Of a DNA stretch of 59,257 nucleotides, positions 1 through 59,257 are shown piece by piece. The notes below the pieces were generated by a model. That model saw only the letters and a list, made by a program, of their open reading frames with translations, was not told where the DNA came from and ran no database searches. Made by a program: the position numbers and the translations under genes. How positions within the stretch are numbered: the first letter of the stretch is position 1; every line of letters starts with the position of its first letter. This stretch comes from a bacterium. Lineage in GTDB: Bacteria; Vulcanimicrobiota; Vulcanimicrobiia; Vulcanimicrobiales; Vulcanimicrobiaceae. The stretch is taken from NCBI GenBank assembly GCA_021845615.1, contig JAJZVP010000001.1, forward strand, positions 1 to 59,257. Reading direction: 5' to 3'.

Positions 1-1536
1 CACAGTAACGTCAGCGATATTTGGAGTTACAGTCCGAACGCGACCAATCCGTTCGATACGCTGTACGTAGGGACGCTCGATGGCGTGAACCCGACGGGAA
101 CCCACGGAGCCGTTTCGAGCCGGCCGGCCCCGCGCTTTCAACCCTATCTCCTCGGCGTCGCGCGCTCCGGCGCGGCGGGCGGATCGACCTCGCAGATCGG
201 TTTCGATATGGCGGTGCCGATCACGCCGACGGCATCGTTCGTCGGCTCGTTTCACCCCGACTATTCTAACGTCGAGACCGATCAGCAAACAATCTCGCCG
301 ACGGCATTCCCGCGGCAATATCAGGAGGTCCGGCCGTTCTTTACTCAGGTGGGAAACGCGTTCAATTACACGCTCGGCTGCCAAAATTGCCCGCAGACGC
401 TCTACACGCCCGCAATTCCGACCTTTCGCCAAGGGTACGGCGTCGAAGGAACGCAGGGCCCGCTCACCTTTGCCGGGTTCGATGCCGTCGGCAATCAACG
501 AACCGATCTCGCCGACGCGCTGGATTTCTCGCACTCATCGAGCGGCGGCACCGAACAGGTCGATCTGCAACGAGTCACCGTAAATACTCCCGCGCTCCTC
601 GATAATTCGAGTTCGCTCAACGGCGGATATTTTAGCACGCGCGGACACTGGTTCGTCTACGGAAACTACGCTCGCGAGGACGGCACGCTCGTCACCGACC
701 CCAGCCAAGCCCATTACGGCGAGGTTGGCGCGGGAGTGAAAACGGCAAACACCGTATTCGTGCTGGCGCACCAATTCGTCGGGTCGCAATTCAATCCGGT
801 CGATGGCTACGAGATGCAAAACGATATCGGTGGATACCTCTCGTTCGCGCAGCAAACGTTCCATTTTTCACCGACATCGAAGCTGCTTGACGTTTCGGTG
901 TCGCTGGACGACGGAAAGTTTTGGAATCACCTCTCGCAGCCCGCGCAGAGCAACGCCGGCGACCAAATCAACGTCGACTTCAAGAATTTATGGTCGGTTC
1001 ACGTCTTTCAGCAAAGTACGTTCGTATTGGCGTCGGACGGAGAGTATCTCCCGTTTAGCGTCGGGAACGGCGCCTTCGTCGGCTACAATCTCAATTCGAA
1101 CTACGGTAAGGGACTGGCGTACGGCGAAGGGCCGTACTATCACGGACAAGCCGCGAATTGGCAGTTCTTCGATACGATGCCGATCCGGCGTCGTTTGAGC
1201 TTCTCGCTAACTCTGAACGAAAATATCTATCACTCGCATCGCGCCGCGGAACCGTCGTTTCAGGAATGGCTGAATTCGGCGAGCTTCAATTGGCAATTCT
1301 CGCGCGACGCCTCGCTCTCACTCGGCGCTCGGCGCATCAACGGGATCGATCTGCCTACTTCGTATTTCGCGCCGACCTTTACGCCGGTCTTTGCCGATAA
1401 TCTCAGCGCGGCATTTCACTACCTCCACGGACATAACGAGTTCTATCTCGTCTACGGCGATCCCAACGCACTCACCACCACGCCGGCGGTCTTCTTTAAG
1501 TGGATCTTCTACGCCGGGGCCGAAAAAGGAACCTGA
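1..1536 (+). CDS. CBM9/DUF5916-like secreted or outer-membrane protein, 5' end outside window (paralog of next gene)
   Basis: Frame 1 is open from nt 1 (HSNVSDIWSYSPNAT...). It is collinear with residues ~200-706 of the ORF at 1540..3660. Shared blocks include ARFQPYLLGVARSGAAGGSTSQ, PITPTASFVGSFHPDYSNVE and an identical C-terminus HYLHGHNEFYLVYGDPNALTTTPAVFFKWIFYAGAEKGT. Family name is from memory of this architecture, not searched. Confidence 0.55.
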   Translation, partial: HSNVSDIWSYSPNATNPFDTLYVGTLDGVNPTGTHGAVSSRPAPRFQPYLLGVARSGAAGGSTSQIGFDMAVPITPTASFVGSFHPDYSNVETDQQTISPTAFPRQYQEVRPFFTQVGNAFNYTLGCQNCPQTLYTPAIPTFRQGYGVEGTQGPLTFAGFDAVGNQRTDLADALDFSHSSSGGTEQVDLQRVTVNTPALLDNSSSLNGGYFSTRGHWFVYGNYAREDGTLVTDPSQAHYGEVGAGVKTANTVFVLAHQFVGSQFNPVDGYEMQNDIGGYLSFAQQTFHFSPTSKLLDVSVSLDDGKFWNHLSQPAQSNAGDQINVDFKNLWSVHVFQQSTFVLASDGEYLPFSVGNGAFVGYNLNSNYGKGLAYGEGPYYHGQAANWQFFDTMPIRRRLSFSLTLNENIYHSHRAAEPSFQEWLNSASFNWQFSRDASLSLGARRINGIDLPTSYFAPTFTPVFADNLSAAFHYLHGHNEFYLVYGDPNALTTTPAVFFKWIFYAGAEKGT

Positions 1537-1539
1537 GGT

Positions 1540-3660
1540 TTGGATTTGAAAATTCGGCGCATGCGACGCTTTTCACTCGCCGGCGCGCTTTTCGTTGCCG
1601 GTACCCTTTGCTCATCGCTAGGTCTTTCTGCCGCAACGTTACCGCACGTACGGGTCCCGATGCTCGCCAAGGAACCGTCGATGCACGCCCGGGTCGATGC
1701 GAGCTGGGCCGGTGCCGCCCGAATCGCCCTGCGATACGATTTCACCAACCGCCGTCGCGTCTCGCACCCCACCGTCGTGTACGTCGCACAGGATCCGCAA
1801 GGGCTCGATTTTGCATTTCGCGTCCGCGAGCGCTCCCGAGTCACCGCTTCGACGGTGAGTGACGGCCCGGCGATCTTCGGCGACGATAGCATCCAGGTCT
1901 CGCTCGAGCCACAGGGGGTACGGGGCTTCGCCTATCAATTTTCCGCGAACCCGCGTGGGGCGCACTACCAAACTTCCACCGAAAACAGCGCCTACACGCC
2001 GCATTGGCTCTCACGCGGAAGAATTACCAAGCGCGGCTACACGGTAACGATGCACGTTCCATTTCAGATCATTCGCTCCGGCGGATCGCATTCGTGGAAA
2101 GCGCAGTTCGCGCGCTTCAATAACAAAGCAAACATCCTTCAAGTCTGGAGCTACGACGCCGAAGCGACATCGCCGACCCTCGCTCTCTATTCGGGCACGC
2201 TTACCGGCGTTGCGGTCGGGGCGGGCAAGAAGGCGAAATCGACGCGCCCGAAGGCGCGCTTCCAACCCTATCTTCTGGGAGTCGCGCGCTCCGGCGCCGC
2301 CGGCGGCTCGACCTCGCAGGTCGGGCTCGATATGGCGGTGCCGATCACGCCGACGGCTTCGTTCGTGGGATCGTTCCATCCCGACTACTCCAACGTCGAG
2401 ATCGACCAACAGTCGATCTCGCCGACGGCATTTCCGCGCATGTATCAAGAAGTACGTCCCTTTTTTACGCAGGTCGCAAATGCCTTTGGAAACTTTGCGT
2501 GCAACGTGTCGTGCCCATCGATACTCTATACGCCCGCGATTCCAACCTTTCGCCAAGGGTACGGGATAGAGGGAACCCAGGGACCATTTTCGTTCTCCGG
2601 GTTCGACGCCGTTGGGGCGAACCGGACCGATCTCGCCGAAGCGTTAGACTTTTCCGTGCAAAACGCTCGCGAAAGCTACGGAATAAATGCAAATTCCGTA
2701 ACCGCCGCAACGCCGACATTCGTCGATTCGACGGCGTTGATCAGCGGCGGTTTTATCGATAATAAGAAACATGTAGGGGTTTTTGCAAACTATGCACGCG
2801 AGAATGGAACATTTGTTACCGATCCATCTCAAGCGCACTATGGAGAAGTTGGGGCGTTTTACCAAACCGCCAATACCTATGCCGGCCTGGCGCGTCAATT
2901 CATCGGCGCGCAATTTTCGCCCGTCGATGCCTACCTACAGCAAAATAACACTGCGGGATACGACGCATTTGCGCATCACGTTTTTCATATGTCGCCGAGA
3001 TCAAAATTGCTCGATATTCAGGCAACCACCGTCGATACACGGTTTTGGAACGACGCCTCACAGATGGCGCAGACGCAAAGCGTGGTGCAGTTGAATTTTG
3101 ATTTTAGAAATCTCTGGACGATCGACGCCTCCGATGGCTCGATGTTCGTTAGATCGTCGGACGGAGAGTTGTTGCCGTTTAATGTCGGTAACGGTGGGCT
3201 GCTCGGATACAAGCTAAATTCGAATTTTCCGATTGGGATAGCTTTTGGGAATGGTTCCTACTATCACGGGCATGCGGCGAATTGGCAGTTTTTCGACACG
3301 CTTCCCGTTCGACGCAATCTAAGCCTCTCGCTCAATGTGAACGAGAACATCTACGCGTCGCACCTGGCCGCCGAACCATCCTTCCGGCAATGGCTGAATT
3401 CAGCGAGCATCAATTGGCAATTCTCACGCACGGCTTCGTTTTCGCTCGGCGCTCGGCGCATCAATGGAATCAGCTTGCCGAATTCTTATTTCGCGCCGAG
3501 CTTTACCCCGGTCTTCGCCGATAACCTCAGTGCGGCATTCCACTACCTCCACGGCCATAACGAGTTCTATCTCGTCTACGGCGATCCCAACGCGCTCACC
3601 ACCACGCCGGCGGTCTTCTTCAAGTGGATTTTCTACGCCGGGGCTGAAAAGGGAACGTAG
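1540..3660 (+). CDS. CBM9-like N-terminal domain + DUF5916-like C-terminal region, secreted/outer-membrane protein
   Basis: 706-aa ORF. The alternative ATG at 1561 gives a signal-like MRRFSLAGALFVAGTLCSSLGLSAA. The N-terminal ~200 aa fit a CBM9/DOMON-like pattern, and the rest is paralogous to the upstream gene. Confidence 0.6.
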   Translation: MDLKIRRMRRFSLAGALFVAGTLCSSLGLSAATLPHVRVPMLAKEPSMHARVDASWAGAARIALRYDFTNRRRVSHPTVVYVAQDPQGLDFAFRVRERSRVTASTVSDGPAIFGDDSIQVSLEPQGVRGFAYQFSANPRGAHYQTSTENSAYTPHWLSRGRITKRGYTVTMHVPFQIIRSGGSHSWKAQFARFNNKANILQVWSYDAEATSPTLALYSGTLTGVAVGAGKKAKSTRPKARFQPYLLGVARSGAAGGSTSQVGLDMAVPITPTASFVGSFHPDYSNVEIDQQSISPTAFPRMYQEVRPFFTQVANAFGNFACNVSCPSILYTPAIPTFRQGYGIEGTQGPFSFSGFDAVGANRTDLAEALDFSVQNARESYGINANSVTAATPTFVDSTALISGGFIDNKKHVGVFANYARENGTFVTDPSQAHYGEVGAFYQTANTYAGLARQFIGAQFSPVDAYLQQNNTAGYDAFAHHVFHMSPRSKLLDIQATTVDTRFWNDASQMAQTQSVVQLNFDFRNLWTIDASDGSMFVRSSDGELLPFNVGNGGLLGYKLNSNFPIGIAFGNGSYYHGHAANWQFFDTLPVRRNLSLSLNVNENIYASHLAAEPSFRQWLNSASINWQFSRTASFSLGARRINGISLPNSYFAPSFTPVFADNLSAAFHYLHGHNEFYLVYGDPNALTTTPAVFFKWIFYAGAEKGT

Positions 3661-3678
3661 CGGTCGAAAGACCCGAAC

Positions 3679-5007
3679 ATGGTTGCGAAGATACCGGGGC
3701 CGAGCCGAAGTGAAACGTTCGCCCGGCTCGGCATGCAGCCGTTCCTTCGGTTGCCGACGTTTTTAGCCGAGATTGCCGAACGGTACGGCCCGATCGCAAC
3801 GTTTCAAATTCCGTTTCGACGCTTTCTCTTTCTCAACGATCCGCAACAGATCAAAGACGTGCTCGTGACGCAGCAGCATGCGTTTGTGAAATCCGAGGGA
3901 GGGCGCGCCCTGCGTCGCCTGCTTGGAAACGGACTGCTGACGAGCGAGGAGCCGGAGCACCGGCAGATGCGTCGGGTCGTGCAACCGGCATTCCATCGCG
4001 AACGCATCGCGGCGTACGCTCGCGCGATGCTCGCGCATGCGACGCGTTGGTGCGAGGAGCGAAGCGCGGAGGAGCGGGTCGAGATGCACCCCGCAATGAG
4101 CGAGTTGACGCTCCGTATCGCAAGCGAGACGCTCTTCGGCGTCGATGCGGGCGAGCGCGCGAGTGAGGTGCGCGCCGCACTGCGGGCAACGATGGAGAGC
4201 TATCCCTCCGGAATCGGTCCGCTCGGGCAGCTTCGTTCGCGGCTAGGGTTTTTGCCTGCGACGCGACGCTTTAACGAAGCGCGTTCGCGACTCGATGCGA
4301 TCGTCTATGGGCTCATCGCGCAACGACGAGCGAGCGCCGAACGGGGCGGCGACGCACTCTCGCTTCTGATCGCTGCCGAAGACGCGGAGGATGGCTATCG
4401 CCCAACCGATCGTCAGGTCCGTGACGAAGCGCTGACGCTCTTTCTCGCCGGGCACGAAACCACCGCCAACGCGCTCGTCTGGACGTGGTATCTCCTCGCG
4501 CGCCACCCCGAAGTGGCACGGCGCTTGCACGAAGAAGTCGATGGCGCCGATTTTTCGCGCGATCCGATCGAGCTCGCGGCGAGCCTCGAGTTCGCGCGGC
4601 GCGTCTTTCGCGAATCGATGCGCCTCTATCCGCCGGCGTGGATCTTCGGGCGCGAGGCGCGCGAACGCGTAACGCTCGTCGGCGGCTACGATGTGGAGGC
4701 CGGGACGACCGTCCTGATATCGCCGCTCGTGCTGCATCGCCGCCCCGATCTTTTCCCGCAGCCGGAGCGCTTCGATCCCGACCGATGGCTCCGTACCGAA
4801 GTGCCGCCATTTGCCTACGTACCCTTCGGCGGCGGTGCTCGTCGATGCATCGGCGAGGAATTTGCGTGGACCGAGGGCGTGCTCGTGCTCGCGAGACTCG
4901 CGCGCGCGTTTCGATTCGCGTTGTGCGAGGAGGGCGTGCTGGAGACGGTGCCGCTCGTGACGTTACGCCCGAAAGGTCCCGTCGCGATGTGGGTCAGGAA
5001 ACGCTAA
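3679..5007 (+). CDS. cytochrome P450
   Basis: Heme-binding loop [15 protein letters not shown]-helix FLAGHETTA, ExxR (ESMR) followed by LYPP; 442 aa. Confidence 0.9.
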
Positions 5008-5326
5008 AGCCAATTGCAAAGGCGACCTGCTCTCGAATACCACGCAATTGTATCTCTTCGACTCGCGATAACGTAAGCGTCACGCGTTGCTTTGCGACAC
5101 TGGTGATGTGGTGCGCGAGCGTCCACGATACACGCGACGCGCCATTATCCGGCGTCGGGTCGATGCGCTGAGAGAAGGTGGGGTGAGCGAGATTCTGGTC
5201 GGTGGTAAGCGGAACGACCAGCAGATTTGGGTAGCTCTCCGGAAAGAGTTCGGAATCGCCAACGACGACGGCCGGACGAAGTTTAGTAGGCTCGCGCGCG
5301 AGAGCACCGCTTCGCCAGTCGACCAA
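4994..5326 (-). CDS. PemK/MazF-family type II toxin (endoribonuclease)
   Basis: KLRPAVVV core and overall MazF-like pattern, directly downstream of an RHH antitoxin ORF. The track start is TTG, and the conserved N-terminal strand lies further upstream (see finding). Confidence 0.7.
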
Positions 5327-5349
5327 GACGATCGAACCGGCAGGGGGGT

Positions 5350-5592
5350 TCAGCGCGGTTCTCCCGCGGGAATGCCGTAGGACTCAATTTCCTCACGTGC
5401 TTCGGGGTGCTCGGCGAGGTATGCGACGATTCGCTCGCCCTCCGCTCGTATTGCCGACCGACGCACGCGGCGTGCCTCGGCCTCTGCAAGATCGCGCACG
5501 AGCGCGCTGACACCGAGGCCACGAGCGCGGGCGAGCTCCTGGAGTGTCTCCCGGTCCTTGGGGGAGAGCCTGATCGTAAGGGTATCCGCCAT
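5350..5592 (-). CDS. ribbon-helix-helix (CopG/MazE-like) antitoxin
   Basis: 80 aa. N-terminal TIRLSPKDRETLQELARARGLGVSALVRDL is RHH-like, and it sits immediately 5' of the MazF-like ORF. Confidence 0.65.
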   Translation of the reverse strand: MADTLTIRLSPKDRETLQELARARGLGVSALVRDLAEAEARRVRRSAIRAEGERIVAYLAEHPEAREEIESYGIPAGEPR

Positions 5593-5655
5593 CGTTGCGC
5601 GATTGTAACACGGAGGCGTGTCACCGACAAGTGTCGCGCCTCCGTGCGATCGCTT

Positions 5656-7029
5656 TTACGCAAGGACGAGCTGTTCGCTTGCGGCGCCGGCCTTTCGGAG
5701 CGCTTCGGCGATCATCTGCTCCTGGAGCTCCGGTACGATCCATCGCGCTTGCGCGTCGGGCGAGAGTTTGTCGATCGGATCGAAGTAGAGAAACGCCTTG
5801 CCCGGCTTGACGCTCGGAGCCGCATAGACGGCGATCCCGTTCTCGCGATCGTAATACTCGTAGGAATGAACGTCGCGTTTCCCGCCGCCGCCCGGTGCGT
5901 CGCAAACGAAGGTCGGCGTATTGAAGCCGGCGGTGCTGCCGCGCACGAACTTCTCGGTCTCGGTCGCCGTCTGAATGGTCGTGCGAAGCTCTTCGACGCC
6001 CTTCACCATATCGTGCATGTAGACGTAATACGGATGCACGTTGACGTGTCCGAGCCGCTTGACGAGCATCGCCATACGTTCGGGGGTATCGTTGACGCCG
6101 CGGATCAGCACCGACTGGTTGCGGGTGAAGATCCCGCGTTCGAAGAGCATGCCCATCGCCTTTTGCGTGATCCACGTAATCTCTTCGGGTGCGTTGAAGT
6201 GCGTGTGCAAGACGACGTCTTTGCCGAGCTTGCGGCCGCGTTCGACGATGGCGGTGATCGCATCGAGCCACTCGGTATGCGTGATGATCTTCATCGGCAT
6301 GATCGCCGGGCCTTTGGTGGCGAAGCGCATGCGGCGCACGTGCGGGATATCGAGCAGTGCGTTGCCGATGAGTTCGATGTTCTTCGGCGGCAATTGATAG
6401 GTGTCGCCGCCGGAGATCACGATATCCTCGAGCTCCGGGCGCTCGCTGATGTATTGAAAGGCTTGCTGCCACTGCGCGGGCGTCTTGGCGAGCGAGACTT
6501 TATCCACTTCCTCGGTATCGGGGCCGATCGCGTAGCTGCGCGTGCAGAATCGGCAATAGACCGGGCAGACGTTGAGCGGCAGGAAGAGCGCCTTATCGGT
6601 GTAGCGGTGCACGAGCCCCGGCACCGGAGAATCGTCTTGTTCGTGCAGCGAATCGAGCGTCAGGCGCGGGTGATCGGGAAGCAACGAACTCGCCATCGGA
6701 ATGAATTGGCGGCGGATCGGATCGTTGTGCGGATCGTTCCAGTCGATGAGCGAGAGCGCGTACGGCGAGACGCGCACGGCCATCGGCGCGTGGGCAAAAC
6801 CCGCCTCGATGTCGGCAACGAACTCCGGCGGGGCGAGATCGCGGATGGTGCCGACGAGCTCCTCGGGCGTTTTGATCGAGTGCTTCTGCTGCCAGAGGTG
6901 ATCGAGAAACGTTGCTTCGTCAACCTCGCGATAAGCGGGAACGTGGCGCCAAAACTCTCCCTGCTTGAGGTTTTTATATTCAAACTGCGATGCTGCCGCT
7001 GCCGGCTTCTTATGGACGATCTCGCTCAT
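5656..7029 (-). CDS. kamA: lysine 2,3-aminomutase (radical SAM, KamA family)
   Basis: CPVYCRFCTR radical-SAM CxxxCxxC motif. Characteristic KamA N-terminus (WRHVPAYREVDEATFLDHLWQ) and length of 457 aa. Confidence 0.88.
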   Translation of the reverse strand: MSEIVHKKPAAAASQFEYKNLKQGEFWRHVPAYREVDEATFLDHLWQQKHSIKTPEELVGTIRDLAPPEFVADIEAGFAHAPMAVRVSPYALSLIDWNDPHNDPIRRQFIPMASSLLPDHPRLTLDSLHEQDDSPVPGLVHRYTDKALFLPLNVCPVYCRFCTRSYAIGPDTEEVDKVSLAKTPAQWQQAFQYISERPELEDIVISGGDTYQLPPKNIELIGNALLDIPHVRRMRFATKGPAIMPMKIITHTEWLDAITAIVERGRKLGKDVVLHTHFNAPEEITWITQKAMGMLFERGIFTRNQSVLIRGVNDTPERMAMLVKRLGHVNVHPYYVYMHDMVKGVEELRTTIQTATETEKFVRGSTAGFNTPTFVCDAPGGGGKRDVHSYEYYDRENGIAVYAAPSVKPGKAFLYFDPIDKLSPDAQARWIVPELQEQMIAEALRKAGAASEQLVLA

Positions 7030-7056
7030 GGTCGCTGCCTCCGAAAGATGGGTGGA

Positions 7057-8118
7057 TTACGAACGCGCGTATTTCGCGTCGAAAAAGGAACGTATGGCCG
7101 GAAAATCGCGGAGCGTCTGCAACGCGATCTCGGCATGGTTGCGGGCGTACCCGTTGCCGACGATCATCGTAATATCTTTTGCCGCCCCTTCGGCGCCGAG
7201 CGCCGCTGCCGTGAACGAGGTCGACATCGAGAAGAAATAGAGCGTTCCATCGTCTTTCGTGCAGAGAATCGACGCAAGCTCGGTGCCCGGCACGTTCACG
7301 CAGTTGATAACGACATCGGCGAGTTCGGGAAGGATTCGCTCGACCGCCGCGCTGACGCCGAGCGTATCGCGAGCGTCGGCGACGACGAATGCATCGACGA
7401 GACCTTCGCGCTGAAGAAGGCGTGCGGCTTCCGTTTCGTCGCTCGGCGCGACGCCGATGACGCGCCCGCTCGCGCCGACCGCGCGCTTGGCATGCGCGCA
7501 CGAAAGCATGCCGCTCTTTCCGTCGGCGCCGATGACGACCACGTTCTGCCCGGGTTTGCAGAGGCGTGCGACCTGCGCCGGCGCGCCGGCGACATCGAGC
7601 ACTGCAAGGGCGACGTTTTCGTCGATATCTTCGGGAAGTTTCGACCACAGACTACGCTGGAAAAGAACGGCGCTGCCCTCGATCCAGATGCGCCCGGTCT
7701 TGGTGCAAACGCGCGTGATGCGGCGAATGTGCAGCGGCGTGAGCGTCAGCGAAACCAACGATGCGATGCGATCGCCGACGCGAAGCGAGATCGAATCGCG
7801 GAGCCGTTCGCCGATCTCGGCGACGCGGCCGATAAACATGCCGCCGCTGCCGGTGACGGGGTTGTGCTGCTTCCCGCGCGTCGCGACGATATTTGCGACG
7901 TGCGCGGCGATGCGCTCTTCGTCGCCGCCTTCGGCGTCGGAGATCTGCTTGAACGAGGCGGAATCGATGTTGAGAACCTCGACTTCGCAAAGAATCTCGT
8001 TCGCCTGCGCCACCGGCGTGTTATCGAGGCGCAGCGCGCTCTGCGGCATCGCTCCGGCGGGTTCGAGGACGCGGTGCGTCCCGAGGGGATGCAGCGTGTT
8101 ATCGATGGTAGTCGTCAT
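7057..8118 (-). CDS. kdd: L-erythro-3,5-diaminohexanoate dehydrogenase (Kdd-like)
   Basis: Start taken at MTTTIDNTLHPLGTHRVLEP (ATG at 8118, overlapping the lrp stop as ATGA). Blocks NIDSASFKQI, NPVTGSGGMFIGRV, LDVAGAPAQVARL, INCVNVPGTE and KDITMIVGNGY match my recollection of Fusobacterium Kdd. Confidence 0.8.
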   Translation of the reverse strand: MTTTIDNTLHPLGTHRVLEPAGAMPQSALRLDNTPVAQANEILCEVEVLNIDSASFKQISDAEGGDEERIAAHVANIVATRGKQHNPVTGSGGMFIGRVAEIGERLRDSISLRVGDRIASLVSLTLTPLHIRRITRVCTKTGRIWIEGSAVLFQRSLWSKLPEDIDENVALAVLDVAGAPAQVARLCKPGQNVVVIGADGKSGMLSCAHAKRAVGASGRVIGVAPSDETEAARLLQREGLVDAFVVADARDTLGVSAAVERILPELADVVINCVNVPGTELASILCTKDDGTLYFFSMSTSFTAAALGAEGAAKDITMIVGNGYARNHAEIALQTLRDFPAIRSFFDAKYARS

Positions 8119-8597
8119 GGTAAGAGCGAGATGCCTCCGCGTTCGAATGGTGTCGATAGCACGATCGTCGTGCGCGTGCGCGCCATACCCGGCATGGTTT
8201 TCAAGCGCGTGAGGAGATCGTCGAGGTGATCGGTCGAGCGCGTCATCACTTTGCAAAGAAAGGACTCTTCGCCCGCGACGCTATGCACTTCGACGATCTC
8301 GGGTATCGAGCCGAGCGCTTCGGTGAAGGCGGCATAATCGCAATCTTGCGTGGTGTAACAACTGATGAAGGCGACCAAGCCCAGGCCGACGCGCTTGGCG
8401 TCGAGTTGCGCGGCATAACGCCGCACGAAGCCGCGCCCCTCCAAACGCTTCACGCGCTCGTGCGCTGCAGGCGCGCTTAACCCGACGAGTGCACCCAGCT
8501 CGGCATAGGTCGAGCGGGCGTTCCCCTGAAGGGCATCGAGGAGGCGGGCGTCGAGTTCGTCGAGCTCCCCCGGGGCGATTGAAAGTGATACGGTCAT
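8115..8597 (-). CDS. Lrp/AsnC family transcriptional regulator
   Basis: LDELDARLLDALQGNARSTYAELGALVGLSAPAAHERVKRLEGRGFV is an HTH_AsnC pattern, followed by a RAM-like C-terminal half. Start chosen at MTVSLS (ATG 8597) rather than the upstream ORF start. Confidence 0.85.
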   Translation of the reverse strand: MTVSLSIAPGELDELDARLLDALQGNARSTYAELGALVGLSAPAAHERVKRLEGRGFVRRYAAQLDAKRVGLGLVAFISCYTTQDCDYAAFTEALGSIPEIVEVHSVAGEESFLCKVMTRSTDHLDDLLTRLKTMPGMARTRTTIVLSTPFERGGISLLP

Positions 8598-8609
8598 ACG
8601 CTTGGTTTG

Positions 8610-8624
8610 CCGAACATTATTCGG
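8610..8624 (-). promoter_or_regulatory. palindrome CCGAA-N5-TTCGG between a TATAGT -10-like box (8632-8637) and the lrp start
   Basis: Read directly in the sequence. Candidate autoregulatory site or operator for the lrp-kdd-kamA operon. Confidence 0.3.
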
Positions 8625-8652
8625 TCTAAGCACTATAGCACCGTCGATTCAT

Positions 8653-9648
8653 TCAGCGCAAGGGGGCGATGACATCCTCCAGAGCCCGTTGGGCGATCAC
8701 GCGAAGCATCCGCTTGCGGTAGAGGAGGCTCGCGTTCGCGTTCTCGAGCGGCTTCCCGGCCTTGAAGACCTCCTCGGCGGCGTCGGCGGCGATCTCTTCG
8801 CCAAGGTGGGTGCCGAGGAGGATCGCCCCGGCGGCTTCGACTTCGAGCGGCGCGGAGCCGACGGCGTTCAGCACGATCCTTGCCTGGGTACAGGAGCCGC
8901 CGGCATCGGTCGCTACGGCAACGGCGACGCCTAAGAGCGGAAAATCGAAGGCTTTTCGCAGCCGAAGTTTCCGATAGCTGCTACGCGTCCCACGTGCCGG
9001 AAGCGGAAGAGCGATCTCCGTTAGAATTTCGTCGGCGCGTTTGACGTTCGCGTGCGCCCCGTCGTTTTGATAGAATTCGCGGATGTTGACGGTCCGCTCG
9101 CCGCGCGGACCGACGAGCGAGAGGCGTGCGTCATATGCGTGCATCACCGGAGCAGTATCCGACGCATTGATCGCCTTGCAGGTGTCGCTATGCAATGCGA
9201 CGCGACAGAGATTGCCGTCGCGCTTGAGACAATAGCCCATCGCCTTTCGCCATTCGGCGCTCTGATTGAAATAATTGCAGCGCGTCTCCAAGCAAAGATT
9301 GCCGCCGATGGTGCCCATGTTGCGAATCTCCGGCGTCCCGACCATCGCCGCAGCCTGGGCTAGTGCGGGATAGTGCTCCGCAACGGCGGGCTCGCGCACG
9401 ATTGCATCGAGCGAGCAGAGCGCACCGATACGTAGGCCGTGCTGCGGATCGAAACGGATGCTGCGCAACGCGGTAATCGAACGAAGGCCGACGACGACGC
9501 GAGGAGCGAAAAGCCCGAGCTTCATATTTGCATAGAGATCGGTCCCACCGGCAACGGGGAGTGCGTCGTCGCCGTGCTCGCCGAGCAATGTCACCGCCTC
9601 GTCGACCGAACGAGCGGGCTGGAATTCAAAGGCAGGGAGACGCAACAT
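8653..9648 (-). CDS. molybdenum hydroxylase FAD-binding (medium, CoxM/XdhB-like) subunit
   Basis: 331 aa. N-terminal FAD_binding_5 pattern (PVAGGTDLYANMKLG). Sits in a small-large-medium subunit gene order. Confidence 0.8.
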   Translation of the reverse strand: MLRLPAFEFQPARSVDEAVTLLGEHGDDALPVAGGTDLYANMKLGLFAPRVVVGLRSITALRSIRFDPQHGLRIGALCSLDAIVREPAVAEHYPALAQAAAMVGTPEIRNMGTIGGNLCLETRCNYFNQSAEWRKAMGYCLKRDGNLCRVALHSDTCKAINASDTAPVMHAYDARLSLVGPRGERTVNIREFYQNDGAHANVKRADEILTEIALPLPARGTRSSYRKLRLRKAFDFPLLGVAVAVATDAGGSCTQARIVLNAVGSAPLEVEAAGAILLGTHLGEEIAADAAEEVFKAGKPLENANASLLYRKRMLRVIAQRALEDVIAPLR

Positions 9649-9659
9649 AACGGAGTTCC

Positions 9660-12014
9660 TTATGTCGTTTTCATGGCGATGGGAGCCCGCAGGCGCAGCG
9701 GACCGGCCGTCCCGTCGAGCGCTTGCAGCACGCGCTCGGGGGTGATCGGTGTGGCGTAGATACGCCGCCCAATAGCATCGGCAACGGCATTGGCGATTGC
9801 GGGAATGACGGGATTCAGTGGGCCCTCGCCGGCCTCTTTCGCGCCGTACGGGCCTTCAAGTTCTTTGGTTTCGATAACGATTGCGTCAATGCGCGGCGTA
9901 TCGAGAATCGTCGGCGTCTTGTAATCGAGTAAATTGGGAATGCGGTGGAGATCGTTGCGAAAAGCCGACTCCTCCATTAGCGCTTCGCCCATCCCCATGT
10001 AGGCGCTGCCCTCGATCTGGCCCTCGACGATCCGAGGATTGAGCGCGCGCCCGCAATCGTGCGCTAAGACGATGCGTTCGACGCGAACTTCACCGGTCTC
10101 AAAATCGACCTCTACTTCGGCAACGCACGCGCTGTACGAATACGCCGGCGACGGCCCGACCCCCGAGCCTTTGAAATCGCCGTGAAGATCGGCGGGCGGC
10201 GTATAGGAACCGACGCCCGCGAGCGTTCCGAAGCGCGCCTCGGTAGCGCGCGCCGCGTCGACGAACGAAAGCGCGCGATCGGGATTTTTGCGATCGAAGA
10301 CGCGACCGTTCTCAAATGCGCAGCGTTCCGGTGCGATGCCGAGCTCCGCTCCGGCAGCGGCCGCGATGCGTTCGCGCACGTCGAGCGCCGCGCTTCGCGC
10401 CGCGTTCCCGGCCATGAACGTGACGCGGCTGGAATACGAACCGAGATCGACCGGCGTCAGGTCGGTATCGCCGGCGCAAACGCTGACGTCGAGTATGTCG
10501 ATGCCGAGCGTCTCGGCAACGATGACCGCGAGCATATTTTGCGAACCTTGTCCGCAATCGCTCGTGCCGCAGAATACGGTGACGCCGCCGCCGCGGTCGA
10601 CCTTTACGATCGCGCCGGAATGCGGCATCGGGTTCCAGTAGATCGGCAGCCCGGCGCCGCAGAGATAGGCGCTCGCGGCGAGCCCGATGCCGCGACCGGG
10701 AGCGAGCTTTCCGTGCTTCTCGCTGTAGTCGGTGCGTTCGGCGACGGCGCTCAATGCTTCGCGCATCCCGCAACTCGTTACGCGGAGGTGATTGATCGTC
10801 CGCGAATAGGGGTCGATGGCGATGGCGGCACGATAGGCTCCCGCGTCGAGGCCGAGTGCGTTTGCAATTTCATCGAGTTGCGATTCGAATGCATAGCGCG
10901 GTTGCGTCGTTCCGTGGCCCCGTTTGGGGCCGCAGGGGGGCTTGTTCGTATAGACGCGACAGCCGTCGAAGGCGTACGCTCCCATTTTATAGGTAACGGG
11001 AAGCAACGCTCCGGTGTAGTAGGTCGTCGCAACTCCATACGAGCCGTACCCTCCGCCGTCGAGCCAGGTCTGCAAACGGCATGCGGCGATGCTGCCGTCG
11101 CTTCGAATACCGGTCTGCAGATGGATGCGTACCGGGTGGCGGCCGCGATGGGTGTAAAAAACTTCCTCGCGCGACAACGTGAATTTTACCGGACGCCCGG
11201 TCTTGCGCGAAAAATGAGCGGCCGCGAGTTCGTGTGCGACCGGCTCGGTTTTTCCGCCGAAACCTCCGCCGACCGGAGGTGCGATGATACGGATGCGGCT
11301 CGCCGGTAGATCGAGCACCGAGGCGGCGACGCGGTGCAAGTAATGCGGCGTCTGCGTCGACGACCAGAGCGTGAGCTTTCCGTCGGCGCCAAAACTCGCG
11401 ATCGCCGAATGCTCCTCCAACGCCGCGTGCGTATTCCCTTCGAAGAAGTACTCGTCATCGAAAATGCGTTCGGCAGCGGCGAAGCCGGCATCGAGATCGC
11501 CGAACGTCAGGTGCACTTCTTTATGAACGTTGTTGGCCTTACGCGACTCGGGATGAATTTTCTCTCCGCTACCGTCGACCTCGAGTAGCGCCTCGTCGAT
11601 CGACATTACCGACGGCAGAGTTTCGTAGCGGACCTCGATGAGCGCGGCGGCCTGCTGCGCGGCGAGTTCGTCCTCGGCGACGATTCCCGCTACCGGTTCG
11701 CCGACGTAACGCACCTTGTCGATGGCGAAGACCGTTTCGTCTTGCGCCGACGGCAAAATGCCGTAGCGCGCCGGGAGATCGCCGCCGACGGCCACCGCGA
11801 CGACACCGGGATGACGGAGCGCGCGCTCGTAATCGATCGAGAGAATGCGCGCGTGCGCGTGCGGGCTGCGCAACAATTTTCCGAAGAGCATGCGCGGCAA
11901 AGCAATATCGTCGGCGAAAATTGCAGCGCCGGTCACCTTGGCGTAGCCGTCGATGCGCGGCAGCGATGCCCCGACGACGTGCGCTTGGGAGGGTGCAGCG
12001 CCGTTCTTACCCAT
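9660..12014 (-). CDS. molybdopterin-binding large subunit of xanthine dehydrogenase/CO dehydrogenase family enzyme
   Basis: Start at MGKNGAAPS (ATG 12014, 8-nt overlap with the small-subunit stop). RIDGYAKVTGAAIFADD N-terminus and ~784 aa are typical of aldehyde oxidase/xanthine dehydrogenase a/b hammerhead plus MoCo-binding domains. Confidence 0.85.
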   Translation of the reverse strand: MGKNGAAPSQAHVVGASLPRIDGYAKVTGAAIFADDIALPRMLFGKLLRSPHAHARILSIDYERALRHPGVVAVAVGGDLPARYGILPSAQDETVFAIDKVRYVGEPVAGIVAEDELAAQQAAALIEVRYETLPSVMSIDEALLEVDGSGEKIHPESRKANNVHKEVHLTFGDLDAGFAAAERIFDDEYFFEGNTHAALEEHSAIASFGADGKLTLWSSTQTPHYLHRVAASVLDLPASRIRIIAPPVGGGFGGKTEPVAHELAAAHFSRKTGRPVKFTLSREEVFYTHRGRHPVRIHLQTGIRSDGSIAACRLQTWLDGGGYGSYGVATTYYTGALLPVTYKMGAYAFDGCRVYTNKPPCGPKRGHGTTQPRYAFESQLDEIANALGLDAGAYRAAIAIDPYSRTINHLRVTSCGMREALSAVAERTDYSEKHGKLAPGRGIGLAASAYLCGAGLPIYWNPMPHSGAIVKVDRGGGVTVFCGTSDCGQGSQNMLAVIVAETLGIDILDVSVCAGDTDLTPVDLGSYSSRVTFMAGNAARSAALDVRERIAAAAGAELGIAPERCAFENGRVFDRKNPDRALSFVDAARATEARFGTLAGVGSYTPPADLHGDFKGSGVGPSPAYSYSACVAEVEVDFETGEVRVERIVLAHDCGRALNPRIVEGQIEGSAYMGMGEALMEESAFRNDLHRIPNLLDYKTPTILDTPRIDAIVIETKELEGPYGAKEAGEGPLNPVIPAIANAVADAIGRRIYATPITPERVLQALDGTAGPLRLRAPIAMKTT

Positions 12015-12504
12015 TGGCGGCAGCCCGCATGCGCCGCCCTGCGAGCGCGACGGCTTCGACGATCTTCGTGTATCCGGTGCAGCGGCAGAGATGTCCGGCG
12101 AGCGATTCGCGAATCTCGGCTTCGCTCGGCTCCGGATTCTGCTCGAGCAAATGAGCGGCGGCATTCAAAAAACCGGGAGTGCAGTACCCGCATTGCGCGG
12201 CGCCGAGGTCCAAGAACGCGCGTTGAACCGGATGCAACGTACCGGCGCTCGCAAGGCCCTCGACCGTCTCGATGGGGCGGTCGATCGCATCGGCTGCAAG
12301 CGTCAGGCACGAAAGGACGGGAGTTCCATCGACGATGACGGTGCAGGCGCCGCATTGGCCGAGTTCGCAACCATGTTTGGTACCGGTCAAGCGTAGCTCT
12401 TCGCGCAAGACCTCAAGCAACGTCGCGTTGGGAGAGAACGCCAACGTCACGTCGCGCCCATTGACGCGTAGCGTTGCCAACAATTTCGATCGAGAAGTCG
12501 ACAC
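12007..12504 (-). CDS. [2Fe-2S]-binding small subunit (CoxS/XdhC-small like)
   Basis: CELGQCGACTV and CGYCTPG cluster motifs; 165 aa. Confidence 0.9.
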   Translation of the reverse strand: MSTSRSKLLATLRVNGRDVTLAFSPNATLLEVLREELRLTGTKHGCELGQCGACTVIVDGTPVLSCLTLAADAIDRPIETVEGLASAGTLHPVQRAFLDLGAAQCGYCTPGFLNAAAHLLEQNPEPSEAEIRESLAGHLCRCTGYTKIVEAVALAGRRMRAAANG

Positions 12505-12665
12505 GGGCGCCCCTCACCGCACGCGCGATCTGCGCGGCGCAAAAATACGCGTTGGAAAATATAATGAAGGGTTGCTACCGGCACCGAGTAACTCCTTTCC
12601 ACGCAGAATGCGAAAAATATTAGCCGCACCTTATAACAAAATGTCGACGAGCATAAAACAAATCC

Positions 12666-13727
12666 ATGCTTGATATTCTTTCTCGTATCGTGAACCTGCA
12701 ATCGGAGGCGCATGCGGTAGCGGTTGCGACGCTCGTCGACGTTCGCGGCTCATCGGCGCGCGAGCCCGGTGCAACGTTCGCCATCAGCGATAACGGCGAG
12801 CTCCTCGGTGCAATCGGCGGCGGATGCGTGGAGGCGGCGCTGGTCGACGAAGCGCGCGAAGTCATGCACGACCGAAAAACGCGAAGCGTTTCCTACGGGC
12901 TCTCCGAGCGCGAGGCGGGAGATGTGGGGCTCGCATGTGGAGGCGCGTTAACGATTTTTCTCGATCTCCCCGGCCCGAACTACTGCGCGGAGGTAGCACG
13001 GACGTGCGACGAGCTTATCGCCCACGCCATACGGCTCGATGGTGAAGAGAGCGGTGCACGAATGGCGATCTATTCGGATCGCCGGTTTGGAACTTTAGGG
13101 GGCGCCGGGCTCGATAGCGCGGTAGCGCGATACGCCTACGATCGTCCGCTGGGTGAAGCGGAGCGGGTCGATATCGAAGGCGCGACCGTATTTATCGCTC
13201 CGAAACGCATCGCACCGCACTTGTATGTGTTCGGTGCGCTCGATTTTGCCGCAGCGACGATCGAGATCGCGCACACGCTTGGTTACGTGGTGACGCTCTG
13301 CGACGCTCGTTCGGCCTTTGCAACGAAGGAACGCTTTCCGAAAGCAGATCGCATCGTCGTCGCGTGGCCGCACGAGTTTCTCGCCGCCGCGCCGGTCGAC
13401 GAACGAACGGCGATCGTATCGTTCGCACATGACGAAAAATTCGAGGTGCCGCTGCTTCTTGCGGCGGTTCGCTCGCGTGCCGGTTACATCGGAGCGCTCG
13501 GAAGTCGCGCGACGCACGCCCGTCGTGTCGAGGCGCTCCGCCAAGCGGGAATGACCGAGGTGGAGCTCGCGCGGATTTGCGCGCCGATCGGGCTCGATAT
13601 CGGGGCGCGAACGCCCGAAGAGACGGCGCTCGCGGTGCTCGCCGAAATCGTCGCGGTGCAACGCGGACGCTCGGGAGGGAGCCTTTCGTGCGGCACCGGC
13701 GCGATTCGCGGAGGCGTCGGCGGGTGA
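12666..13727 (+). CDS. XdhC/CoxI family molybdenum-cofactor insertion chaperone
   Basis: N-terminal XdhC_CoxI pattern (VATLVDVRGSSAREPGA) and a C-terminal Rossmann-like half. Divergent from the hydroxylase genes. Confidence 0.8.
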   Translation: MLDILSRIVNLQSEAHAVAVATLVDVRGSSAREPGATFAISDNGELLGAIGGGCVEAALVDEAREVMHDRKTRSVSYGLSEREAGDVGLACGGALTIFLDLPGPNYCAEVARTCDELIAHAIRLDGEESGARMAIYSDRRFGTLGGAGLDSAVARYAYDRPLGEAERVDIEGATVFIAPKRIAPHLYVFGALDFAAATIEIAHTLGYVVTLCDARSAFATKERFPKADRIVVAWPHEFLAAAPVDERTAIVSFAHDEKFEVPLLLAAVRSRAGYIGALGSRATHARRVEALRQAGMTEVELARICAPIGLDIGARTPEETALAVLAEIVAVQRGRSGGSLSCGTGAIRGGVGG

Positions 13728-14284
13728 AAGCGATTGCCGTCGTCCTCGCCGCGGGTGAGGCGCGGCGCATGGGCGAGCAAAAGCTGTTGCTCGAGATCGG
13801 CGGCGTTCCGATGCTCGCGCGCGTGCTGGCGGCCTGCGCGCATCTTCCGACGCTGGTGGTCGGAGCACCGAGCCTGCGCTCGTTCGTGGAACGCAGCGGC
13901 GTTCGCTATATCGCGAACGACGAGCCGGAACTCGGAATGGCGCACTCGCTCGCTCTCGGCAACGCCGAGGCCGAGCCCGGATTCCCGCTCGTGGTACTCC
14001 TCGGCGATAAGCCGCTTGTGACGCGCGAGCTCATCGACCGGGTCCTCGCAGGCGCCGGTACAAGCGATATTTGTTTTCCTCAGCGCGAAGGCATCGGCGG
14101 CCACCCGGTCTATATCTCGCCCCGCGCACGCGAACGAATTGCAAGCCTTCCGTGCGGTGACTCGATTCAACGATTACGCGACGACCCCACGTTGACGCGC
14201 CGAACGCTCGCGATCGACGACATCGGTGCCTATGCCGATGTTGACGATCCTGAGGCGTTCGAGCACCTGAAACGGCACGCATAG
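13724..14284 (+). CDS. MobA/MocA-like molybdenum cofactor nucleotidyltransferase
   Basis: GTG start overlapping the xdhC stop (GTGA). AVVLAAGEARRMGEQKLLL is the NTP_transf_3 signature. Confidence 0.75.
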   Translation: MKAIAVVLAAGEARRMGEQKLLLEIGGVPMLARVLAACAHLPTLVVGAPSLRSFVERSGVRYIANDEPELGMAHSLALGNAEAEPGFPLVVLLGDKPLVTRELIDRVLAGAGTSDICFPQREGIGGHPVYISPRARERIASLPCGDSIQRLRDDPTLTRRTLAIDDIGAYADVDDPEAFEHLKRHA

Positions 14285-14460
14285 AGCGAGCTCCGGTAAG
14301 GTGCGGTGCCTCATCGCGTCCCACCACGTATTCGCAATGCATCCTGTGAGGCTCGTCCAATTCTCGGAAAAACCGGGAGGCTCCGTCGGTGCCGCGGCGC
14401 GAACCCCAACGGCGTTGCCGAACATTCGCGCGTGATGTCAGCAAATGCACTTGCCAGATC

Positions 14461-14832
14461 TTATTGGACCATTTGTACGAATTTCCGGCTCACAGCCTTT
14501 CCATCGCTCTTTGCCGTCACCGTAAATGCCCAGCGCGTCGTGAAGGCGATCTTCAATAGGGCGACATAGCGGCCGTTTCCCTTCGGCGAGGCGAGTGCAG
14601 TTGGCCCGGCCATGGACATCTCCGGCATGCTCGTTGCGACGCTTACGTGCGCGCCGTTCACCGGTTCGTGGGCGCCGTCCGTCAGCCTCACCGTCACGGT
14701 TTCGGTCCCCGGCTGTGGCGGATTCGGAGAAAAACTCACGGACATTTTCAGTGGCTGCGCGGCGAGAGTCGAGATTTGGGCGACGGCCAGAATGGCTACC
14801 GCGATCGCGGCTACTAAACCAAGGCGTTTCAT
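14461..14832 (-). CDS. exported YtkA/FixH-like domain protein with Met-rich motif
   Basis: Signal peptide, SPNPPQPGTETVTV and SMPEMSMAGP. Paralogous to the N-terminal domain of the adaptor at 19341..21173. Confidence 0.6.
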   Translation of the reverse strand: MKRLGLVAAIAVAILAVAQISTLAAQPLKMSVSFSPNPPQPGTETVTVRLTDGAHEPVNGAHVSVATSMPEMSMAGPTALASPKGNGRYVALLKIAFTTRWAFTVTAKSDGKAVSRKFVQMVQ

Positions 14833-14864
14833 GGGTGTATTTCCTTATCGAGCGCGAGGGATCG

Positions 14865-16142
14865 TCATGATGCCGGCGCGTAGTCGCCGACGGCGCGGTG
14901 CAGTGCAGCTGCCGAATCCGCGTATCGTGCCCGGGCGCGAACGACGTCTTCGCGGGCGGACGCAACGGCTGCGAGCGCGTCGAGAATATCCAATTCGATT
15001 CCTTTACCGGCCCGTTCACGGACCCTCGCAATGTGCAATGTGACGTTTGCGTTTGCTAATTCGGTTCTGGCCGTAGCGACGTTGCGCTGTGCGGCCTGCA
15101 GTTCTCGCACGGCGTCGAGCACGTCGGCCTCTGCTTGTAGGCGCGTACGATCGAGTTCTATCTTCGCGCGTTCGTAGTTCGCTCGTGCCACGTGAACGTC
15201 GGCAGATCGGGAGCCGGCATCGAAGAGCGGCAGCGATGCGGAAACACCGACTTGCGCTCCGCTTCTACCTAAGGCGGGATCGGAGGACCCGTTGTAGGTC
15301 TGCGCGGTCGCAAAAATTTCCGGAAGGTACGCAGCGCGAGCTCGCGTGATGCCCCGTCGCGCAGCAAGCAAAGCCCGCTCCGCCGCCAGGACATCGGGAC
15401 GTTGTGTAAATGCACGCTGTTCCAGTGCCGCAACGTTGGGGGTAAGGCCAAGCGACGGCGTTTCCAGCGAGAAACTGAGCTTCGATGTTAGGCTGATGTC
15501 GAGCAGCACCTCGAGTGCATGGCGGGCCCGAACGGCATCGACTTTTGCGTCCTCCTCCGATTGCTCTGCGTGCGCAAGCGCGGCCCGGTCGCGAGCGATG
15601 AGGTATCTGGGTGCCGCGCCCGCGCGTACGCGTTCCTTCGTAAAGGCAAGGTGCGATTGTTGATCGCGCACGTCGATGCCCCGTTGCTCGACGACGGCCA
15701 GCGCATACCCCGCTGCATCGTACTGTTGCACGGCGACCATCACCGCCTGGTCGATCTCCATTGCGGCGGTTGCGCGTGCGGCAGAGGCGGTCTCGCCCGC
15801 GGCTCGGGCAGCGGCCCACGCTTGCGGCACGAAAAGCGGAACCCTAACATTCAGCGACGCGTACGTCTGTCGTGCGCTCGGCATTCCAAGTTGAACCAGC
15901 GTTGAATTCATGGTGGTTTCGCTAATCGACACGCTCGGCAAAACCCGGGAGAGCGCAGACTGCGCTCGCGCAGCAGCGGATTGCATGTTCAACCGCGCGA
16001 ACTCGGCATCGAAAGATTGCTGCGCGCGCGCGATAACCTGCGCTTGCGTGAGCGGGCCGTTCCACCGCATCGGCTGCGCGGAAACCGAGATGGTTGTCGC
16101 AATAGAAGCGGCGAGGACGATTGCTACGGTCGCCCTACGCAT
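14865..16142 (-). CDS. TolC-family outer membrane efflux protein
   Basis: Start at MRRATVAIVLAASIA (ATG 16142, 8-nt overlap with the RND stop). Two-repeat OEP-like coiled-coil sequence. Confidence 0.8.
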   Translation of the reverse strand: MRRATVAIVLAASIATTISVSAQPMRWNGPLTQAQVIARAQQSFDAEFARLNMQSAAARAQSALSRVLPSVSISETTMNSTLVQLGMPSARQTYASLNVRVPLFVPQAWAAARAAGETASAARATAAMEIDQAVMVAVQQYDAAGYALAVVEQRGIDVRDQQSHLAFTKERVRAGAAPRYLIARDRAALAHAEQSEEDAKVDAVRARHALEVLLDISLTSKLSFSLETPSLGLTPNVAALEQRAFTQRPDVLAAERALLAARRGITRARAAYLPEIFATAQTYNGSSDPALGRSGAQVGVSASLPLFDAGSRSADVHVARANYERAKIELDRTRLQAEADVLDAVRELQAAQRNVATARTELANANVTLHIARVRERAGKGIELDILDALAAVASAREDVVRARARYADSAAALHRAVGDYAPAS

Positions 16143-19100
16143 CTGCAGGCTCCGCCGGTTTGCTGGGCGCGCGCCGCAACACGTACTGTCGCCACCAGTG
16201 CGGTACGTCGTCGAACACATCATGCAGTACCGGCACGACGAAAAGCGTGAGCAACGTCGAGATCGAGAGTCCGCCGATGATCACGGTTGCGAGAGGCGAA
16301 TACGCATCGATGCCGGTTTTCGGGAAAAATGCGACCGGCACGAGTACGATGAGGCTGACGATCGTCGTCATGAGAATCGGCTGCAGACGAACCGGTCCCG
16401 CGTACAAAATCGCCTCGCGCCGCGAGAGACCTTCTTTGCGTTTGCGGAGAATCAGATCGAGAAGCAAGATCGCATTGCTCACGGCCATGCCGTTCGCGAC
16501 CACGATGCCTAAGATCGAAACAGTCGAGAAGCTCTGGTGCGCCAGCAGCAATGCGGTAAACATGCCGAGCATCTGCAGCGGAATCGCGATGAGCATCACC
16601 AGCGGTTGCGCCACAGAACGGAACTGCGCCACCAGCAAGAGGACGACGAACAGGATGGCGACTTCCATCGCTGCCAACAGCCTGGCGAAGCTCTGCGTCA
16701 TCTCGGTCATGTCGCCGAGCATCTTCATGCCGTAGCCTTGCGGGAAGGGCACGGCCGCCATGCCGCGCTTGAGGATGTTCATGTCCAGGGCCATCTCGCC
16801 GGGGCCGCCACGGTGGTAAAACCCAAGGAGCGACACACTGTTGCGCAAGGCATCCTGCTCGATCATCGATGGGCCGACGCTGCGTTCGATATGCGCGACT
16901 GCGCTCAACGGCACGACTTGGCCGCTCGAACCGACAATCTGCACCTCGGCGATGTCGCCTGTGCGGTTACGCCGATCGTGCGCGTAGCGCACGAGAATTT
17001 TGTCGTGGCGCACGTTCGCCGGATTGAAGTACTCCGTCGTCAGGCCGCCGTGCAACGCGTAGTACGCCTGTTGCTGTATCTGCGCAGGGCTGAGTCCGAT
17101 TTCAGATGCGCGCGTGCGGTCGACGACAAGGTCTTCCTCAGGTTGCGTGTATGCCGAACTCGTCGACACTTCGTAAAGCCCGGGAATCTGCTTCGCCTGA
17201 TCCGCGACGATATTCGCGAGATGATAGAGTTCCTTCCGGTCGGGGCCGTAGATCAGCATTTCGATCGGCGCCTGGTTGCTTGCCATGACGTCGGAACCCA
17301 TCGCTTGGAGAGCGAGTCGCCGGATACCGGGGATCGTACGCATCGCTTGGGAGTACGTCGCATCCATGATCTGCCAAATTGAGCGCTTGCGCTTTTCCTT
17401 CGTCTTGAGCGTGATCGTGTAGGACGCGTCGTTAACGCCGTTCATCGGCTGACCCGTGAAGTAATTGCCGCCGTTGTCCTCGCCGACCGACGCTGAGACT
17501 TTTTCGATATCGCGATCTTTCAGGAGCAGCGCTTCGAAGCGCCGACTGGCCGCATTCGTCGCCGCAAATGACGTGCCGGGATCCATCTCCAAGAAGCCGT
17601 AGGCCTGGCCGGTGTCGGCCAGCGGCATCATCTCCTGACCGATGAACGGCAAGAGCGAGATGCCGATGTACGTCAGGAGCGCTGCGCCGGCGAGCACCAT
17701 GCCGCGATGATCCAAGCTCCACGCGAGAGCACGCCGATAAGCGGCATCAAGTTTGCCCACGCCGATTCGAGCGGGACGCAACAGTCGCGTGACTGCCCGG
17801 TCCAAACGCGTGCGCAGCGGCGAGCGAAGCTCTTTGGTCTGAAACAAGAACGCAGCGAGCAGCGGCGTGAGCGTCACCGATACAAGCAACGATGCCACAA
17901 GTGCGAAGACGATCGGCCACACCAGGCCGACGAACATGATCTGCGTGATGCCGCCGCTCATCAGTAGCGGCACGACCGCGAGCGCCATAACACCGGTCGC
18001 CGCGGCGATGGGGACGATGACCTCCATCGTGCCGTCGATGGCTGCTCGCACCGGTGAAGCGCCTTGGTCGAGCTTACGGTGCACGGAATGAATAACCACG
18101 ATGGAGTCGTCCACGAGCCGACCGATCGCGAGGAGCAGGCCGATAAGCGTGCTGCTGTTGATGGAGAAGTTCATCGGCACGAAGAGCAGCACCGCGAGCG
18201 CCAAACATGTTGGAATCGATGTCATAACGATCAGCGTTGCGCGGATGTCTTCAAGAAAAATTAAGAGTACGATACCGGCAAGGATGACGCTGACAAGCAG
18301 CTCCTCGAACATGTTGCGCGTAAGATCGTTGACGAATCGCGAATTGTCGTACGCGCGCGCAAAGTGCAGACCGGGATGGTTCGACTCGATTTGCCTAATG
18401 CGATGCATGACCGCGCCGATCACCCGCGGTGAACTCGCATCGGGATTTTCGACCACGGAGAGTTCGACCGCGCTCTTGCCGTTGTAGCGATAGGTGTTGC
18501 GCACTTCCGCCGGGCCATCGGTGACGGAGGCTACATCACGCACGAAGATCGTGCGCCCGTCCTTCGTCGTTATCGGATAGTCGAGCATGCTCTGGGCCGA
18601 CCTCGTCCGCTGATCGCCGCGCACGAGCGTCTCGTACGGCCCCCCGGTAATTGTGCCGCCGGAGCGGCTACTGTTTTGCGCGTCCAGGGCGTCGCGGAGA
18701 TCGAGGATTGAGATGCCGTCGGCGGCGAGCGCGTTGCGGTTGACGTTGACATCGATCTGCCGCTGCAGGCCGCCGAACGGGAAGGCCACCTGCACGCCCG
18801 GCACGCCCTTCAAATCATTCACCACGTTGTTCGCCACGAACTGACGGAGCGCGACCGGATCCCAGCCGTCGCCGGTGACGGCGAGCTGCAGCACCGGTGT
18901 GTTGAGCGGATCGACCGGAACGACGTAGCTTGGTTTGAGATTGGCGCGATCGTACGGTAGATCGCCCTCGGCTTGCTTTGCGAGTTGCTGCGTATCGACC
19001 AGCGCCCGCTGCATGTCGGCGCCGTAGTGAAACTGCAGCGTGACGATCGAGATGCCTTGCTGTGAATACGAACGGATGTACCGCACGCCTTGCAGATCGG

Positions 19101-19344
19101 TCATCCGCTCTTCGATCGGTTTGGTGAAATACGTCTCGACTTCTTGCGGCGAGTATCCCGGCGTCATCGTAATGACGGAGATGAGCGGGCTTTGCACGTA
19201 CGGCATCATGCGTGTGGGCAGAAGGAAGAGTGCCGCCGCGATGGCGCCGACGACGACGGCGAGGAACGCGGCGAAGATTCCGTACGGGTTGCGTAACGCC
19301 CACGCCGCGATGCTACGCTCGTATTCCGTGATTCGATCGATCAC
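16135..19344 (-). CDS. RND efflux transporter permease (AcrB/CzcA superfamily)
   Basis: 1069 aa with a 12-TM architecture. TM4 region GLLLAIGRLVDDSIVVIHSVH looks closer to the HAE-type VDDAIVV than to the HME DFG-DGA-VEN signature. Confidence 0.9.
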   Translation of the reverse strand: MIDRITEYERSIAAWALRNPYGIFAAFLAVVVGAIAAALFLLPTRMMPYVQSPLISVITMTPGYSPQEVETYFTKPIEERMTDLQGVRYIRSYSQQGISIVTLQFHYGADMQRALVDTQQLAKQAEGDLPYDRANLKPSYVVPVDPLNTPVLQLAVTGDGWDPVALRQFVANNVVNDLKGVPGVQVAFPFGGLQRQIDVNVNRNALAADGISILDLRDALDAQNSSRSGGTITGGPYETLVRGDQRTRSAQSMLDYPITTKDGRTIFVRDVASVTDGPAEVRNTYRYNGKSAVELSVVENPDASSPRVIGAVMHRIRQIESNHPGLHFARAYDNSRFVNDLTRNMFEELLVSVILAGIVLLIFLEDIRATLIVMTSIPTCLALAVLLFVPMNFSINSSTLIGLLLAIGRLVDDSIVVIHSVHRKLDQGASPVRAAIDGTMEVIVPIAAATGVMALAVVPLLMSGGITQIMFVGLVWPIVFALVASLLVSVTLTPLLAAFLFQTKELRSPLRTRLDRAVTRLLRPARIGVGKLDAAYRRALAWSLDHRGMVLAGAALLTYIGISLLPFIGQEMMPLADTGQAYGFLEMDPGTSFAATNAASRRFEALLLKDRDIEKVSASVGEDNGGNYFTGQPMNGVNDASYTITLKTKEKRKRSIWQIMDATYSQAMRTIPGIRRLALQAMGSDVMASNQAPIEMLIYGPDRKELYHLANIVADQAKQIPGLYEVSTSSAYTQPEEDLVVDRTRASEIGLSPAQIQQQAYYALHGGLTTEYFNPANVRHDKILVRYAHDRRNRTGDIAEVQIVGSSGQVVPLSAVAHIERSVGPSMIEQDALRNSVSLLGFYHRGGPGEMALDMNILKRGMAAVPFPQGYGMKMLGDMTEMTQSFARLLAAMEVAILFVVLLLVAQFRSVAQPLVMLIAIPLQMLGMFTALLLAHQSFSTVSILGIVVANGMAVSNAILLLDLILRKRKEGLSRREAILYAGPVRLQPILMTTIVSLIVLVPVAFFPKTGIDAYSPLATVIIGGLSISTLLTLFVVPVLHDVFDDVPHWWRQYVLRRAPSKPAEPADA

Positions 19345-21173
19345 GAACCGCTCTCCGCGATGGCCTGGCCCTCTTCCAGGTTTTCAGCGCCGGTGACAAC
19401 GACGCGCATGCCCGCTTGCAGGCTGCCGGTAACCCGAGCGGTCGTACCGTCATTCGAAATGACCGTTACCGGGACGCGGTGCGCCGCGCCGTTCACATCG
19501 GTCCAAATGGCGGTGGTGACGCCGCCGACGACGCTCCCCGATGGAACGGCAAACGAGTGGCGCGGCGCGGTGCCCTGCGCATGCAGGATCGCGTGCACGA
19601 ACGCACCGGGTTGATAGCGATCGCCGGGATTCGGCACGATGGCCTCCGCGATCGCGGTGTGCGTGTTCGGATCGAGAACCGGCGAGAGGGACGAAATGCG
19701 GCCGTGCACCACCTTGCCGTCGGCGAACGTAATGTCGATCGGCGTGCCGATCCGTACGCCAGCAATATCTTGTTGCGCGACTTGCGCCTGCACGCGTAAA
19801 CGATTCACAACCGCGACTTGCAGAATCGGTGTGCCCGGCTGCACGTAGACACCCGGATCGATCAGGCGCTTCATCACGATGGAGTCATCGGGTACGATGA
19901 CGTTGGTGTAGCCCGCCATGACGCTTTGCGCTTGCGCGTTTGACGCCGCCTCTGCGGCTAGCGCTCGTGCAGACTGAATGCTCGCGTTTGCGCCCGCGAG
20001 CTGTGCGCGTGCGGCATCGTAGGCCGACTGCGCCGCAGCGGCCTGGGCCCGCTCGTTCTGATACCCTTGAACCGAGACCGCACCTTGATCGAGAAGCGAC
20101 TTCTCCCGCGCGATCTCCGCTTTCCAGTACGCGAGTTGTTGCTGCTTGGCGACGGCAGCGGCTTGCCTCGCCGACGCGTCGTACTTTACTGATGCTTGCC
20201 GATCGAGCGCAGCTTGTGCGGCTGACTGTGCAGCGCGCGCGCTATCCTGCAACTCCGGCTCGCTGAGATGCGCGACGATCTCGCCGGCTCTGAGGCGATC
20301 GCCGGTGTACGTGCGGAAATCGGTCAGCAGCCCGGGCGCGCGGGCAACGATCTCTTGCACGAGATACGGCTGCACGTTCGCGGGCGCGGAGATCGTCATT
20401 CCCGACGAACCGACGGCGACGGTGGCGAGCGTCACCGGTACCGGCGCCGATCCTTGCGCGCCCTGCATCGAGGCCATACCCGCAGAGGGCGAGCTGCTGC
20501 GCGATTGTGCGAAAGCGATGGCGAGCACGGTTAATCCGGCGATGGCCACCAGTGCGATGGTTGCTGGACGCCGATTGCGCAGGACGGCCAGCGCGCCGAT
20601 GAACATGACGACAAGCAGTGCAAAAGTTGCGTTGCGCCAGACGCTCGCATCACCCGCAGACGATGCGTTCATGCCGACCATCGAATCAGATGGCGTCGTC
20701 GGCATACCGCTACGCGGGACCGCGATCGAGCGGTTCGTCATCGCTTCTGCCGGCTTCACTGCCGAGATACGCGCAACCTGACCGACGACCAAAATTGCGT
20801 TGAGTGCACCCGTAACGCCTCCGGAAAACTGTACGCGCAGTCTCCAGTGTGCTGCCGTGCCGAACGGGATCTTAAAGTGCCATTTGTTCGTGCGTCCCGG
20901 AACGCGAGCCGCCGCGCCGCTCGGACCGATCATATTCATCGACGGCATGAGCGTTGTGTATCGCACCGTCGTCCGCGCCAGAGCAGCGGGCGAAACGCCG
21001 GCGATCGTCACGGTCACCAAATTCGTACCGACCTGCGGCGGATCGGGCGACATCACAATCGTCGCATGCGCTGCACCGATCCGAGCGGTCATCGGCATTG
21101 CGAGCGAGTTTGCGGCCAGTAGTGCCAACGCTATTGGCACGAACGCGCATAAAAAAAGGAGCCTTCGGATCAT
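19341..21173 (-). CDS. RND periplasmic adaptor (MFP/HlyD family) with N-terminal YtkA/FixH-like domain
   Basis: The C-terminal ~400 aa have an Ala/Gln-rich coiled-coil hairpin plus a beta-barrel pattern. The N-terminal ~130 aa (SPDPPQVGTNLVTV, LMPSMNMIGP) are paralogous to 14461..14832. Two hydrophobic segments lie between the two parts. Confidence 0.8.
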   Translation of the reverse strand: MIRRLLFLCAFVPIALALLAANSLAMPMTARIGAAHATIVMSPDPPQVGTNLVTVTIAGVSPAALARTTVRYTTLMPSMNMIGPSGAAARVPGRTNKWHFKIPFGTAAHWRLRVQFSGGVTGALNAILVVGQVARISAVKPAEAMTNRSIAVPRSGMPTTPSDSMVGMNASSAGDASVWRNATFALLVVMFIGALAVLRNRRPATIALVAIAGLTVLAIAFAQSRSSSPSAGMASMQGAQGSAPVPVTLATVAVGSSGMTISAPANVQPYLVQEIVARAPGLLTDFRTYTGDRLRAGEIVAHLSEPELQDSARAAQSAAQAALDRQASVKYDASARQAAAVAKQQQLAYWKAEIAREKSLLDQGAVSVQGYQNERAQAAAAQSAYDAARAQLAGANASIQSARALAAEAASNAQAQSVMAGYTNVIVPDDSIVMKRLIDPGVYVQPGTPILQVAVVNRLRVQAQVAQQDIAGVRIGTPIDITFADGKVVHGRISSLSPVLDPNTHTAIAEAIVPNPGDRYQPGAFVHAILHAQGTAPRHSFAVPSGSVVGGVTTAIWTDVNGAAHRVPVTVISNDGTTARVTGSLQAGMRVVVTGAENLEEGQAIAESGS

Positions 21174-22138
21174 GAGATCATCCCCAAGGAGCAGTGAACG
21201 AGCGCGGTCGCAATTGCGGGCACCGCAACCCCGAACGCGACGATGACTGCAAGAGCGGCGACGACGGCATCGCGGCGCCGACGGTCAGGTACGATGTCGC
21301 CTCTCGGCCGCAGCAAGACCTCTAAGCGGCCATACACCGCGTCGCGTTCGGCGAAAGCCGCGACCGGGCGCATTCCCGTGGATGTGGCACCGCGAGCGAC
21401 GCGCAAGAGCGCGGACGCGAGATCGGTGCGCTTCACGTGCGAGAGCGCGCAGTCATCAGCGCAGAACTCGCGCGAGCAACGGTAAACACCGATGAGGCGT
21501 TCGACCTGCAACGGCAGCAAATCGGTCAGGAAATAGAGCCACGGCGTCAAGCGATGATCGCCGCGCTCGATATGCGCGCGCTCGTGAAAGAGTGCCGCGC
21601 GCAGCTCCGGGTCGTCGAACTGCTGCAGCGAAAAGGTTGATGCGTACGCGCCGGGATGAGGGACATTGGCAACCATAATGAGCATTTCACGTTCGTCGCG
21701 CACTTCGAAGAGCGGAATACAGACCTCCGCAGCGATGCGCGCGGCCCGGCCGCGCGCCGGCTCCGCGTTCGCCAGCATCGCGCGCAGGTCGCGTTGCCGC
21801 CTGTGCGCGCGCACGATCGATCTCCCGATCGCCGCAGCGACGAGCGTGGCAAGGAACACGAAGAGCATCTTGCCGGCGGTCAGTTGCAAACAGGGGGAGT
21901 TGGTGCCCTCCGCGATCCCGAGAGCGACGAGTCCCAAAAAGAGCGCGCCGGGTACGCTTGCAGCGAGTGCGGCGAGGCCGGCCTGCCAGTAGCGGTCGTC
22001 GTGCATCGCTTCGATAGAAGGGGTCAGCGCCCGCACCCCCAGCCACGCTAACGGCGGGACGATCAGCGCCGCGCAAAGCGACGTAAACATCGCACCCGAG
22101 GTCAGACATGCGACGAGCAGCGCGGCGATTTGGTTCAC
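21170..22138 (-). CDS. M56 family (BlaR1/MecR1-like) membrane metalloprotease, no recognisable C-terminal sensor domain
   Basis: HExxH motif in FHERAHIERGDH, multiple TM segments, 322 aa. 4-nt overlaps with both neighbours. Confidence 0.75.
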   Translation of the reverse strand: MNQIAALLVACLTSGAMFTSLCAALIVPPLAWLGVRALTPSIEAMHDDRYWQAGLAALAASVPGALFLGLVALGIAEGTNSPCLQLTAGKMLFVFLATLVAAAIGRSIVRAHRRQRDLRAMLANAEPARGRAARIAAEVCIPLFEVRDEREMLIMVANVPHPGAYASTFSLQQFDDPELRAALFHERAHIERGDHRLTPWLYFLTDLLPLQVERLIGVYRCSREFCADDCALSHVKRTDLASALLRVARGATSTGMRPVAAFAERDAVYGRLEVLLRPRGDIVPDRRRRDAVVAALAVIVAFGVAVPAIATALVHCSLGMIS

Positions 22139-22557
22139 CGTTCTCCTCTTTCGCGTTGCTCGGCGAGCAGGCGCTCGAATTCTTGGAGCGACTCGGCGTC
22201 ATGCGCCATCGTCTCGGCTAAACTCGCGATGAGCGGACTGCGATAGTTGCGTAATAGTCCGCTCAGGACACCGCCGACGACGCGCCGGTCGAACTCCTCT
22301 TTCGAGAGCGCGGCGGCGAACGCGTTCGCGCGGCCGATGGAGCGCTTCTTCAAATAGCCCTTCTCGGTTAGCGTATTCAGGGTGGTCTTCGCCGACGAGT
22401 AATGCACGTGTTGGCCCGCGTTCTTCAGCCACTCGGCGACGTCACCGACGGTGATGGGGCGATCCATGGCCCAAACGGCATCCAGGACGAGGCTCTCCAG
22501 CGGTCCTAAAACAGCCGCTGAGCCAGCTTCATCTGGGCGGAATATTCGGGCCTCCAT
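22135..22557 (-). CDS. BlaI/MecI/CopY family transcriptional repressor
   Basis: 140 aa. Winged-helix pattern LGPLESLVLDAVWAMDRPITVGDVAEWL...YSSAKTTLNTLTEKGYL. Confidence 0.85.
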   Translation of the reverse strand: MEARIFRPDEAGSAAVLGPLESLVLDAVWAMDRPITVGDVAEWLKNAGQHVHYSSAKTTLNTLTEKGYLKKRSIGRANAFAAALSKEEFDRRVVGGVLSGLLRNYRSPLIASLAETMAHDAESLQEFERLLAEQRERGER

Positions 22558-22566
22558 ATGCCAAGG

Positions 22567-22595
22567 ACGTTAGCAGGTCTACGGGGAGGCGTCAA
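22567..22595 (-). promoter_or_regulatory. candidate sigma70-type promoter of the blaI operon (TTGACG-17-TAACGT), near-leaderless
   Basis: On the minus strand the -35 is TTGACG (plus 22590-22595) and the -10 is TAACGT (plus 22567-22572). Only 9 nt separate the -10 from the ATG and no SD is visible. Confidence 0.35.
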
Positions 22596-22610
22596 GGGGA
22601 TTCACCGATG

Positions 22611-22776
22611 TTGTAGGAGCAATGCAGAGATGTCCCCTCCTCAGCAAAGCAGAGATGTCCCCTCGACGGCCAACGGGCCTCCGATGGAGTTCATTACGAT
22701 GTCTCAGAGAGAACTTTCCCGCCTTCAGGCCGCCCAGCGTGTCCTCGACCGCTCCATGAGCGTGGCTGAGGCGGCG
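22611..22776 (+). mobile_element. truncated left end of an ISNCY-like IS (IR region plus first ~30 codons of transposase)
   Basis: About 120 nt are identical to 34816..34936 of the full copy, and the first ~45 nt are diverged. Homology stops abruptly after GAGGCGGCG at 22776. Confidence 0.8.
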
Positions 22777-22818
22777 GAATGTGGCAATGGGTTTGAGACC
22801 ACCGGAAGTTGAAAAATA

Positions 22819-23009
22819 CTACGCGGCCTCTGGCCGGTTGATGTAAACGACGGATTGGATCGCGGGCGGCTCCGGTGTACCGTGGACGAAACGTTCGGGA
22901 TGTGCCTTCCACGCGTTGAGCAGAACGGTGCGGCGCGCGCTCGTCCGCTCCTCGACCCGACCGTGATGAACGTCGCTCGGCGTGAGAAGCGCAAGACCGC
23001 TATGCCGTG
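22819..23009 (-). pseudogene. C-terminal fragment of a DDE (rve-type) transposase, cut by the IS3-family insertion at 23010
   Basis: HSGLALLTPSDVHHGRVEERTSARRTVLLNAWKAHPERFVHGTPEPPAIQSVVYINRP is a typical integrase-core C-terminal tail. The N-terminal part is absent from the window. Confidence 0.6.
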
Positions 23010-23063
23010 TGAAGCTGGCCCGGTTCCGTGGATACTTTCCGCTTGGCGGAGAAAGGTCCACCC

Positions 23064-23381
23064 ATGGCCAGAAAACATACCCACCCCTACCCGGCGGACT
23101 TCCGGCAGAAGGTTGTCGAGCTTGCTCGATCGGGTCGCGGCATCCATGACCTCGCAGCGGAGTTCAAGCTCGCGGGGCAGACGATTCGCAACTGGATCAA
23201 GCAAGCCGATTTGAACACCGGGCGCCGCAGCGACGGCTTGACGACCGCCGAGCATGAGGAGCTTGCGAAGCTTCGCAAGGAAAACCGACAGCTCAAGATC
23301 GAGCGCGAAATTCTGGGAAAAGCCGCAGCCTGGTTCGCTCGCGAGACCGATTCGATTCCCCCAAGGTCTTCGAATTCGTGA
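23064..23381 (+). CDS. IS3-family transposase OrfA (HTH)
   Basis: MARKHTHPYPADFRQKVVELARSG...LRKENRQLKIEREILGKAAAWFARE. A -1 frame change near 23358-23366 joins to ...KVFEFVKAHQ of orfB. Confidence 0.8.
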   Translation: MARKHTHPYPADFRQKVVELARSGRGIHDLAAEFKLAGQTIRNWIKQADLNTGRRSDGLTTAEHEELAKLRKENRQLKIEREILGKAAAWFARETDSIPPRSSNS

Positions 23382-24211
23382 AAGCGCACCAGGCCATTTG
23401 GCCCGTAACCACGCAATGCCGCGTTTTGGAAGTCTCGTCCAGCGGTTTCTATGCGTGGCTCAAGCGCGTGCCTTCGAAGCGATGCCAGGCAAATGCCGTG
23501 CTTGGTGATCGTATCGTCGCCTTGCATCGCGCATCGCTCGAAAACTACGGACGCCCGCGCATCCAAGCCGATCTTCGCGATGAGCAGATCTTCGTCAGCG
23601 ATAAGCGGGTGGCGAGATTGATGCGCGAGCGCAACATTCAGGGCGCCAGCCGTCGTAAGGCTTTTAAGACGACGATCCGCGACAAGGAAGCACGACCGGC
23701 GCCCGACTTGGTCAACCGACAATTCACCGCCTCTGCCCCCGATCAGCTCTGGGTTGCAGACATCACCTACGTACCAACATTGACCGGCTTCCTGTTTCTT
23801 GCGATCGTGCTCGACGTATTCAGCCGCCGCGTCGTCGGCTGGGCGATGGCGACACACATGAGAGCTGAGCTCGTCGTCGACGCGCTCGACATGGCCATCC
23901 ACAACCGAAAACCGACGAACGTGATTCACCATTCCGACCAAGGATCGCAATATACGTCAATTGCCTTCAGCAAGCGCTGCGATAGCGCCGGCGTCCATCC
24001 TTCGATGGGTTCGGTTGGCGACTGCTACGACAACGCAATGTGCGAGAGCTTCAATGCGATCCTCGAATGCGAATTGCTCGTCAAGCACCGCTTCGCGACG
24101 CAACGTGCGGCGGCGCTCAAAGTCTTCGAGTTCATCGAGGGCTACTACAATCCACGACGTCGGCATACGGCGATCGGGAACATCTCCCCGATGGAGTTCG
24201 AGCTGACGTAG
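23378..24211 (+). CDS. IS3-family transposase OrfB (DDE), last codons displaced by the nested IS
   Basis: Integrase core pattern (HHSDQGSQYTS, GSVGDCYDNAMCESF). The ORF runs into the inserted element at 24204, and the native C-terminus resumes at 25424. Confidence 0.8.
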   Translation: MKAHQAIWPVTTQCRVLEVSSSGFYAWLKRVPSKRCQANAVLGDRIVALHRASLENYGRPRIQADLRDEQIFVSDKRVARLMRERNIQGASRRKAFKTTIRDKEARPAPDLVNRQFTASAPDQLWVADITYVPTLTGFLFLAIVLDVFSRRVVGWAMATHMRAELVVDALDMAIHNRKPTNVIHHSDQGSQYTSIAFSKRCDSAGVHPSMGSVGDCYDNAMCESFNAILECELLVKHRFATQRAAALKVFEFIEGYYNPRRRHTAIGNISPMEFELT

Positions 24212-24220
24212 CCCCATTTG

Positions 24221-25084
24221 TCAGGCCGCTTCGAATTGTGGCCGAGTGTTTTTCAGTCCTTCGCGATACTGCTGCGCAAATTCTGCTGGCGTAAGGTATT
24301 TTAGCGAGCCATGGGGCCGGTGCGTATTGTATCGAATTCTCCATTCCTCGACGGTCGCTCGGATCTGATCCATGGTTAGAAACCAATGCTCGTTCAGGAC
24401 TTCGTCCCGTAGGCGCCCGTTGAAACTCTCGATCTTCCCGTTCTGCGTCGGCTTCCCGGGATCGATGAAATGCAATTTGACATTTTTTTCGGCGCCCCAC
24501 TTGAGCATCGCTAAACTCGAGAACTCGGGGCCATTGTCGAATTTTACGGTTGCAGGATAGCCCCGTTCCGCAGCAATTTGCTCGAGAACGCGAATGACGC
24601 GGCGCGCAGGCAATGAGGAATCAATTTCGATCGCTATGCTCTCGGCGGTGAAATCATCGATGACGGTCAGGAGGCGAACGTTGCGCCCGTTGGCAAGCGT
24701 GTCATGAACGAAATCCATCGACCAGCGTTCGTTCGGTGCCGTAACGGTGGGGGACGTCGCTCCGCGAACGTATCGAGCGTGGCGTTTTTTGCGTCTACGA
24801 ACCTGCAATTCCGCGGTACGATAGATGCGGTAGAAGCGCTTATGATTCATGGAAATGGCATGGTCGCGTCGAAGGATGAAGTGCAGCTTGCGATACCCGG
24901 ATCGGCGATTCTCTTCGACCAATTGATGGATAAGTGTCAGCAACCGCAAATCAGTGGTTCGCTTGAAACGATACTGTGCTGTCGATCGAGGGCATCCAAT
25001 AAGCGCGCACGCCCGCCGTTCGCTATACCCGCGCTGGTCCTGCAGCTCATGCACCGCTGCGCGGCGGCGGGCAGAGCTTACCAT
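24221..25084 (-). CDS. IS407-like transposase OrfB (DDE)
   Basis: 287 aa integrase-core pattern. Fused to orfA by a -1 frameshift at the A7 run (plus-strand T7 at 25084-25090). Confidence 0.85.
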   Translation of the reverse strand: MVSSARRRAAVHELQDQRGYSERRACALIGCPRSTAQYRFKRTTDLRLLTLIHQLVEENRRSGYRKLHFILRRDHAISMNHKRFYRIYRTAELQVRRRKKRHARYVRGATSPTVTAPNERWSMDFVHDTLANGRNVRLLTVIDDFTAESIAIEIDSSLPARRVIRVLEQIAAERGYPATVKFDNGPEFSSLAMLKWGAEKNVKLHFIDPGKPTQNGKIESFNGRLRDEVLNEHWFLTMDQIRATVEEWRIRYNTHRPHGSLKYLTPAEFAQQYREGLKNTRPQFEAA

Positions 25085-25344
25085 TTTTTTGTACTGAGAT
25101 ATTTCAAAGCGTCGATATCCATCGCTTGGTTTGCGACGATCCGCTTGAGGCGGCTATTTTCTTCCTCAAGCTGCTTTATCCGCATAACGTCGCTCACTTC
25201 GAGGCCGCCATACTTGCCTTTCCAGTTCCGAAGCGTGTTCGGGTGGATGCCGTGCTTTCTGCAGATCTCGGCGGTCATGCCCGTCGCGTCGTGCTCTTTG
25301 AGAATCTCGACGATCTGCGCTTCCGTGAAGCGAGTTTTCTTCAT
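25078..25344 (-). CDS. IS407-like transposase OrfA
   Basis: MKKTRFTEAQIVEILKEHDATGMTAEICRKHGIHPNTLRNWKGKYGG...LKRIVANQAMDIDALK is the classic IS407-group OrfA. Confidence 0.85.
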   Translation of the reverse strand: MKKTRFTEAQIVEILKEHDATGMTAEICRKHGIHPNTLRNWKGKYGGLEVSDVMRIKQLEEENSRLKRIVANQAMDIDALKYLSTKKW

Positions 25345-25494
25345 AGAGGGTCTCCTTAACGAGGCGTTTTGCCTCAGAGACCACAATTTCATTTGGCCCG
25401 AATTTACGGGGCTACGTCAGAGCGGCGCATGAGTCAGGCTGCTTGATGTCTAACCCAAAACCCTCCGCGAAAGCGGGCCAGCTTCACCTTTACT

Positions 25495-25525
25495 CCCCGA
25501 GCCGTCGGCTATTGACGGCTCGGGG
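25495..25525. other. perfect 12-bp stem hairpin (CCCCGAGCCGTC-7 nt-GACGGCTCGGGG) in the remnant DNA after the IS3 right end
   Basis: Read directly. Function unknown, possibly a terminator or an IS-associated structure. Confidence 0.3.
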
Positions 25526-25652
25526 GAGCCCTTTCGCGGTTGGAAAGGGTGAGGGCGTTTTCTTTCTCGCTACCCGGGGGCGTTTACGTTATCGCTAGCA
25601 TCGTGCGTTCTTCTTTTTTAGAGCTAGTTGTTGGACTGCTGCGACGACTCGA

Positions 25653-26294
25653 TCAGTCGTAGCAGCAGTCGTCATCAGAAAACGCTTCCCGGCCTTCCTT
25701 GATTAGGAAGCACAGCACGCCCAGAGAGGCGACGGCATCAATCCACCACCAGCCGAAGACGTATTGGGCCCCGAGGCCAGTGAGCACGATCAACGATAGA
25801 TAGCTACACGCAATTGCCTCGGCGCCATCGGCTTTGAGGGCACGGCTCTCGAGTATGCTGCCAAGGTGCCGCTTACGCCGACCGAGAGCGACCATGAGCG
25901 GAAATGCCACTAGCGTGAGTAAGAAGCCGACGAGCGTGAACGCTTCACCGCTTCGATGGACCAGCGACAGAATCGAAGCAATCAGCACGTATGCGGCCAG
26001 CACGAACAGCAGCGAGCCCGCAACAACCGCGGCGCGCCGTTCCACCGACTCGTCGAAATCGTTACCATCACGGCCTTCAACGTAGAGGCGTCGTGCTACG
26101 ACGGCTGCCGAGATTAGTTCGACGACGCTGTCGAGACCGAAGCCGAGCAGCGACACGCTGTGCGCCTGAATCGCCGAGACGATGGCGATCGCCGCCTCGG
26201 CGATCATCCAGGAAATCGTGAGCCACTGCAGGGCGATCGCAGCCGAAATCAGGCGGTGACGATCAGTCAACATGCTGCCGCGCAATCGGTGCAT
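25653..26294 (-). CDS. short CDF-like cation transporter (transmembrane domain only, COG3965-like)
   Basis: About 210 aa with 5-6 TM segments. SLLGFGLDSVVELISA resembles the CDF TM2 site. The C-terminus ends in DDDCCYD. Confidence 0.55.
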   Translation of the reverse strand: MHRLRGSMLTDRHRLISAAIALQWLTISWMIAEAAIAIVSAIQAHSVSLLGFGLDSVVELISAAVVARRLYVEGRDGNDFDESVERRAAVVAGSLLFVLAAYVLIASILSLVHRSGEAFTLVGFLLTLVAFPLMVALGRRKRHLGSILESRALKADGAEAIACSYLSLIVLTGLGAQYVFGWWWIDAVASLGVLCFLIKEGREAFSDDDCCYD

Positions 26295-27151
26295 TCGATT
26301 TCCACCGTGGCATGTGTTACGTCGAACTCATGATGGAGCAGTTCCTTCGCGCGCGACACAATGTCGGGTGCACCTTCGAGTTGAGCCTTCGCAACCCGCA
26401 GATGCAGGCTTGTCGCAACACCCCCATCCGTAACGCACCACACGTGAACATCATGCACATCTTCGATTGGAAGATTTCTGCGCAAGGAGCTGCGCATCGC
26501 ATCGACATCAAGCCCTTGCGGGACGCCTTCAAGCAGGACGTTGAGCGATTCCCTCAATACATCCCAAGCGGATCGAATGACGAGGATCGCAGCGAGGATG
26601 GATACAGCCGGGTCAATCGCGGCTACCCGGGTGAAAAGTATCGCAATCGCCGCCACCACTACGGCGCCTGAAATGACTGCATCGCCAGCAACGTGCGCAA
26701 TCACTGCGCGGACGTTTAGCGTCGACTCACCGCGCGACAGATACCATCCAAGAGCAACATTCAGAATAATTGACGCTGCGCCAATCGCCATCATAATAGT
26801 TGAATCGACGGCTTCGGGGCGTGAGAAGCGTAGAATTGCCTCATACACGATCACGCCTACAATAAGCAACAAGGCAGTGGCGTTTGCGAGCGCAGCGAGG
26901 ATCGTTGCCCTACCATATCCGTAGGTTCGCTTCTTGTCGGGGCCACGCTTGGCCATGCCGGCCGCCCAAAGAGCCAGCGCCGCTGCGCCAACATCGGTCA
27001 ACATGTGAGCGGCATCAGTGAGCAGCGCTAGGCTGTGTGCAAAAAAACCACCCAGCGCCTCAAATGTGAGAATAAGAAATGTAACGGCGAGCGCTATCCG
27101 CAGTTGCGGAATAGACGAACCCCGGTTGTGACTGTGGTCGTGGGCTTGCAC
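26267..27151 (-). CDS. cation diffusion facilitator (CzcD/ZitB-like) efflux transporter
   Basis: His-rich N-terminus (MQAHDHSHNRGS), LALLTDAAHMLTD (TM2 HxxxD) and IAHVAGDAV (TM5), plus a C-terminal cytoplasmic domain. Confidence 0.85.
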   Translation of the reverse strand: MQAHDHSHNRGSSIPQLRIALAVTFLILTFEALGGFFAHSLALLTDAAHMLTDVGAAALALWAAGMAKRGPDKKRTYGYGRATILAALANATALLLIVGVIVYEAILRFSRPEAVDSTIMMAIGAASIILNVALGWYLSRGESTLNVRAVIAHVAGDAVISGAVVVAAIAILFTRVAAIDPAVSILAAILVIRSAWDVLRESLNVLLEGVPQGLDVDAMRSSLRRNLPIEDVHDVHVWCVTDGGVATSLHLRVAKAQLEGAPDIVSRAKELLHHEFDVTHATVEIECTDCAAAC

Positions 27152-27169
27152 TGGTAGCTACCTACTTTG

Positions 27170-27445
27170 CTATTTCAAGTATGCTCGAACGACATCGATA
27201 AGGTCTTCCGCAAAGGCGGTGCGCGCGGCCGGTTTCACAACGTCAGCCAGCACGTGCTGTCTGATATGGCCTTCAAGAACTTCCGACATCAGGCTGTCCA
27301 TGGCACCGCGCGCTGCCGCGATGCGCTGCAGGATCTCGCTGCACTCTGCTTCCGATTCAAGGCTGCGAAGCACAGAATTGACTTGACCCTGAATCTTCTT
27401 TACGCGGTGCACGAGCTTAACTTTGTCTTGGATTGTGTGGCTCAC
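27170..27445 (-). CDS. CsoR/RcnR/FrmR family metal-sensing repressor
   Basis: 91 aa. RVKKIQGQVNSVLRSLESEAECSEILQRIAAARGAMDSLMSEVLEGHIRQH fits the DUF156 pattern with Cys and His ligand positions. GTG start. Confidence 0.85.
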   Translation of the reverse strand: MSHTIQDKVKLVHRVKKIQGQVNSVLRSLESEAECSEILQRIAAARGAMDSLMSEVLEGHIRQHVLADVVKPAARTAFAEDLIDVVRAYLK

Positions 27446-27472
27446 GCCCTAAGGCTTCGCCTCAGTTCGTAA

Positions 27473-27489
27473 ATACCCTACCGGGGTAT
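27473..27489. promoter_or_regulatory. CsoR-type operator candidate ATACCC-N5-GGGTAT, followed by a second palindrome CCTATAGG
   Basis: Lies 28 nt upstream of the csoR-like start. A GC-rich inverted repeat resembling known TACCC...GGGTA CsoR sites. Confidence 0.5.
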
Positions 27490-27846
27490 CCTATAGGGTG
27501 CAGGACGAGACTGAGCTGGGGTGGTTTGTCACGTTTATCAGGCTATCAGGCCCCCGGAACCCCCGGAGCAACGAATGGCAAAAGCCTTGCCGTCGCTGGC
27601 AAACGCCGCCTTGTCGCGTTTGTCAGGCAAGGGAAACGGACACGCTCATCGGGCGCCAAGCTAAAGCGTGAAGTGCCTGGCCATGACGATCTCCTTGAGC
27701 AGTTCAACGAAGCGAAATTGGCTGACGAAATGGCAGACGGGGACTGCGCTGCCAGGACAAAAGCCGAGGTCGGACCGAGTTTCGGGTAAATTGGCCGACG
27801 CTCTCGCGGAAGCGGGGCCCGGAACGAGGAGCGGCGTAGCTCCGGA

Positions 27847-29564
27847 TTACCAACATCCAAAGTAAGCGTCCTCTGAAGGCCGTCTTGACGACGAGCAAGC
27901 CGCGTGTTGAGCCGGCGATCGGCTCGACGCCGGAAGTGCGAACGTCTCGGCGCTGTCGGTGATGTGCATGGCTTCGGACGACTTCAGATTCCATGGCAGC
28001 AGTTCGGCGATGCGGTTGATCGGATGATCGGCGATGCGCGCGAGCACCTCGCGTGAAAACGCTTCGAGATTGAGGCCGTTGAGTTTGGCGCTGCCGAGCA
28101 GGCTGTGGAGCGCTGCAGCGCGTTCGCCGCCGGCGTCGCTACCGGCGAACAGGAAGTTCTTGCGTCCCAGCGCAACGCGCGTTCGGCGGCGTTGTTATCG
28201 ATCTCGATGCAGCCGTCCTCGCAATAGCGGCAGAGCGCCTCCCAGCGATGCAGGGCATAGAAGATGGCTTTGGCAAGCGCGGATTTGCGCGAGAGCGGTA
28301 CGAGCGTTTGTTGCAGCCAAAGGTGCAACGCAGCGAGCAGCGGGCGGCTGCGTTCCCGGCGCACCGCGCGGCGTTGGTCTGGAGGTTGCTCGCGAATCGC
28401 TTTTTCGATGGCGTAGAGCGCGCCGATCCGATCGAGCATCTCTGCGGCGATGGCCGATGCGTTGGCCGCGTGCAGATCGAAGAACTTGCGCCGTACGTGC
28501 GCCCAGCACGCCGCTTCGCGCACCTGCCCGCCCTCGTAGAGCTTGGCAAAGCCTGCATAGCCGTCGGCGTGCAAGACGCCGGTAAAATCTTTGAGATGCC
28601 TTTGCGGGTTTTCGCCCTTGCGATCGGGCGAGTAGGCAAACCAGACCGCAGGTGCCGCTTTCCCGGCACACGGGCGCTCGTCGCGCACGTAGGTCCACAG
28701 TCGCCCGGTTTTGGTTTTTCCGCGCCCGGGCGCGAGCACCGGAAGCGGCGTATCGTCGCCGTGCACGACGTCGGCGGCGAAGACGTGTGTGCGTAGCGCA
28801 TCGGTGAGCGGCGCGAGCAAGGCCGCGGTATTCCCCACCCACTGCGCGAGCAGCGTGCGGTCGAGTTCCACCCCTTCGCGCGCGTAGATCTCCGCTTGGC
28901 GATAGAGCGGCAGGTGATCGGCGTACTTGCCGACGAGCACGTGGGCGAGCAGCCCCGGCCCGGCCATGCCGCGCTCGATCGGGCGCGTCGGTGCCGACGC
29001 CTGCACGATCGTATCGCAGTGGGTGCAGGCGAGCTTCGGGCGCACGGTGCGCAGCACTTTGAAGCGCACCGGCTCGAGCTCGAGTATCTCCGAAACGTCC
29101 CCACCGAGCTGCTTGAGCGCACCGCCGCAATCGGGGCAGGCTTCGTCGCGCGGCATGATAGTATTCGTTTCGCGCGGCAGATGCACGGGGAATGCACGCC
29201 GCAGTTTTGGGGCGCGCTCCGCAGCGGGTGCTGGCTGCGCGCGTTCGGTCAGCGCGCTGGTGAGGTGCGCTTCGACCGTCTCGAGCTCTTCAACCCACAG
29301 CTCCAACTGCTCGATCTGCTGCTCGCGCTTTTCGCTACGGCGTCCGAATTGCAGGCGGCGTAGTTTGAGAATTTGTAGTTTGAGGCTTTCGAGGAGCAGC
29401 GCGCTGGATATTATCTGCGCATCTCTGGCGACGATCTGCTCGTCCTTGATGGCGATCTGCTCATCCTTGGTGGCGATCCGTGCGTGCTGTTCGTGTAGCA
29501 ACGATTTCAATTCAGCGATGCTCAACCCGTCGAGATCGGGGAGCGTTCCGTTCGCTGAATCCAT
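27847..29564 (-). pseudogene. IS66 TnpC transposase with a frameshift near 28170
   Basis: The main frame ends ...IEIDNNAAERALRW. The conserved continuation LGRKNFLFAGSDAGGERAAALHSLLGSAKLNGLN...ADHPINRIAELLPWN is in another frame (track ORF 27847..28047). Confidence 0.75.
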
Positions 29565-29662
29565 GCAGCTATCGTACCGAATAAACGCACCGTGTCAAGC
29601 ACATTGCGTCATCATCGCAAGAAACAAATCAAGAAACGCAACGCGCGCATCGCGCTGCATCT

Positions 29663-30022
29663 TCACACTTCGATCGACGGCGCAGCGGTGCGCACCGGAT
29701 GGCGCCAATCGATTCCTTCGAGCAACATCGAGAGTTGCGCTGGACTCAGCGAGACGCTCCCGCTCTGCGCCTGCGGCCAAATGAAACGCCCGCGCTCCAA
29801 ACGCTTGGCCATCAAGCACAGGCCCGTGCCATCCCACCACAATACCTTGAGCAGATCGCCGCGCCGTCCGCGAAACAAGAACAGGTGCCCGCAGAACGGA
29901 CTGCGCGCGAGCGCGTTCTGCACCAGCGCGCTTAAACCGGTGAAGCCTTTGCGCATATCGGTTATGCCGGCGGCAAGCCAAATGCGCGTGCCGGTCGGAA
30001 CGCTCGTCGGCACTACGCTCAT
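29663..30022 (-). CDS. IS66 Orf2 (TnpB)
   Basis: MSVVPTSVPTGTRIWLAAGITDMRKGFTGLSALVQ...LFLFRGRRGDLLKVLWWDGTGLCLMAKRLERGRF. ATG overlaps the tnpA stop. Confidence 0.85.
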   Translation of the reverse strand: MSVVPTSVPTGTRIWLAAGITDMRKGFTGLSALVQNALARSPFCGHLFLFRGRRGDLLKVLWWDGTGLCLMAKRLERGRFIWPQAQSGSVSLSPAQLSMLLEGIDWRHPVRTAAPSIEV

Positions 30023-30423
30023 CGCTGCAACGCCGCTACCAGCGCGCAGAGCAACCCGGCGTCGAGCGCATCGCTCTCGATCCGTAGCGTCGCACCGGAA
30101 GTGAACGTCAGGTGCACGACACTCAAGGCGCCGGAATGCGAACCAGATGACGGTTGCGGCGCACGCCCAGTAGCAGCGATCGTCACCGGAAGAAACGTCG
30201 CGCTCGACGCGACGGAACGAGCGCGCGACCGCGGCTCCGTGGTGAGCTTGCCGGCACGATAGAGCGCTTGCCATTGATAGAGACTATTGCGGCTCACACC
30301 CTGCTCGCGCGCGATCGCCAGAACCGATGCACCAGCGCGCAACGTGAGCTCGACTAGGCGGCGCTTTTCAGCGAGCGATAGGCGGCGTGCTGCGCGCCGA
30401 TGCGGCGCTGCCGATACTTCCAT
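30019..30423 (-). CDS. IS66 Orf1 (TnpA, HTH)
   Basis: RRLSLAEKRRLVELTLRAGASVLAIAREQGVSRNSLYQWQALYRAG is typical of IS66 orf1. Confidence 0.75.
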   Translation of the reverse strand: MEVSAAPHRRAARRLSLAEKRRLVELTLRAGASVLAIAREQGVSRNSLYQWQALYRAGKLTTEPRSRARSVASSATFLPVTIAATGRAPQPSSGSHSGALSVVHLTFTSGATLRIESDALDAGLLCALVAALQR

Positions 30424-30592
30424 GAATGCCTCGCGATGGAACGAGTGTTTCCCTTATCATCGCGGACGGCAGGCTACGGAAGCAGGACGGCCTGGAACAG
30501 ACGGTTACACTGCAGCGGCGCCATATGCAACTCGAAGGACTTCAGACCGTCAGCGACAATACCTTGCATCGCATCTCAGCCGTCGTAACCGG

Positions 30593-31312
30593 CTAGGCGC
30601 CAACCCGCCGATGGTCACGGTTCATACACCACGCGCTGGGACACGATCTCGCGTCCTCGGGATAATCAAGTTTAAGGCGATGGGAAATCTGTTCTGGGCT
30701 CCAGCCTACAGCCCAACGGCGCTTCTGGCGAAAGACGGCTCGACGCCCTTTCCAAACGATTTGGGGATTTTTTACAAGGGTGTTTTGGGGACCGCTGATT
30801 TGTCCAGCGAGTCTTTCCTGAACATAAGCGTGCAGACGGACGTTTCTTACTAATTTCGCTATTGTTGGGCGACGAGCAGCGCGATCTGCATGCCATTGCG
30901 CATTACTAGCCCGATAATCCATTGCACCGCAGCGTGTAGCTGCGTTTCGACGTAATTCGCGGGAAATTGTGGACGGTGTTCTATCGAGCCGACGAGCAAT
31001 GCTGCGAACGCCGTGGCCTTGAGCGCGCAGAACTGCAATTTCTTCTCGCTCCGCGAACGAAAGGTAACGACCCGAGAGCGGCTTTGATGAGCGAGAAAAA
31101 TGCTTTGGTGGCATTCCGCCAGCTTGCCGAAAGCACCTTATACCAACAGGCGGTGATATCCCAGCATCAATTGCTGCGTTTTCGCTACTTCGGCCCGCTG
31201 CAACGGCCTTCCAGAAAATATGATAATTCTCGCGAAGTGCCGCGGGCGGACGCCCCGGCGAACGCAATGCTTTTCTTAGGATCAGCCCTCGGGCGAGGTT
31301 TTTGGGTTTCAA
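30593..31312 (-). pseudogene. IS30-family transposase, N-terminal HTH part only (DDE domain missing)
   Basis: LSFAEREEIAVLRAQGHGVRSIARRLDRTPSTISRELRRN and WSPEQISHRLKLDYPED match the IS30 N-terminal half. The sequence degenerates after that and no catalytic domain follows. Confidence 0.7.
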
Positions 31313-31331
31313 TGCAACCTCCGGCTGAAAG

Positions 31332-31628
31332 ATGTTGCTTCGACCGGTTGAATCCGCCCAGTATGCCAGCGATGCGGTTCATCGCTTTTACGACCGAAAC
31401 GGAATGCTCTGCAGCATGAGCCGCCAAGGCAACTGTTGGGACAACGCGGTGACCGAGAGCTTCATAGCGACGCTCAAGCGTGAACTCGATGATCCCACCT
31501 TCGACTCTCGTGAAGCGGCGAGGGCAACTATTTTCGAATACGTCGAGATCTGGGGCAATCGGCAACGTCGGCACTCAACGCTCGGATGCGTCAGCCCCGA
31601 GCAGTTCGAGAAGACTCAGGCTGCGTAA
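31332..31628 (+). pseudogene. C-terminal fragment of an IS3-family OrfB
   Basis: SAQYASDAVHRFYDRNGMLCSMSRQGNCWDNAVTESFIATLKRE...RHSTLGCVSPEQFE. Everything upstream of the DDE third motif is missing. Confidence 0.75.
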
Positions 31629-31747
31629 ACTTCGTGTCTGCAAAATCGAAACCACTCCAAGGGTCTACCTCCATCTCTCATGCAGCTTCTCGCATATTCA
31701 GCGCGAGCGTTTCATCGCGTAGCTTCTCCTATGCTGCTGTAGCACAC

Positions 31748-31771
31748 AGACGGCCTTCAGAGGACGCTTGC
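31748..31771. repeat. solo IS66-type terminal inverted repeat
   Basis: AGACGGCCTTCAGAGGACGCTTGC is the reverse complement of the 27862-27885 IR at 23/24 positions (by eye). Confidence 0.8.
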
Positions 31772-31877
31772 GGAGTGACAACACTTCGTGCGCTGCTCGG
31801 GGTGACAGCACGGCGCGCCTAGATCCGGCGGCTTCGCCGCCTACTCGGGGTGACAGCCGCCTGCGCGGGGTGACAGC
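31771..31877. repeat. four direct copies of CGG(G/A)GTGACA(G/A)C with irregular spacing
   Basis: Copies start at 31771, 31798, 31846 and 31866. The first and last extend to about 23 nt (GGAGTGACAACACTTCGTGCGCT vs GGGGTGACAGCACTTCGTGGGCT). Confidence 0.7.
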
Positions 31878-31887
31878 ACTTCGTGGG

Positions 31888-33288
31888 CTATCCCGCGCAG
31901 CAGGACAACTTTCCGAGGTCCTTATTGAAACCGACCGCCGCGAGCTTTAGCCCCTCGACCATCGTTAAATATGGGAAGATCGTATCGGCAAGATCCGTAA
32001 CCGTTAAGCCGTGTTTGATTGCAAGCACGGCAGCCTGAATGCTATCGCCGGCCTCCGGCGCAAGAATGTGCGCACCGAGCAGTTTCCCCGTTGCGCGGTC
32101 GGCGACCAACTTGAAGAAGCCGCGCGTATCGCGCGCGGCAAGCGCGCGCGGCACGTCATGCAGTTCGAGCCGCACCGTTTGCACGTCGAAACCGCGCGCG
32201 GTCGCCGCCTCCTGCGTGAGCCCAACGGTTGCAACTTGCGGGTCGGTGAACGTTACCTGCGGCATCGCACGAGCATCATAGGTTCGCCCCGATCCACTCA
32301 GTGCATTTTCGACGGCAACCTTCGCTCCGTATGCGGCCATATACACGAAGAGATCGCGCCCGGTCACATCGCCAGCGGCGTAGGTGCCCGCACGGCTCGT
32401 CTGCATCTGTGCATCGACATCGATTCCGCCGCCTACGTTGGTACGAATACCAACCTCTGCGAGCCCAAGCCCCGCACTATTGGGCGTGCGCCCCGTAGCA
32501 ATCAGGACGCGTTCTGCAGCGATCTCTTCGCGCATTCCGTCGGCGTTGCGCACGGTTAACACCGCGCCATCATTGTTTGCGGCAATGCGTTCGTATGTAA
32601 GCGCACAACGCACATCAATACCTTCAGCGCGCAAGTAGCTCGCCAACGCGTCGCTAATCTCGGCCTCCTCGGTCGGCAGCAGACGCGAGCGGCACAGTAT
32701 CGTTACGTGCACACCGGCGCGTGCAAACATTTGCCCGAGTTCACACCCAATGACTCCGCCGCCGATCACCATCATTGATGCGGGAAGTTCGCGTAGTTCG
32801 AGCGCCGTGGTACTTGTCAGCCAACCGACCTTTTCCAGCCCCGCAATCGCAGGCGTTCGTGGCGCAGCGCCGGTAGCGATGACGATCTTCCCCGGTTGAA
32901 TGAGGTCGCCGTCGATATCGATTCCATCTCGCGTCAGGCGCGCGCGCCCCTCGATATATTCGATCTCTTCGTACGCCGGCAGCAAATCGCGATACTTCGC
33001 TTGGCGCAATGCACCGACGAGTTCGTCTTTCTGCGCGATCACGCTCGCCCAGTTCGTTATCCGCGCACTGGCTTCAATGCCAGCGAAGCGCGATGCGGCG
33101 TGCGCACCATGCAGTGTCTCGGTTGCGCGAATCAGCGTCTTCGATGGCACGCAGCCGATATTCACGCAGGTGCCACCGATTGTGCCGTAGCCTATGAGCG
33201 CGACGCTAGCGCCGAGTTCCGAGGCGCGAATTGCAGCGGAGAAACCCGCAGAACCCGCACCGATCACCGCGAGATCAGGGGTGCGCAT
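31888..33288 (-). CDS. merA: mercuric reductase MerA, core form without N-terminal HMA (NmerA) domain
   Basis: Start at MRTPDLAVIGAGSAG (ATG 33288, TGATG overlap with the upstream gene). Redox-active GGTCVNIGCVPSK. C-terminal vicinal Cys pair ...KLSCCAG. Confidence 0.85.
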   Translation of the reverse strand: MRTPDLAVIGAGSAGFSAAIRASELGASVALIGYGTIGGTCVNIGCVPSKTLIRATETLHGAHAASRFAGIEASARITNWASVIAQKDELVGALRQAKYRDLLPAYEEIEYIEGRARLTRDGIDIDGDLIQPGKIVIATGAAPRTPAIAGLEKVGWLTSTTALELRELPASMMVIGGGVIGCELGQMFARAGVHVTILCRSRLLPTEEAEISDALASYLRAEGIDVRCALTYERIAANNDGAVLTVRNADGMREEIAAERVLIATGRTPNSAGLGLAEVGIRTNVGGGIDVDAQMQTSRAGTYAAGDVTGRDLFVYMAAYGAKVAVENALSGSGRTYDARAMPQVTFTDPQVATVGLTQEAATARGFDVQTVRLELHDVPRALAARDTRGFFKLVADRATGKLLGAHILAPEAGDSIQAAVLAIKHGLTVTDLADTIFPYLTMVEGLKLAAVGFNKDLGKLSCCAG

Positions 33289-33812
33289 CAGCGTCCCGCT
33301 GCAAACGCCGCGATCTGGCTCCAATGTGCTGCTGGCGCGCTGCTCTGCGCGCGCACGCGGCCATGCCGGTCGACGAGATAGAAGATATCGGGGGCGCTGC
33401 TTGGGTCCAGTGCCAGCGATTGCTGCGCCGTTAATTCCCCCCAATACCAGGTCGGCGACGCGCCAGTCGCGCCAATGCTGTCGCGAATCGACTTCAGAGT
33501 CGGCCCGGCGTAGCCGAGATCGCCTGCGGCTTCAAGTTGCACGACGCGAAAGCCATCGTGGCGCAATTGCACGACATGGCTTGCCAGTACATGCGCGCCG
33601 GTAACGCAGGAGGGGCACCAGGTCGCCATCACCCAGAGGAGATAGCGATGCCCGTGCAACGTGCGCGCACTCACGCGTGCACCACCGAGTAATCGATAGG
33701 TGAACGCAGGCGCTGGTTTTCCAACCGTAATGCTTTGCACGGTTGCAGCAACCGGGCGTACACCGCTAGCAAGCGCTATGAGTGCGAGTGCAAGGACGAT
33801 TCGTTTCATCAT
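33288..33812 (-). CDS. exported thioredoxin-fold (TlpA/redoxin-like) protein, WCPSC motif
   Basis: Signal peptide MMKRIVLALALIALASG, then GKPAPAF...LLWVMATWCPSCV. Confidence 0.75.
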   Translation of the reverse strand: MMKRIVLALALIALASGVRPVAATVQSITVGKPAPAFTYRLLGGARVSARTLHGHRYLLWVMATWCPSCVTGAHVLASHVVQLRHDGFRVVQLEAAGDLGYAGPTLKSIRDSIGATGASPTWYWGELTAQQSLALDPSSAPDIFYLVDRHGRVRAQSSAPAAHWSQIAAFAAGR

Positions 33813-34351
33813 GAAATTCCTTTACCAATGGGGATGGGGCAAGCTGCGTTCGAGGTACGCACCGCTAGCCAGAGCGAGCCGAGCACTGCAATCACTGCCG
33901 CGCCGATAATCTCAGCGCTATAGGTTGCAAAGAAACCTTGGAAACGCCCGGTGAGATGCAGAACTGCTGGCGCACTTGCACCCAGCGCTGCAAGTGCACT
34001 GGGAATGAGCGTCGTGCAGCAGAGGCTGCTCGGGAGCAAGGCCGCAACCGCTCCGCTGAATGAGAGCGCGCCCTGCGGTGCGCGGGCAGCATTGCTGCTC
34101 AAATTGATCGCAAAGGCTAGCGTGGTGCCGTAGCCGATAACGACTGCGGCGAACAGCTGCCACGGTGTGATGAACGCAAGCGCACCGAGCGCAAATGCAC
34201 CAAACTGTTCTGCGGGTAATGCGATAGCGTAGAGAAGCCCAAGAGCAGTCCCAAGACCGAACACCAATAGCGCACTCTGCAACCGCCGCGTTTCAAACGC
34301 TCGAGCAACTGCGATGCGAAACGAACGAAAGGGTTGCATACTCGCTTCCAC
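33809..34351 (-). CDS. polytopic membrane protein with vicinal Cys pair in a hydrophobic segment (candidate Hg(II) transporter)
   Basis: 180 aa with 4-5 hydrophobic segments. LLPSSLCCTTLIPSALAALG (CC codons at 34016-34021) and a C-terminal AACPIP. 4-nt overlap with the downstream gene. Confidence 0.6.
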   Translation of the reverse strand: MEASMQPFRSFRIAVARAFETRRLQSALLVFGLGTALGLLYAIALPAEQFGAFALGALAFITPWQLFAAVVIGYGTTLAFAINLSSNAARAPQGALSFSGAVAALLPSSLCCTTLIPSALAALGASAPAVLHLTGRFQGFFATYSAEIIGAAVIAVLGSLWLAVRTSNAACPIPIGKGIS

Positions 34352-34357
34352 TCCTGC

Positions 34358-34714
34358 TTACGTTAGCCGCGTGCAGGCTTCAATGTGCGCGGCGTTGCGC
34401 GCCACGACACTCTGCGCGAGTGCGACGATCTCGGCGATCCGGGGATCTCCGAGTTCGTAGATCACGAACTTGCCACGCCGCTGCGTGCGCACGTAGCCGC
34501 ACCACTTCAAGCACGATAGATGATTGCTCACCCGGCTCTGCGCTAGGCCCAGCGCTGCGACCAGTTCGCCGACGCTCTTGGGCCCGTCGAGCAGCAGCCG
34601 CACGATGCGCAGCCGCGTCTCATCGGCTAGGCCGGAGAAGAAGCGCGCGTAGAGCGCCGAGCCGAGTTCCGCCTGGGAGTCGAGCGGTGGGTTTGGGCGA
34701 ACAGTTGTGTGCAT
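34358..34714 (-). CDS. ArsR/SmtB family metalloregulator
   Basis: FSGLADETRLRIVRLLLDGPKSVGELVAALGLAQSRVSNHLSCLKWCGYV is the HTH_5 pattern with the CxxxC in SCLKWCG. Confidence 0.85.
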   Translation of the reverse strand: MHTTVRPNPPLDSQAELGSALYARFFSGLADETRLRIVRLLLDGPKSVGELVAALGLAQSRVSNHLSCLKWCGYVRTQRRGKFVIYELGDPRIAEIVALAQSVVARNAAHIEACTRLT

Positions 34715-34725
34715 GGGGTATCGGC

Positions 34726-34753
34726 ATCATATCAGTATGTTATGATTTGTCAA
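34726..34753 (-). promoter_or_regulatory. promoter TTGACA-16-TATGAT with embedded palindrome ATCATA-N9-TATGAT, upstream of arsR-type gene
   Basis: Minus-strand -35 is plus 34748-34753 and the -10 is plus 34726-34731. Only 11 nt separate the -10 from the ATG (34714). Palindrome arms are at 34726-34731 and 34741-34746. Confidence 0.5.
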
Positions 34754-34770
34754 GCGCCTCAAGGCTGCTT

Positions 34771-36162
34771 TTGTAGGAGCGATGCAGAGATGGTCCCCTA
34801 CTTAGCAAGGCGGAGGTGTCCCCTCGACGGCCAACGGGCCTCCGATGGAGTTCATTACGATGTCTCAGAGAGAACTTTCCCGCCTTCAGGCCGCCCAGCG
34901 TGTCCTCGACCGCTCCATGAGCGTGGCTGAGGCGGCGTCGACCCTGGGACTCTCGACCCGCCAAGTCAAGCGGCTCACGCGCCGCCTGCGCAGCGAGGGT
35001 GCCGCAAGCTTCGCCTCGCCGCGCCGCAGCCGGCCGCCCAATAACGCCCTCGATCCGTCCACTCGAGCGCGCGTGCTCGCTCTGGCGCAAGCGGCCTACG
35101 TTGGTTTCGGCCCCACGTTCCTCGCCGAGAAACTCGCCGAACGCGATGAGCTCGCAATCAGCCGCAAGACGCTGCGGCAGTGGTTTATTGCAGCGCAGTT
35201 GCATCGCCCGCGGCGGCGCCGTCATCAGCCACGACCGCTTCGCGAGCGGCGGGCGCGCGTGGGCGAGTTGATCCAAGCCGATGGCTCACCGCACCATCGG
35301 TTTAAAGAACGACGTGGCGTCTGCACGCCCTTGCTCTATGTCGACGACGCGACGACAACGATTCTCGGCGGTCTCTTTGCCGAGCACGAAACCAGCGACG
35401 CGTACTCCGAGCTTTTCGAACGAGCGTTCAGCGAACATGGACTGCCGATAGCGCTCTACACCGATAAGCACAGCATCTTTCGCATCAATAATCTCGACAG
35501 CACGGTTGATGACGACACCCATGTCAAACGCGCGTTACGTGAACTCAACGTCGAACTGATCTGCGCGAATTCTCCGCAAGAAAAGGACCGCCTCGAACGC
35601 GCAAACCGCAGCTTGCAAGATCGCCTTGTCAAAGAATTGCGCCTGGCTAATTTCAGTACGATCGCAGCAGCAAGTGCTTTCCTTCCACAGTTTCTCGTCG
35701 CCTACAACCGGCGCTTTGCCATCGCACCGCGCGAAGCAATCGATACCCATCGCCCTGCGACCGCATCGGTGCTCGCAGCAATCCTTACCAAACGCTACCA
35801 ACGCGTCCTCGCAAGCGAGCTCACTTTTCAAATACACGACAATATTATTGCGCAATTGATCCTTCGCCATTGCATCGATTACGAAAGGGCATGCGCATCA
35901 CCGTCAATCTGCCGCGTACGGGCATTCCCGAAGTACTCCACAACGAGCATCGCATCATCACGCGCCTCGTTGGCGCCCGACAACGCACTGGCCAGGTCGT
36001 CGGGAGCAAGGAACTCAATGCAACCATTGATCGCTGCGTTACAACGCCCAAGAGCTCGGCGCATACCCCACCCCCAACGCACCCCTGGCGCGCTGGATTC
36101 GATCCAGTTCGCCTCGCTCGGCTCCGCGTCGACAGGGGACATCTCTGAATTGCTAGACGAGG
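34771..36162 (+). mobile_element. ISNCY-like insertion sequence, full copy (boundaries +/- ~10 nt)
   Basis: Left-end motif (A)GCAATGCAGAGATGTCCCCT-like and right-end AGGGGACATCTCTGAATTGCT (36134-36154) form IRs. The CAGAGATGTCCCCT motif occurs twice at the left end. Confidence 0.7.
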
Positions 36163-36182
36163 ACATTACCGCTTTGCGCTAA
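34845..36182 (+). CDS. ISNCY-family DDE transposase
   Basis: MSQRELSRLQAAQRVLDRSMSVAEAASTLGLSTRQVKRLTRRLRSEGAASF...ELIQADGSPH...LYTDKHSIF is as I recall for ISNCY (IS1202-group-like) transposases. The ORF reads ~20 nt past the right IR. Confidence 0.65.
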   Translation: MEFITMSQRELSRLQAAQRVLDRSMSVAEAASTLGLSTRQVKRLTRRLRSEGAASFASPRRSRPPNNALDPSTRARVLALAQAAYVGFGPTFLAEKLAERDELAISRKTLRQWFIAAQLHRPRRRRHQPRPLRERRARVGELIQADGSPHHRFKERRGVCTPLLYVDDATTTILGGLFAEHETSDAYSELFERAFSEHGLPIALYTDKHSIFRINNLDSTVDDDTHVKRALRELNVELICANSPQEKDRLERANRSLQDRLVKELRLANFSTIAAASAFLPQFLVAYNRRFAIAPREAIDTHRPATASVLAAILTKRYQRVLASELTFQIHDNIIAQLILRHCIDYERACASPSICRVRAFPKYSTTSIASSRASLAPDNALARSSGARNSMQPLIAALQRPRARRIPHPQRTPGALDSIQFASLGSASTGDISELLDEDITALR

Positions 36183-44996: not shown

Positions 44997-46111
44997 TGGG
45001 CTGCTCCGATCGTAGATTTGCCGTCGTGAACGATACAGGCACCTGCGATGACGTCGTCGTTGTAATCCAGGGCGAGCGTACCGTCTTTTGCAAACGGCGA
45101 AAGTAAAGCGAAGAGATTGCGCGAGTAAAGTTGGCTTGCGTTGTACGGCATCGTGGCCGGCAAGTTCGTCGTACCGATGATCTGCACGCCGTTGTCGGTG
45201 ATAACGCTCTCGTTGGGTTTGGTGAGCGCGCAGTTGCCTCCGGCCTCCGCCGCGAGATCGACGATGACGCTTCCCGGAGCCATCGCGGCGACGGCAGCTT
45301 CGGTGATGAGAATCGGCGCTCGCCGCCCGGGAACCAATGCGGTCGTGATGACGACGTCGTTTTTCCCGATCTGTTCGACCATCCAGTCGCGTTGCCGCTG
45401 CTGCTGTTCGGGCGTGAGTTCCTTCGCGTATCCGCCCGAACCCTCGGCGCTCTCGCCGAGATCGAATTCGAGGAATTTCGCGCCGAGCGATTGCACCTGT
45501 TCGCGAACGACGGCGCGGACGTCGTAGCCGCTGACGACTGCGCCGAGGCGGCGTGCCGTTGCGATGGCTTGTAGCCCCGCGACGCCGGCCCCGAGTACGA
45601 GCGCCTTTGCGGGCGGAATCGTTCCCGCTGCGGTGGTGAGCATCGGGAAGAACTTCGGCAACGCGCTCGCCGCGAGCAAGACGGCTTTGTAGCCGGCGAT
45701 ATTGCTCTGCGACGAAAGCGCGTCCATACTTTGCGCGCGCGTGATGCGCGGGATTTTCTCGACGGCGAGTGCTTCGATTCCCGCCGATGCCAGGCGCTCG
45801 GCGTATGCCGGGTCGCCGAGCGGATCGAGGAAACCTACGAGAAGCGCGCCTTTTTTGAGGCGCGCTAGCTGATTTTCGGTCGGACGTGCGACACAGAGAA
45901 GGGCATCGGCGGAAGAAAGGAGTTCGTTCTCGTCGGCGACGATGCGAGCTCCGACCGATTCGTAAGCGGAGTCCGGAAAAGAAGCGGCGCGACCTGCATC
46001 GCGCTGTACGTGAATTTCCAGTCCGAGTTTTTTAAATTTCGAGACGCTTTCGGGAACGAGCGCGACACGGCGTTCGCGCTCGGCGCTCTCACGCGGTACG
46101 GCAAGTATCAT
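44993..46111 (-). CDS. pntAA: NAD(P) transhydrogenase subunit alpha part 1 (dI, alanine dehydrogenase-like)
   Basis: RERRVALVPESV and LVLGAGVAGLQAIATARRLGA Rossmann motif; 372 aa. Confidence 0.9.
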   Translation of the reverse strand: MILAVPRESAERERRVALVPESVSKFKKLGLEIHVQRDAGRAASFPDSAYESVGARIVADENELLSSADALLCVARPTENQLARLKKGALLVGFLDPLGDPAYAERLASAGIEALAVEKIPRITRAQSMDALSSQSNIAGYKAVLLAASALPKFFPMLTTAAGTIPPAKALVLGAGVAGLQAIATARRLGAVVSGYDVRAVVREQVQSLGAKFLEFDLGESAEGSGGYAKELTPEQQQRQRDWMVEQIGKNDVVITTALVPGRRAPILITEAAVAAMAPGSVIVDLAAEAGGNCALTKPNESVITDNGVQIIGTTNLPATMPYNASQLYSRNLFALLSPFAKDGTLALDYNDDVIAGACIVHDGKSTIGAAQ

Positions 46112-46143
46112 CTGCGGGGCATACGGCTCCCGCGCAGCGACTC

Positions 46144-46524
46144 CTATCGCAATTCGGCTATGAGAATAATAAGGAGCACCGAAAAACCGAGGATCCCCCC
46201 AAGATGCGCGAGCAACTCACGGCGCAGACGGCGTAGGTGCGCGTACGCAATTGCGAGATCGAACGCCGAGAGCAGGAAGCCCAGCGCGGCGAAGATCGCA
46301 AGCCCGACGAGGTCGTGCCGCAGGGCCGTGGCGAGGATCGCCGCGGCGAGGATTGCGTCGCGTGCCCCCGTCGCCCGCACGAAGCCCAGCGCGTTCCCCT
46401 CGCTAACCGGCAGCCCGTAGGCGGCCGCGAGCTTCTCCGGCGCGAAGAGCGCGAGCACGCCGATTCCCAACAGCGCGCATGCCGCGAGAAACGAGAGCGA
46501 GATGCCCGGCGAGAGTGCGCTCAC
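46144..46524 (-). CDS. small membrane protein (DUF4267-like)
   Basis: 126 aa with 4 hydrophobic segments. Overlaps the FAH gene stop by 4 nt. Confidence 0.5.
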   Translation of the reverse strand: MSALSPGISLSFLAACALLGIGVLALFAPEKLAAAYGLPVSEGNALGFVRATGARDAILAAAILATALRHDLVGLAIFAALGFLLSAFDLAIAYAHLRRLRRELLAHLGGILGFSVLLIILIAELR

Positions 46525-47366
46525 GTCAATGCGATGCGCGTGCGTAGCGAACCGATGCGTTCGATCCGCACTTCGAGCAGGTCGCCGTCGCGTAGAAATT
46601 CGGGCGGGGTTCTGGCGAAACCGACCCCTTCGGGGGTACCGGTGGCGATGACGTCGCCGGGAAGCAGCGTCATGCCGCGCGAGAGCTCGGCGATAATGCG
46701 CGGGATCGAGAAGATCATTTTCGCCGTCGTGCTGTGCTGCTTCTCGACGTCGTTGACATACATCGCGATATCGAGCGCTTGCGGATCGCCGATTTCATCG
46801 GCGGTGACGATCGCGGGGCCGAGCGGACAACTCTCGTCGAGGCTCTTGCCCTTCATCCACTGAACGTGCGCGCGCTGCAGATCGCGCGCGGTAAGATCGT
46901 TGCAGCACGTGTAGCCGAAAATAACATCGGAGGCGCGACTCTCCTCGACGTCGCGACAGCGCGAGCCGATCACCACCGCGAGTTCGGCCTCGTAATCGTA
47001 CTCGTGCGAGATCGCGGGATCGAAATGCGCCACGGCGTCGGGGCCGAGCAGAGCGGTCGTTGCTTTCGTGAAAAAGGTCGGGACCTCGGGCAGTTTCAGG
47101 TCGCGACCCGCCGCACGAGCGCCCTCCAACGCGTGTTCGAGGTAATTGCGCCCGACGCAGAAGACGTTGCGCGGCGGAATCACCGGCGGGCCGTAAACGA
47201 GCGCGGCGGCGTCGAGCGTCGGTCGACCGATGCGCTCGTTGCGCCGCTCCGCCGGCAGCTCGATGAATGCGCGCATATCGGGGGCGTCGATCGGGGCGAC
47301 GAGCGTATCGTGCAAGACGCCGGGGCGCAGCGTTCCGTCGTCGTCGAAAAAGGAAATCAGCCGCAC
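46521..47366 (-). CDS. fumarylacetoacetate hydrolase (FAH) family protein
   Basis: NVFCVGRNYLEHA, EAELAVVIG and GDVIATGTPEGVG. GTG start preceded by AAGGAG. Confidence 0.85.
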   Translation of the reverse strand: MRLISFFDDDGTLRPGVLHDTLVAPIDAPDMRAFIELPAERRNERIGRPTLDAAALVYGPPVIPPRNVFCVGRNYLEHALEGARAAGRDLKLPEVPTFFTKATTALLGPDAVAHFDPAISHEYDYEAELAVVIGSRCRDVEESRASDVIFGYTCCNDLTARDLQRAHVQWMKGKSLDESCPLGPAIVTADEIGDPQALDIAMYVNDVEKQHSTTAKMIFSIPRIIAELSRGMTLLPGDVIATGTPEGVGFARTPPEFLRDGDLLEVRIERIGSLRTRIALT

Positions 47367-47369
47367 GGA

Positions 47370-47543
47370 TTACTCCTTACGGCTGGTGAGATGGAGAAAA
47401 CCGCAGTAGCGGCATTCGTACGTTCGTAGCATCGCTGCGGTACCGTTCATCAACATGTGCGCGCGTGCCTCCGCTTCGCTGTGAAAGGTATCTTTCGTTC
47501 CACAACTTCGCTCGCGGTCGGCCTCGCTGCGCGATCGATCCAT
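47370..47543 (-). CDS. unannotated 57-aa small protein with C-x29-CxxC-x3-H zinc-ribbon-like motif
   Basis: MDRSRSEADRERSCGTKDTFHSEAEARAHMLMNGTAAMLRTYECRYCGFLHLTSRKE. Below the 60-aa cutoff of the track. Its stop lies 3 nt before the FAH start and contains the FAH SD. Confidence 0.45.
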   Translation of the reverse strand: MDRSRSEADRERSCGTKDTFHSEAEARAHMLMNGTAAMLRTYECRYCGFLHLTSRKE

Positions 47544-47549
47544 GCGGCG

Positions 47550-48056
47550 TTAGCGTGCGGGGTGGTGCGTCGGCTTGGGCGTCGGTTTAAGGAGCTTCTT
47601 CAAACTCGGAAGATGGGGATGCTCGTGCTCCTGCTGCATGCGCTTTGCGTCTTCGATTATTTGGCTTGCGGCGCCGGGATCGTTGCCCCAATTTCCGCCC
47701 GCGCGAAGGAGCGTGGCATGGCGATAGATTCCATACGTGCGCGGGTTGTAATCGTAGGTGACGCGATAGAGACCGACGATTGCCTTTCCATTGGGGAGAC
47801 GGATCGTCGCTTGGAGGACATTCCCCAGCGTGTGCGCGTTAAAATTGAGATTTTTACATCCGTGCTTCTGCGTGACGCGGACGACCTGCCCGAGCCGGTT
47901 GACCTCGACGACAAACTCGGTATGAAGGGGAACCGTGGGCGGGCGGGGCGTCATCAAAGGACGCGTCGTCGCCGCGCGAGCAAGGGGAGCGAGCACCGGC
48001 AGGCCGAGCAGAGAGACGGCGAGCAGAGCAGCGAATGGGTAGCGGAGTATTCTCAT
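47550..48056 (-). CDS. exported hypothetical protein with His/Pro/Lys-rich tail
   Basis: Start at MRILRYPFAALLAVSLLGLPVLAPLARA (signal peptide). The upstream 190 aa of the track ORF overlap the divergent gene and are Arg-rich. Confidence 0.5.
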   Translation of the reverse strand: MRILRYPFAALLAVSLLGLPVLAPLARAATTRPLMTPRPPTVPLHTEFVVEVNRLGQVVRVTQKHGCKNLNFNAHTLGNVLQATIRLPNGKAIVGLYRVTYDYNPRTYGIYRHATLLRAGGNWGNDPGAASQIIEDAKRMQQEHEHPHLPSLKKLLKPTPKPTHHPAR

Positions 48057-48116
48057 GAGCGTGCGGTTAACGATTCGTAGGGGCTGGGGGTTCCGCCTCC
48101 GAAGCGCGCTCTGCTC

Positions 48117-50489
48117 ATGGTACGTCGTTTTCGCGCGCTCGGGCTTGCCTGCGCCCTCCTCATCCTTTCGCTCGCCCCGGTCGGGGCGGCCCGCCCGATC
48201 GTCGATCTGCATCGGCTCGACGGATACTTCGCGCTCTTCGCCCACGATAGCGACGTGCCGTGGCAGCCGACCGTTGTGCGGCTCGACACCTACTCCAGCG
48301 CGCCGGTGAGCTTTGCGGCCTACGCCGTCGATCCCGGCGACGTGTTGACCGCCGGAAGTAATTCGCGCCCGCGCGCGATCGATGTCGGTCGGCGAAAAGC
48401 GGTCGTGCGCTGGAATTTCACGCCGCCCGGCGGCTATCGCTTTCAGGCCAACGTCGTGCAGGTACCGCTTGGGTCGCGTGCCGGATTCTACGTCGTCGAA
48501 GCGCGGCGTGGCGGTGTCGGCGAGCAGGTCTGGATCAATCGCACCGATGTCGGGATGATCGCAAAACAGACGCCCGGCGGACTGATGATCTACGCCGCCG
48601 ATCTGCGTACCGGGAGGCCGCGGCCGCACATGCGCGTGATGTTCGTCGTGAATAGCCGGTTCGTCGTGCGTTACACCGATGCGCGCGGAATCGTTCGTTG
48701 GGATCGCGCGCCGTGGCCGGTTTTCGCGCTCGGACAGTGGGGCAGCAGCTACGCTTTCGTCTCACTCTTGCCGCAGGCACCGCTGCCGCCCGAGATCCTC
48801 GGCGTGCGATTGGAGAGCGCGGTCGTGCACGCCGGCGAGAGCGTCCGCATCGTCGGCTTCGCGCGCACGCGCGACGGCGAGCTTTTGCGGCCGGCGCGCG
48901 GCGACGTCACGGTCAGCGTGCGTAACGGCCCGGTCTCGGTCGCCGACGTGCGCGTTCCGCTCGATCGCGCGGGTGCGTTTTCGACGACCGTTGCGATACC
49001 CGCCGACGCGCGCAGCGGCGATTACGCCGTGCTCGCGCAGGGTTTGTCGGGAGTAGCCGGCGCGACGTTGCACGTCGATGCCGATGCCGACGGCATCGCG
49101 CTGAACGTGCGCTCGGTCTGCAACGGGCGCTGCTCGGCGGACGCCGATATTCCGCTGCGCATCGAAGCGCGTCGCGACGGTCGCCCGGTCCGCGATCTCC
49201 CCGTTACCGTGACGATCGTTCGCTCGCCGCACGTCGTCGTCGGTTTTGAAGAGAAACGGCGGCCGTGGGCGATCTCGAAGTGGCTGGAAACGACGGTGCG
49301 CACCGATGCAAACGGCGCCGCCGATCTCTCCATTCCGCGACCGACCGATGGGCTTGCCTCGACCTACGGCGTAACGATTGCCTCCGGCGGGGCAAGCGCC
49401 GAGACGCGCGTCACCGTTCCCACCGCGCCGTTCACCGTTCGCGTGCGTCCCTTTCATCGCCGACAATCGATCGGCACCCCGTTGGGTTTCGATATCTACG
49501 CCAACAACGTCGATACGCTCGCGCCGCTTCGCGGTGCGAAGGTCGTCGTTACGCTCTCGCACGGCGCGTCGGTGCAGCGTCAGGTGTTGACGTTGGGCAG
49601 TAACGGCTTCGTTCGCGGAGCATTTAGCATGCCCGATCTCGGTACCAATCTCATTATCGCCGAGATCGATAGCGATGGCCACGTAGCAAAAGACGCCGAT
49701 CAGGTCGACGTTGTCCCGCAAGCGCAGGATACCGGAGAGATCGGGAGTGCGGCGGTCTCGCTCGCACTCTCCGCTTCCCGTTACACGGAAGGCCAGCGTA
49801 TCGGCGTTACCGCGCGTTCGCCGGGTGCGCGCGGCAATACGCTCTTTACGCTGGAGAGCGCCCTCGGTGTCCAATCCGATGTCGCCGACGACGGCAACGG
49901 TATCGCGCACGGCGCGTTCACCGCGCGCACCGCGTTAGGGACCGTCTCGATCGGTGCGGCGATGGTGCGCGCCGGTGCGATTGCGTGGAATACGATTGCG
50001 CTGCCGCTCGACACCCCGGGGCGCCCCGCGCAGGCAACGTTACGAACGATCGGCGACGATGGTCGCCCCGGGTCGATCGCAAAGCTCGCGATGGGCCCGT
50101 TCGCCGACGGTGCCGGAACCGTGGTGCTGCGCATCAGTCGCGGCGTTCCATCGGGAAGCGCACTCTTCGACGATGCGCCGGGCTTGCTTGCGGTCGGCGC
50201 GACGCTCACCCTCAATAGCGCTCCCCCGGAGACGACCTGGCATCCGTGGGTCGATTCGACCGGCGAGCATCCCGAGGTACTCGGTTTCGAACGTGTCGCG
50301 TTACCGCCGAGCGATCTCACGATCGCCCAGTCGGATACGTCGACGGTCGCGTGGAGCGTCGAGCCGTCGGCGAGCGATATACTGCCGTTCCATCTTCCCG
50401 CCGACGTCGGCCGCTATACGCTCTCGGTGCTAAAAATCTGCGACGACGGGCGCGTCATCGCGGGTTCGATGCGGCTCGAGGTGCACTGA
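48117..50489 (+). CDS. large secreted protein with alpha-2-macroglobulin MG-domain-like repeats
   Basis: Signal peptide. Segments such as GFYVVEA...VGMIAKQTPGGLMIYAADLRTGRP and VVHAGESVRIVGFARTRDG...IPADARSGDYAV recall MG1/MG2 domains. No thioester CxEQ motif seen. Confidence 0.4.
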   Translation: MVRRFRALGLACALLILSLAPVGAARPIVDLHRLDGYFALFAHDSDVPWQPTVVRLDTYSSAPVSFAAYAVDPGDVLTAGSNSRPRAIDVGRRKAVVRWNFTPPGGYRFQANVVQVPLGSRAGFYVVEARRGGVGEQVWINRTDVGMIAKQTPGGLMIYAADLRTGRPRPHMRVMFVVNSRFVVRYTDARGIVRWDRAPWPVFALGQWGSSYAFVSLLPQAPLPPEILGVRLESAVVHAGESVRIVGFARTRDGELLRPARGDVTVSVRNGPVSVADVRVPLDRAGAFSTTVAIPADARSGDYAVLAQGLSGVAGATLHVDADADGIALNVRSVCNGRCSADADIPLRIEARRDGRPVRDLPVTVTIVRSPHVVVGFEEKRRPWAISKWLETTVRTDANGAADLSIPRPTDGLASTYGVTIASGGASAETRVTVPTAPFTVRVRPFHRRQSIGTPLGFDIYANNVDTLAPLRGAKVVVTLSHGASVQRQVLTLGSNGFVRGAFSMPDLGTNLIIAEIDSDGHVAKDADQVDVVPQAQDTGEIGSAAVSLALSASRYTEGQRIGVTARSPGARGNTLFTLESALGVQSDVADDGNGIAHGAFTARTALGTVSIGAAMVRAGAIAWNTIALPLDTPGRPAQATLRTIGDDGRPGSIAKLAMGPFADGAGTVVLRISRGVPSGSALFDDAPGLLAVGATLTLNSAPPETTWHPWVDSTGEHPEVLGFERVALPPSDLTIAQSDTSTVAWSVEPSASDILPFHLPADVGRYTLSVLKICDDGRVIAGSMRLEVH

Positions 50490-53119
50490 TGGCCGAAGGT
50501 CGTCGCTTACTCCTCCTTGACACGTACGGCCTGGTCTATCGCGCGTTTTTTGCGCTTCCGCCGTTGACGACCGCCGGCGGCGTGCCGATCAATGCGGCTT
50601 ATGGTTTTACGACGACGCTGGTAAAAATTCTCGACAGCGAGCGCCCGACCCACGCGATTGCGGCATTCGACCGCGGCTTGCCGGCGCATCGCATGGAGAT
50701 GATGCCGCAATATAAGGCGCAACGCGAAGCGATGCCCGATGAGTTGCGCTCGCAGTTCGCGTTGGTGCGGCGCGTGCTCGACGTCTTCGGCATTCCCATC
50801 GCCGAACTCGAGGGGAACGAGGCCGACGACATCATCGCGACGCTTGCGGCGCAAGCGGAGAAAGCCGGAGCGCAAACGCTGGTGGTGACCGGCGATAACG
50901 ACCTTTTACAGATCGTCGACGATGCGACGTTGGTGCTCGCCACGCGGCGCAGCGTTACCGATCTGGTGCGCTACGACCGCGCCGCCGTGCACGAACGCTA
51001 CGGCCTCGCCCCCGAACAACTCGCCGATTATCGCGGCCTCAAAGGCGACCCGTCGGACAATCTCCCCGGTATTCCCGGCATCGGGGAAAAGACCGCAATC
51101 GCGCTGATGCAGACAGCCGGTTCGCTCGATGCGTTGCTCGCCGACCCAACGCTCGCCGGAAAGCCGCGCTGGGAGGCATTGGTGCGTGAATACGGCGAGC
51201 AAGCGCGGCTCTGTCGCGACGTTTCGCGCGTCGATCGTCACTTGCCGGTGACGCTTGATTGGGAGGCAGCTGCCCTGCATCCGCCCGACGCAGCGCGGCA
51301 ATACGCGCTCTATCGCGAGTTGGAGTTCCGTACGTTGCTGCGCAAGTTGGAGCCGCCGCCGCCGTCGTCGTCGGGCGACTTACCGCTCATGGCATCGCTG
51401 CGCGCACCCGACGGAGCGTTCCGCTCGTACGTCGCCGCCGTCGATCCACCCGATTTCGTACAACTGGGCGAAGAGTTAGAACGGATGGCGGGTGCGCCCT
51501 ACGTTGCGCTCGCGATCGAGGCCGATACCGTCGGCGTCAGCGCTGCGCCGCGTGCGGGGCTCTCGTTTCGCCTCGATGCGCTACGCGGAGAAGCGCTGCG
51601 TTCGTCGCTGGAGCGCGCGCTCGCGGGCGCGCGCGCGATCGTGGGCTACGATACGAAACGTTTGCTTCGCGCGTTCGATTCCTACGGGCTCGTCGTCCCG
51701 GCGTTTACCGACGATGCGATGTTGGCGGCGCATCTTTTGGAGCCCTCGCGTAGCTGCACCGACCCCGCCGAAGCCGCTTTACTGGTACTCGACGAAGAGC
51801 CGGTACGCGATGCCGCTGTCTTCGCCGATGTTGCCGCTCGCGTCGCGCAGCGGGCGACGGAAATACTTGCTCAACGCGAACAACTCGCGCTCTATCGCGA
51901 CGTCGAGTTACCGTTGCCGCCGATTCTCGCGCACATGGAAGAGGCGGGCATCGCGATCGACGCGCGAGCGTTGCAAGAGTTTTCGCTGGAATTAACGGCG
52001 AGCATCGCGGGCATCGCCGAGCGCATCGTCGAGGCCGCGGGGGAAACGTTCAATATCGGATCGCCGCAACAACTCGGGCGTATCCTCTTCGAAAAGCTCG
52101 CGATTCCCGGAGGGAAGAAAAACAAAACCGGCTGGGCGACCGGCGTCGAAGTGCTACAACCGCTTGCGCGCGAGCATCGCATCTGCGCCGATATTCTGGA
52201 ATGGCGCGAACTCACGAAACTGAAGAACACCTACGTCGATGTGCTGCCGGCGTTGCGCGACCCGAAAGACGGGCGCATTCATACGGTCTTCAACCAAACG
52301 GTGACGGCGACCGGGCGCCTGTCATCGACGAATCCGAACCTGCAGAATATTCCCGTACGCGCGGGGATCGGCCGACGCATTCGGCGCGCGTTCGTTGCCA
52401 GCGCGCCGGGAAGGCTCTTGCTGAGCGCCGATTACAGCCAGATCGAACTGCGCTTGATGGCGCATCTCTCCGGGGACGAAGCGATGCGGCGTGCCTTTCG
52501 TGAAGGAATCGATATCCACGATTTCACCGCACGGGAGATCTTCGGCCTCGCGCCCGATGTGCCGATTGAGAGCGAGCAACGACGTATGGCGAAGGTGGTA
52601 AACTTCGGGTTGCTTTACGGCATGTCCGATTTCGGCCTTGCCGCGCGCCTAGAGATCGATCGCACGCTCGCGCGCAGCATCACCGAGCGGTACTTCGCGC
52701 GCTTCCCCAGCGTGCGCGCCTATATCGCCAAGACGTTGGAACGCGGGCGCGAGGATGGTTACGTCAGCACGATTCTCGGACGTCGTCGCTACATGCCGGC
52801 GCTGACGTCGAGCAATACCATGCTTCGTAACGCCGCCGAGCGAGAGGCGACCAACGCGCCGTTGCAAGGCAGCGCCGCCGATCTCATGAAACTCGCGATG
52901 ATTCGCGTCGATCGCGCGCTACGAGAGAGCAAGGAAGATGCCGTCTTGCTGCTACAGATACACGACGAGTTGCTGATCGATGTTGCGGCGACGGCGCGCG
53001 ACCGCGTGGCGGCGATCGCTCGCGAGGCGATGGAGCATGCGATGGAGCTCTCCGTGCCGCTGGACGTCAGCGTCAAGGCGGGCGAGAACTGGGCGGAAAC
53101 CGAGCGATTCGATGCTTAG
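50489..53119 (+). CDS. polA: DNA polymerase I
   Basis: Start at MAEGRRLLLLDTYGLVYRAFFA (5'-nuclease domain). Polymerase motifs DYSQIELR, RRMAKVVNFGLLYG and QIHDELL. Confidence 0.92.
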   Translation: MAEGRRLLLLDTYGLVYRAFFALPPLTTAGGVPINAAYGFTTTLVKILDSERPTHAIAAFDRGLPAHRMEMMPQYKAQREAMPDELRSQFALVRRVLDVFGIPIAELEGNEADDIIATLAAQAEKAGAQTLVVTGDNDLLQIVDDATLVLATRRSVTDLVRYDRAAVHERYGLAPEQLADYRGLKGDPSDNLPGIPGIGEKTAIALMQTAGSLDALLADPTLAGKPRWEALVREYGEQARLCRDVSRVDRHLPVTLDWEAAALHPPDAARQYALYRELEFRTLLRKLEPPPPSSSGDLPLMASLRAPDGAFRSYVAAVDPPDFVQLGEELERMAGAPYVALAIEADTVGVSAAPRAGLSFRLDALRGEALRSSLERALAGARAIVGYDTKRLLRAFDSYGLVVPAFTDDAMLAAHLLEPSRSCTDPAEAALLVLDEEPVRDAAVFADVAARVAQRATEILAQREQLALYRDVELPLPPILAHMEEAGIAIDARALQEFSLELTASIAGIAERIVEAAGETFNIGSPQQLGRILFEKLAIPGGKKNKTGWATGVEVLQPLAREHRICADILEWRELTKLKNTYVDVLPALRDPKDGRIHTVFNQTVTATGRLSSTNPNLQNIPVRAGIGRRIRRAFVASAPGRLLLSADYSQIELRLMAHLSGDEAMRRAFREGIDIHDFTAREIFGLAPDVPIESEQRRMAKVVNFGLLYGMSDFGLAARLEIDRTLARSITERYFARFPSVRAYIAKTLERGREDGYVSTILGRRRYMPALTSSNTMLRNAAEREATNAPLQGSAADLMKLAMIRVDRALRESKEDAVLLLQIHDELLIDVAATARDRVAAIAREAMEHAMELSVPLDVSVKAGENWAETERFDA

Positions 53120-53543
53120 CCTTCTCCTTGCTGCGTCGATCATCGCGAGTCAGTCCTCGTTACCGGTCGTGACGATAAACGCACCGCGGGCCGCAATGCA
53201 TCTCTGGGTATCGCGCAGCGAACGGCAGCACGAACTCGGCTTGATGGAGCGAACGCGCCTCGATCCGGCGCAGGGAATGATCTTCGTCTTCCGGCGCAAC
53301 CACGAACGGTATTTTTGGATGAAAGATACGTTGATGCCGCTCGACATGGTCTTTATCGAACGCGACGGTTTGGTGCGCGCCGTCGTGTCGCGCGTACCGG
53401 TGCTCGCGCCGGGAACGCCCGATAGCGCGATACCGCTGATCCACGCACGGGCGCAGTACGTCATCGAGCTCGCTGCGGGCGAAGCGCTTCGGCTGGGCAT
53501 CGTCGCCGGCGAAAAATTGGCGATCCCGGCGCTGCCGAAGTAG
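53112..53543 (+). CDS. DUF192 domain protein
   Basis: GLMERTRLDPAQGMIFVF...FWMKDTLMPLDMVFI...YVIELAAG. ATG overlaps the polA end by 8 nt. Confidence 0.7.
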   Translation: MLSLLLAASIIASQSSLPVVTINAPRAAMHLWVSRSERQHELGLMERTRLDPAQGMIFVFRRNHERYFWMKDTLMPLDMVFIERDGLVRAVVSRVPVLAPGTPDSAIPLIHARAQYVIELAAGEALRLGIVAGEKLAIPALPK

Positions 53544-53556
53544 GGTAGCCCCCGCG

Positions 53557-54369
53557 ATGCCCGAGCTTCCCGAAGTCGAGACGATCGCCCGCGGGCTACG
53601 CCGCGCCGTTCTCGGGGCGCAGATCGTCGCCGCCGACGTGCGCAAAGCGAAGATGGCGCAGGCGCCGCCGGGGCTCGACTTCTCCGCCGAACTGCGGGGG
53701 GAGCGGATCGAAGGCGTCGAGCGCCGCGCGAAGTACGTCGTTCTCGCCCTGAGTTCGGGGCGGCGCTTGCTCACCTCGCTGCGCATGACGGGGCGCCTCG
53801 TCGTCCAAGCCCCGGGCGAGCGGGAGTTCCCTGCGACCTATGTCGTTCTTGCCCTCGCCGACGGGCGGCGCCTCGCTTTCGCGGACACCCGCACCTTCGG
53901 TCGGATGCGCTTGATCGAGCCGAATGAGCCCTGGGACGCCGATATCGGCCCCGAACCGCTCGAGCGCGCCTTTACAGCCGAGCGCTTTGGCGCTATCCTT
54001 GCGAAGCGAAGAACGCCGATCAAGGCTTTGCTTCTCGATCAGCGGCGAGTCGCAGGCATAGGAAACATCTATGCATGCGAGTCGCTTTGGCTCGCCGAAA
54101 TTCGGCCGAGTCGCCCCGCAGGGTCGCTGCGGGGGCCTGCGCGCGAGCGCTTGCGCCGCTCCATCATCGACGTGCTCGAACGAGCGATCGAGATGCGCGG
54201 AACGACCGTCGACGATTATGTCGACGCCGAGGGTCTCAAAGGCGGCTTTCAAAACGCCCTTGCGGTCTACGGACGACTCGGGGAAGGTTGCCTGCGTTGC
54301 GGGTCGCCGATCCGGAGATCGGTAATCGCGGGTCGAGGCACCTGGTGGTGCAGGCAATGTCAGCGGTGA
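53557..54369 (+). CDS. mutM: formamidopyrimidine-DNA glycosylase
   Basis: MPELPEVETI N-terminus and a C-terminal zinc finger CLRCGSPIRRSVIAGRGTWWCRQCQ. Confidence 0.92.
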   Translation: MPELPEVETIARGLRRAVLGAQIVAADVRKAKMAQAPPGLDFSAELRGERIEGVERRAKYVVLALSSGRRLLTSLRMTGRLVVQAPGEREFPATYVVLALADGRRLAFADTRTFGRMRLIEPNEPWDADIGPEPLERAFTAERFGAILAKRRTPIKALLLDQRRVAGIGNIYACESLWLAEIRPSRPAGSLRGPARERLRRSIIDVLERAIEMRGTTVDDYVDAEGLKGGFQNALAVYGRLGEGCLRCGSPIRRSVIAGRGTWWCRQCQR

Positions 54370-54405
54370 TCTTCGCGAAAATAAAAAATTAAAGGCAGGA
54401 CAACA

Positions 54406-55593
54406 ATCATCTCTACCACCGAACTCGCCCATCCGCAGGGCGAAGAAGAAGATCAGCTCGCGCTCGAGCAGCGTCTTTACGAAGAATCGCTGCGCGTTCT
54501 CGACGAAGGCCAAGTTCTCAACGGCATGATCGTGCAGAAAGACAAAGACGAGTTTCTCGTCGATGTCGGCGGCAAATCGGAAGGCGTATTGCCGTTCCGC
54601 GAGTTGTCGCTCGCGATCGACCCGAAGAGCCTCAAAGTTGGGGACTCGCTCGAAGTGATGATCCATCGCATCGACGAGCTCGACGGAACCCTCTTCCTCT
54701 CCGAACGTCGCGCGCGCGCGCTCAAGACGTGGGAGAAAGTCATCGAATCGCACGAACGCGATGAAGTGATCGAAGCGACGGTCACGCAAGTGGTCAAGGG
54801 CGGCGTTCTCGTCGACCTCGGTATGCGCGGCTTCGTTCCCGCTTCGCAGATTCGCCGCCAACCGGTCGGCAATCTCGAAGAGACGATCGGCCAGCAGCTT
54901 CGGCTGAAGGTGATCGATCTCGACCACAAGCGCCACCGCGTCGTTCTCTCGCAGCGTCTCGTCCTCGAAGAAGAGATGCAGGCGAAGAAGCAAGAGCTGC
55001 TCGGCATGCTCGAAGTCGGACAAATTCGCGAAGGCGTCGTCGTTCGGCTCGCCGATTTCGGCGCGTTCGTCGACCTCGGCGGCATCGACGGGCTGATCCA
55101 CAACAGCGAGCTCTCGTACGCTCGCATCAAGCATCCTTCGGAAGTCGTGAAGATCGGCGATGTCGTCAACGTCGAGATCATGAAGTTCGATCAAGATGCG
55201 AAGAAAGTCAGCCTCTCGCTCAAACACGCGTTGCCCGATCCTTGGGATCAGCACGCCGACAAGATCTACGAAACCAACCAACTCACCGCGCAGATCGTCA
55301 AAGTGACGCCGAATTATCTCCTGGTGGAGATCGTTCCCGGCATTTTAGCGATGGTGCCCAAAGGCGAGTTCGACGGTGCTGCAAATTACGCGCAGGGACA
55401 GGACGTCAGCGTCACGCTGCTCACCGTCAATCACGCGACGCGCCGCATCACGGCCTCGATCCAGCACGTTGCGGATATTCCGTTGGAAGAGATCGAAGCG
55501 ATCGCAATCGACGAGGAAGCCGAGATCGGCCTTCCCGCAGTCGAAGCGGCGAATCCGGAGGCCGCCGCCTCCGAAAGCGAACCCACCGCGTAA
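54406..55593 (+). CDS. rpsA: 30S ribosomal protein S1 (four S1 domains); start codon uncertain
   Basis: Repeated S1 motifs. The first ATG is 54526, but conserved N-terminal sequence (LYEESLRVLDEGQVLNG) lies upstream in frame. 54406 is an ATC preceded by AAAGGCAGGA. Confidence 0.8.
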   Translation: MISTTELAHPQGEEEDQLALEQRLYEESLRVLDEGQVLNGMIVQKDKDEFLVDVGGKSEGVLPFRELSLAIDPKSLKVGDSLEVMIHRIDELDGTLFLSERRARALKTWEKVIESHERDEVIEATVTQVVKGGVLVDLGMRGFVPASQIRRQPVGNLEETIGQQLRLKVIDLDHKRHRVVLSQRLVLEEEMQAKKQELLGMLEVGQIREGVVVRLADFGAFVDLGGIDGLIHNSELSYARIKHPSEVVKIGDVVNVEIMKFDQDAKKVSLSLKHALPDPWDQHADKIYETNQLTAQIVKVTPNYLLVEIVPGILAMVPKGEFDGAANYAQGQDVSVTLLTVNHATRRITASIQHVADIPLEEIEAIAIDEEAEIGLPAVEAANPEAAASESEPTA

Positions 55594-55618
55594 GCGGCTT
55601 TCGCGAAATCGGCAAAAC

Positions 55619-55650
55619 GAGAGGGGAACGCGGGAACGCGTTCCCCTCTC
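55619..55650 (+). terminator. 14-bp perfect stem hairpin after rpsA (GAGAGGGGAACGCG-GGAA-CGCGTTCCCCTCTC)
   Basis: Read directly. There is no clear U-tract afterwards, so it may be an attenuator or stabiliser rather than a strong terminator. Confidence 0.45.
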
Positions 55651-55666
55651 TGCGTATGAAGCGGCT

Positions 55667-56257
55667 ATGCGAATTGGATTGACCGGCGGAATCGGAAGCG
55701 GAAAGAGCGAGGTCGCCGCGGAGTTCGAGCGGTGCGGTGCATTCGTGATCGATACCGACGAGGTGGCGCGCGAAGCGGTCGCGCCGGGAAGCCCGGCGTT
55801 GGCGGAGATCGCACGCCACTGGCCCGCCGCCGTCGTCGGAGGTTCGCTCGACCGCGCGGCGCTTGCAGCGGCGGTCTTCGAAAGCGATGCCGAACGGTTG
55901 CGCCTCAACGGCATCCTCCACCCCGAGATTCGACGGATCGCGTTCGCCCGCGAGCGCGATGCCGCGCCGGGGCAACTCGTGGTGCACGTCGTGCCGTTGC
56001 TCTTCGAAAGCAACTACGCTCGTCTCGTCGATCGCACCGTGCTGGTGATCGCTCCGCCGGAGCGGCGCGTCGAGCGCGTGATGGCGCGCGATCGCGCGCA
56101 ACGCGACGCGGTGCTCGCACGCATGCGCGCGCAGATCGATCCGGAGGAAGCGCGCGCGCTCGCCGACGAGGTTATCGAGAACGACGGGGATGTGGAGCGA
56201 TTGCGGGAGCGCAGTCGCGCGCTGTACCATCGGTTCGTAGCGGCGCGGAGCGGCTAA
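55667..56257 (+). CDS. coaE: dephospho-CoA kinase
   Basis: MRIGLTGGIGSGKSEV P-loop; ~196 aa. Confidence 0.88.
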   Translation: MRIGLTGGIGSGKSEVAAEFERCGAFVIDTDEVAREAVAPGSPALAEIARHWPAAVVGGSLDRAALAAAVFESDAERLRLNGILHPEIRRIAFARERDAAPGQLVVHVVPLLFESNYARLVDRTVLVIAPPERRVERVMARDRAQRDAVLARMRAQIDPEEARALADEVIENDGDVERLRERSRALYHRFVAARSG

Positions 56258-56900
56258 CGGCGAATCCGCGTACGCCGCGCAACGAGGTGACTTGTCCGCG
56301 CACGACGATGCAACGCCCCACGGCGATGCCGCGCACGATCCGCGAGAGCTGGAGCGAATGCCCCGCAGCGCCGAGCGAATCGCGGTCGGCATCGAGCGTT
56401 CCCGCGATCGTGGCGACGCTTCCGACGGGCAGGGCCGCGACCGCACTCGGTGCGAGCGGAGCGATAAGGCGCAGCGTTCGCGCGGCGCGCAAGCGAACGC
56501 CGACGCCTTCGATCTCCGCCACGACGCGGTAACGCCCCTGCGCCGGGCTCGTTCCGTCCGCCGCGAGTGCGTTCCACACGTAGGTGACGAAGACCGACGC
56601 GCCGGGCGCGATGTTGCGCGCGTGCGTTCCGCGCGACGACGCCGCGCGCGACGTCGAGACGCGCGCCGAATGCCAGATCTTTTTTTTGCCGCGATAGATT
56701 GTGATGAAGTATTCGTTCGGAGATGCGAATGCGACGTCGCGCCGACGCTCGCTCGGATTATCGACGATGAGTTGGATGCCGACGGGATCGAGCAGATCGA
56801 AGCTCGTGCGCGCGAAGCGCAGCGAGAGCGCGAGCGGGGGCTGCGGCGCGACGGCGAGGAGGGCGAGAGCGGCGACGAGCGCTGGAAGGCGGCGGTTCAC
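56172..56900 (-). CDS. exported protein, BsuPI-like (Ig-fold proteinase-inhibitor-like) domain
   Basis: Signal peptide. FASPNEYFITIYRGKKKIWHS...IAPGASVFVTYVWN pattern. The 3' end overlaps coaE convergently by 86 nt, so the true stop region may be non-functional tail. Confidence 0.4.
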   Translation of the reverse strand: MNRRLPALVAALALLAVAPQPPLALSLRFARTSFDLLDPVGIQLIVDNPSERRRDVAFASPNEYFITIYRGKKKIWHSARVSTSRAASSRGTHARNIAPGASVFVTYVWNALAADGTSPAQGRYRVVAEIEGVGVRLRAARTLRLIAPLAPSAVAALPVGSVATIAGTLDADRDSLGAAGHSLQLSRIVRGIAVGRCIVVRGQVTSLRGVRGFAVSRSAPLRTDGTARDCAPAIAPHPRRSR

Positions 56901-58300
56901 GATCGTTCCAGAATGCGCCCCGGATAGGCGATCTCCCCCGTCGCCTCGCCGTAGACCGCGCTGCCGTTTACGAAAACGCTACGAATGCCGACGGGCGCCT
57001 GGGCGGGGCGTTCGTAGGTGCCGGTATCGGCGAGCGCCCGTTCGTCGAGCAACACCAGATCGGCGAATGCGCCCTCGCGAATCTCGCCGCGATCGCGAAG
57101 GCCGAAGATGCGCGCGGGGAGTGCGCTGCAGCGGCGGATCGCTTCCTCGAACGAGAGCGTTCGGCGCATGCGAACGAAGCGCGCGAAGAGGCGCGGGAAA
57201 CTGCCGAACGCGCGCGGGTGCGCGAGGCGGAACGGATCCTCCGCGAAGGAACGGCTCGCATCGCCGCTGCCGATGCAGGCGAATTCCGCCGAGAGGATCG
57301 CGGCGACGTCATCTTCGTTCAGCGAACGGTGCAACAACGGCGTCTCGGCGCCGAGCTCGTCAAGCAATTCGATCGCCGCGCGCTCCGGAGAGAGCCGTCG
57401 GCGTGCCGCGATCGCTTCGATGCTGGCGCCGAGTTCGGAGAGGGCGCGCTCGTCGCGGACGGCGCGAACCGAGATCTCGCCCCAGCGATCGCCGTAGCGC
57501 AGGCGCGCGTGGAACATCGCCGCAATGGTTTCCTCGTCGCGGCGCGCCCCGGCGTTCGTTGCGGGCGGAAAGAGCGCGCCGAGCGGCTCTTCGTCAGCGA
57601 TGTAGGGAAAGAGATCGCAACTCACCGGCATGCCGCGCGTTCGTTCCGCATCGATGCGCTCGAGGGCGACGTGCACGAGCGCGCGATCCTCGCCGTACGC
57701 GTACGAAAAATGCGAGATATGGAGCGGCATCTCGGTGCGCCGCGCGAGGGCGATCGCTTCGTCGAGCGCCGGAAGCAACGCGCGCTCGCGATCGCGCAGG
57801 TGCGCGACGAGCGGAATCCCCGCATCCTTGGCGACGCGCAGCGCTTCTTCGGAGGGCGGCGGCTCGCCAAATCGCACGCTCAGGCCGCAGGCGCCCCGCT
57901 CGATCTCTTCGCGCAGCGCCGGGGCGACGAGTGCGAGATTGAGCCGGAGCGAGCCCCGGAGATCGGCCGCTTGCTCGGCGAGAACGCTGCGATTGCAGGC
58001 GCCTTCTACGGCGGTGGTGATCCCTTGAGCGAGCGCGCCCGCGGAACTTCGAGGCTCGAACCATCGTTGCTCTGAGTGTGCGTGCACGTCGATGAAACCC
58101 GGCGCGAGAACCAGCGCCCGTGCGTCGATTCGTTGCCGCGCTTCGAGATCCGAGCAGTCGCCGACCCTCGCGATCCGCTCTCCGATGAGGGCGATATCGG
58201 TGGAAAAGCGCTTTCCCCCACCTCCATCCACAACGCTCGCCTTCTCGAAAATCACTTTGAGCAATTTTGAGGGCTTTCTGAATGACGAAAGAGGCGACAT
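56897..58300 (-). CDS. amidohydrolase family protein, N-acyl-D-amino-acid deacylase (D-aminoacylase)-like
   Basis: VVDGGGG...DIALIGERIARVG...LAPGFIDVHAHSE metal-binding HxH; 467 aa. Confidence 0.75.
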   Translation of the reverse strand: MSPLSSFRKPSKLLKVIFEKASVVDGGGGKRFSTDIALIGERIARVGDCSDLEARQRIDARALVLAPGFIDVHAHSEQRWFEPRSSAGALAQGITTAVEGACNRSVLAEQAADLRGSLRLNLALVAPALREEIERGACGLSVRFGEPPPSEEALRVAKDAGIPLVAHLRDRERALLPALDEAIALARRTEMPLHISHFSYAYGEDRALVHVALERIDAERTRGMPVSCDLFPYIADEEPLGALFPPATNAGARRDEETIAAMFHARLRYGDRWGEISVRAVRDERALSELGASIEAIAARRRLSPERAAIELLDELGAETPLLHRSLNEDDVAAILSAEFACIGSGDASRSFAEDPFRLAHPRAFGSFPRLFARFVRMRRTLSFEEAIRRCSALPARIFGLRDRGEIREGAFADLVLLDERALADTGTYERPAQAPVGIRSVFVNGSAVYGEATGEIAYPGRILERS

Positions 58301-58349
58301 GGGACTAGCATCGACAGAGACCTACATTCGAGTAAAGGAGACCAGCATC

Positions 58350-58610
58350 ATGGCTGAGTCGGATAGGCCGCGCGAGGATTCCGGCGGTATGAGCGTTCGC
58401 GAAGCGGGTCGCCGTGGCGGCGAGCGCGTGAAAGCGAAGTACGGCCCGGAGTTCTACGAGGCGATCGGCCGCAAAGGTGGCCAATCAACGAAGAAAAAGT
58501 ACGGCGCTGCTTTCTACGAAAGCATCGGTCAGAAAGGCGGCCAAACGCCTAAGGCGCGCCGCGACGCGAGCGAAGCCGCACCCGTAGGGCGCGAAACGAA
58601 GCCCGAATAA
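58350..58610 (+). CDS. KGG-repeat general stress protein (YciG-like)
   Basis: Start at MAESD with an AAGGAG SD. Repeats GRKGGQSTKKKYG and GQKGGQT. Confidence 0.7.
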   Translation: MAESDRPREDSGGMSVREAGRRGGERVKAKYGPEFYEAIGRKGGQSTKKKYGAAFYESIGQKGGQTPKARRDASEAAPVGRETKPE

Positions 58611-58620
58611 GGCTTCCGGG

Positions 58621-59145
58621 TTAGTGAGTGCAGGCGCCGCGCGCTAACAGCCGCCGCGCCTCCCGCTCCAGCTCCCGCCGCGAGCCGCCACCATCGGCGA
58701 TCAACGTCATCACCGCGCCGCGTTTGCTCGTCCAAGCGATATTTTCGTGCATAAATATCACCGGAACGCATGGCGTGGCGGTGATATCCTTGGTGATGAA
58801 ATTGAGTTGATATCCTTGCTTCGGCCACTGCGATAGAATCACGCGCGTGCCCGATGGTGCGACGTATTCGATGCCGACGCCGCGATTGGCCGGCGTATCG
58901 GGGCCGCCGAGGGCGGGTAACGCCGCGTAGGCGAGCGGATCGGGCACCGGCATGAAGGGACGGAGATCGACGTTCCGGCGTAATTTCGCGAGCGACATGA
59001 TCGTACCGCGTTCGTCGAGCAGCAGCGGCGGGCCGCTCGGCGTCGCCGCCGGCGAAGGTGCGTGGCGCCCGGAGCAGGCCGCAACAACGAGTGCGAGCGC
59101 GATTCCGAACGCGACGGAGCGAGCGTTACGAAGCGAGACGTTCAC
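58621..59145 (-). CDS. hypothetical lipoprotein
   Basis: Lipobox ALALVVAAC; 174 aa. No family recognised with confidence. Confidence 0.5.
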   Translation of the reverse strand: MNVSLRNARSVAFGIALALVVAACSGRHAPSPAATPSGPPLLLDERGTIMSLAKLRRNVDLRPFMPVPDPLAYAALPALGGPDTPANRGVGIEYVAPSGTRVILSQWPKQGYQLNFITKDITATPCVPVIFMHENIAWTSKRGAVMTLIADGGGSRRELEREARRLLARGACTH

Positions 59146-59154
59146 GCGCGCGCC

Positions 59155-59257
59155 TTCAATGGGCGACGACGATGTTCCCGCTGACCCCGGAGAGCTCGAC
59201 CGCTCCGGTTTTAAAATTCATCGTAATCTTCGCGACTTTCAGGGTCGCCTTGCCGGT
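59155..59257 (-). CDS. 3' end of an unidentified CDS running off the window edge
   Basis: Open frame ...TGKATLKVAKITMNFKTGAVELSGVSGNIVVAH then stop, 10 nt upstream of the lipoprotein start. Coordinates +/- 1 nt. Confidence 0.3.

Follow-up and report, generated by a model that had tools for sequence, protein, structure and literature searches.

A BlaI-type repressor and a sensor-less M56-type protease head a conserved RND efflux operon with paired YtkA/CrdA-like domains and a probable role in soft-metal export

Introduction

What does a tripartite RND pump export, and to what does it respond, when its operon opens with a BlaI-like repressor and an M56-type membrane protease and carries two related Met-motif periplasmic domains? 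We examined such a locus in a bacterial contig (JAJZVP010000001.1), the window being the whole 59,257-nt stretch analysed. Our results favour, with some confidence, a tripartite RND efflux system that controls its own expression through a protease-cleaved repressor switch and exports a soft metal, Cu(I) and/or Ag(I) being the most likely. The specificity for Cu/Ag and the proteolytic derepression of the operon are what we infer from the evidence below.

Results

The six genes form a conserved operon

Examination of open reading frames across the 59-kb window resolved an array of six genes on the minus strand, listed here in order of transcription:

22135-22557, minus strand: BlaI/MecI/CopY-family winged-helix repressor (blaI-like), 140 aa; PF03965 Penicillinase_R, E 3e-19
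21170-22138, minus strand: sensor-less M56/M48-type membrane zinc protease, 322 aa; Peptidase_M56, 20.5 bits
19341-21173, minus strand: RND periplasmic adaptor (MFP) with CusB/CzcB-like core, 610 aa; HlyD_D23 and HlyD_3
16135-19344, minus strand: RND permease of a distinct clade, 1069 aa; ACR_tran, 675 bits
14865-16142, minus strand: TolC/NodT-type outer-membrane factor (OMF), 425 aa; OEP PF02321, E 2e-34
14461-14832, minus strand: small exported YtkA/CrdA-like protein, 123 aa; PF13115, 36.1 bits

The junctions, with overlaps of 4, 4, 4 and 8 nt and one 32-nt gap, are exactly those given in a preliminary description of this DNA; the OMF length assumes the ATG start codon that produces an 8-nt overlap with the end of the RND gene, an overlap also kept in orthologous loci. 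About 35 loci, with protein identities of 35-90%, share this gene order, which marks the operon as a real, selected unit. The hosts are all uncultured, and the labelled loci belong nearly all to Eremiobacterota, a soil phylum. The co-occurrence of M56 and BlaI genes with an RND operon, proposed earlier as a check, proved strict: every orthologous M56 locus with enough downstream sequence encodes the adaptor, RND permease and OMF in the same order.

Two YtkA/CrdA-like domains carry a shared Met motif

The following features of the small protein and the adaptor bear on what the pump may carry:

14611-14628, minus strand: Met motif MPEMSM (MPxMxM type) of the 123-aa protein
20784-21098, minus strand: adaptor N-terminal YtkA/CrdA-like domain, aa 26-130, from BLASTP against the small protein
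20931-20948, minus strand: Met motif MPSMNM (MPxMxM type) of the adaptor N-terminal domain
20460-20711, minus strand: adaptor two-helix membrane hairpin region, aa 182-198 and 204-222, with Met clusters on both sides
20661-20711, minus strand: Met cluster SGMPTTPSDSMVGMNAS, ahead of the hairpin
20460-20480, minus strand: Met cluster GMASMQG, behind the hairpin

The 123-aa protein is a member of the YtkA-like family (PF13115), scoring 36.1 bits against a cut-off of 25.9, and it also passes the FixH threshold (25.7 bits; cut-off 23). It has an ordinary signal peptide, some of its orthologues being lipoproteins. An AlphaFold2 model (pLDDT 74.6) was compared with solved structures using Foldseek, which revealed that its best PDB matches are apo and Ag-bound H. 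pylori CrdA (E 7.6e-5, TM 0.60-0.69, 26% identity). CrdA, itself at 91.9 bits on PF13115, was also the top hit of a profile search, in which its MMPEMPGM aligned with the MPxMxM motif.

In the adaptor, a signal peptide precedes a domain of approximately 105 aa, which is followed by two hydrophobic segments and the MFP core, in agreement with the earlier proposal of an extra N-terminal domain set off from the core. That this domain is paralogous to the small protein, with which it had been said to share a Met motif, was likewise upheld (BLASTP, 32% identity over 75 aa, E 1e-7), and the reciprocal tblastn match recurs in most related loci. In the suggested HMM assignment the 123-aa protein passes both YtkA and FixH; the adaptor domain alone reaches just 12.7 bits against YtkA (20.1 bits for one orthologue), while PF13115 is on record for some adaptor homologues. 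Full-length homologues of the adaptor fall into more than 100 clusters and nearly all contain MPxMxM; at the positions of the hairpin-flanking Met clusters, most homologues have M.GM.M and MDMxxM. The tethered YtkA-like copy is missing from one locus and the gene for the free copy from one lineage, and wherever both forms could be looked for, at least one of them was found.

The YtkA family raises the question of whether the system supplies copper instead of removing it, routing the metal to periplasmic or membrane cuproenzymes in the manner of CtaK/YtkA, the YtkA domain of YcnJ and FixH-associated systems. CuA assembly is the process in which the characterised family members, CtaK and YcnJ, take part, and the FixH score of the small protein fits such a role, but an OMF gene within the operon points to expulsion, removal of a repressor on a signal is the logic of a resistance system, the informative neighbouring genes are of resistance type and none of the loci examined shows linked genes for an oxidase or its assembly. 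We regard copper supply as very improbable.

The RND permease is no nearer to metal pumps than to drug pumps

Three segments of the permease were compared with solved pumps and orthologues:

18079-18123, minus strand: TM4 segment GRLVDDSIVVIHSVH, read from the sequence
19201-19212, minus strand: RMMP, after TM1
17623-17634, minus strand: EMMP, after TM7

The TM4 segment is identical or has one or two changes in 13 orthologues. Alignment revealed an AcrB-like Asp-Asp pair in TM4, with AcrB R971, T978, F178 and Y327 also kept, while alignment to CusA showed neither its Met triad (M573/M623/M672) nor its transmembrane Met pairs in the window permease; the earlier reading of TM4 as HAE-like rather than HME-like is thus well founded. 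Also missing from the aligned permease are the CzcA/ZneA-type TM4 signature and the AcrB distal-pocket Phe cluster (F610, F615, F617, F628). No NCBIfam cut-off was reached, the best model being a multidrug RND family, and among solved relatives the multidrug pump MdtB scored highest (320 bits), compared with 244 for ZneA and 202 for CusA. Identity is 26% to the characterised cyanobacterial copper RND protein CopA and 24% to CusA. The permease appears, from these comparisons, to be no nearer to metal pumps than to drug pumps and not HME-like. It has conserved Met residues specific to its clade, including those of RMMP and EMMP, and these are common to a group of cyanobacterial plasmid pumps described below.

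These features could be read as those of an HAE-type exporter of drugs, detergents or organic toxins, in which the BlaI/M56 pair senses envelope or antibiotic stress and the YtkA-like domains are structural Ig-like or non-metal-binding elements. Besides the AcrB-like residues and multidrug relatives, such an exporter would find parallels in the BlaI/BlaR systems of S. aureus and mycobacteria, which respond to envelope or antibiotic stress, in P. aeruginosa PvmSR, a sensor-less BlaIR pair reported in a preprint to have a non-metal role in virulence regulation, and in the H. pylori Crd pump, which PMC12319023 also ties to tetracycline resistance. BlaR orthologues without a sensor are cited in the PvmSR preprint for M. 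tuberculosis and M. abscessus as well. It is not obvious, however, what three separate conserved Met clusters in the adaptor and a conserved MPxMxM in each YtkA-like domain would do in a drug exporter, the closest structure to the 123-aa protein binds copper/silver, the AcrB Phe cluster is not kept, and the neighbourhoods of related and cyanobacterial loci are of metal rather than antibiotic type. A drug exporter is accordingly unlikely.

Neighbouring genes and cyanobacterial relatives point to metals

Metal-related genes adjoin several related loci (CsoR-like, DUF411 and NicO genes in one combination, CDF and ArsR in another, and a secreted Met/His-rich protein), and CDF genes lie near the operon in the window and in the related locus L009. 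Among the matches listed, the closest annotated relatives of the RND permease are encoded on cyanobacterial plasmids (Nostoc pC052_E, Stanieria pSTA7437.03, Acaryochloris and Leptolyngbya), at 48-51% identity versus at most 29% for the others. These pumps share VDDSI in TM4, RMMP, EMMP and most clade-specific Met residues with the window permease; their adaptors, of about 600 aa, include a PF13115 domain (52-60 bits) and are rich in Met beside a membrane helix, and a paralogous free PF13115 protein ('FixH family protein') is encoded alongside. In contrast to the window operon, the fused domain is C-terminal rather than N-terminal and behind the hairpin, no OMF gene is present, and the regulators are MerR-type or two-component systems instead of a BlaI/M56 pair. 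The adjoining genes encode MerR-type heavy-metal regulators, a copper-type P1B ATPase, a multicopper oxidase and DUF411. We found no publications on these operons in the literature, and as they are themselves uncharacterised they provide context for a metal role, not functional proof.

The exported metal might instead be another divalent or thiophilic one (Zn, Cd, Co, Ni, Hg or Pb), sensed by the Cys-bearing M56 protein. The adaptor, for which RND_mfp was the best NCBIfam model (133 bits), has the CzcB/NccB family as its second-best (93.7 bits) and also matched the divalent-metal adaptor IhpB; ZneA is among the better solved RND relatives; CDF genes occur nearby; the cyanobacterial MerR regulators score about equally as CadR/PbrR, ZntR, MerR and CueR; and Cys sites bind Zn, Cd and Hg well. 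Against this, the conserved ligand candidates in the chaperone domains, adaptor and permease are Met, with no conserved clusters of His, Asp, Glu or Cys, and such a Met-only pattern is what Cu(I)/Ag(I) sites usually show but suits Zn, Co or Ni poorly; the 123-aa protein has no Cys and no conserved His, and the permease lacks a TM4 of CzcA/ZneA type. We consider another metal about as doubtful as a drug substrate.

A conserved dyad overlaps the promoter of the blaI-like gene

The region upstream of the blaI-like gene contains the putative control elements:

22559-22595, minus strand: promoter and operator region, read from the sequence

A -35 element TTGACG (22590-22595) is separated by a 17-nt spacer from an extended -10 element TGCTAACGT (22567-22575), which is overlapped by a 17-bp dyad TGCTAACGTCCTTGGCA (22559-22575; consensus TGCTA-N7-TAGCA). 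A single nucleotide lies between the dyad and the blaI ATG, so that a leaderless mRNA is probable. Allowing at most one mismatch to the consensus, this dyad is the sole match in the window, and 37 of 38 related loci have it at the same position ahead of their blaI start codon. The layout TTGAC-N17-TGCTAAGGT-N6-GCAcATG is kept while the spacer sequence itself diverges. In most of the distant clades a second dyad lies at the M56/adaptor junction, at the start of the adaptor gene and 19-31 nt beyond the end of the M56 gene. In the majority of loci, each spanning about 18 kb, these one or two sites are the only matches, versus approximately 0.14 expected by chance. Conservation of the dyad suggests that it ties the BlaI-like repressor to the operon. 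The earlier view of the genes as one unit holds for the window, where a single operator precedes all six, but this state is derived, as most other clades retain a second operator at the M56/adaptor junction.

A profile of the BlaI-like protein searched against solved structures returned M. tuberculosis BlaI Rv1846c (2G9W, E 1.3e-9) as best hit and then MecI. The protein contains no Cys and thus lacks a CopY-type metal site. Alignment to S. aureus BlaI gave no consistent, unambiguous position for the N101|F102 cleavage site in the window protein.

The M56-type protease lacks a sensor domain and has four invariant Cys residues

Although below the Pfam threshold for Peptidase_M56 (20.5 bits; cut-off 31), the protease has four membrane helices and, in its cytoplasmic domain, the HEXXH and EXXXD motifs HERAH (aa 185-189; 21572-21586) and EFCAD (aa 224-228; 21455-21469). 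The chain stops seven residues past the last membrane helix and therefore has no sensor domain, bearing out the earlier account of a 322-aa HERAH protein. Foldseek comparison of its AlphaFold2 model (pLDDT 86.5) gave ZMPSTE24 and S. aureus BlaR1 as top matches, that to BlaR1 being weak (E 0.03-0.1, TM ~0.4). Four Cys residues are invariant, with codons at the following positions:

22106-22108, minus strand: C11
22073-22075, minus strand: C22
21890-21892, minus strand: C83
21191-21193, minus strand: C316

All four residues are conserved in 39 M56 sequences and in approximately 35 cluster representatives. Arg-rich stretches after TM3 and before TM4 predict a periplasmic location for C83 and C316, and the topology model would place all four on the periplasmic face. 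For a Cys-based site of this kind, Zn, Cd, Hg or redox state would be equally plausible signals.

Discussion

The regulatory half of the operon resembles S. aureus BlaI/BlaR1 and MecI/MecR1 in the Pfam family of the repressor, in its adjacent, co-oriented genes, in a membrane zinc protease whose HEXXH and EXXXD motifs lie between TM3 and TM4 and in a promoter-overlapping dyad operator. Unlike BlaR1/MecR1, the window M56 protein has no penicillin-binding sensor domain and the regulated genes encode an efflux pump; its signal cannot be β-lactam acylation. The nearest regulatory parallel, judged from published descriptions, is Synechocystis PetR/PetP, in which a BlaI-family gene likewise overlaps the next gene downstream, and this encodes an M48/M56 protease with four helices and without a C-terminal sensor. 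PetP has been shown to degrade its regulator in a copper-dependent manner, so a sensor-less pair of this type can remove a repressor in response to copper. The TM2-TM3 loop proposed as the copper-sensing site of PetP corresponds to the loop that holds invariant C83 in the window protein, although the proposed PetP ligands are two Met rather than four Cys. PetRP differs also in its site (GAC-N5-GTC versus TGCTA-N7-TAGCA) and in its targets, four genes of the plastocyanin/cytochrome c6 switch and not an efflux pump; copper induction of the Synechocystis copper pump copBAC persists in petR and petP mutants, and published work places copBAC under CopRS control.

The pump half has its counterpart in the H. 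pylori copper resistance determinant CrdA-CrdB-CzcB-CzcA (HP1326-HP1329), which comprises the same four parts: a small exported Met-rich YtkA-family protein, an OMF, an adaptor and an RND permease. CrdA is the periplasmic copper chaperone of the CrdAB-CzcBA copper pump (PMC9182242), and according to work cited there the genes are under the CrdRS two-component system rather than a BlaI/M56 pair. Gene order differs from that in the window, and an adaptor-fused second chaperone domain is not described there.

E. coli CusCFBA is likewise a tripartite RND system, in which one periplasmic protein is dedicated to carrying Cu(I)/Ag(I). The Met-rich N-terminal site of CusB takes metal from this chaperone, CusF, and the arrangement proposed for the window operon follows the same logic, with a free chaperone supplying a site on the adaptor. 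The fold of CusF is of the OB type rather than YtkA/Ig-like; the CusA Met triad and transmembrane pairs are replaced in the window permease (by F/D/V and others), TM4 of CusA has a single Asp instead of Asp-Asp, and cusCFBA adjoins the CusRS two-component genes. B. subtilis CtaK (YtkA) and the YtkA domain of YcnJ, also PF13115, deliver copper outside the cytoplasm in free and transporter-fused forms, but in CuA assembly and import rather than export; CtaK is a lipoprotein with conserved His and Met and a His-rich tail, whereas the window proteins have Met only and the free one an ordinary signal peptide.

All the computational checks proposed earlier turned out favourably for the interpretation given there. 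We found no published description of a BlaI/M56 switch combined with a YtkA-type RND pump. The earlier remark that the combination was not familiar as a characterised system holds for the combination and for several of its details, while relatives of both halves have been studied, namely the H. pylori Crd pump and Synechocystis PetR/PetP.

Taking export of Cu(I) and/or Ag(I) as the favoured reading, we propose the following mechanism. In the resting state, the Cys-free repressor would occupy the 17-bp dyad overlapping the -10 box and start codon. A signal would be perceived by the M56 protein at its periplasmic Cys residues, either directly or via a metal-loaded YtkA-like domain, upon which its cytoplasmic zinc site would cleave the repressor and derepress all six genes. 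Two paralogous CrdA/YtkA-like domains in the periplasm, each offering an MPxMxM thioether site, would serve the resulting pump of RND permease, adaptor and outer-membrane channel; one of them is free and the other is tethered to the adaptor by the two-helix membrane hairpin. Metal may then pass from the free chaperone to the tethered copy, on to the hairpin-flanking Met clusters at the membrane surface and finally to the MMP motifs after TM1 and TM7 of the permease, with an AcrB-like Asp-Asp proton relay driving export.

A conserved operon joins a BlaI/M56 gene pair to an RND pump

Family assignments of the six proteins were made with Pfam and NCBIfam, and the open reading frames lie exactly where the preliminary description had placed them, forming a minus-strand operon with gene-to-gene overlaps of 4, 4, 4 and 8 nt and a gap of 32 nt before the last gene.

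Genes of the operon (window coordinates, strand, family evidence)
22135-22557, minus strand: blaI-like gene; Penicillinase_R, E 3e-19
21170-22138, minus strand: M56-like gene; HERAH and EFCAD motifs, Peptidase_M56 20.5 bits
19341-21173, minus strand: adaptor gene; HlyD_D23 and HlyD_3
16135-19344, minus strand: RND gene; ACR_tran 675 bits
14865-16142, minus strand: outer-membrane factor (OMF) gene; OEP
14461-14832, minus strand: gene of the 123-aa small protein; YtkA 36.1 bits, FixH 25.7 bits

Homologues of the adaptor fell into more than 100 clusters, the named ones being from metagenome-assembled genomes of Eremiobacterota (Vulcanimicrobiaceae, Baltobacteraceae and WPS-2), and contig look-ups together with scans of species-representative genomes and metagenome contigs yielded approximately 35 distinct loci, whose hosts are all uncultured. 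The proposed co-occurrence of an M56/BlaI pair with RND operons was borne out, as all loci that have an orthologous M56 gene and sufficient DNA around it show the order blaI, M56, adaptor, RND, OMF. The small gene follows the OMF gene in every locus reaching that far, except in one lineage of related loci (L001, L004 and L011), where the small YtkA-like gene is missing, while the related locus L014, labelled Verrucomicrobiia and possibly misbinned, keeps the small gene and encodes an adaptor lacking the N-terminal domain. Wherever both could be checked, the locus has at least one copy of the YtkA-like domain, either free or tethered to the adaptor, which fits partly redundant roles of the two copies. 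As in the Crd copper system of H. pylori, a YtkA-like chaperone gene is linked to OMF, adaptor (MFP) and RND genes, and all four are conserved together. Distant relatives of the M56 protein (27-34% identity) have a blaI-like neighbour and no pump. No near-identical DNA was found on known plasmids.

The surroundings of the operon in the window were also surveyed. Approximately 23 nt upstream of the operon's -35 box, at 22618-22664, lie two tandem copies of a 22-nt repeat, GAGGGGACATCTCTGC(A/T)TTGCT, with related copies at 34804-34825 and, inverted, at 36133-36154; none would be expected by chance. In L010, the locus most closely related to the window, the DNA upstream of blaI has its only match in the window at approximately 36.4-38.0 kb, in the region of an SBP_bac_5 gene (36971-38659), and this displacement by approximately 13.5 kb, together with the bounding repeats, makes the intervening DNA look like an inserted mobile block. 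The block carries, within 23028-29564, IS3-family transposase genes at 23378-24211 (plus strand) and 24221-25084 (minus strand), an IS66 transposase gene at 27984-29564 (minus strand) and a gene for a 213-aa cation-diffusion-facilitator (CDF) protein at 25653-26294 (minus strand), the region of which shows approximately 48-50% amino-acid identity by tblastx to CDF genes beside the orthologous operon in locus L009. Downstream of the operon, at 8653-14284, is a molybdenum-hydroxylase cluster that appears unrelated to it, comprising open reading frames at 9660-12164 and 12007-12504 that by eye look like the large and 2Fe-2S subunits, an XdhC gene at 12666-13727 and a MobA-like transferase gene at 13577-14284.

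The BlaI-like repressor and its operator

The first gene encodes a member of the BlaI family, with a winged-helix N-terminal domain and a helical dimerisation domain, as it passes the PF03965 threshold (69.8 bits against a cut-off of 22.6) and covers profile positions 1-114 of 115. A profile search against solved structures placed M. tuberculosis BlaI nearest (E 1.3e-9), with MecI at E 1.4e-4. The CopY-type C-terminal CxCx4CxC metal site is absent, and the protein reaches 29 bits on the NCBIfam CopY/TcrY model, whose cut-off is 122; since the protein has no cysteine at all, it cannot be a CopY-type metal sensor. The position of a possible Asn/Phe scissile bond in the dimerisation domain differs between alignments (a slash marks the bond). 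MAFFT set LLRN/Y opposite LVLN/F, using an approximate S. aureus BlaI sequence; an HMM alignment to MecI from the PDB, which disagrees with that placement and supersedes it, puts PLIAS/L at the same place.

Upstream of blaI, all loci share TTGAC, a 17-nt spacer whose sequence varies freely, TGCTAAGGT, six bases and GCAcATG. An exact-seed search for inverted repeats upstream of blaI found nothing, and the imperfect dyad TGCTA-N7-TAGCA emerged only when loci were compared. Allowing up to one mismatch, the 59 kb of the window contain a single copy, TGCTAACGTCCTTGGCA at 22559-22575; among 38 loci, 37 have the dyad just before the blaI ATG. Most clades other than that of the window carry a second copy, 19-31 nt after the M56 stop codon and inside the signal-peptide codons of the adaptor gene, where it makes use of a CTA leucine codon. 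This codon is expected to be uncommon at approximately 62% G+C. Most of the approximately 18-kb loci contain exactly those one or two matches, against approximately 0.14 expected by chance. The second copy is present in L006, L008, L014-L016, L038-L050, L052 and L059, and missing from the window's clade and from L017, L018 and L051, which belong to other clades. A link between the second copy and an intergenic gap separating the M56 and adaptor genes was considered and rejected, as the genes abut in most such loci and the pattern follows clade rather than gap.

On comparative grounds, the conservation of the dyad across loci strongly supports control by the repressor of the regulatory genes as well as of the pump genes. 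The second site may block read-through or repress an internal promoter, and its loss in the window's clade places all six genes behind one operator. Only 9 nt lie between the end of the -10 hexamer and the blaI ATG (window 22555-22575), leaving no room for a Shine-Dalgarno sequence, and this short distance suggests that the transcript of the first gene is probably leaderless; the same layout was seen in most related loci inspected.

Invariant cysteines on a protease without a sensor domain

The zinc-ligand motifs of the M56 protein, HERAH (residues 185-189), which had already been recognised, and EFCAD (224-228), are invariant in 39 sequences. Its Peptidase_M56 score falls below the cut-off of 31 bits; many orthologues have a precomputed PF05569 match. 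A confident AlphaFold2 model (pLDDT 86.5) has four long helices, at residues 16-43, 49-78, 87-122 and 286-321, and the cytoplasmic protease domain is inserted between helices 3 and 4. A fold search with this model returned ZMPSTE24 and S. aureus BlaR1 as top matches with weak scores, the BlaR1 cryo-EM chains at ranks 2-6 and 8 having probabilities of 0.99-1.0, yet E values of 0.05-0.3 and TM scores of 0.34-0.42; a sequence search against solved structures gave nothing significant. The preliminary description had found no recognisable sensor domain, and indeed the chain ends 7 residues past TM4, with no penicillin-binding domain after the last helix. An exhaustive search recovered 10,272 relatives at E <= 0.001, the closest of which are all approximately 300-330 aa long. 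Sensor-less BlaI/BlaR pairs are numerous by this count, and studies of them exist for mycobacteria, Pseudomonas and cyanobacteria.

From arginine-rich stretches that follow TM3 and precede TM4, the TM2-TM3 loop and the C-terminus are assigned to the periplasm. Among the 39 homologues and the orthologue representatives of the exhaustive search, four cysteines never vary:

C11: N-terminal helix of the M56 protein
C22: outer part of TM1
C83: TM2-TM3 loop
C316: just after TM4

Outside the pump-linked group C11, C22 and C83 are lost, and the C-terminal cysteine, often with a preceding histidine, is kept more widely. The closest functional comparison is with the copper-responsive PetR/PetP pair of Synechocystis, in which degradation of the regulator needs both the protease and copper, and the TM2-TM3 loop of PetP is the proposed sensor. 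PetP and the M56 protein both have four helices and no sensor domain, and both genes overlap an upstream BlaI-family gene (by 4 nt in the window). The loops differ, however, in that PetP has two conserved methionines there, whereas that of the M56 protein, EGTNSPCLQLTAGK, has an invariant cysteine and no conserved methionine.

Additional pairs of a BlaI gene with a short M56 gene lie nearby in L008 (3142-6445), L009 (1-5693), L032 and L041. Their M56 proteins, of 268-277 aa, lack the first two helices and keep the loop cysteine and the C-terminal His-Cys. One such pair comes after a second RND-OMF-adaptor set and another precedes a 661-aa protein without a Pfam match. It seems that the phylum Eremiobacterota has used BlaI/M56 modules for regulation repeatedly.

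A free and a tethered CrdA-like domain

The 123-aa protein had been proposed to be YtkA/FixH-like. The YtkA part of this assignment stands, with PF13115 scoring above its cut-off of 25.9 bits. The FixH part is doubtful: the PF05751 match is marginal (cut-off 23 bits) and lies under the stronger YtkA match, fixG, fixI and fixS are absent from every locus looked up by contig, and the small protein has a signal peptide and no membrane helices. Three features recur in the small proteins of the different loci, namely FSP(D/N)PPxQGxExxTV, MPxMxMxGP (which is invariant) and a G(D/N)GxY...ATxW block; no histidine or cysteine is conserved. A plain sequence search against solved structures found nothing significant, and the nearest relative was seen only by fold and profile searches. 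The AlphaFold2 model is an all-beta sandwich (pLDDT 74.6), and a Foldseek search with it returned apo and Ag-bound H. pylori CrdA (9LL2/9LL4) as the best PDB matches, with E 7.6e-5 to 1e-4, TM 0.60-0.69, rmsd 2.9-3.1 over 97 columns and 26% identity. A profile of the small proteins also ranked CrdA first, with SMPxMSMxGP in register with MMPEMPGMPAM, and CrdA itself scores 91.9 bits on PF13115.

In H. pylori, CrdA serves as the methionine-rich periplasmic component of a copper resistance determinant, CrdA-CrdB-CzcB-CzcA (PMC9182242). Copper is handled as well by the other studied members of the family, CtaK (YtkA) and the YtkA domain of YcnJ (PMC9145763, PMC13344008). A role of the operon in copper supply is an improbable rival to metal export. 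The signal peptide of the window protein is of the ordinary kind, as in CrdA, whereas B. subtilis CtaK is a lipoprotein. The small proteins of L006, L012, L014 and L015 carry a lipobox (LAAC, LGAC or LTAC) and would be lipoproteins too.

As anticipated, the adaptor has an extra N-terminal domain (residues 26-130, approximately 105 residues) and two hydrophobic segments before its core. Its first 250 residues comprise a signal peptide, this domain, a Met-rich linker, two hydrophobic helices and a Met-containing stretch. The domain is paralogous to the 123-aa protein, as had been claimed (32% identity over 75 residues, E 1e-7), and the cross-match recurs in most related loci. By itself it scores 12.7 bits on PF13115, and we assign it to that family through this paralogy and through homologues that do match PF13115. 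The Met motif is found in all small proteins and nearly all adaptor N-domains, MPxMxM occurring in nearly all full-length adaptor homologues. In most of these, M.GM.M also directly precedes the first membrane helix and MDMxxM directly follows the second, the window variants being SMVGMN and GMASM.

In locus L018, a gene at 18226-18624, directly after the small YtkA-like gene, encodes a 132-aa exported protein without a Pfam match that is extremely rich in Met and His, with MMGGPHGG repeats. It is preceded by dyad-like sites (at approximately 17998 and 18756-18892), and L017 and L051 are of the same lineage. This protein may be a further member of the regulon and act as a metal 'sponge'.

An HAE-like RND permease with clade-specific methionines

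The RND protein was compared by alignment with CusA and AcrB from the E. coli K-12 record. Its TM4 had been described as HAE-like rather than HME-like, and the alignment agrees: it has Asp-Asp rather than the single Asp of CusA, the CusA triad M573/M623/M672 is replaced by F/D/V, and the transmembrane Met pairs are absent. AcrB D407, D408, R971 and T978 are conserved, K940 aligns with Ser, and the Phe cluster F610, F615, F617 and F628 is not conserved. TIGR00914 scores 362 bits against a cut-off of 701 and the best NCBIfam model 574 against 1250, so that no NCBIfam cut-off is reached, and the protein is about equally far from MdtB, ZneA, CusA and AcrB. The protein has invariant methionines of its own, among them those of RMMP directly after TM1 and EMMP directly after TM7, at pseudo-symmetric positions on the periplasmic membrane surface. 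A drug or toxin exporter under an envelope-stress switch is a less likely alternative, in keeping with the AcrB-like Asp-Asp pair. This HAE-like core keeps our confidence in copper or silver moderate; the largely missing Phe cluster and the conserved Met clusters of the adaptor sit less easily with a drug pump.

Among the annotated relatives listed, close ones come only from cyanobacterial plasmids (48-51% identity), the others reaching at most 29%. The cyanobacterial proteins share VDDSI, RMMP, EMMP and most clade-specific methionines with the window RND. The adaptor in their operons, of approximately 600 aa, has a PF13115 domain at its C-terminus and is Met-rich in a stretch beside its membrane helix; it is accompanied by a paralogous free 'FixH family protein', and the regulators are MerR-type or two-component. 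The recurrence of a tethered chaperone in a different domain order suggests that hand-over from the free to the tethered copy is functionally important. Nearby genes encode a copper-type P1B ATPase, a multicopper oxidase, DUF411 and thioredoxin proteins, while the metal of the MerR regulators could not be told from the CadR, ZntR, MerR and CueR models, which score alike. Export of another thiophilic or divalent metal, a less likely alternative, would agree with this ambiguity and with the roughly equal distance to ZneA and CusA; copper or silver is favoured by the conserved thioether motifs and by the metal-gene neighbourhoods of related loci. On the Nostoc plasmid pC052_E (locus L022), a 104-aa exported 'hypothetical protein' (9262-9576) ending CKCCQAMMNNMPGMMNNMPGMMNN is encoded right after the RND gene and is another candidate Met-rich, Cys-containing metal binder. 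Orthology with the characterised Synechocystis copBAC pump was rejected, CopA being 26% identical to the window RND and 30% to CusA, and CopC having no Pfam match and a non-significant BLAST match; the CopBAC pump falls outside the clade of the window RND.

A proposed copper- or silver-responsive circuit

Taken together, the composition and synteny of the operon, the homologies of its products, the conserved Met and Cys positions and the operator are established at the level of sequence, and a working model can be built on them. The free CrdA-like protein would bind excess periplasmic Cu(I) or Ag(I) and hand it on to the tethered copy; the metal would move from there to the Met clusters at the membrane hairpin of the adaptor and next to the MMP motifs of the RND protein, before being expelled through the outer-membrane channel with the Asp-Asp proton relay as the drive. 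The metal signal would also reach the cysteine-bearing periplasmic face of the M56 protein, directly or through a loaded chaperone domain, and the activated protease would cleave the repressor and derepress the operon. Two bolder readings build on this: the four cysteines (C11, C22, C83 and C316) would be the signal-receiving site of a sensor-less BlaR-type protease, binding Cu(I)/Ag(I) directly or docking the metal-loaded CrdA-like domain, and the pump would be a separate solution to Cu(I)/Ag(I) export, in which an AcrB-like Asp-Asp RND acquired membrane-surface MMP motifs fed by the Met clusters of an adaptor with its own tethered chaperone. We regard these two readings as tentative and less likely than not.

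Our literature searches, which covered BlaR1/M56 in connection with copper and efflux, BlaI/BlaR1 in RND operons, and FixH together with RND pumps and copper, yielded nothing on an RND pump under the control of a BlaI/M56 pair, on adaptors bearing a YtkA domain or on this RND clade. The earlier view that the combination is not a characterised system holds for the combination itself, but each of its halves has a characterised relative, Crd/Cus for the pump and PetRP for the switch.

How a sensor-less BlaR-type protease perceives its signal is left open in the published accounts cited, and the four-cysteine face is potentially a significant lead. If the reading is true, the four-Cys site would provide a concrete, mutable answer for BlaR/PetP-type proteases, in a system whose output is well defined (a pump operon behind a clear operator) and whose invariant, periplasm-facing cysteines are few and can be mutated. 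The range of copper/silver RND systems would be extended by a clade that has its own Met motifs in place of the CusA triad and by an adaptor with a tethered chaperone copy. Eremiobacterota have been reported to be abundant in copper/nickel mine tailings, and the operon is a candidate metal-resistance marker for this phylum.

Follow-up and report, generated by a model that had tools for sequence, protein, structure and literature searches.

A membrane protein without a name and its exported thioredoxin-like partner, called here X and TRX, form a conserved two-gene module that we propose to fill the slot of MerT and MerP in mercury-detoxification operons. The pair was encountered in a stretch of 59 257 nucleotides (hereafter the window) from a genome of the Eremiobacterota (Vulcanimicrobiia/Baltobacteraceae-like), where an ArsR-regulated operon of the core-MerA type lies inside an IS-rich metal-resistance island. 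The operon comprises the following features:

31888-34753, minus strand: four-gene operon with its promoter, in the order arsR-X-TRX-merA, tightly packed
34358-34714, minus strand: arsR, metalloregulator of the ArsR/SmtB family, 118 aa, with the motif SCLKWCG
33809-34339, minus strand: X, membrane protein of 176 aa from an ATG start (an alternative GTG at 34351 would give 180 aa)
33288-33812, minus strand: TRX, thioredoxin-fold protein of 174 aa with a signal peptide and the active site WCPSC
31888-33288, minus strand: merA, mercuric reductase, core only, 466 aa

A preliminary description of this DNA had recognized four minus-strand genes of these same types, and translation together with family scores recovered all of them. 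The tight coupling that it reported is also present in the window sequence, where X and TRX share a 4-nt overlap (ATGA) and TRX and merA overlap at TGATG; the gap between arsR and X, however, measures 6 nt to the GTG start or 18 nt to the ATG start and not 7 nt. The database copy and the homologues (MQPF...) begin at the ATG at 34339, and X is likelier to be 176 aa long than the 180 aa first assigned, its description as a membrane protein with a CC pair and an ACPIP tail being otherwise correct. Over the whole 59 kb of the window, tblastn and a motif scan indeed disclosed no relative of the canonical mer genes reported as missing (merR, merT, merP, merC and merF), nor of merB, and the motif scan detected no HMA motif anywhere in it.

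The last gene had been read as a MerA devoid of the NmerA/HMA domain, and this assignment is sound. Its product scores 532.2 bits against TIGR02053, for an equivalog cut-off of 454.45. Mercuric reductases are distinguished by a C-x4-C motif, a C-terminal vicinal cysteine pair and a conserved tyrosine (Y605 of Tn501, in FPYLT) (PMC3466566); the translation contains the redox-active C-x4-C (GGTCVNIGC) in GGTCVNIGCVPSK, FPYLT within IFPYLTMVEG and SCCAG within the C-terminal KLSCCAG. The FAD motif begins as early as residue 5, which leaves no room for an NmerA domain, and the full-length MerA model NF010311 is matched only over its positions 99-560. This N-terminal HMA domain is optional and does not define MerA. 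The protein is 45% identical to the MerA of the Mycobacterium plasmid pMM23.

The regulator is a winged-helix protein of the ArsR/SmtB family (HTH_5, PF01022, 62.9 bits for a cut-off of 22; NF033788, 86.6 bits for a cut-off of 55). Its best PDB match is the Cd/Pb sensor CmtR (2JSC), in which SNHLSCLRGCG aligns with its own SNHLSCLKWCG, and it shares the CmtR-type alpha4C thiolate site, made of C67-x3-C71 in LSCLKWCG and of the C-terminal C114; these three cysteines are invariant in 15 orthologues, one of them archaeal. The score against the CmtR equivalog NF047906 nevertheless remains at 72.2 bits, under the cut-off of 150. Among the ArsR-type mer regulators of Actinobacteria (that of pMM23 and the Streptomyces lividans 'MerR'), the pMM23 protein is 45% identical to the window regulator, which differs in the phylum of its host, the Eremiobacterota. 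We propose that the window ArsR is an Hg(II)-responsive repressor. ArsR-regulated mer operons with a core MerA also exist in Streptomyces and in some archaea. ArsR-type regulators are present in 8.1% of mer operons, and ArsR-type mer repressors are documented (PMC3466566). ArsR regulation and a core-only MerA are thus already known in such operons, and the term non-canonical applied to the operon in the preliminary description does not hold for them, pMM23 being a close precedent; the X and TRX pair constitutes the new part of this operon.

Expression of the operon can be related to two elements located upstream of arsR:

34726-34753, minus strand: promoter with -35 TTGACA (34753-34748), 16-nt spacer, -10 TATGAT (34731-34726) and a TG before the -10
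34729-34748, minus strand: candidate ArsR operator, an inverted repeat A(A)ATCA-N8-TGATAT overlapping the -35/-10 spacer

The hexamers match at 11 of 12 positions and form the only sigma-70-like site in the interval 31700-34900. As the ATG of arsR follows the -10 by 11 nt, the leader is very short; the identical -35/-10 arrangement precedes arsR in 13 related loci, often with just 7 nt to the ATG. Comparison of the upstream regions of the 13 orthologous loci disclosed the conserved string TTGACAtATCA..N8-9..TGATAT(A/G)AT, from which the cross-locus consensus of the candidate operator reads ATATCA-N8/9-TGATAT. The palindrome noticed earlier, ATCATA-N9-TATGAT (34726-34746), overlaps this element and represents another register of it. 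From its conservation, we infer that the regulator binds at the repeat between the hexamers.

The significance of the pair emerges from a survey of 61 loci encoding X on genome fragments of uncultured bacteria and archaea. X adjoins TRX in 54 of them; of the remaining seven, five are cut off by the end of a contig. Thirty-five loci encode a MerA that carries the C-terminal CC, including every locus near that of the window where the contig is long enough. Neither MerT, searched with a local HMM, nor a free MerP was found in any of the 61 loci. Among mer operons in general, for comparison, merT has a frequency of 54% and merP one of 49% (PMC3466566). In this sample, X+TRX and MerT/MerP are mutually exclusive, and the idea that the former substitutes for the latter fits this distribution. 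Gene order is variable. Eremiobacterota loci are arranged as arsR-X-trx-merA or carry merA divergent from arsR-X-trx, whereas the order is X-trx-arsR-merA in a Micrarchaeota archaeon (L018) and in L022, merR-merA-trx-X-grx in L019, merR-merC-merA(NmerA)-trx-X in L020 and L021, and merR-merB-merF-X-trx-merA in L023. A distant clade of 37 further metagenome loci displays X-TRX(-TRX), in most cases accompanied by ArsR and by a MerA that has the CC pair at its C-terminus. The association of X with mer genes that the preliminary description proposed to look for, under the form arsR-X-trx-merA, is strongly conserved across the 61 loci. Since the pair stands alongside MerC or MerF in three loci (L020, L021 and L023), it is an accessory module, one that would not be the only transporter in every case, nor would it simply be the missing importer everywhere. 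No homologue of X was found among 72 556 plasmids.

The translation of X displays SSLCCTTLIPSALAALG and the C-terminal ACPIP. The vicinal pair C107-C108 lies inside TM3 (LLPSSLCCTTLIPS), the one place in the 59-kb window where a motif scan detects CC-x(1-4)-P in a hydrophobic segment; the tail cysteine is Cys167, in ACPIP. An AF2 model (pLDDT 75.5) comprises four long helices, and the positive-inside rule predicts that both termini are cytoplasmic, with the tail cysteine on the cytoplasmic side. The family gathers 114 representative clusters, all of them without a name, in which C107 and C108 never vary and the conservation of Y37, P113 and C167 is at least 90%. Tail cysteines are found in 93% of the members and 72% have at least two, while the window protein has one. 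Long-form homologues possess six helices, with an extra N-terminal CCAGP helix resembling that of pMM23 MerT.

The resemblance of the CC helix to the first helix of MerT, pointed out from the sequence at the outset, persists in profile-profile comparison with controls. Plain HMM searches of Pfam and NCBIfam returned no match to X at E<=1, including for MerC (PF03203), MerF (PF11431), MerE and MerH, and none to Pfam MerT (PF02411) at E<=10. Among 29 close homologues, nine match Pfam MerT below the threshold, the best relative reaching 20.2 bits for a GA of 32.9. With hhalign, the X family aligns to MerT over 73 columns with a probability of 80.7% (E 1.3e-5), compared with 9.9% for reversed MerT and at most 1.0% for 30 column shuffles. 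The signal resides in the C-terminal half (80.3% alone; 0.8% for the N-terminal half), which is in register with MerT residues 14-88, so that the CC of X falls on C24/C25 and the tail cysteines of the family on C76/C82. The register is identical with the independent actinobacterial MerT of pMM23, at 55% for a template consisting of a single sequence. Other importers follow at 33% (MerF, CC helix only), 21% (MerC) and 0.4% (MerH). The templates are of low diversity (Neff 1.5 for the MerT alignment) and the segments short, hydrophobic and low-complexity-like, and these values are accordingly suggestive and not conclusive. A Foldseek search yielded nothing informative, which we count against our preferred explanation. 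Taken together, homology of X to MerT is probable. X is not an ordinary member of the MerT, MerC, MerF, MerE or MerH families.

Like MerT (of the Tn501/Tn21 type and of the actinobacterial pMM23 type), X combines a vicinal pair followed by a proline in a helix running from the cytoplasm to the outside, a return helix and a cytoplasmic cysteine; MerT, MerF and MerC all bear such a CC and Pro as their Hg-ligand signature. It occupies the gene slot directly after the regulator, as MerT does (pMM23 has arsR-merT), and in both systems a membrane protein is partnered with an exported CxxC protein. The differences are substantial. X stays under every HMM threshold, the window protein giving no match. 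Instead of three helices with the CC in TM1, X has four with the CC in TM3, the two extra N-terminal helices bearing conserved motifs of their own (Y37, LPAE), and it lacks a counterpart of MerT TM3. Its motif is CC-[TS]-P or CC-x4-P where that of MerT is CC-x2-P, and the window protein has a single tail cysteine. MerP, for its part, is a 72-aa HMA protein of ferredoxin-like fold, unlike the thioredoxin fold of about 150 aa of TRX. MerF, MerC and MerH are likewise small Cys-pair membrane proteins of mer operons, with two, four and four transmembrane helices, respectively (PMC3466566), four being also the number in X. MerF shares with the C-terminal half of X the layout TM(CC)-TM-cytoplasmic Cys, whereas the CC of MerC and MerH is in TM1. 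None of the three has an obligatory redoxin partner.

TRX conforms to what had been read from the sequence, a thioredoxin-fold protein with WCPSC and a signal peptide. The N-terminal MMKRIVLALALIALASGVRPVAA looks like a signal peptide, and a signal or anchor can be read at this end of all homologues. Its score for AhpC-TSA (PF00578), 26.6 bits, is just above the cut-off of 26; Redoxin (PF08534) gives 25.5 bits for 26.6 and DsbE (TIGR00385) 24 for 123, among weak matches to DsbE, ResA and TlpA. The best PDB sequence matches are Etrx, CcmG, DsbE and ResA, with E about 1e-4. A set of 12 diverse homologues retains both active-site cysteines, C66 and C69, without exception. Thioredoxin-fold proteins of the TlpA/ResA type are normally redox enzymes and not metal carriers. 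By analogy with MerP, we propose nonetheless that TRX is an extracytoplasmic Hg(II) acceptor and, from its likeness to MerT, that X is the Hg(II) translocator.

According to the reading that we favor, TRX would capture Hg(II) outside the membrane, X would pass it across and MerA would reduce it; we give this scheme, which is built from sequence comparisons, slightly better than an even chance. Without Hg(II), an ArsR dimer would occupy ATATCA-N8-TGATAT between the -35 and -10 hexamers and block transcription, and Hg(II) bound at the three-cysteine CmtR-type site would release it. The C-x-S-C pair of exported TRX would take up Hg(II) outside the cytoplasmic membrane, the job of MerP, and thiol exchange would transfer the ion to the vicinal pair in TM3 of X, then to its cytoplasmic tail cysteine; this path is proposed because of the homology and of the register with C24/C25 and C76 of MerT. 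The C-terminal pair of MerA, an enzyme identified by score and motifs, would accept Hg(II) from X without the help of NmerA, and its FAD/C-x4-C centre would reduce it to volatile Hg(0).

X and TRX could alternatively constitute a transmembrane thiol/disulfide relay of the CcdA/DsbD and TlpA/ResA kind, involving no Hg(II) import. X would then convey cytoplasmic reductant, from thioredoxin or even MerA, to the redoxin, which would keep envelope thiols reduced or strip mercury off them during mercury stress. We regard this as unlikely. The gross organization is the same: in CcdA/DsbD and TlpA/ResA/CcmG systems, too, adjacent genes encode a polytopic membrane protein of small size and a CxxC protein of thioredoxin fold that is exported or anchored. 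TRX is most similar to the TlpA, ResA, CcmG and Etrx reductases, which to our knowledge always depend on a membrane electron conduit, but the active site of its family reads C-x-[S/T]-C without exception, whereas ResA, TlpA and CcmG typically have C-x-P-C. X and TRX are co-inherited, frequently with a translational overlap, as the two halves of a relay might be; yet no resemblance of X to DsbD, CcdA or DsbD_2 was detected, since none of the 116 members scanned matched PF02683 or PF13386 (29 at E<=10, 87 at E<=1), and MerT is the only family to which homology can be detected. The six helices of CcdA include two with one cysteine each, whereas X has four helices and its invariant feature, the vicinal pair followed by Pro, sits in a single helix; known thiol relays use separated or CxxC cysteines. 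A generic CcdA/DsbD is thereby rejected, and neither of the outcomes contemplated in the preliminary description, an ordinary mer transporter or a generic CcdA without mer linkage, came true. The genomic context is similarly divided. The presence of the module beside true Hg importers (MerC in L020 and L021, MerF in L023) and of extra flavoprotein disulfide reductases next to it in some loci would suit a relay, but CcdA/DsbD relays belong to a cytochrome c maturation context and X+TRX to a mer context, and the absence of MerT and MerP from all 61 loci fits their replacement better.

A different or broader thiophilic substrate for the module, such as organomercurials, a soft metal or metalloid, or selenium and sulfur species, with MerA as one of several uses, appears decidedly improbable. 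It could account for L014, L016 and L017, where the pair is followed by a flavoprotein reductase without the C-terminal CC of MerA, ending in HPTLAE, with an in-frame TGA replacing the first active-site cysteine and a score of 401 bits for a MerA cut-off of 454 (in L016, arsR precedes the pair), and for several distant loci (e.g. L036 and L052) with no MerA inside their 4-kb flanks. These cases are to be set against the bona fide MerA of 35 loci and the window regulator, which is closest to that of the pMM23 mer gene cluster. The presence of MerB in L023, L045 and L046 speaks for this reading, but MerB is rare (three of 61 loci). That X and TRX are mere passengers, envelope genes unconnected to mercury in an IS-bounded island, is hardly conceivable: the island is an IS mosaic and both proteins are without a named family, but the pair is encountered again beside merA in different genomic contexts, with another order of the genes, under either type of regulator (ArsR or MerR) and in more than one domain of life, and the window genes overlap the stop and start codons of their neighbors in a single promoter unit. 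The synteny survey effectively refutes this explanation.

The operon had been described as lying in an island bounded by insertion sequences, and elements of this kind indeed flank it on both sides:

27984-31628: IS cluster on the merA side, with a complete IS66 and fragments of IS30-type and IS3 elements (Pfam matches DDE_Tnp_IS66, TnpB_IS66, HTH_Tnp_1, HTH_38 and rve_2/rve_3)
27984-30423: complete IS66, with tnpC at 27984-29564, tnpB within 29663-30274 and tnpA at 30019-30423
30593-31312: IS30-type HTH fragment
31332-31628: C-terminal fragment of an IS3 integrase
31770-31889: direct repeats, 3-4 copies of a unit of about 25 nt containing GGGGTGACAGC, immediately 3' of merA
34845-36182, plus strand: transposase-like ORF with an HTH_28/29/32 N-terminus (Pfam), on the promoter side and divergent from the operon

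Pfam detected no intact DDE domain in the transposase-like ORF. The repeats next to merA belong to the direct-repeat families D1 and D2. Their 12-mer is present in three copies, nowhere else in the window, and is absent from the 61 loci retrieved; the repeats may mark the edge of an inserted segment.

The mercury resistance operon is made up of four genes that succeed one another on the minus strand, from 34714 to 31888:

34714-34358, minus strand: arsR, regulator, 118 aa
34351 (GTG, 180 aa) or 34339 (ATG, 176 aa) to 33809, minus strand: X, four-helix membrane protein
33812-33288, minus strand: TRX, exported thioredoxin-fold protein (redoxin), 174 aa
33288-31888, minus strand: merA, mercuric reductase, 466 aa

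The ORF listing and the reading of the minus-strand translations bear out the four-gene operon proposed in the preliminary description. The ATG at 34339 is preferred as the start of X since the closest homologues, like the database copy, start with MQPF... or M..., and GGAG/GGAAG motifs lie upstream; the protein is accordingly taken as 176 aa long instead of the 180 aa first announced. The overlapping ATGA of the X/TRX junction and the TGATG of the TRX/merA junction are as originally described, whereas the 7-nt gap between arsR and X measures 6 nt (to GTG) or 18 nt (to ATG).

The sole sigma-70-like promoter within 31700-34900, TTGACA-16-TATGAT at 34753-34726, matches the consensus at 11 of 12 positions and carries a TG extension; a terminator scan found no intrinsic terminator after merA. 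The element TTGACAtATCA-N8/9-TGATAT(A/G)AT recurs upstream of arsR in the 13 related loci compared, where the inverted repeat ATATCA/TGATAT occupies the space between the -35 and -10 hexamers. Its window copy lies at 34748-34729, with one mismatch in the left arm; the palindrome previously placed at 34726-34746 is real and corresponds to an overlapping register of this repeat. Such a position is typical of a repressor operator, to which ArsR presumably binds. The arsR ATG is separated from the -10 by 11 nt in the window (34715-34731) and by 7 nt in several related loci (7-11 nt in L005, L009-L011 and L013), a spacing that makes the operon mRNA probably leaderless or almost so.

The two outer genes encode proteins of known kinds. 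With 532 bits, MerA exceeds the TIGR02053 equivalog cut-off of 454; it displays the motifs GGTCVNIGCVPSK, FPYLT and a terminal SCCAG, and matches the full-length MerA model only at positions 99-560; it therefore lacks NmerA, the N-terminal HMA domain, which confirms the core-only enzyme recognized at the outset. The regulator, likewise correctly assigned to ArsR/SmtB from its SCLKWCG, passes that model with 86.6 bits versus 55, and its best solved relative is CmtR (2JSC), whose SNHLSCLRGCG aligns with SNHLSCLKWCG. The C-x3-C and C-terminal cysteines are invariant in 15 orthologues, one of them archaeal. Both proteins share 45% identity with their counterparts in the mer locus of the Mycobacterium marinum plasmid pMM23. 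ArsR-type regulators occur in 8.1% of mer operons and include known repressors in Sulfolobus and Streptomyces (PMC3466566). Given this documentation and the resemblance to pMM23, ArsR control and a core-only MerA are ordinary; these features and an IS-flanked island being already known, the complete operon counts as a variant instead of a novel type of system.

No Pfam or NCBIfam model matched X at E<=1. A word-indexed search of 5.8 billion proteins returned 29 relatives, none named and two from Vulcanimicrobiaceae MAGs, and a profile search, exhaustive over 1.84 billion cluster representatives, gave 114 clusters at E<=1e-3, every member of which is unnamed or a 'hypothetical protein'. In an alignment of 87 sequences, the vicinal cysteines C107 and C108 are invariant within the consensus LLPSxLCC[TS]PxxP[TS]LLA, while Y37, P113 and the tail cysteine C167 are at least 90% conserved. 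AlphaFold2, run on the 29-sequence alignment, predicted four long helices (mean pLDDT 75.5); the best Foldseek match of this model in the PDB, a helical hairpin of a V-ATPase c-subunit (E 0.45), is uninformative. Mean K+R counts over the family (N-terminus 3.6, loop 1 0.8, loop 2 2.4, loop 3 0.5, C-terminal tail 4.1) support an N-in/C-in topology, which would place the CC pair in TM3 and the Cys-bearing tail in the cytoplasm. A tail cysteine is found in 93% of the members and at least two in 72%; window X has one. An internal duplication was rejected, the N-terminal half matching the C-terminal half at only 0.6%.

Profile comparison suggests a relation of X to MerT. Sub-threshold Pfam MerT matches occur in 9 of 29 close homologues (best 20.2 bits versus a gathering score of 32.9) and fall in an N-terminal CCAGP extension, absent from window X, and in the conserved C-terminal core.

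hhalign probabilities for the X family
MerT, 24-sequence alignment: 80.7% (E 1.3e-5, 73 columns)
Reversed MerT (control): 9.9%
30 column-shuffled MerT alignments (control): at most 1.0%
MerT, N-terminal half of X: 0.8%
MerT, C-terminal half of X alone: 80.3%
pMM23 actinobacterial MerT (LLCCAGP...RRHRRQDC): 55%
MerF: 33% (CC helix only)
MerC: 21%
MerH (known four-TM transporter): 0.4%

The MerT score of 80.7%, against controls of at most 9.9%, supports the likeness initially perceived between the CC motifs. The CC pair of X aligns with C24/C25 of MerT, the conserved tail cysteine (C167 in the window) with C76, and the second tail cysteine of the X consensus with C82; the register of CC and tail cysteine is the same with pMM23 MerT. 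Identity with MerH, the pMM23 transporter of about the same size, was rejected on its 0.4% probability and on the location of its CC in TM1. DsbD, CcdA and DsbD_2 found no match among the scanned members of the family. X is therefore neither an ordinary member of a known mer transporter family nor a generic CcdA, the two identities that the preliminary description had set against its proposal, and by the usual thresholds it lies outside every named family. It is probably related to MerT, distantly and with a changed architecture: a two-helix N-terminal unit would be joined to a CC hairpin and a Cys tail of MerT/MerF type.

Many homologues of X are longer, at about 250 aa (P0007-P0029 in columns 1-95 of alignment A1; P0032 and P0096). 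The additional N-terminal helix pair carries a second vicinal cysteine pair in its first helix (CCAGPF or CCLGPL), nearly identical to the TM1 motif LLCCAGP of pMM23 MerT, and these long forms resemble a fusion between a hairpin of MerT type and the core of X.

TRX barely attains the AhpC-TSA gathering score (26.6 versus 26) and stays below the cut-offs for Redoxin, DsbE, ResA and TlpA; its closest solved sequences are Etrx, CcmG, DsbE and ResA (E ~1e-4). A signal peptide or N-terminal membrane anchor is present in all homologues, where W-C-x-x-C, GYPGP and YPDIYYL are invariant, in agreement with the exported, thioredoxin-like CxxC protein (WCPSC) first proposed. Every active-site dipeptide has the form x-[S/T] (CSSC 22, CPSC 16, CDSC 3, plus others), and the x-P dipeptide of ResA, TlpA and CcmG was never seen in the family. 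A single-sequence AF2 model of TRX (pLDDT 37) was too poor for use. In a distant clade, the module is X-TRX-TRX (L036, L042, L045-L048, L052, L054 and others within L025-L061), the second paralogue carrying GGCASC in place of WCSSC.

The distribution of the pair was examined in 61 loci, namely the window, 23 loci reached by looking up exact proteins and by a genome scan, and 37 that came from scanning metagenomes with an 18-sequence alignment of a distant X sub-clade as the seed. The arsR-X-trx-merA neighbourhood of the window does recur. X and TRX are adjacent in 54 of 61 loci, five of the other seven being contig ends, and MerA with a C-terminal CC is present in 35. ArsR is encoded in 29 loci, MerR in 4, MerB in 3, MerC in 2 and MerF in 1, so that the pair is not always the sole transporter of its locus. 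MerT and stand-alone MerP were found in none of the 61, HMA occurring solely as NmerA fused to MerA. Besides arsR-X-trx-merA, gene orders comprise merA divergent from arsR-X-trx, X-trx-arsR-merA (in one case in a Micrarchaeota archaeon), merR-merC-merA(NmerA)-trx-X and merR-merB-merF-X-trx-merA, and the flanks also vary, for instance chemotaxis versus cobalamin genes. Such variation marks the pair, as judged from these neighbourhoods, as a conserved and mobile accessory to mer operons, whichever of the two types of regulator controls them, in bacteria and archaea alike. No close or distant X homologue occurs among the 72,556 plasmids of PLSDB, which is probably why the pair has remained unstudied. 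The names of related MAGs, DX1, YF1, BP5, MAS1 and FW021, resemble those in use for metagenomes of mining-impacted sites and of the Oak Ridge aquifer.

The simplest reading is a relay by thiol exchange, analogous to MerP -> MerT -> MerA. Exported TRX would bind Hg(II), the TM3 cysteine pair of X would take it over, the cytoplasmic tail cysteine would present it, and the C-terminal cysteine pair of core MerA would pass it on to the FAD/C-x4-C centre. Sensing of Hg(II) by ArsR, via three thiolates, would derepress the promoter. The main rival makes of X and TRX a CcdA/TlpA-like relay of reductant, as might be expected from the resemblance of TRX to reductases and from the company of MerC or MerF in some loci. 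Coexistence with another importer is not decisive, since canonical operons such as Tn21 also pair MerT with MerC. The reductant relay is at odds with the homology of X to MerT only, with its vicinal CC signature, with a TRX active-site dipeptide unlike that of the reductases and with the complete exclusion of MerT and MerP from the 61 loci. The importer and MerP-substitute reading is partly supported: it survives every computational test applied, with strong comparative support. We give an even chance to the broader proposal that X and TRX constitute a previously unrecognised, widespread two-component mercury-handling system that has taken the place of MerT/MerP in Eremiobacterota, in a Micrarchaeota archaeon and in further lineages known from metagenome contigs. 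In this proposal TRX would be a recruited extracytoplasmic Hg(II) carrier or an X-dependent reductase stripping Hg-thiols, and X a new MerT-superfamily branch of four to six helices, whose vicinal cysteine pair would move Hg(II) or reducing equivalents across the membrane.

Two broad mer surveys, covering merT, P, C, F, E, G, H, arsR, merR, merD and TRASH, mention neither a redoxin nor an X-like protein (PMC3466566; PMC8261052). Full-text literature searching, of incomplete coverage, found no mer-linked redoxin/membrane pair; this silence is absence of evidence only, and an earlier description is possible. Since genome and metagenome mercury surveys judge Hg(II) uptake for reduction by merT, P, C, F, E and H, operons of the X-TRX type would count as a reductase without a transporter, a slot that the conserved, unnamed pair would fill in at least 60 loci, some apparently from metagenomes of mining-impacted sites and contaminated aquifers. 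X would be a sixth candidate transporter type and TRX the first thioredoxin-fold candidate for the role of MerP, and their operon is a natural experiment for learning how Hg(II) gets from the membrane to a core-only MerA.

Further genes accompany the pair. A second, non-MerA flavoprotein disulfide reductase (GGECAYWAC...FPTY.E, without a C-terminal CC) is encoded in several X-TRX mer loci and in pMM23; it is found in L029, L030, L042 and L044 (minus-strand ORFs adjoining X), in L034/L035 and at L024:10305-11657. Downstream of merA in the merR-merB-merF-X-trx-merA locus, a 97-aa ORF (L023:6678-6971) without an NCBIfam match contains a vicinal CC (VACCLAIPLL) within a TM helix; it may represent a further small membrane protein of Mer type. 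In three bins named FW021, a class-I flavoprotein disulfide reductase follows X-TRX, with arsR preceding the pair in L016:

L014, about 1-1300, minus strand: UGA-containing reductase
L016:6126-7544: UGA-containing reductase
L017:1165-2583: UGA-containing reductase

An in-frame TGA lies exactly at the first active-site cysteine position (GGT*MNVGCIPTK), and a perfect 6-bp hairpin, GUGGGG-UGCAU-CCCCAC, for which no covariation evidence was found, begins 6 nt past the UGA. The C-terminus, HPTLAEG, lacks a MerA-type CC. With U read as C, the protein scores 401 bits for MerA (cut-off 454) and 400.9 for lipoamide dehydrogenase (cut-off 408.8). It is thus a candidate for a selenocysteine enzyme whose centre would be U-x4-C, and no such reductase family is among those given in a 2026 review of prokaryotic selenoproteins.

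In the window, the operon is embedded in an IS mosaic consisting of a complete IS66, IS30 and IS3 fragments, an intact IS3 transposase gene and an HTH_32 transposase-like ORF, which upholds the IS-bounded island of the preliminary description; its GC content does not differ from that of the surroundings. The neighbouring region, 14865-27151, looks like a metal-resistance island:

16135-19344: 1069-aa ORF adjoining the next gene; it may be an RND pump
19341-21173: CusB/HlyD-like membrane-fusion protein gene
24221-25084: intact IS3 transposase
26267-27151: CDF cation-efflux gene

On the promoter side, past the transposase-like gene, an OsmC-like (peroxiredoxin-family) ORF occupies 36342-37046 and has no obvious connection with the operon. 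The stretch 31770-31889, situated between the stop codon of merA and the IS3 fragment, contains a ~25-nt unit with GGGGTGACAGC, repeated directly in three to four copies; the 12-mer of this repeat is absent from the rest of the window and from all 61 loci. The repeat may represent the end of a transposon or a site of recombination.
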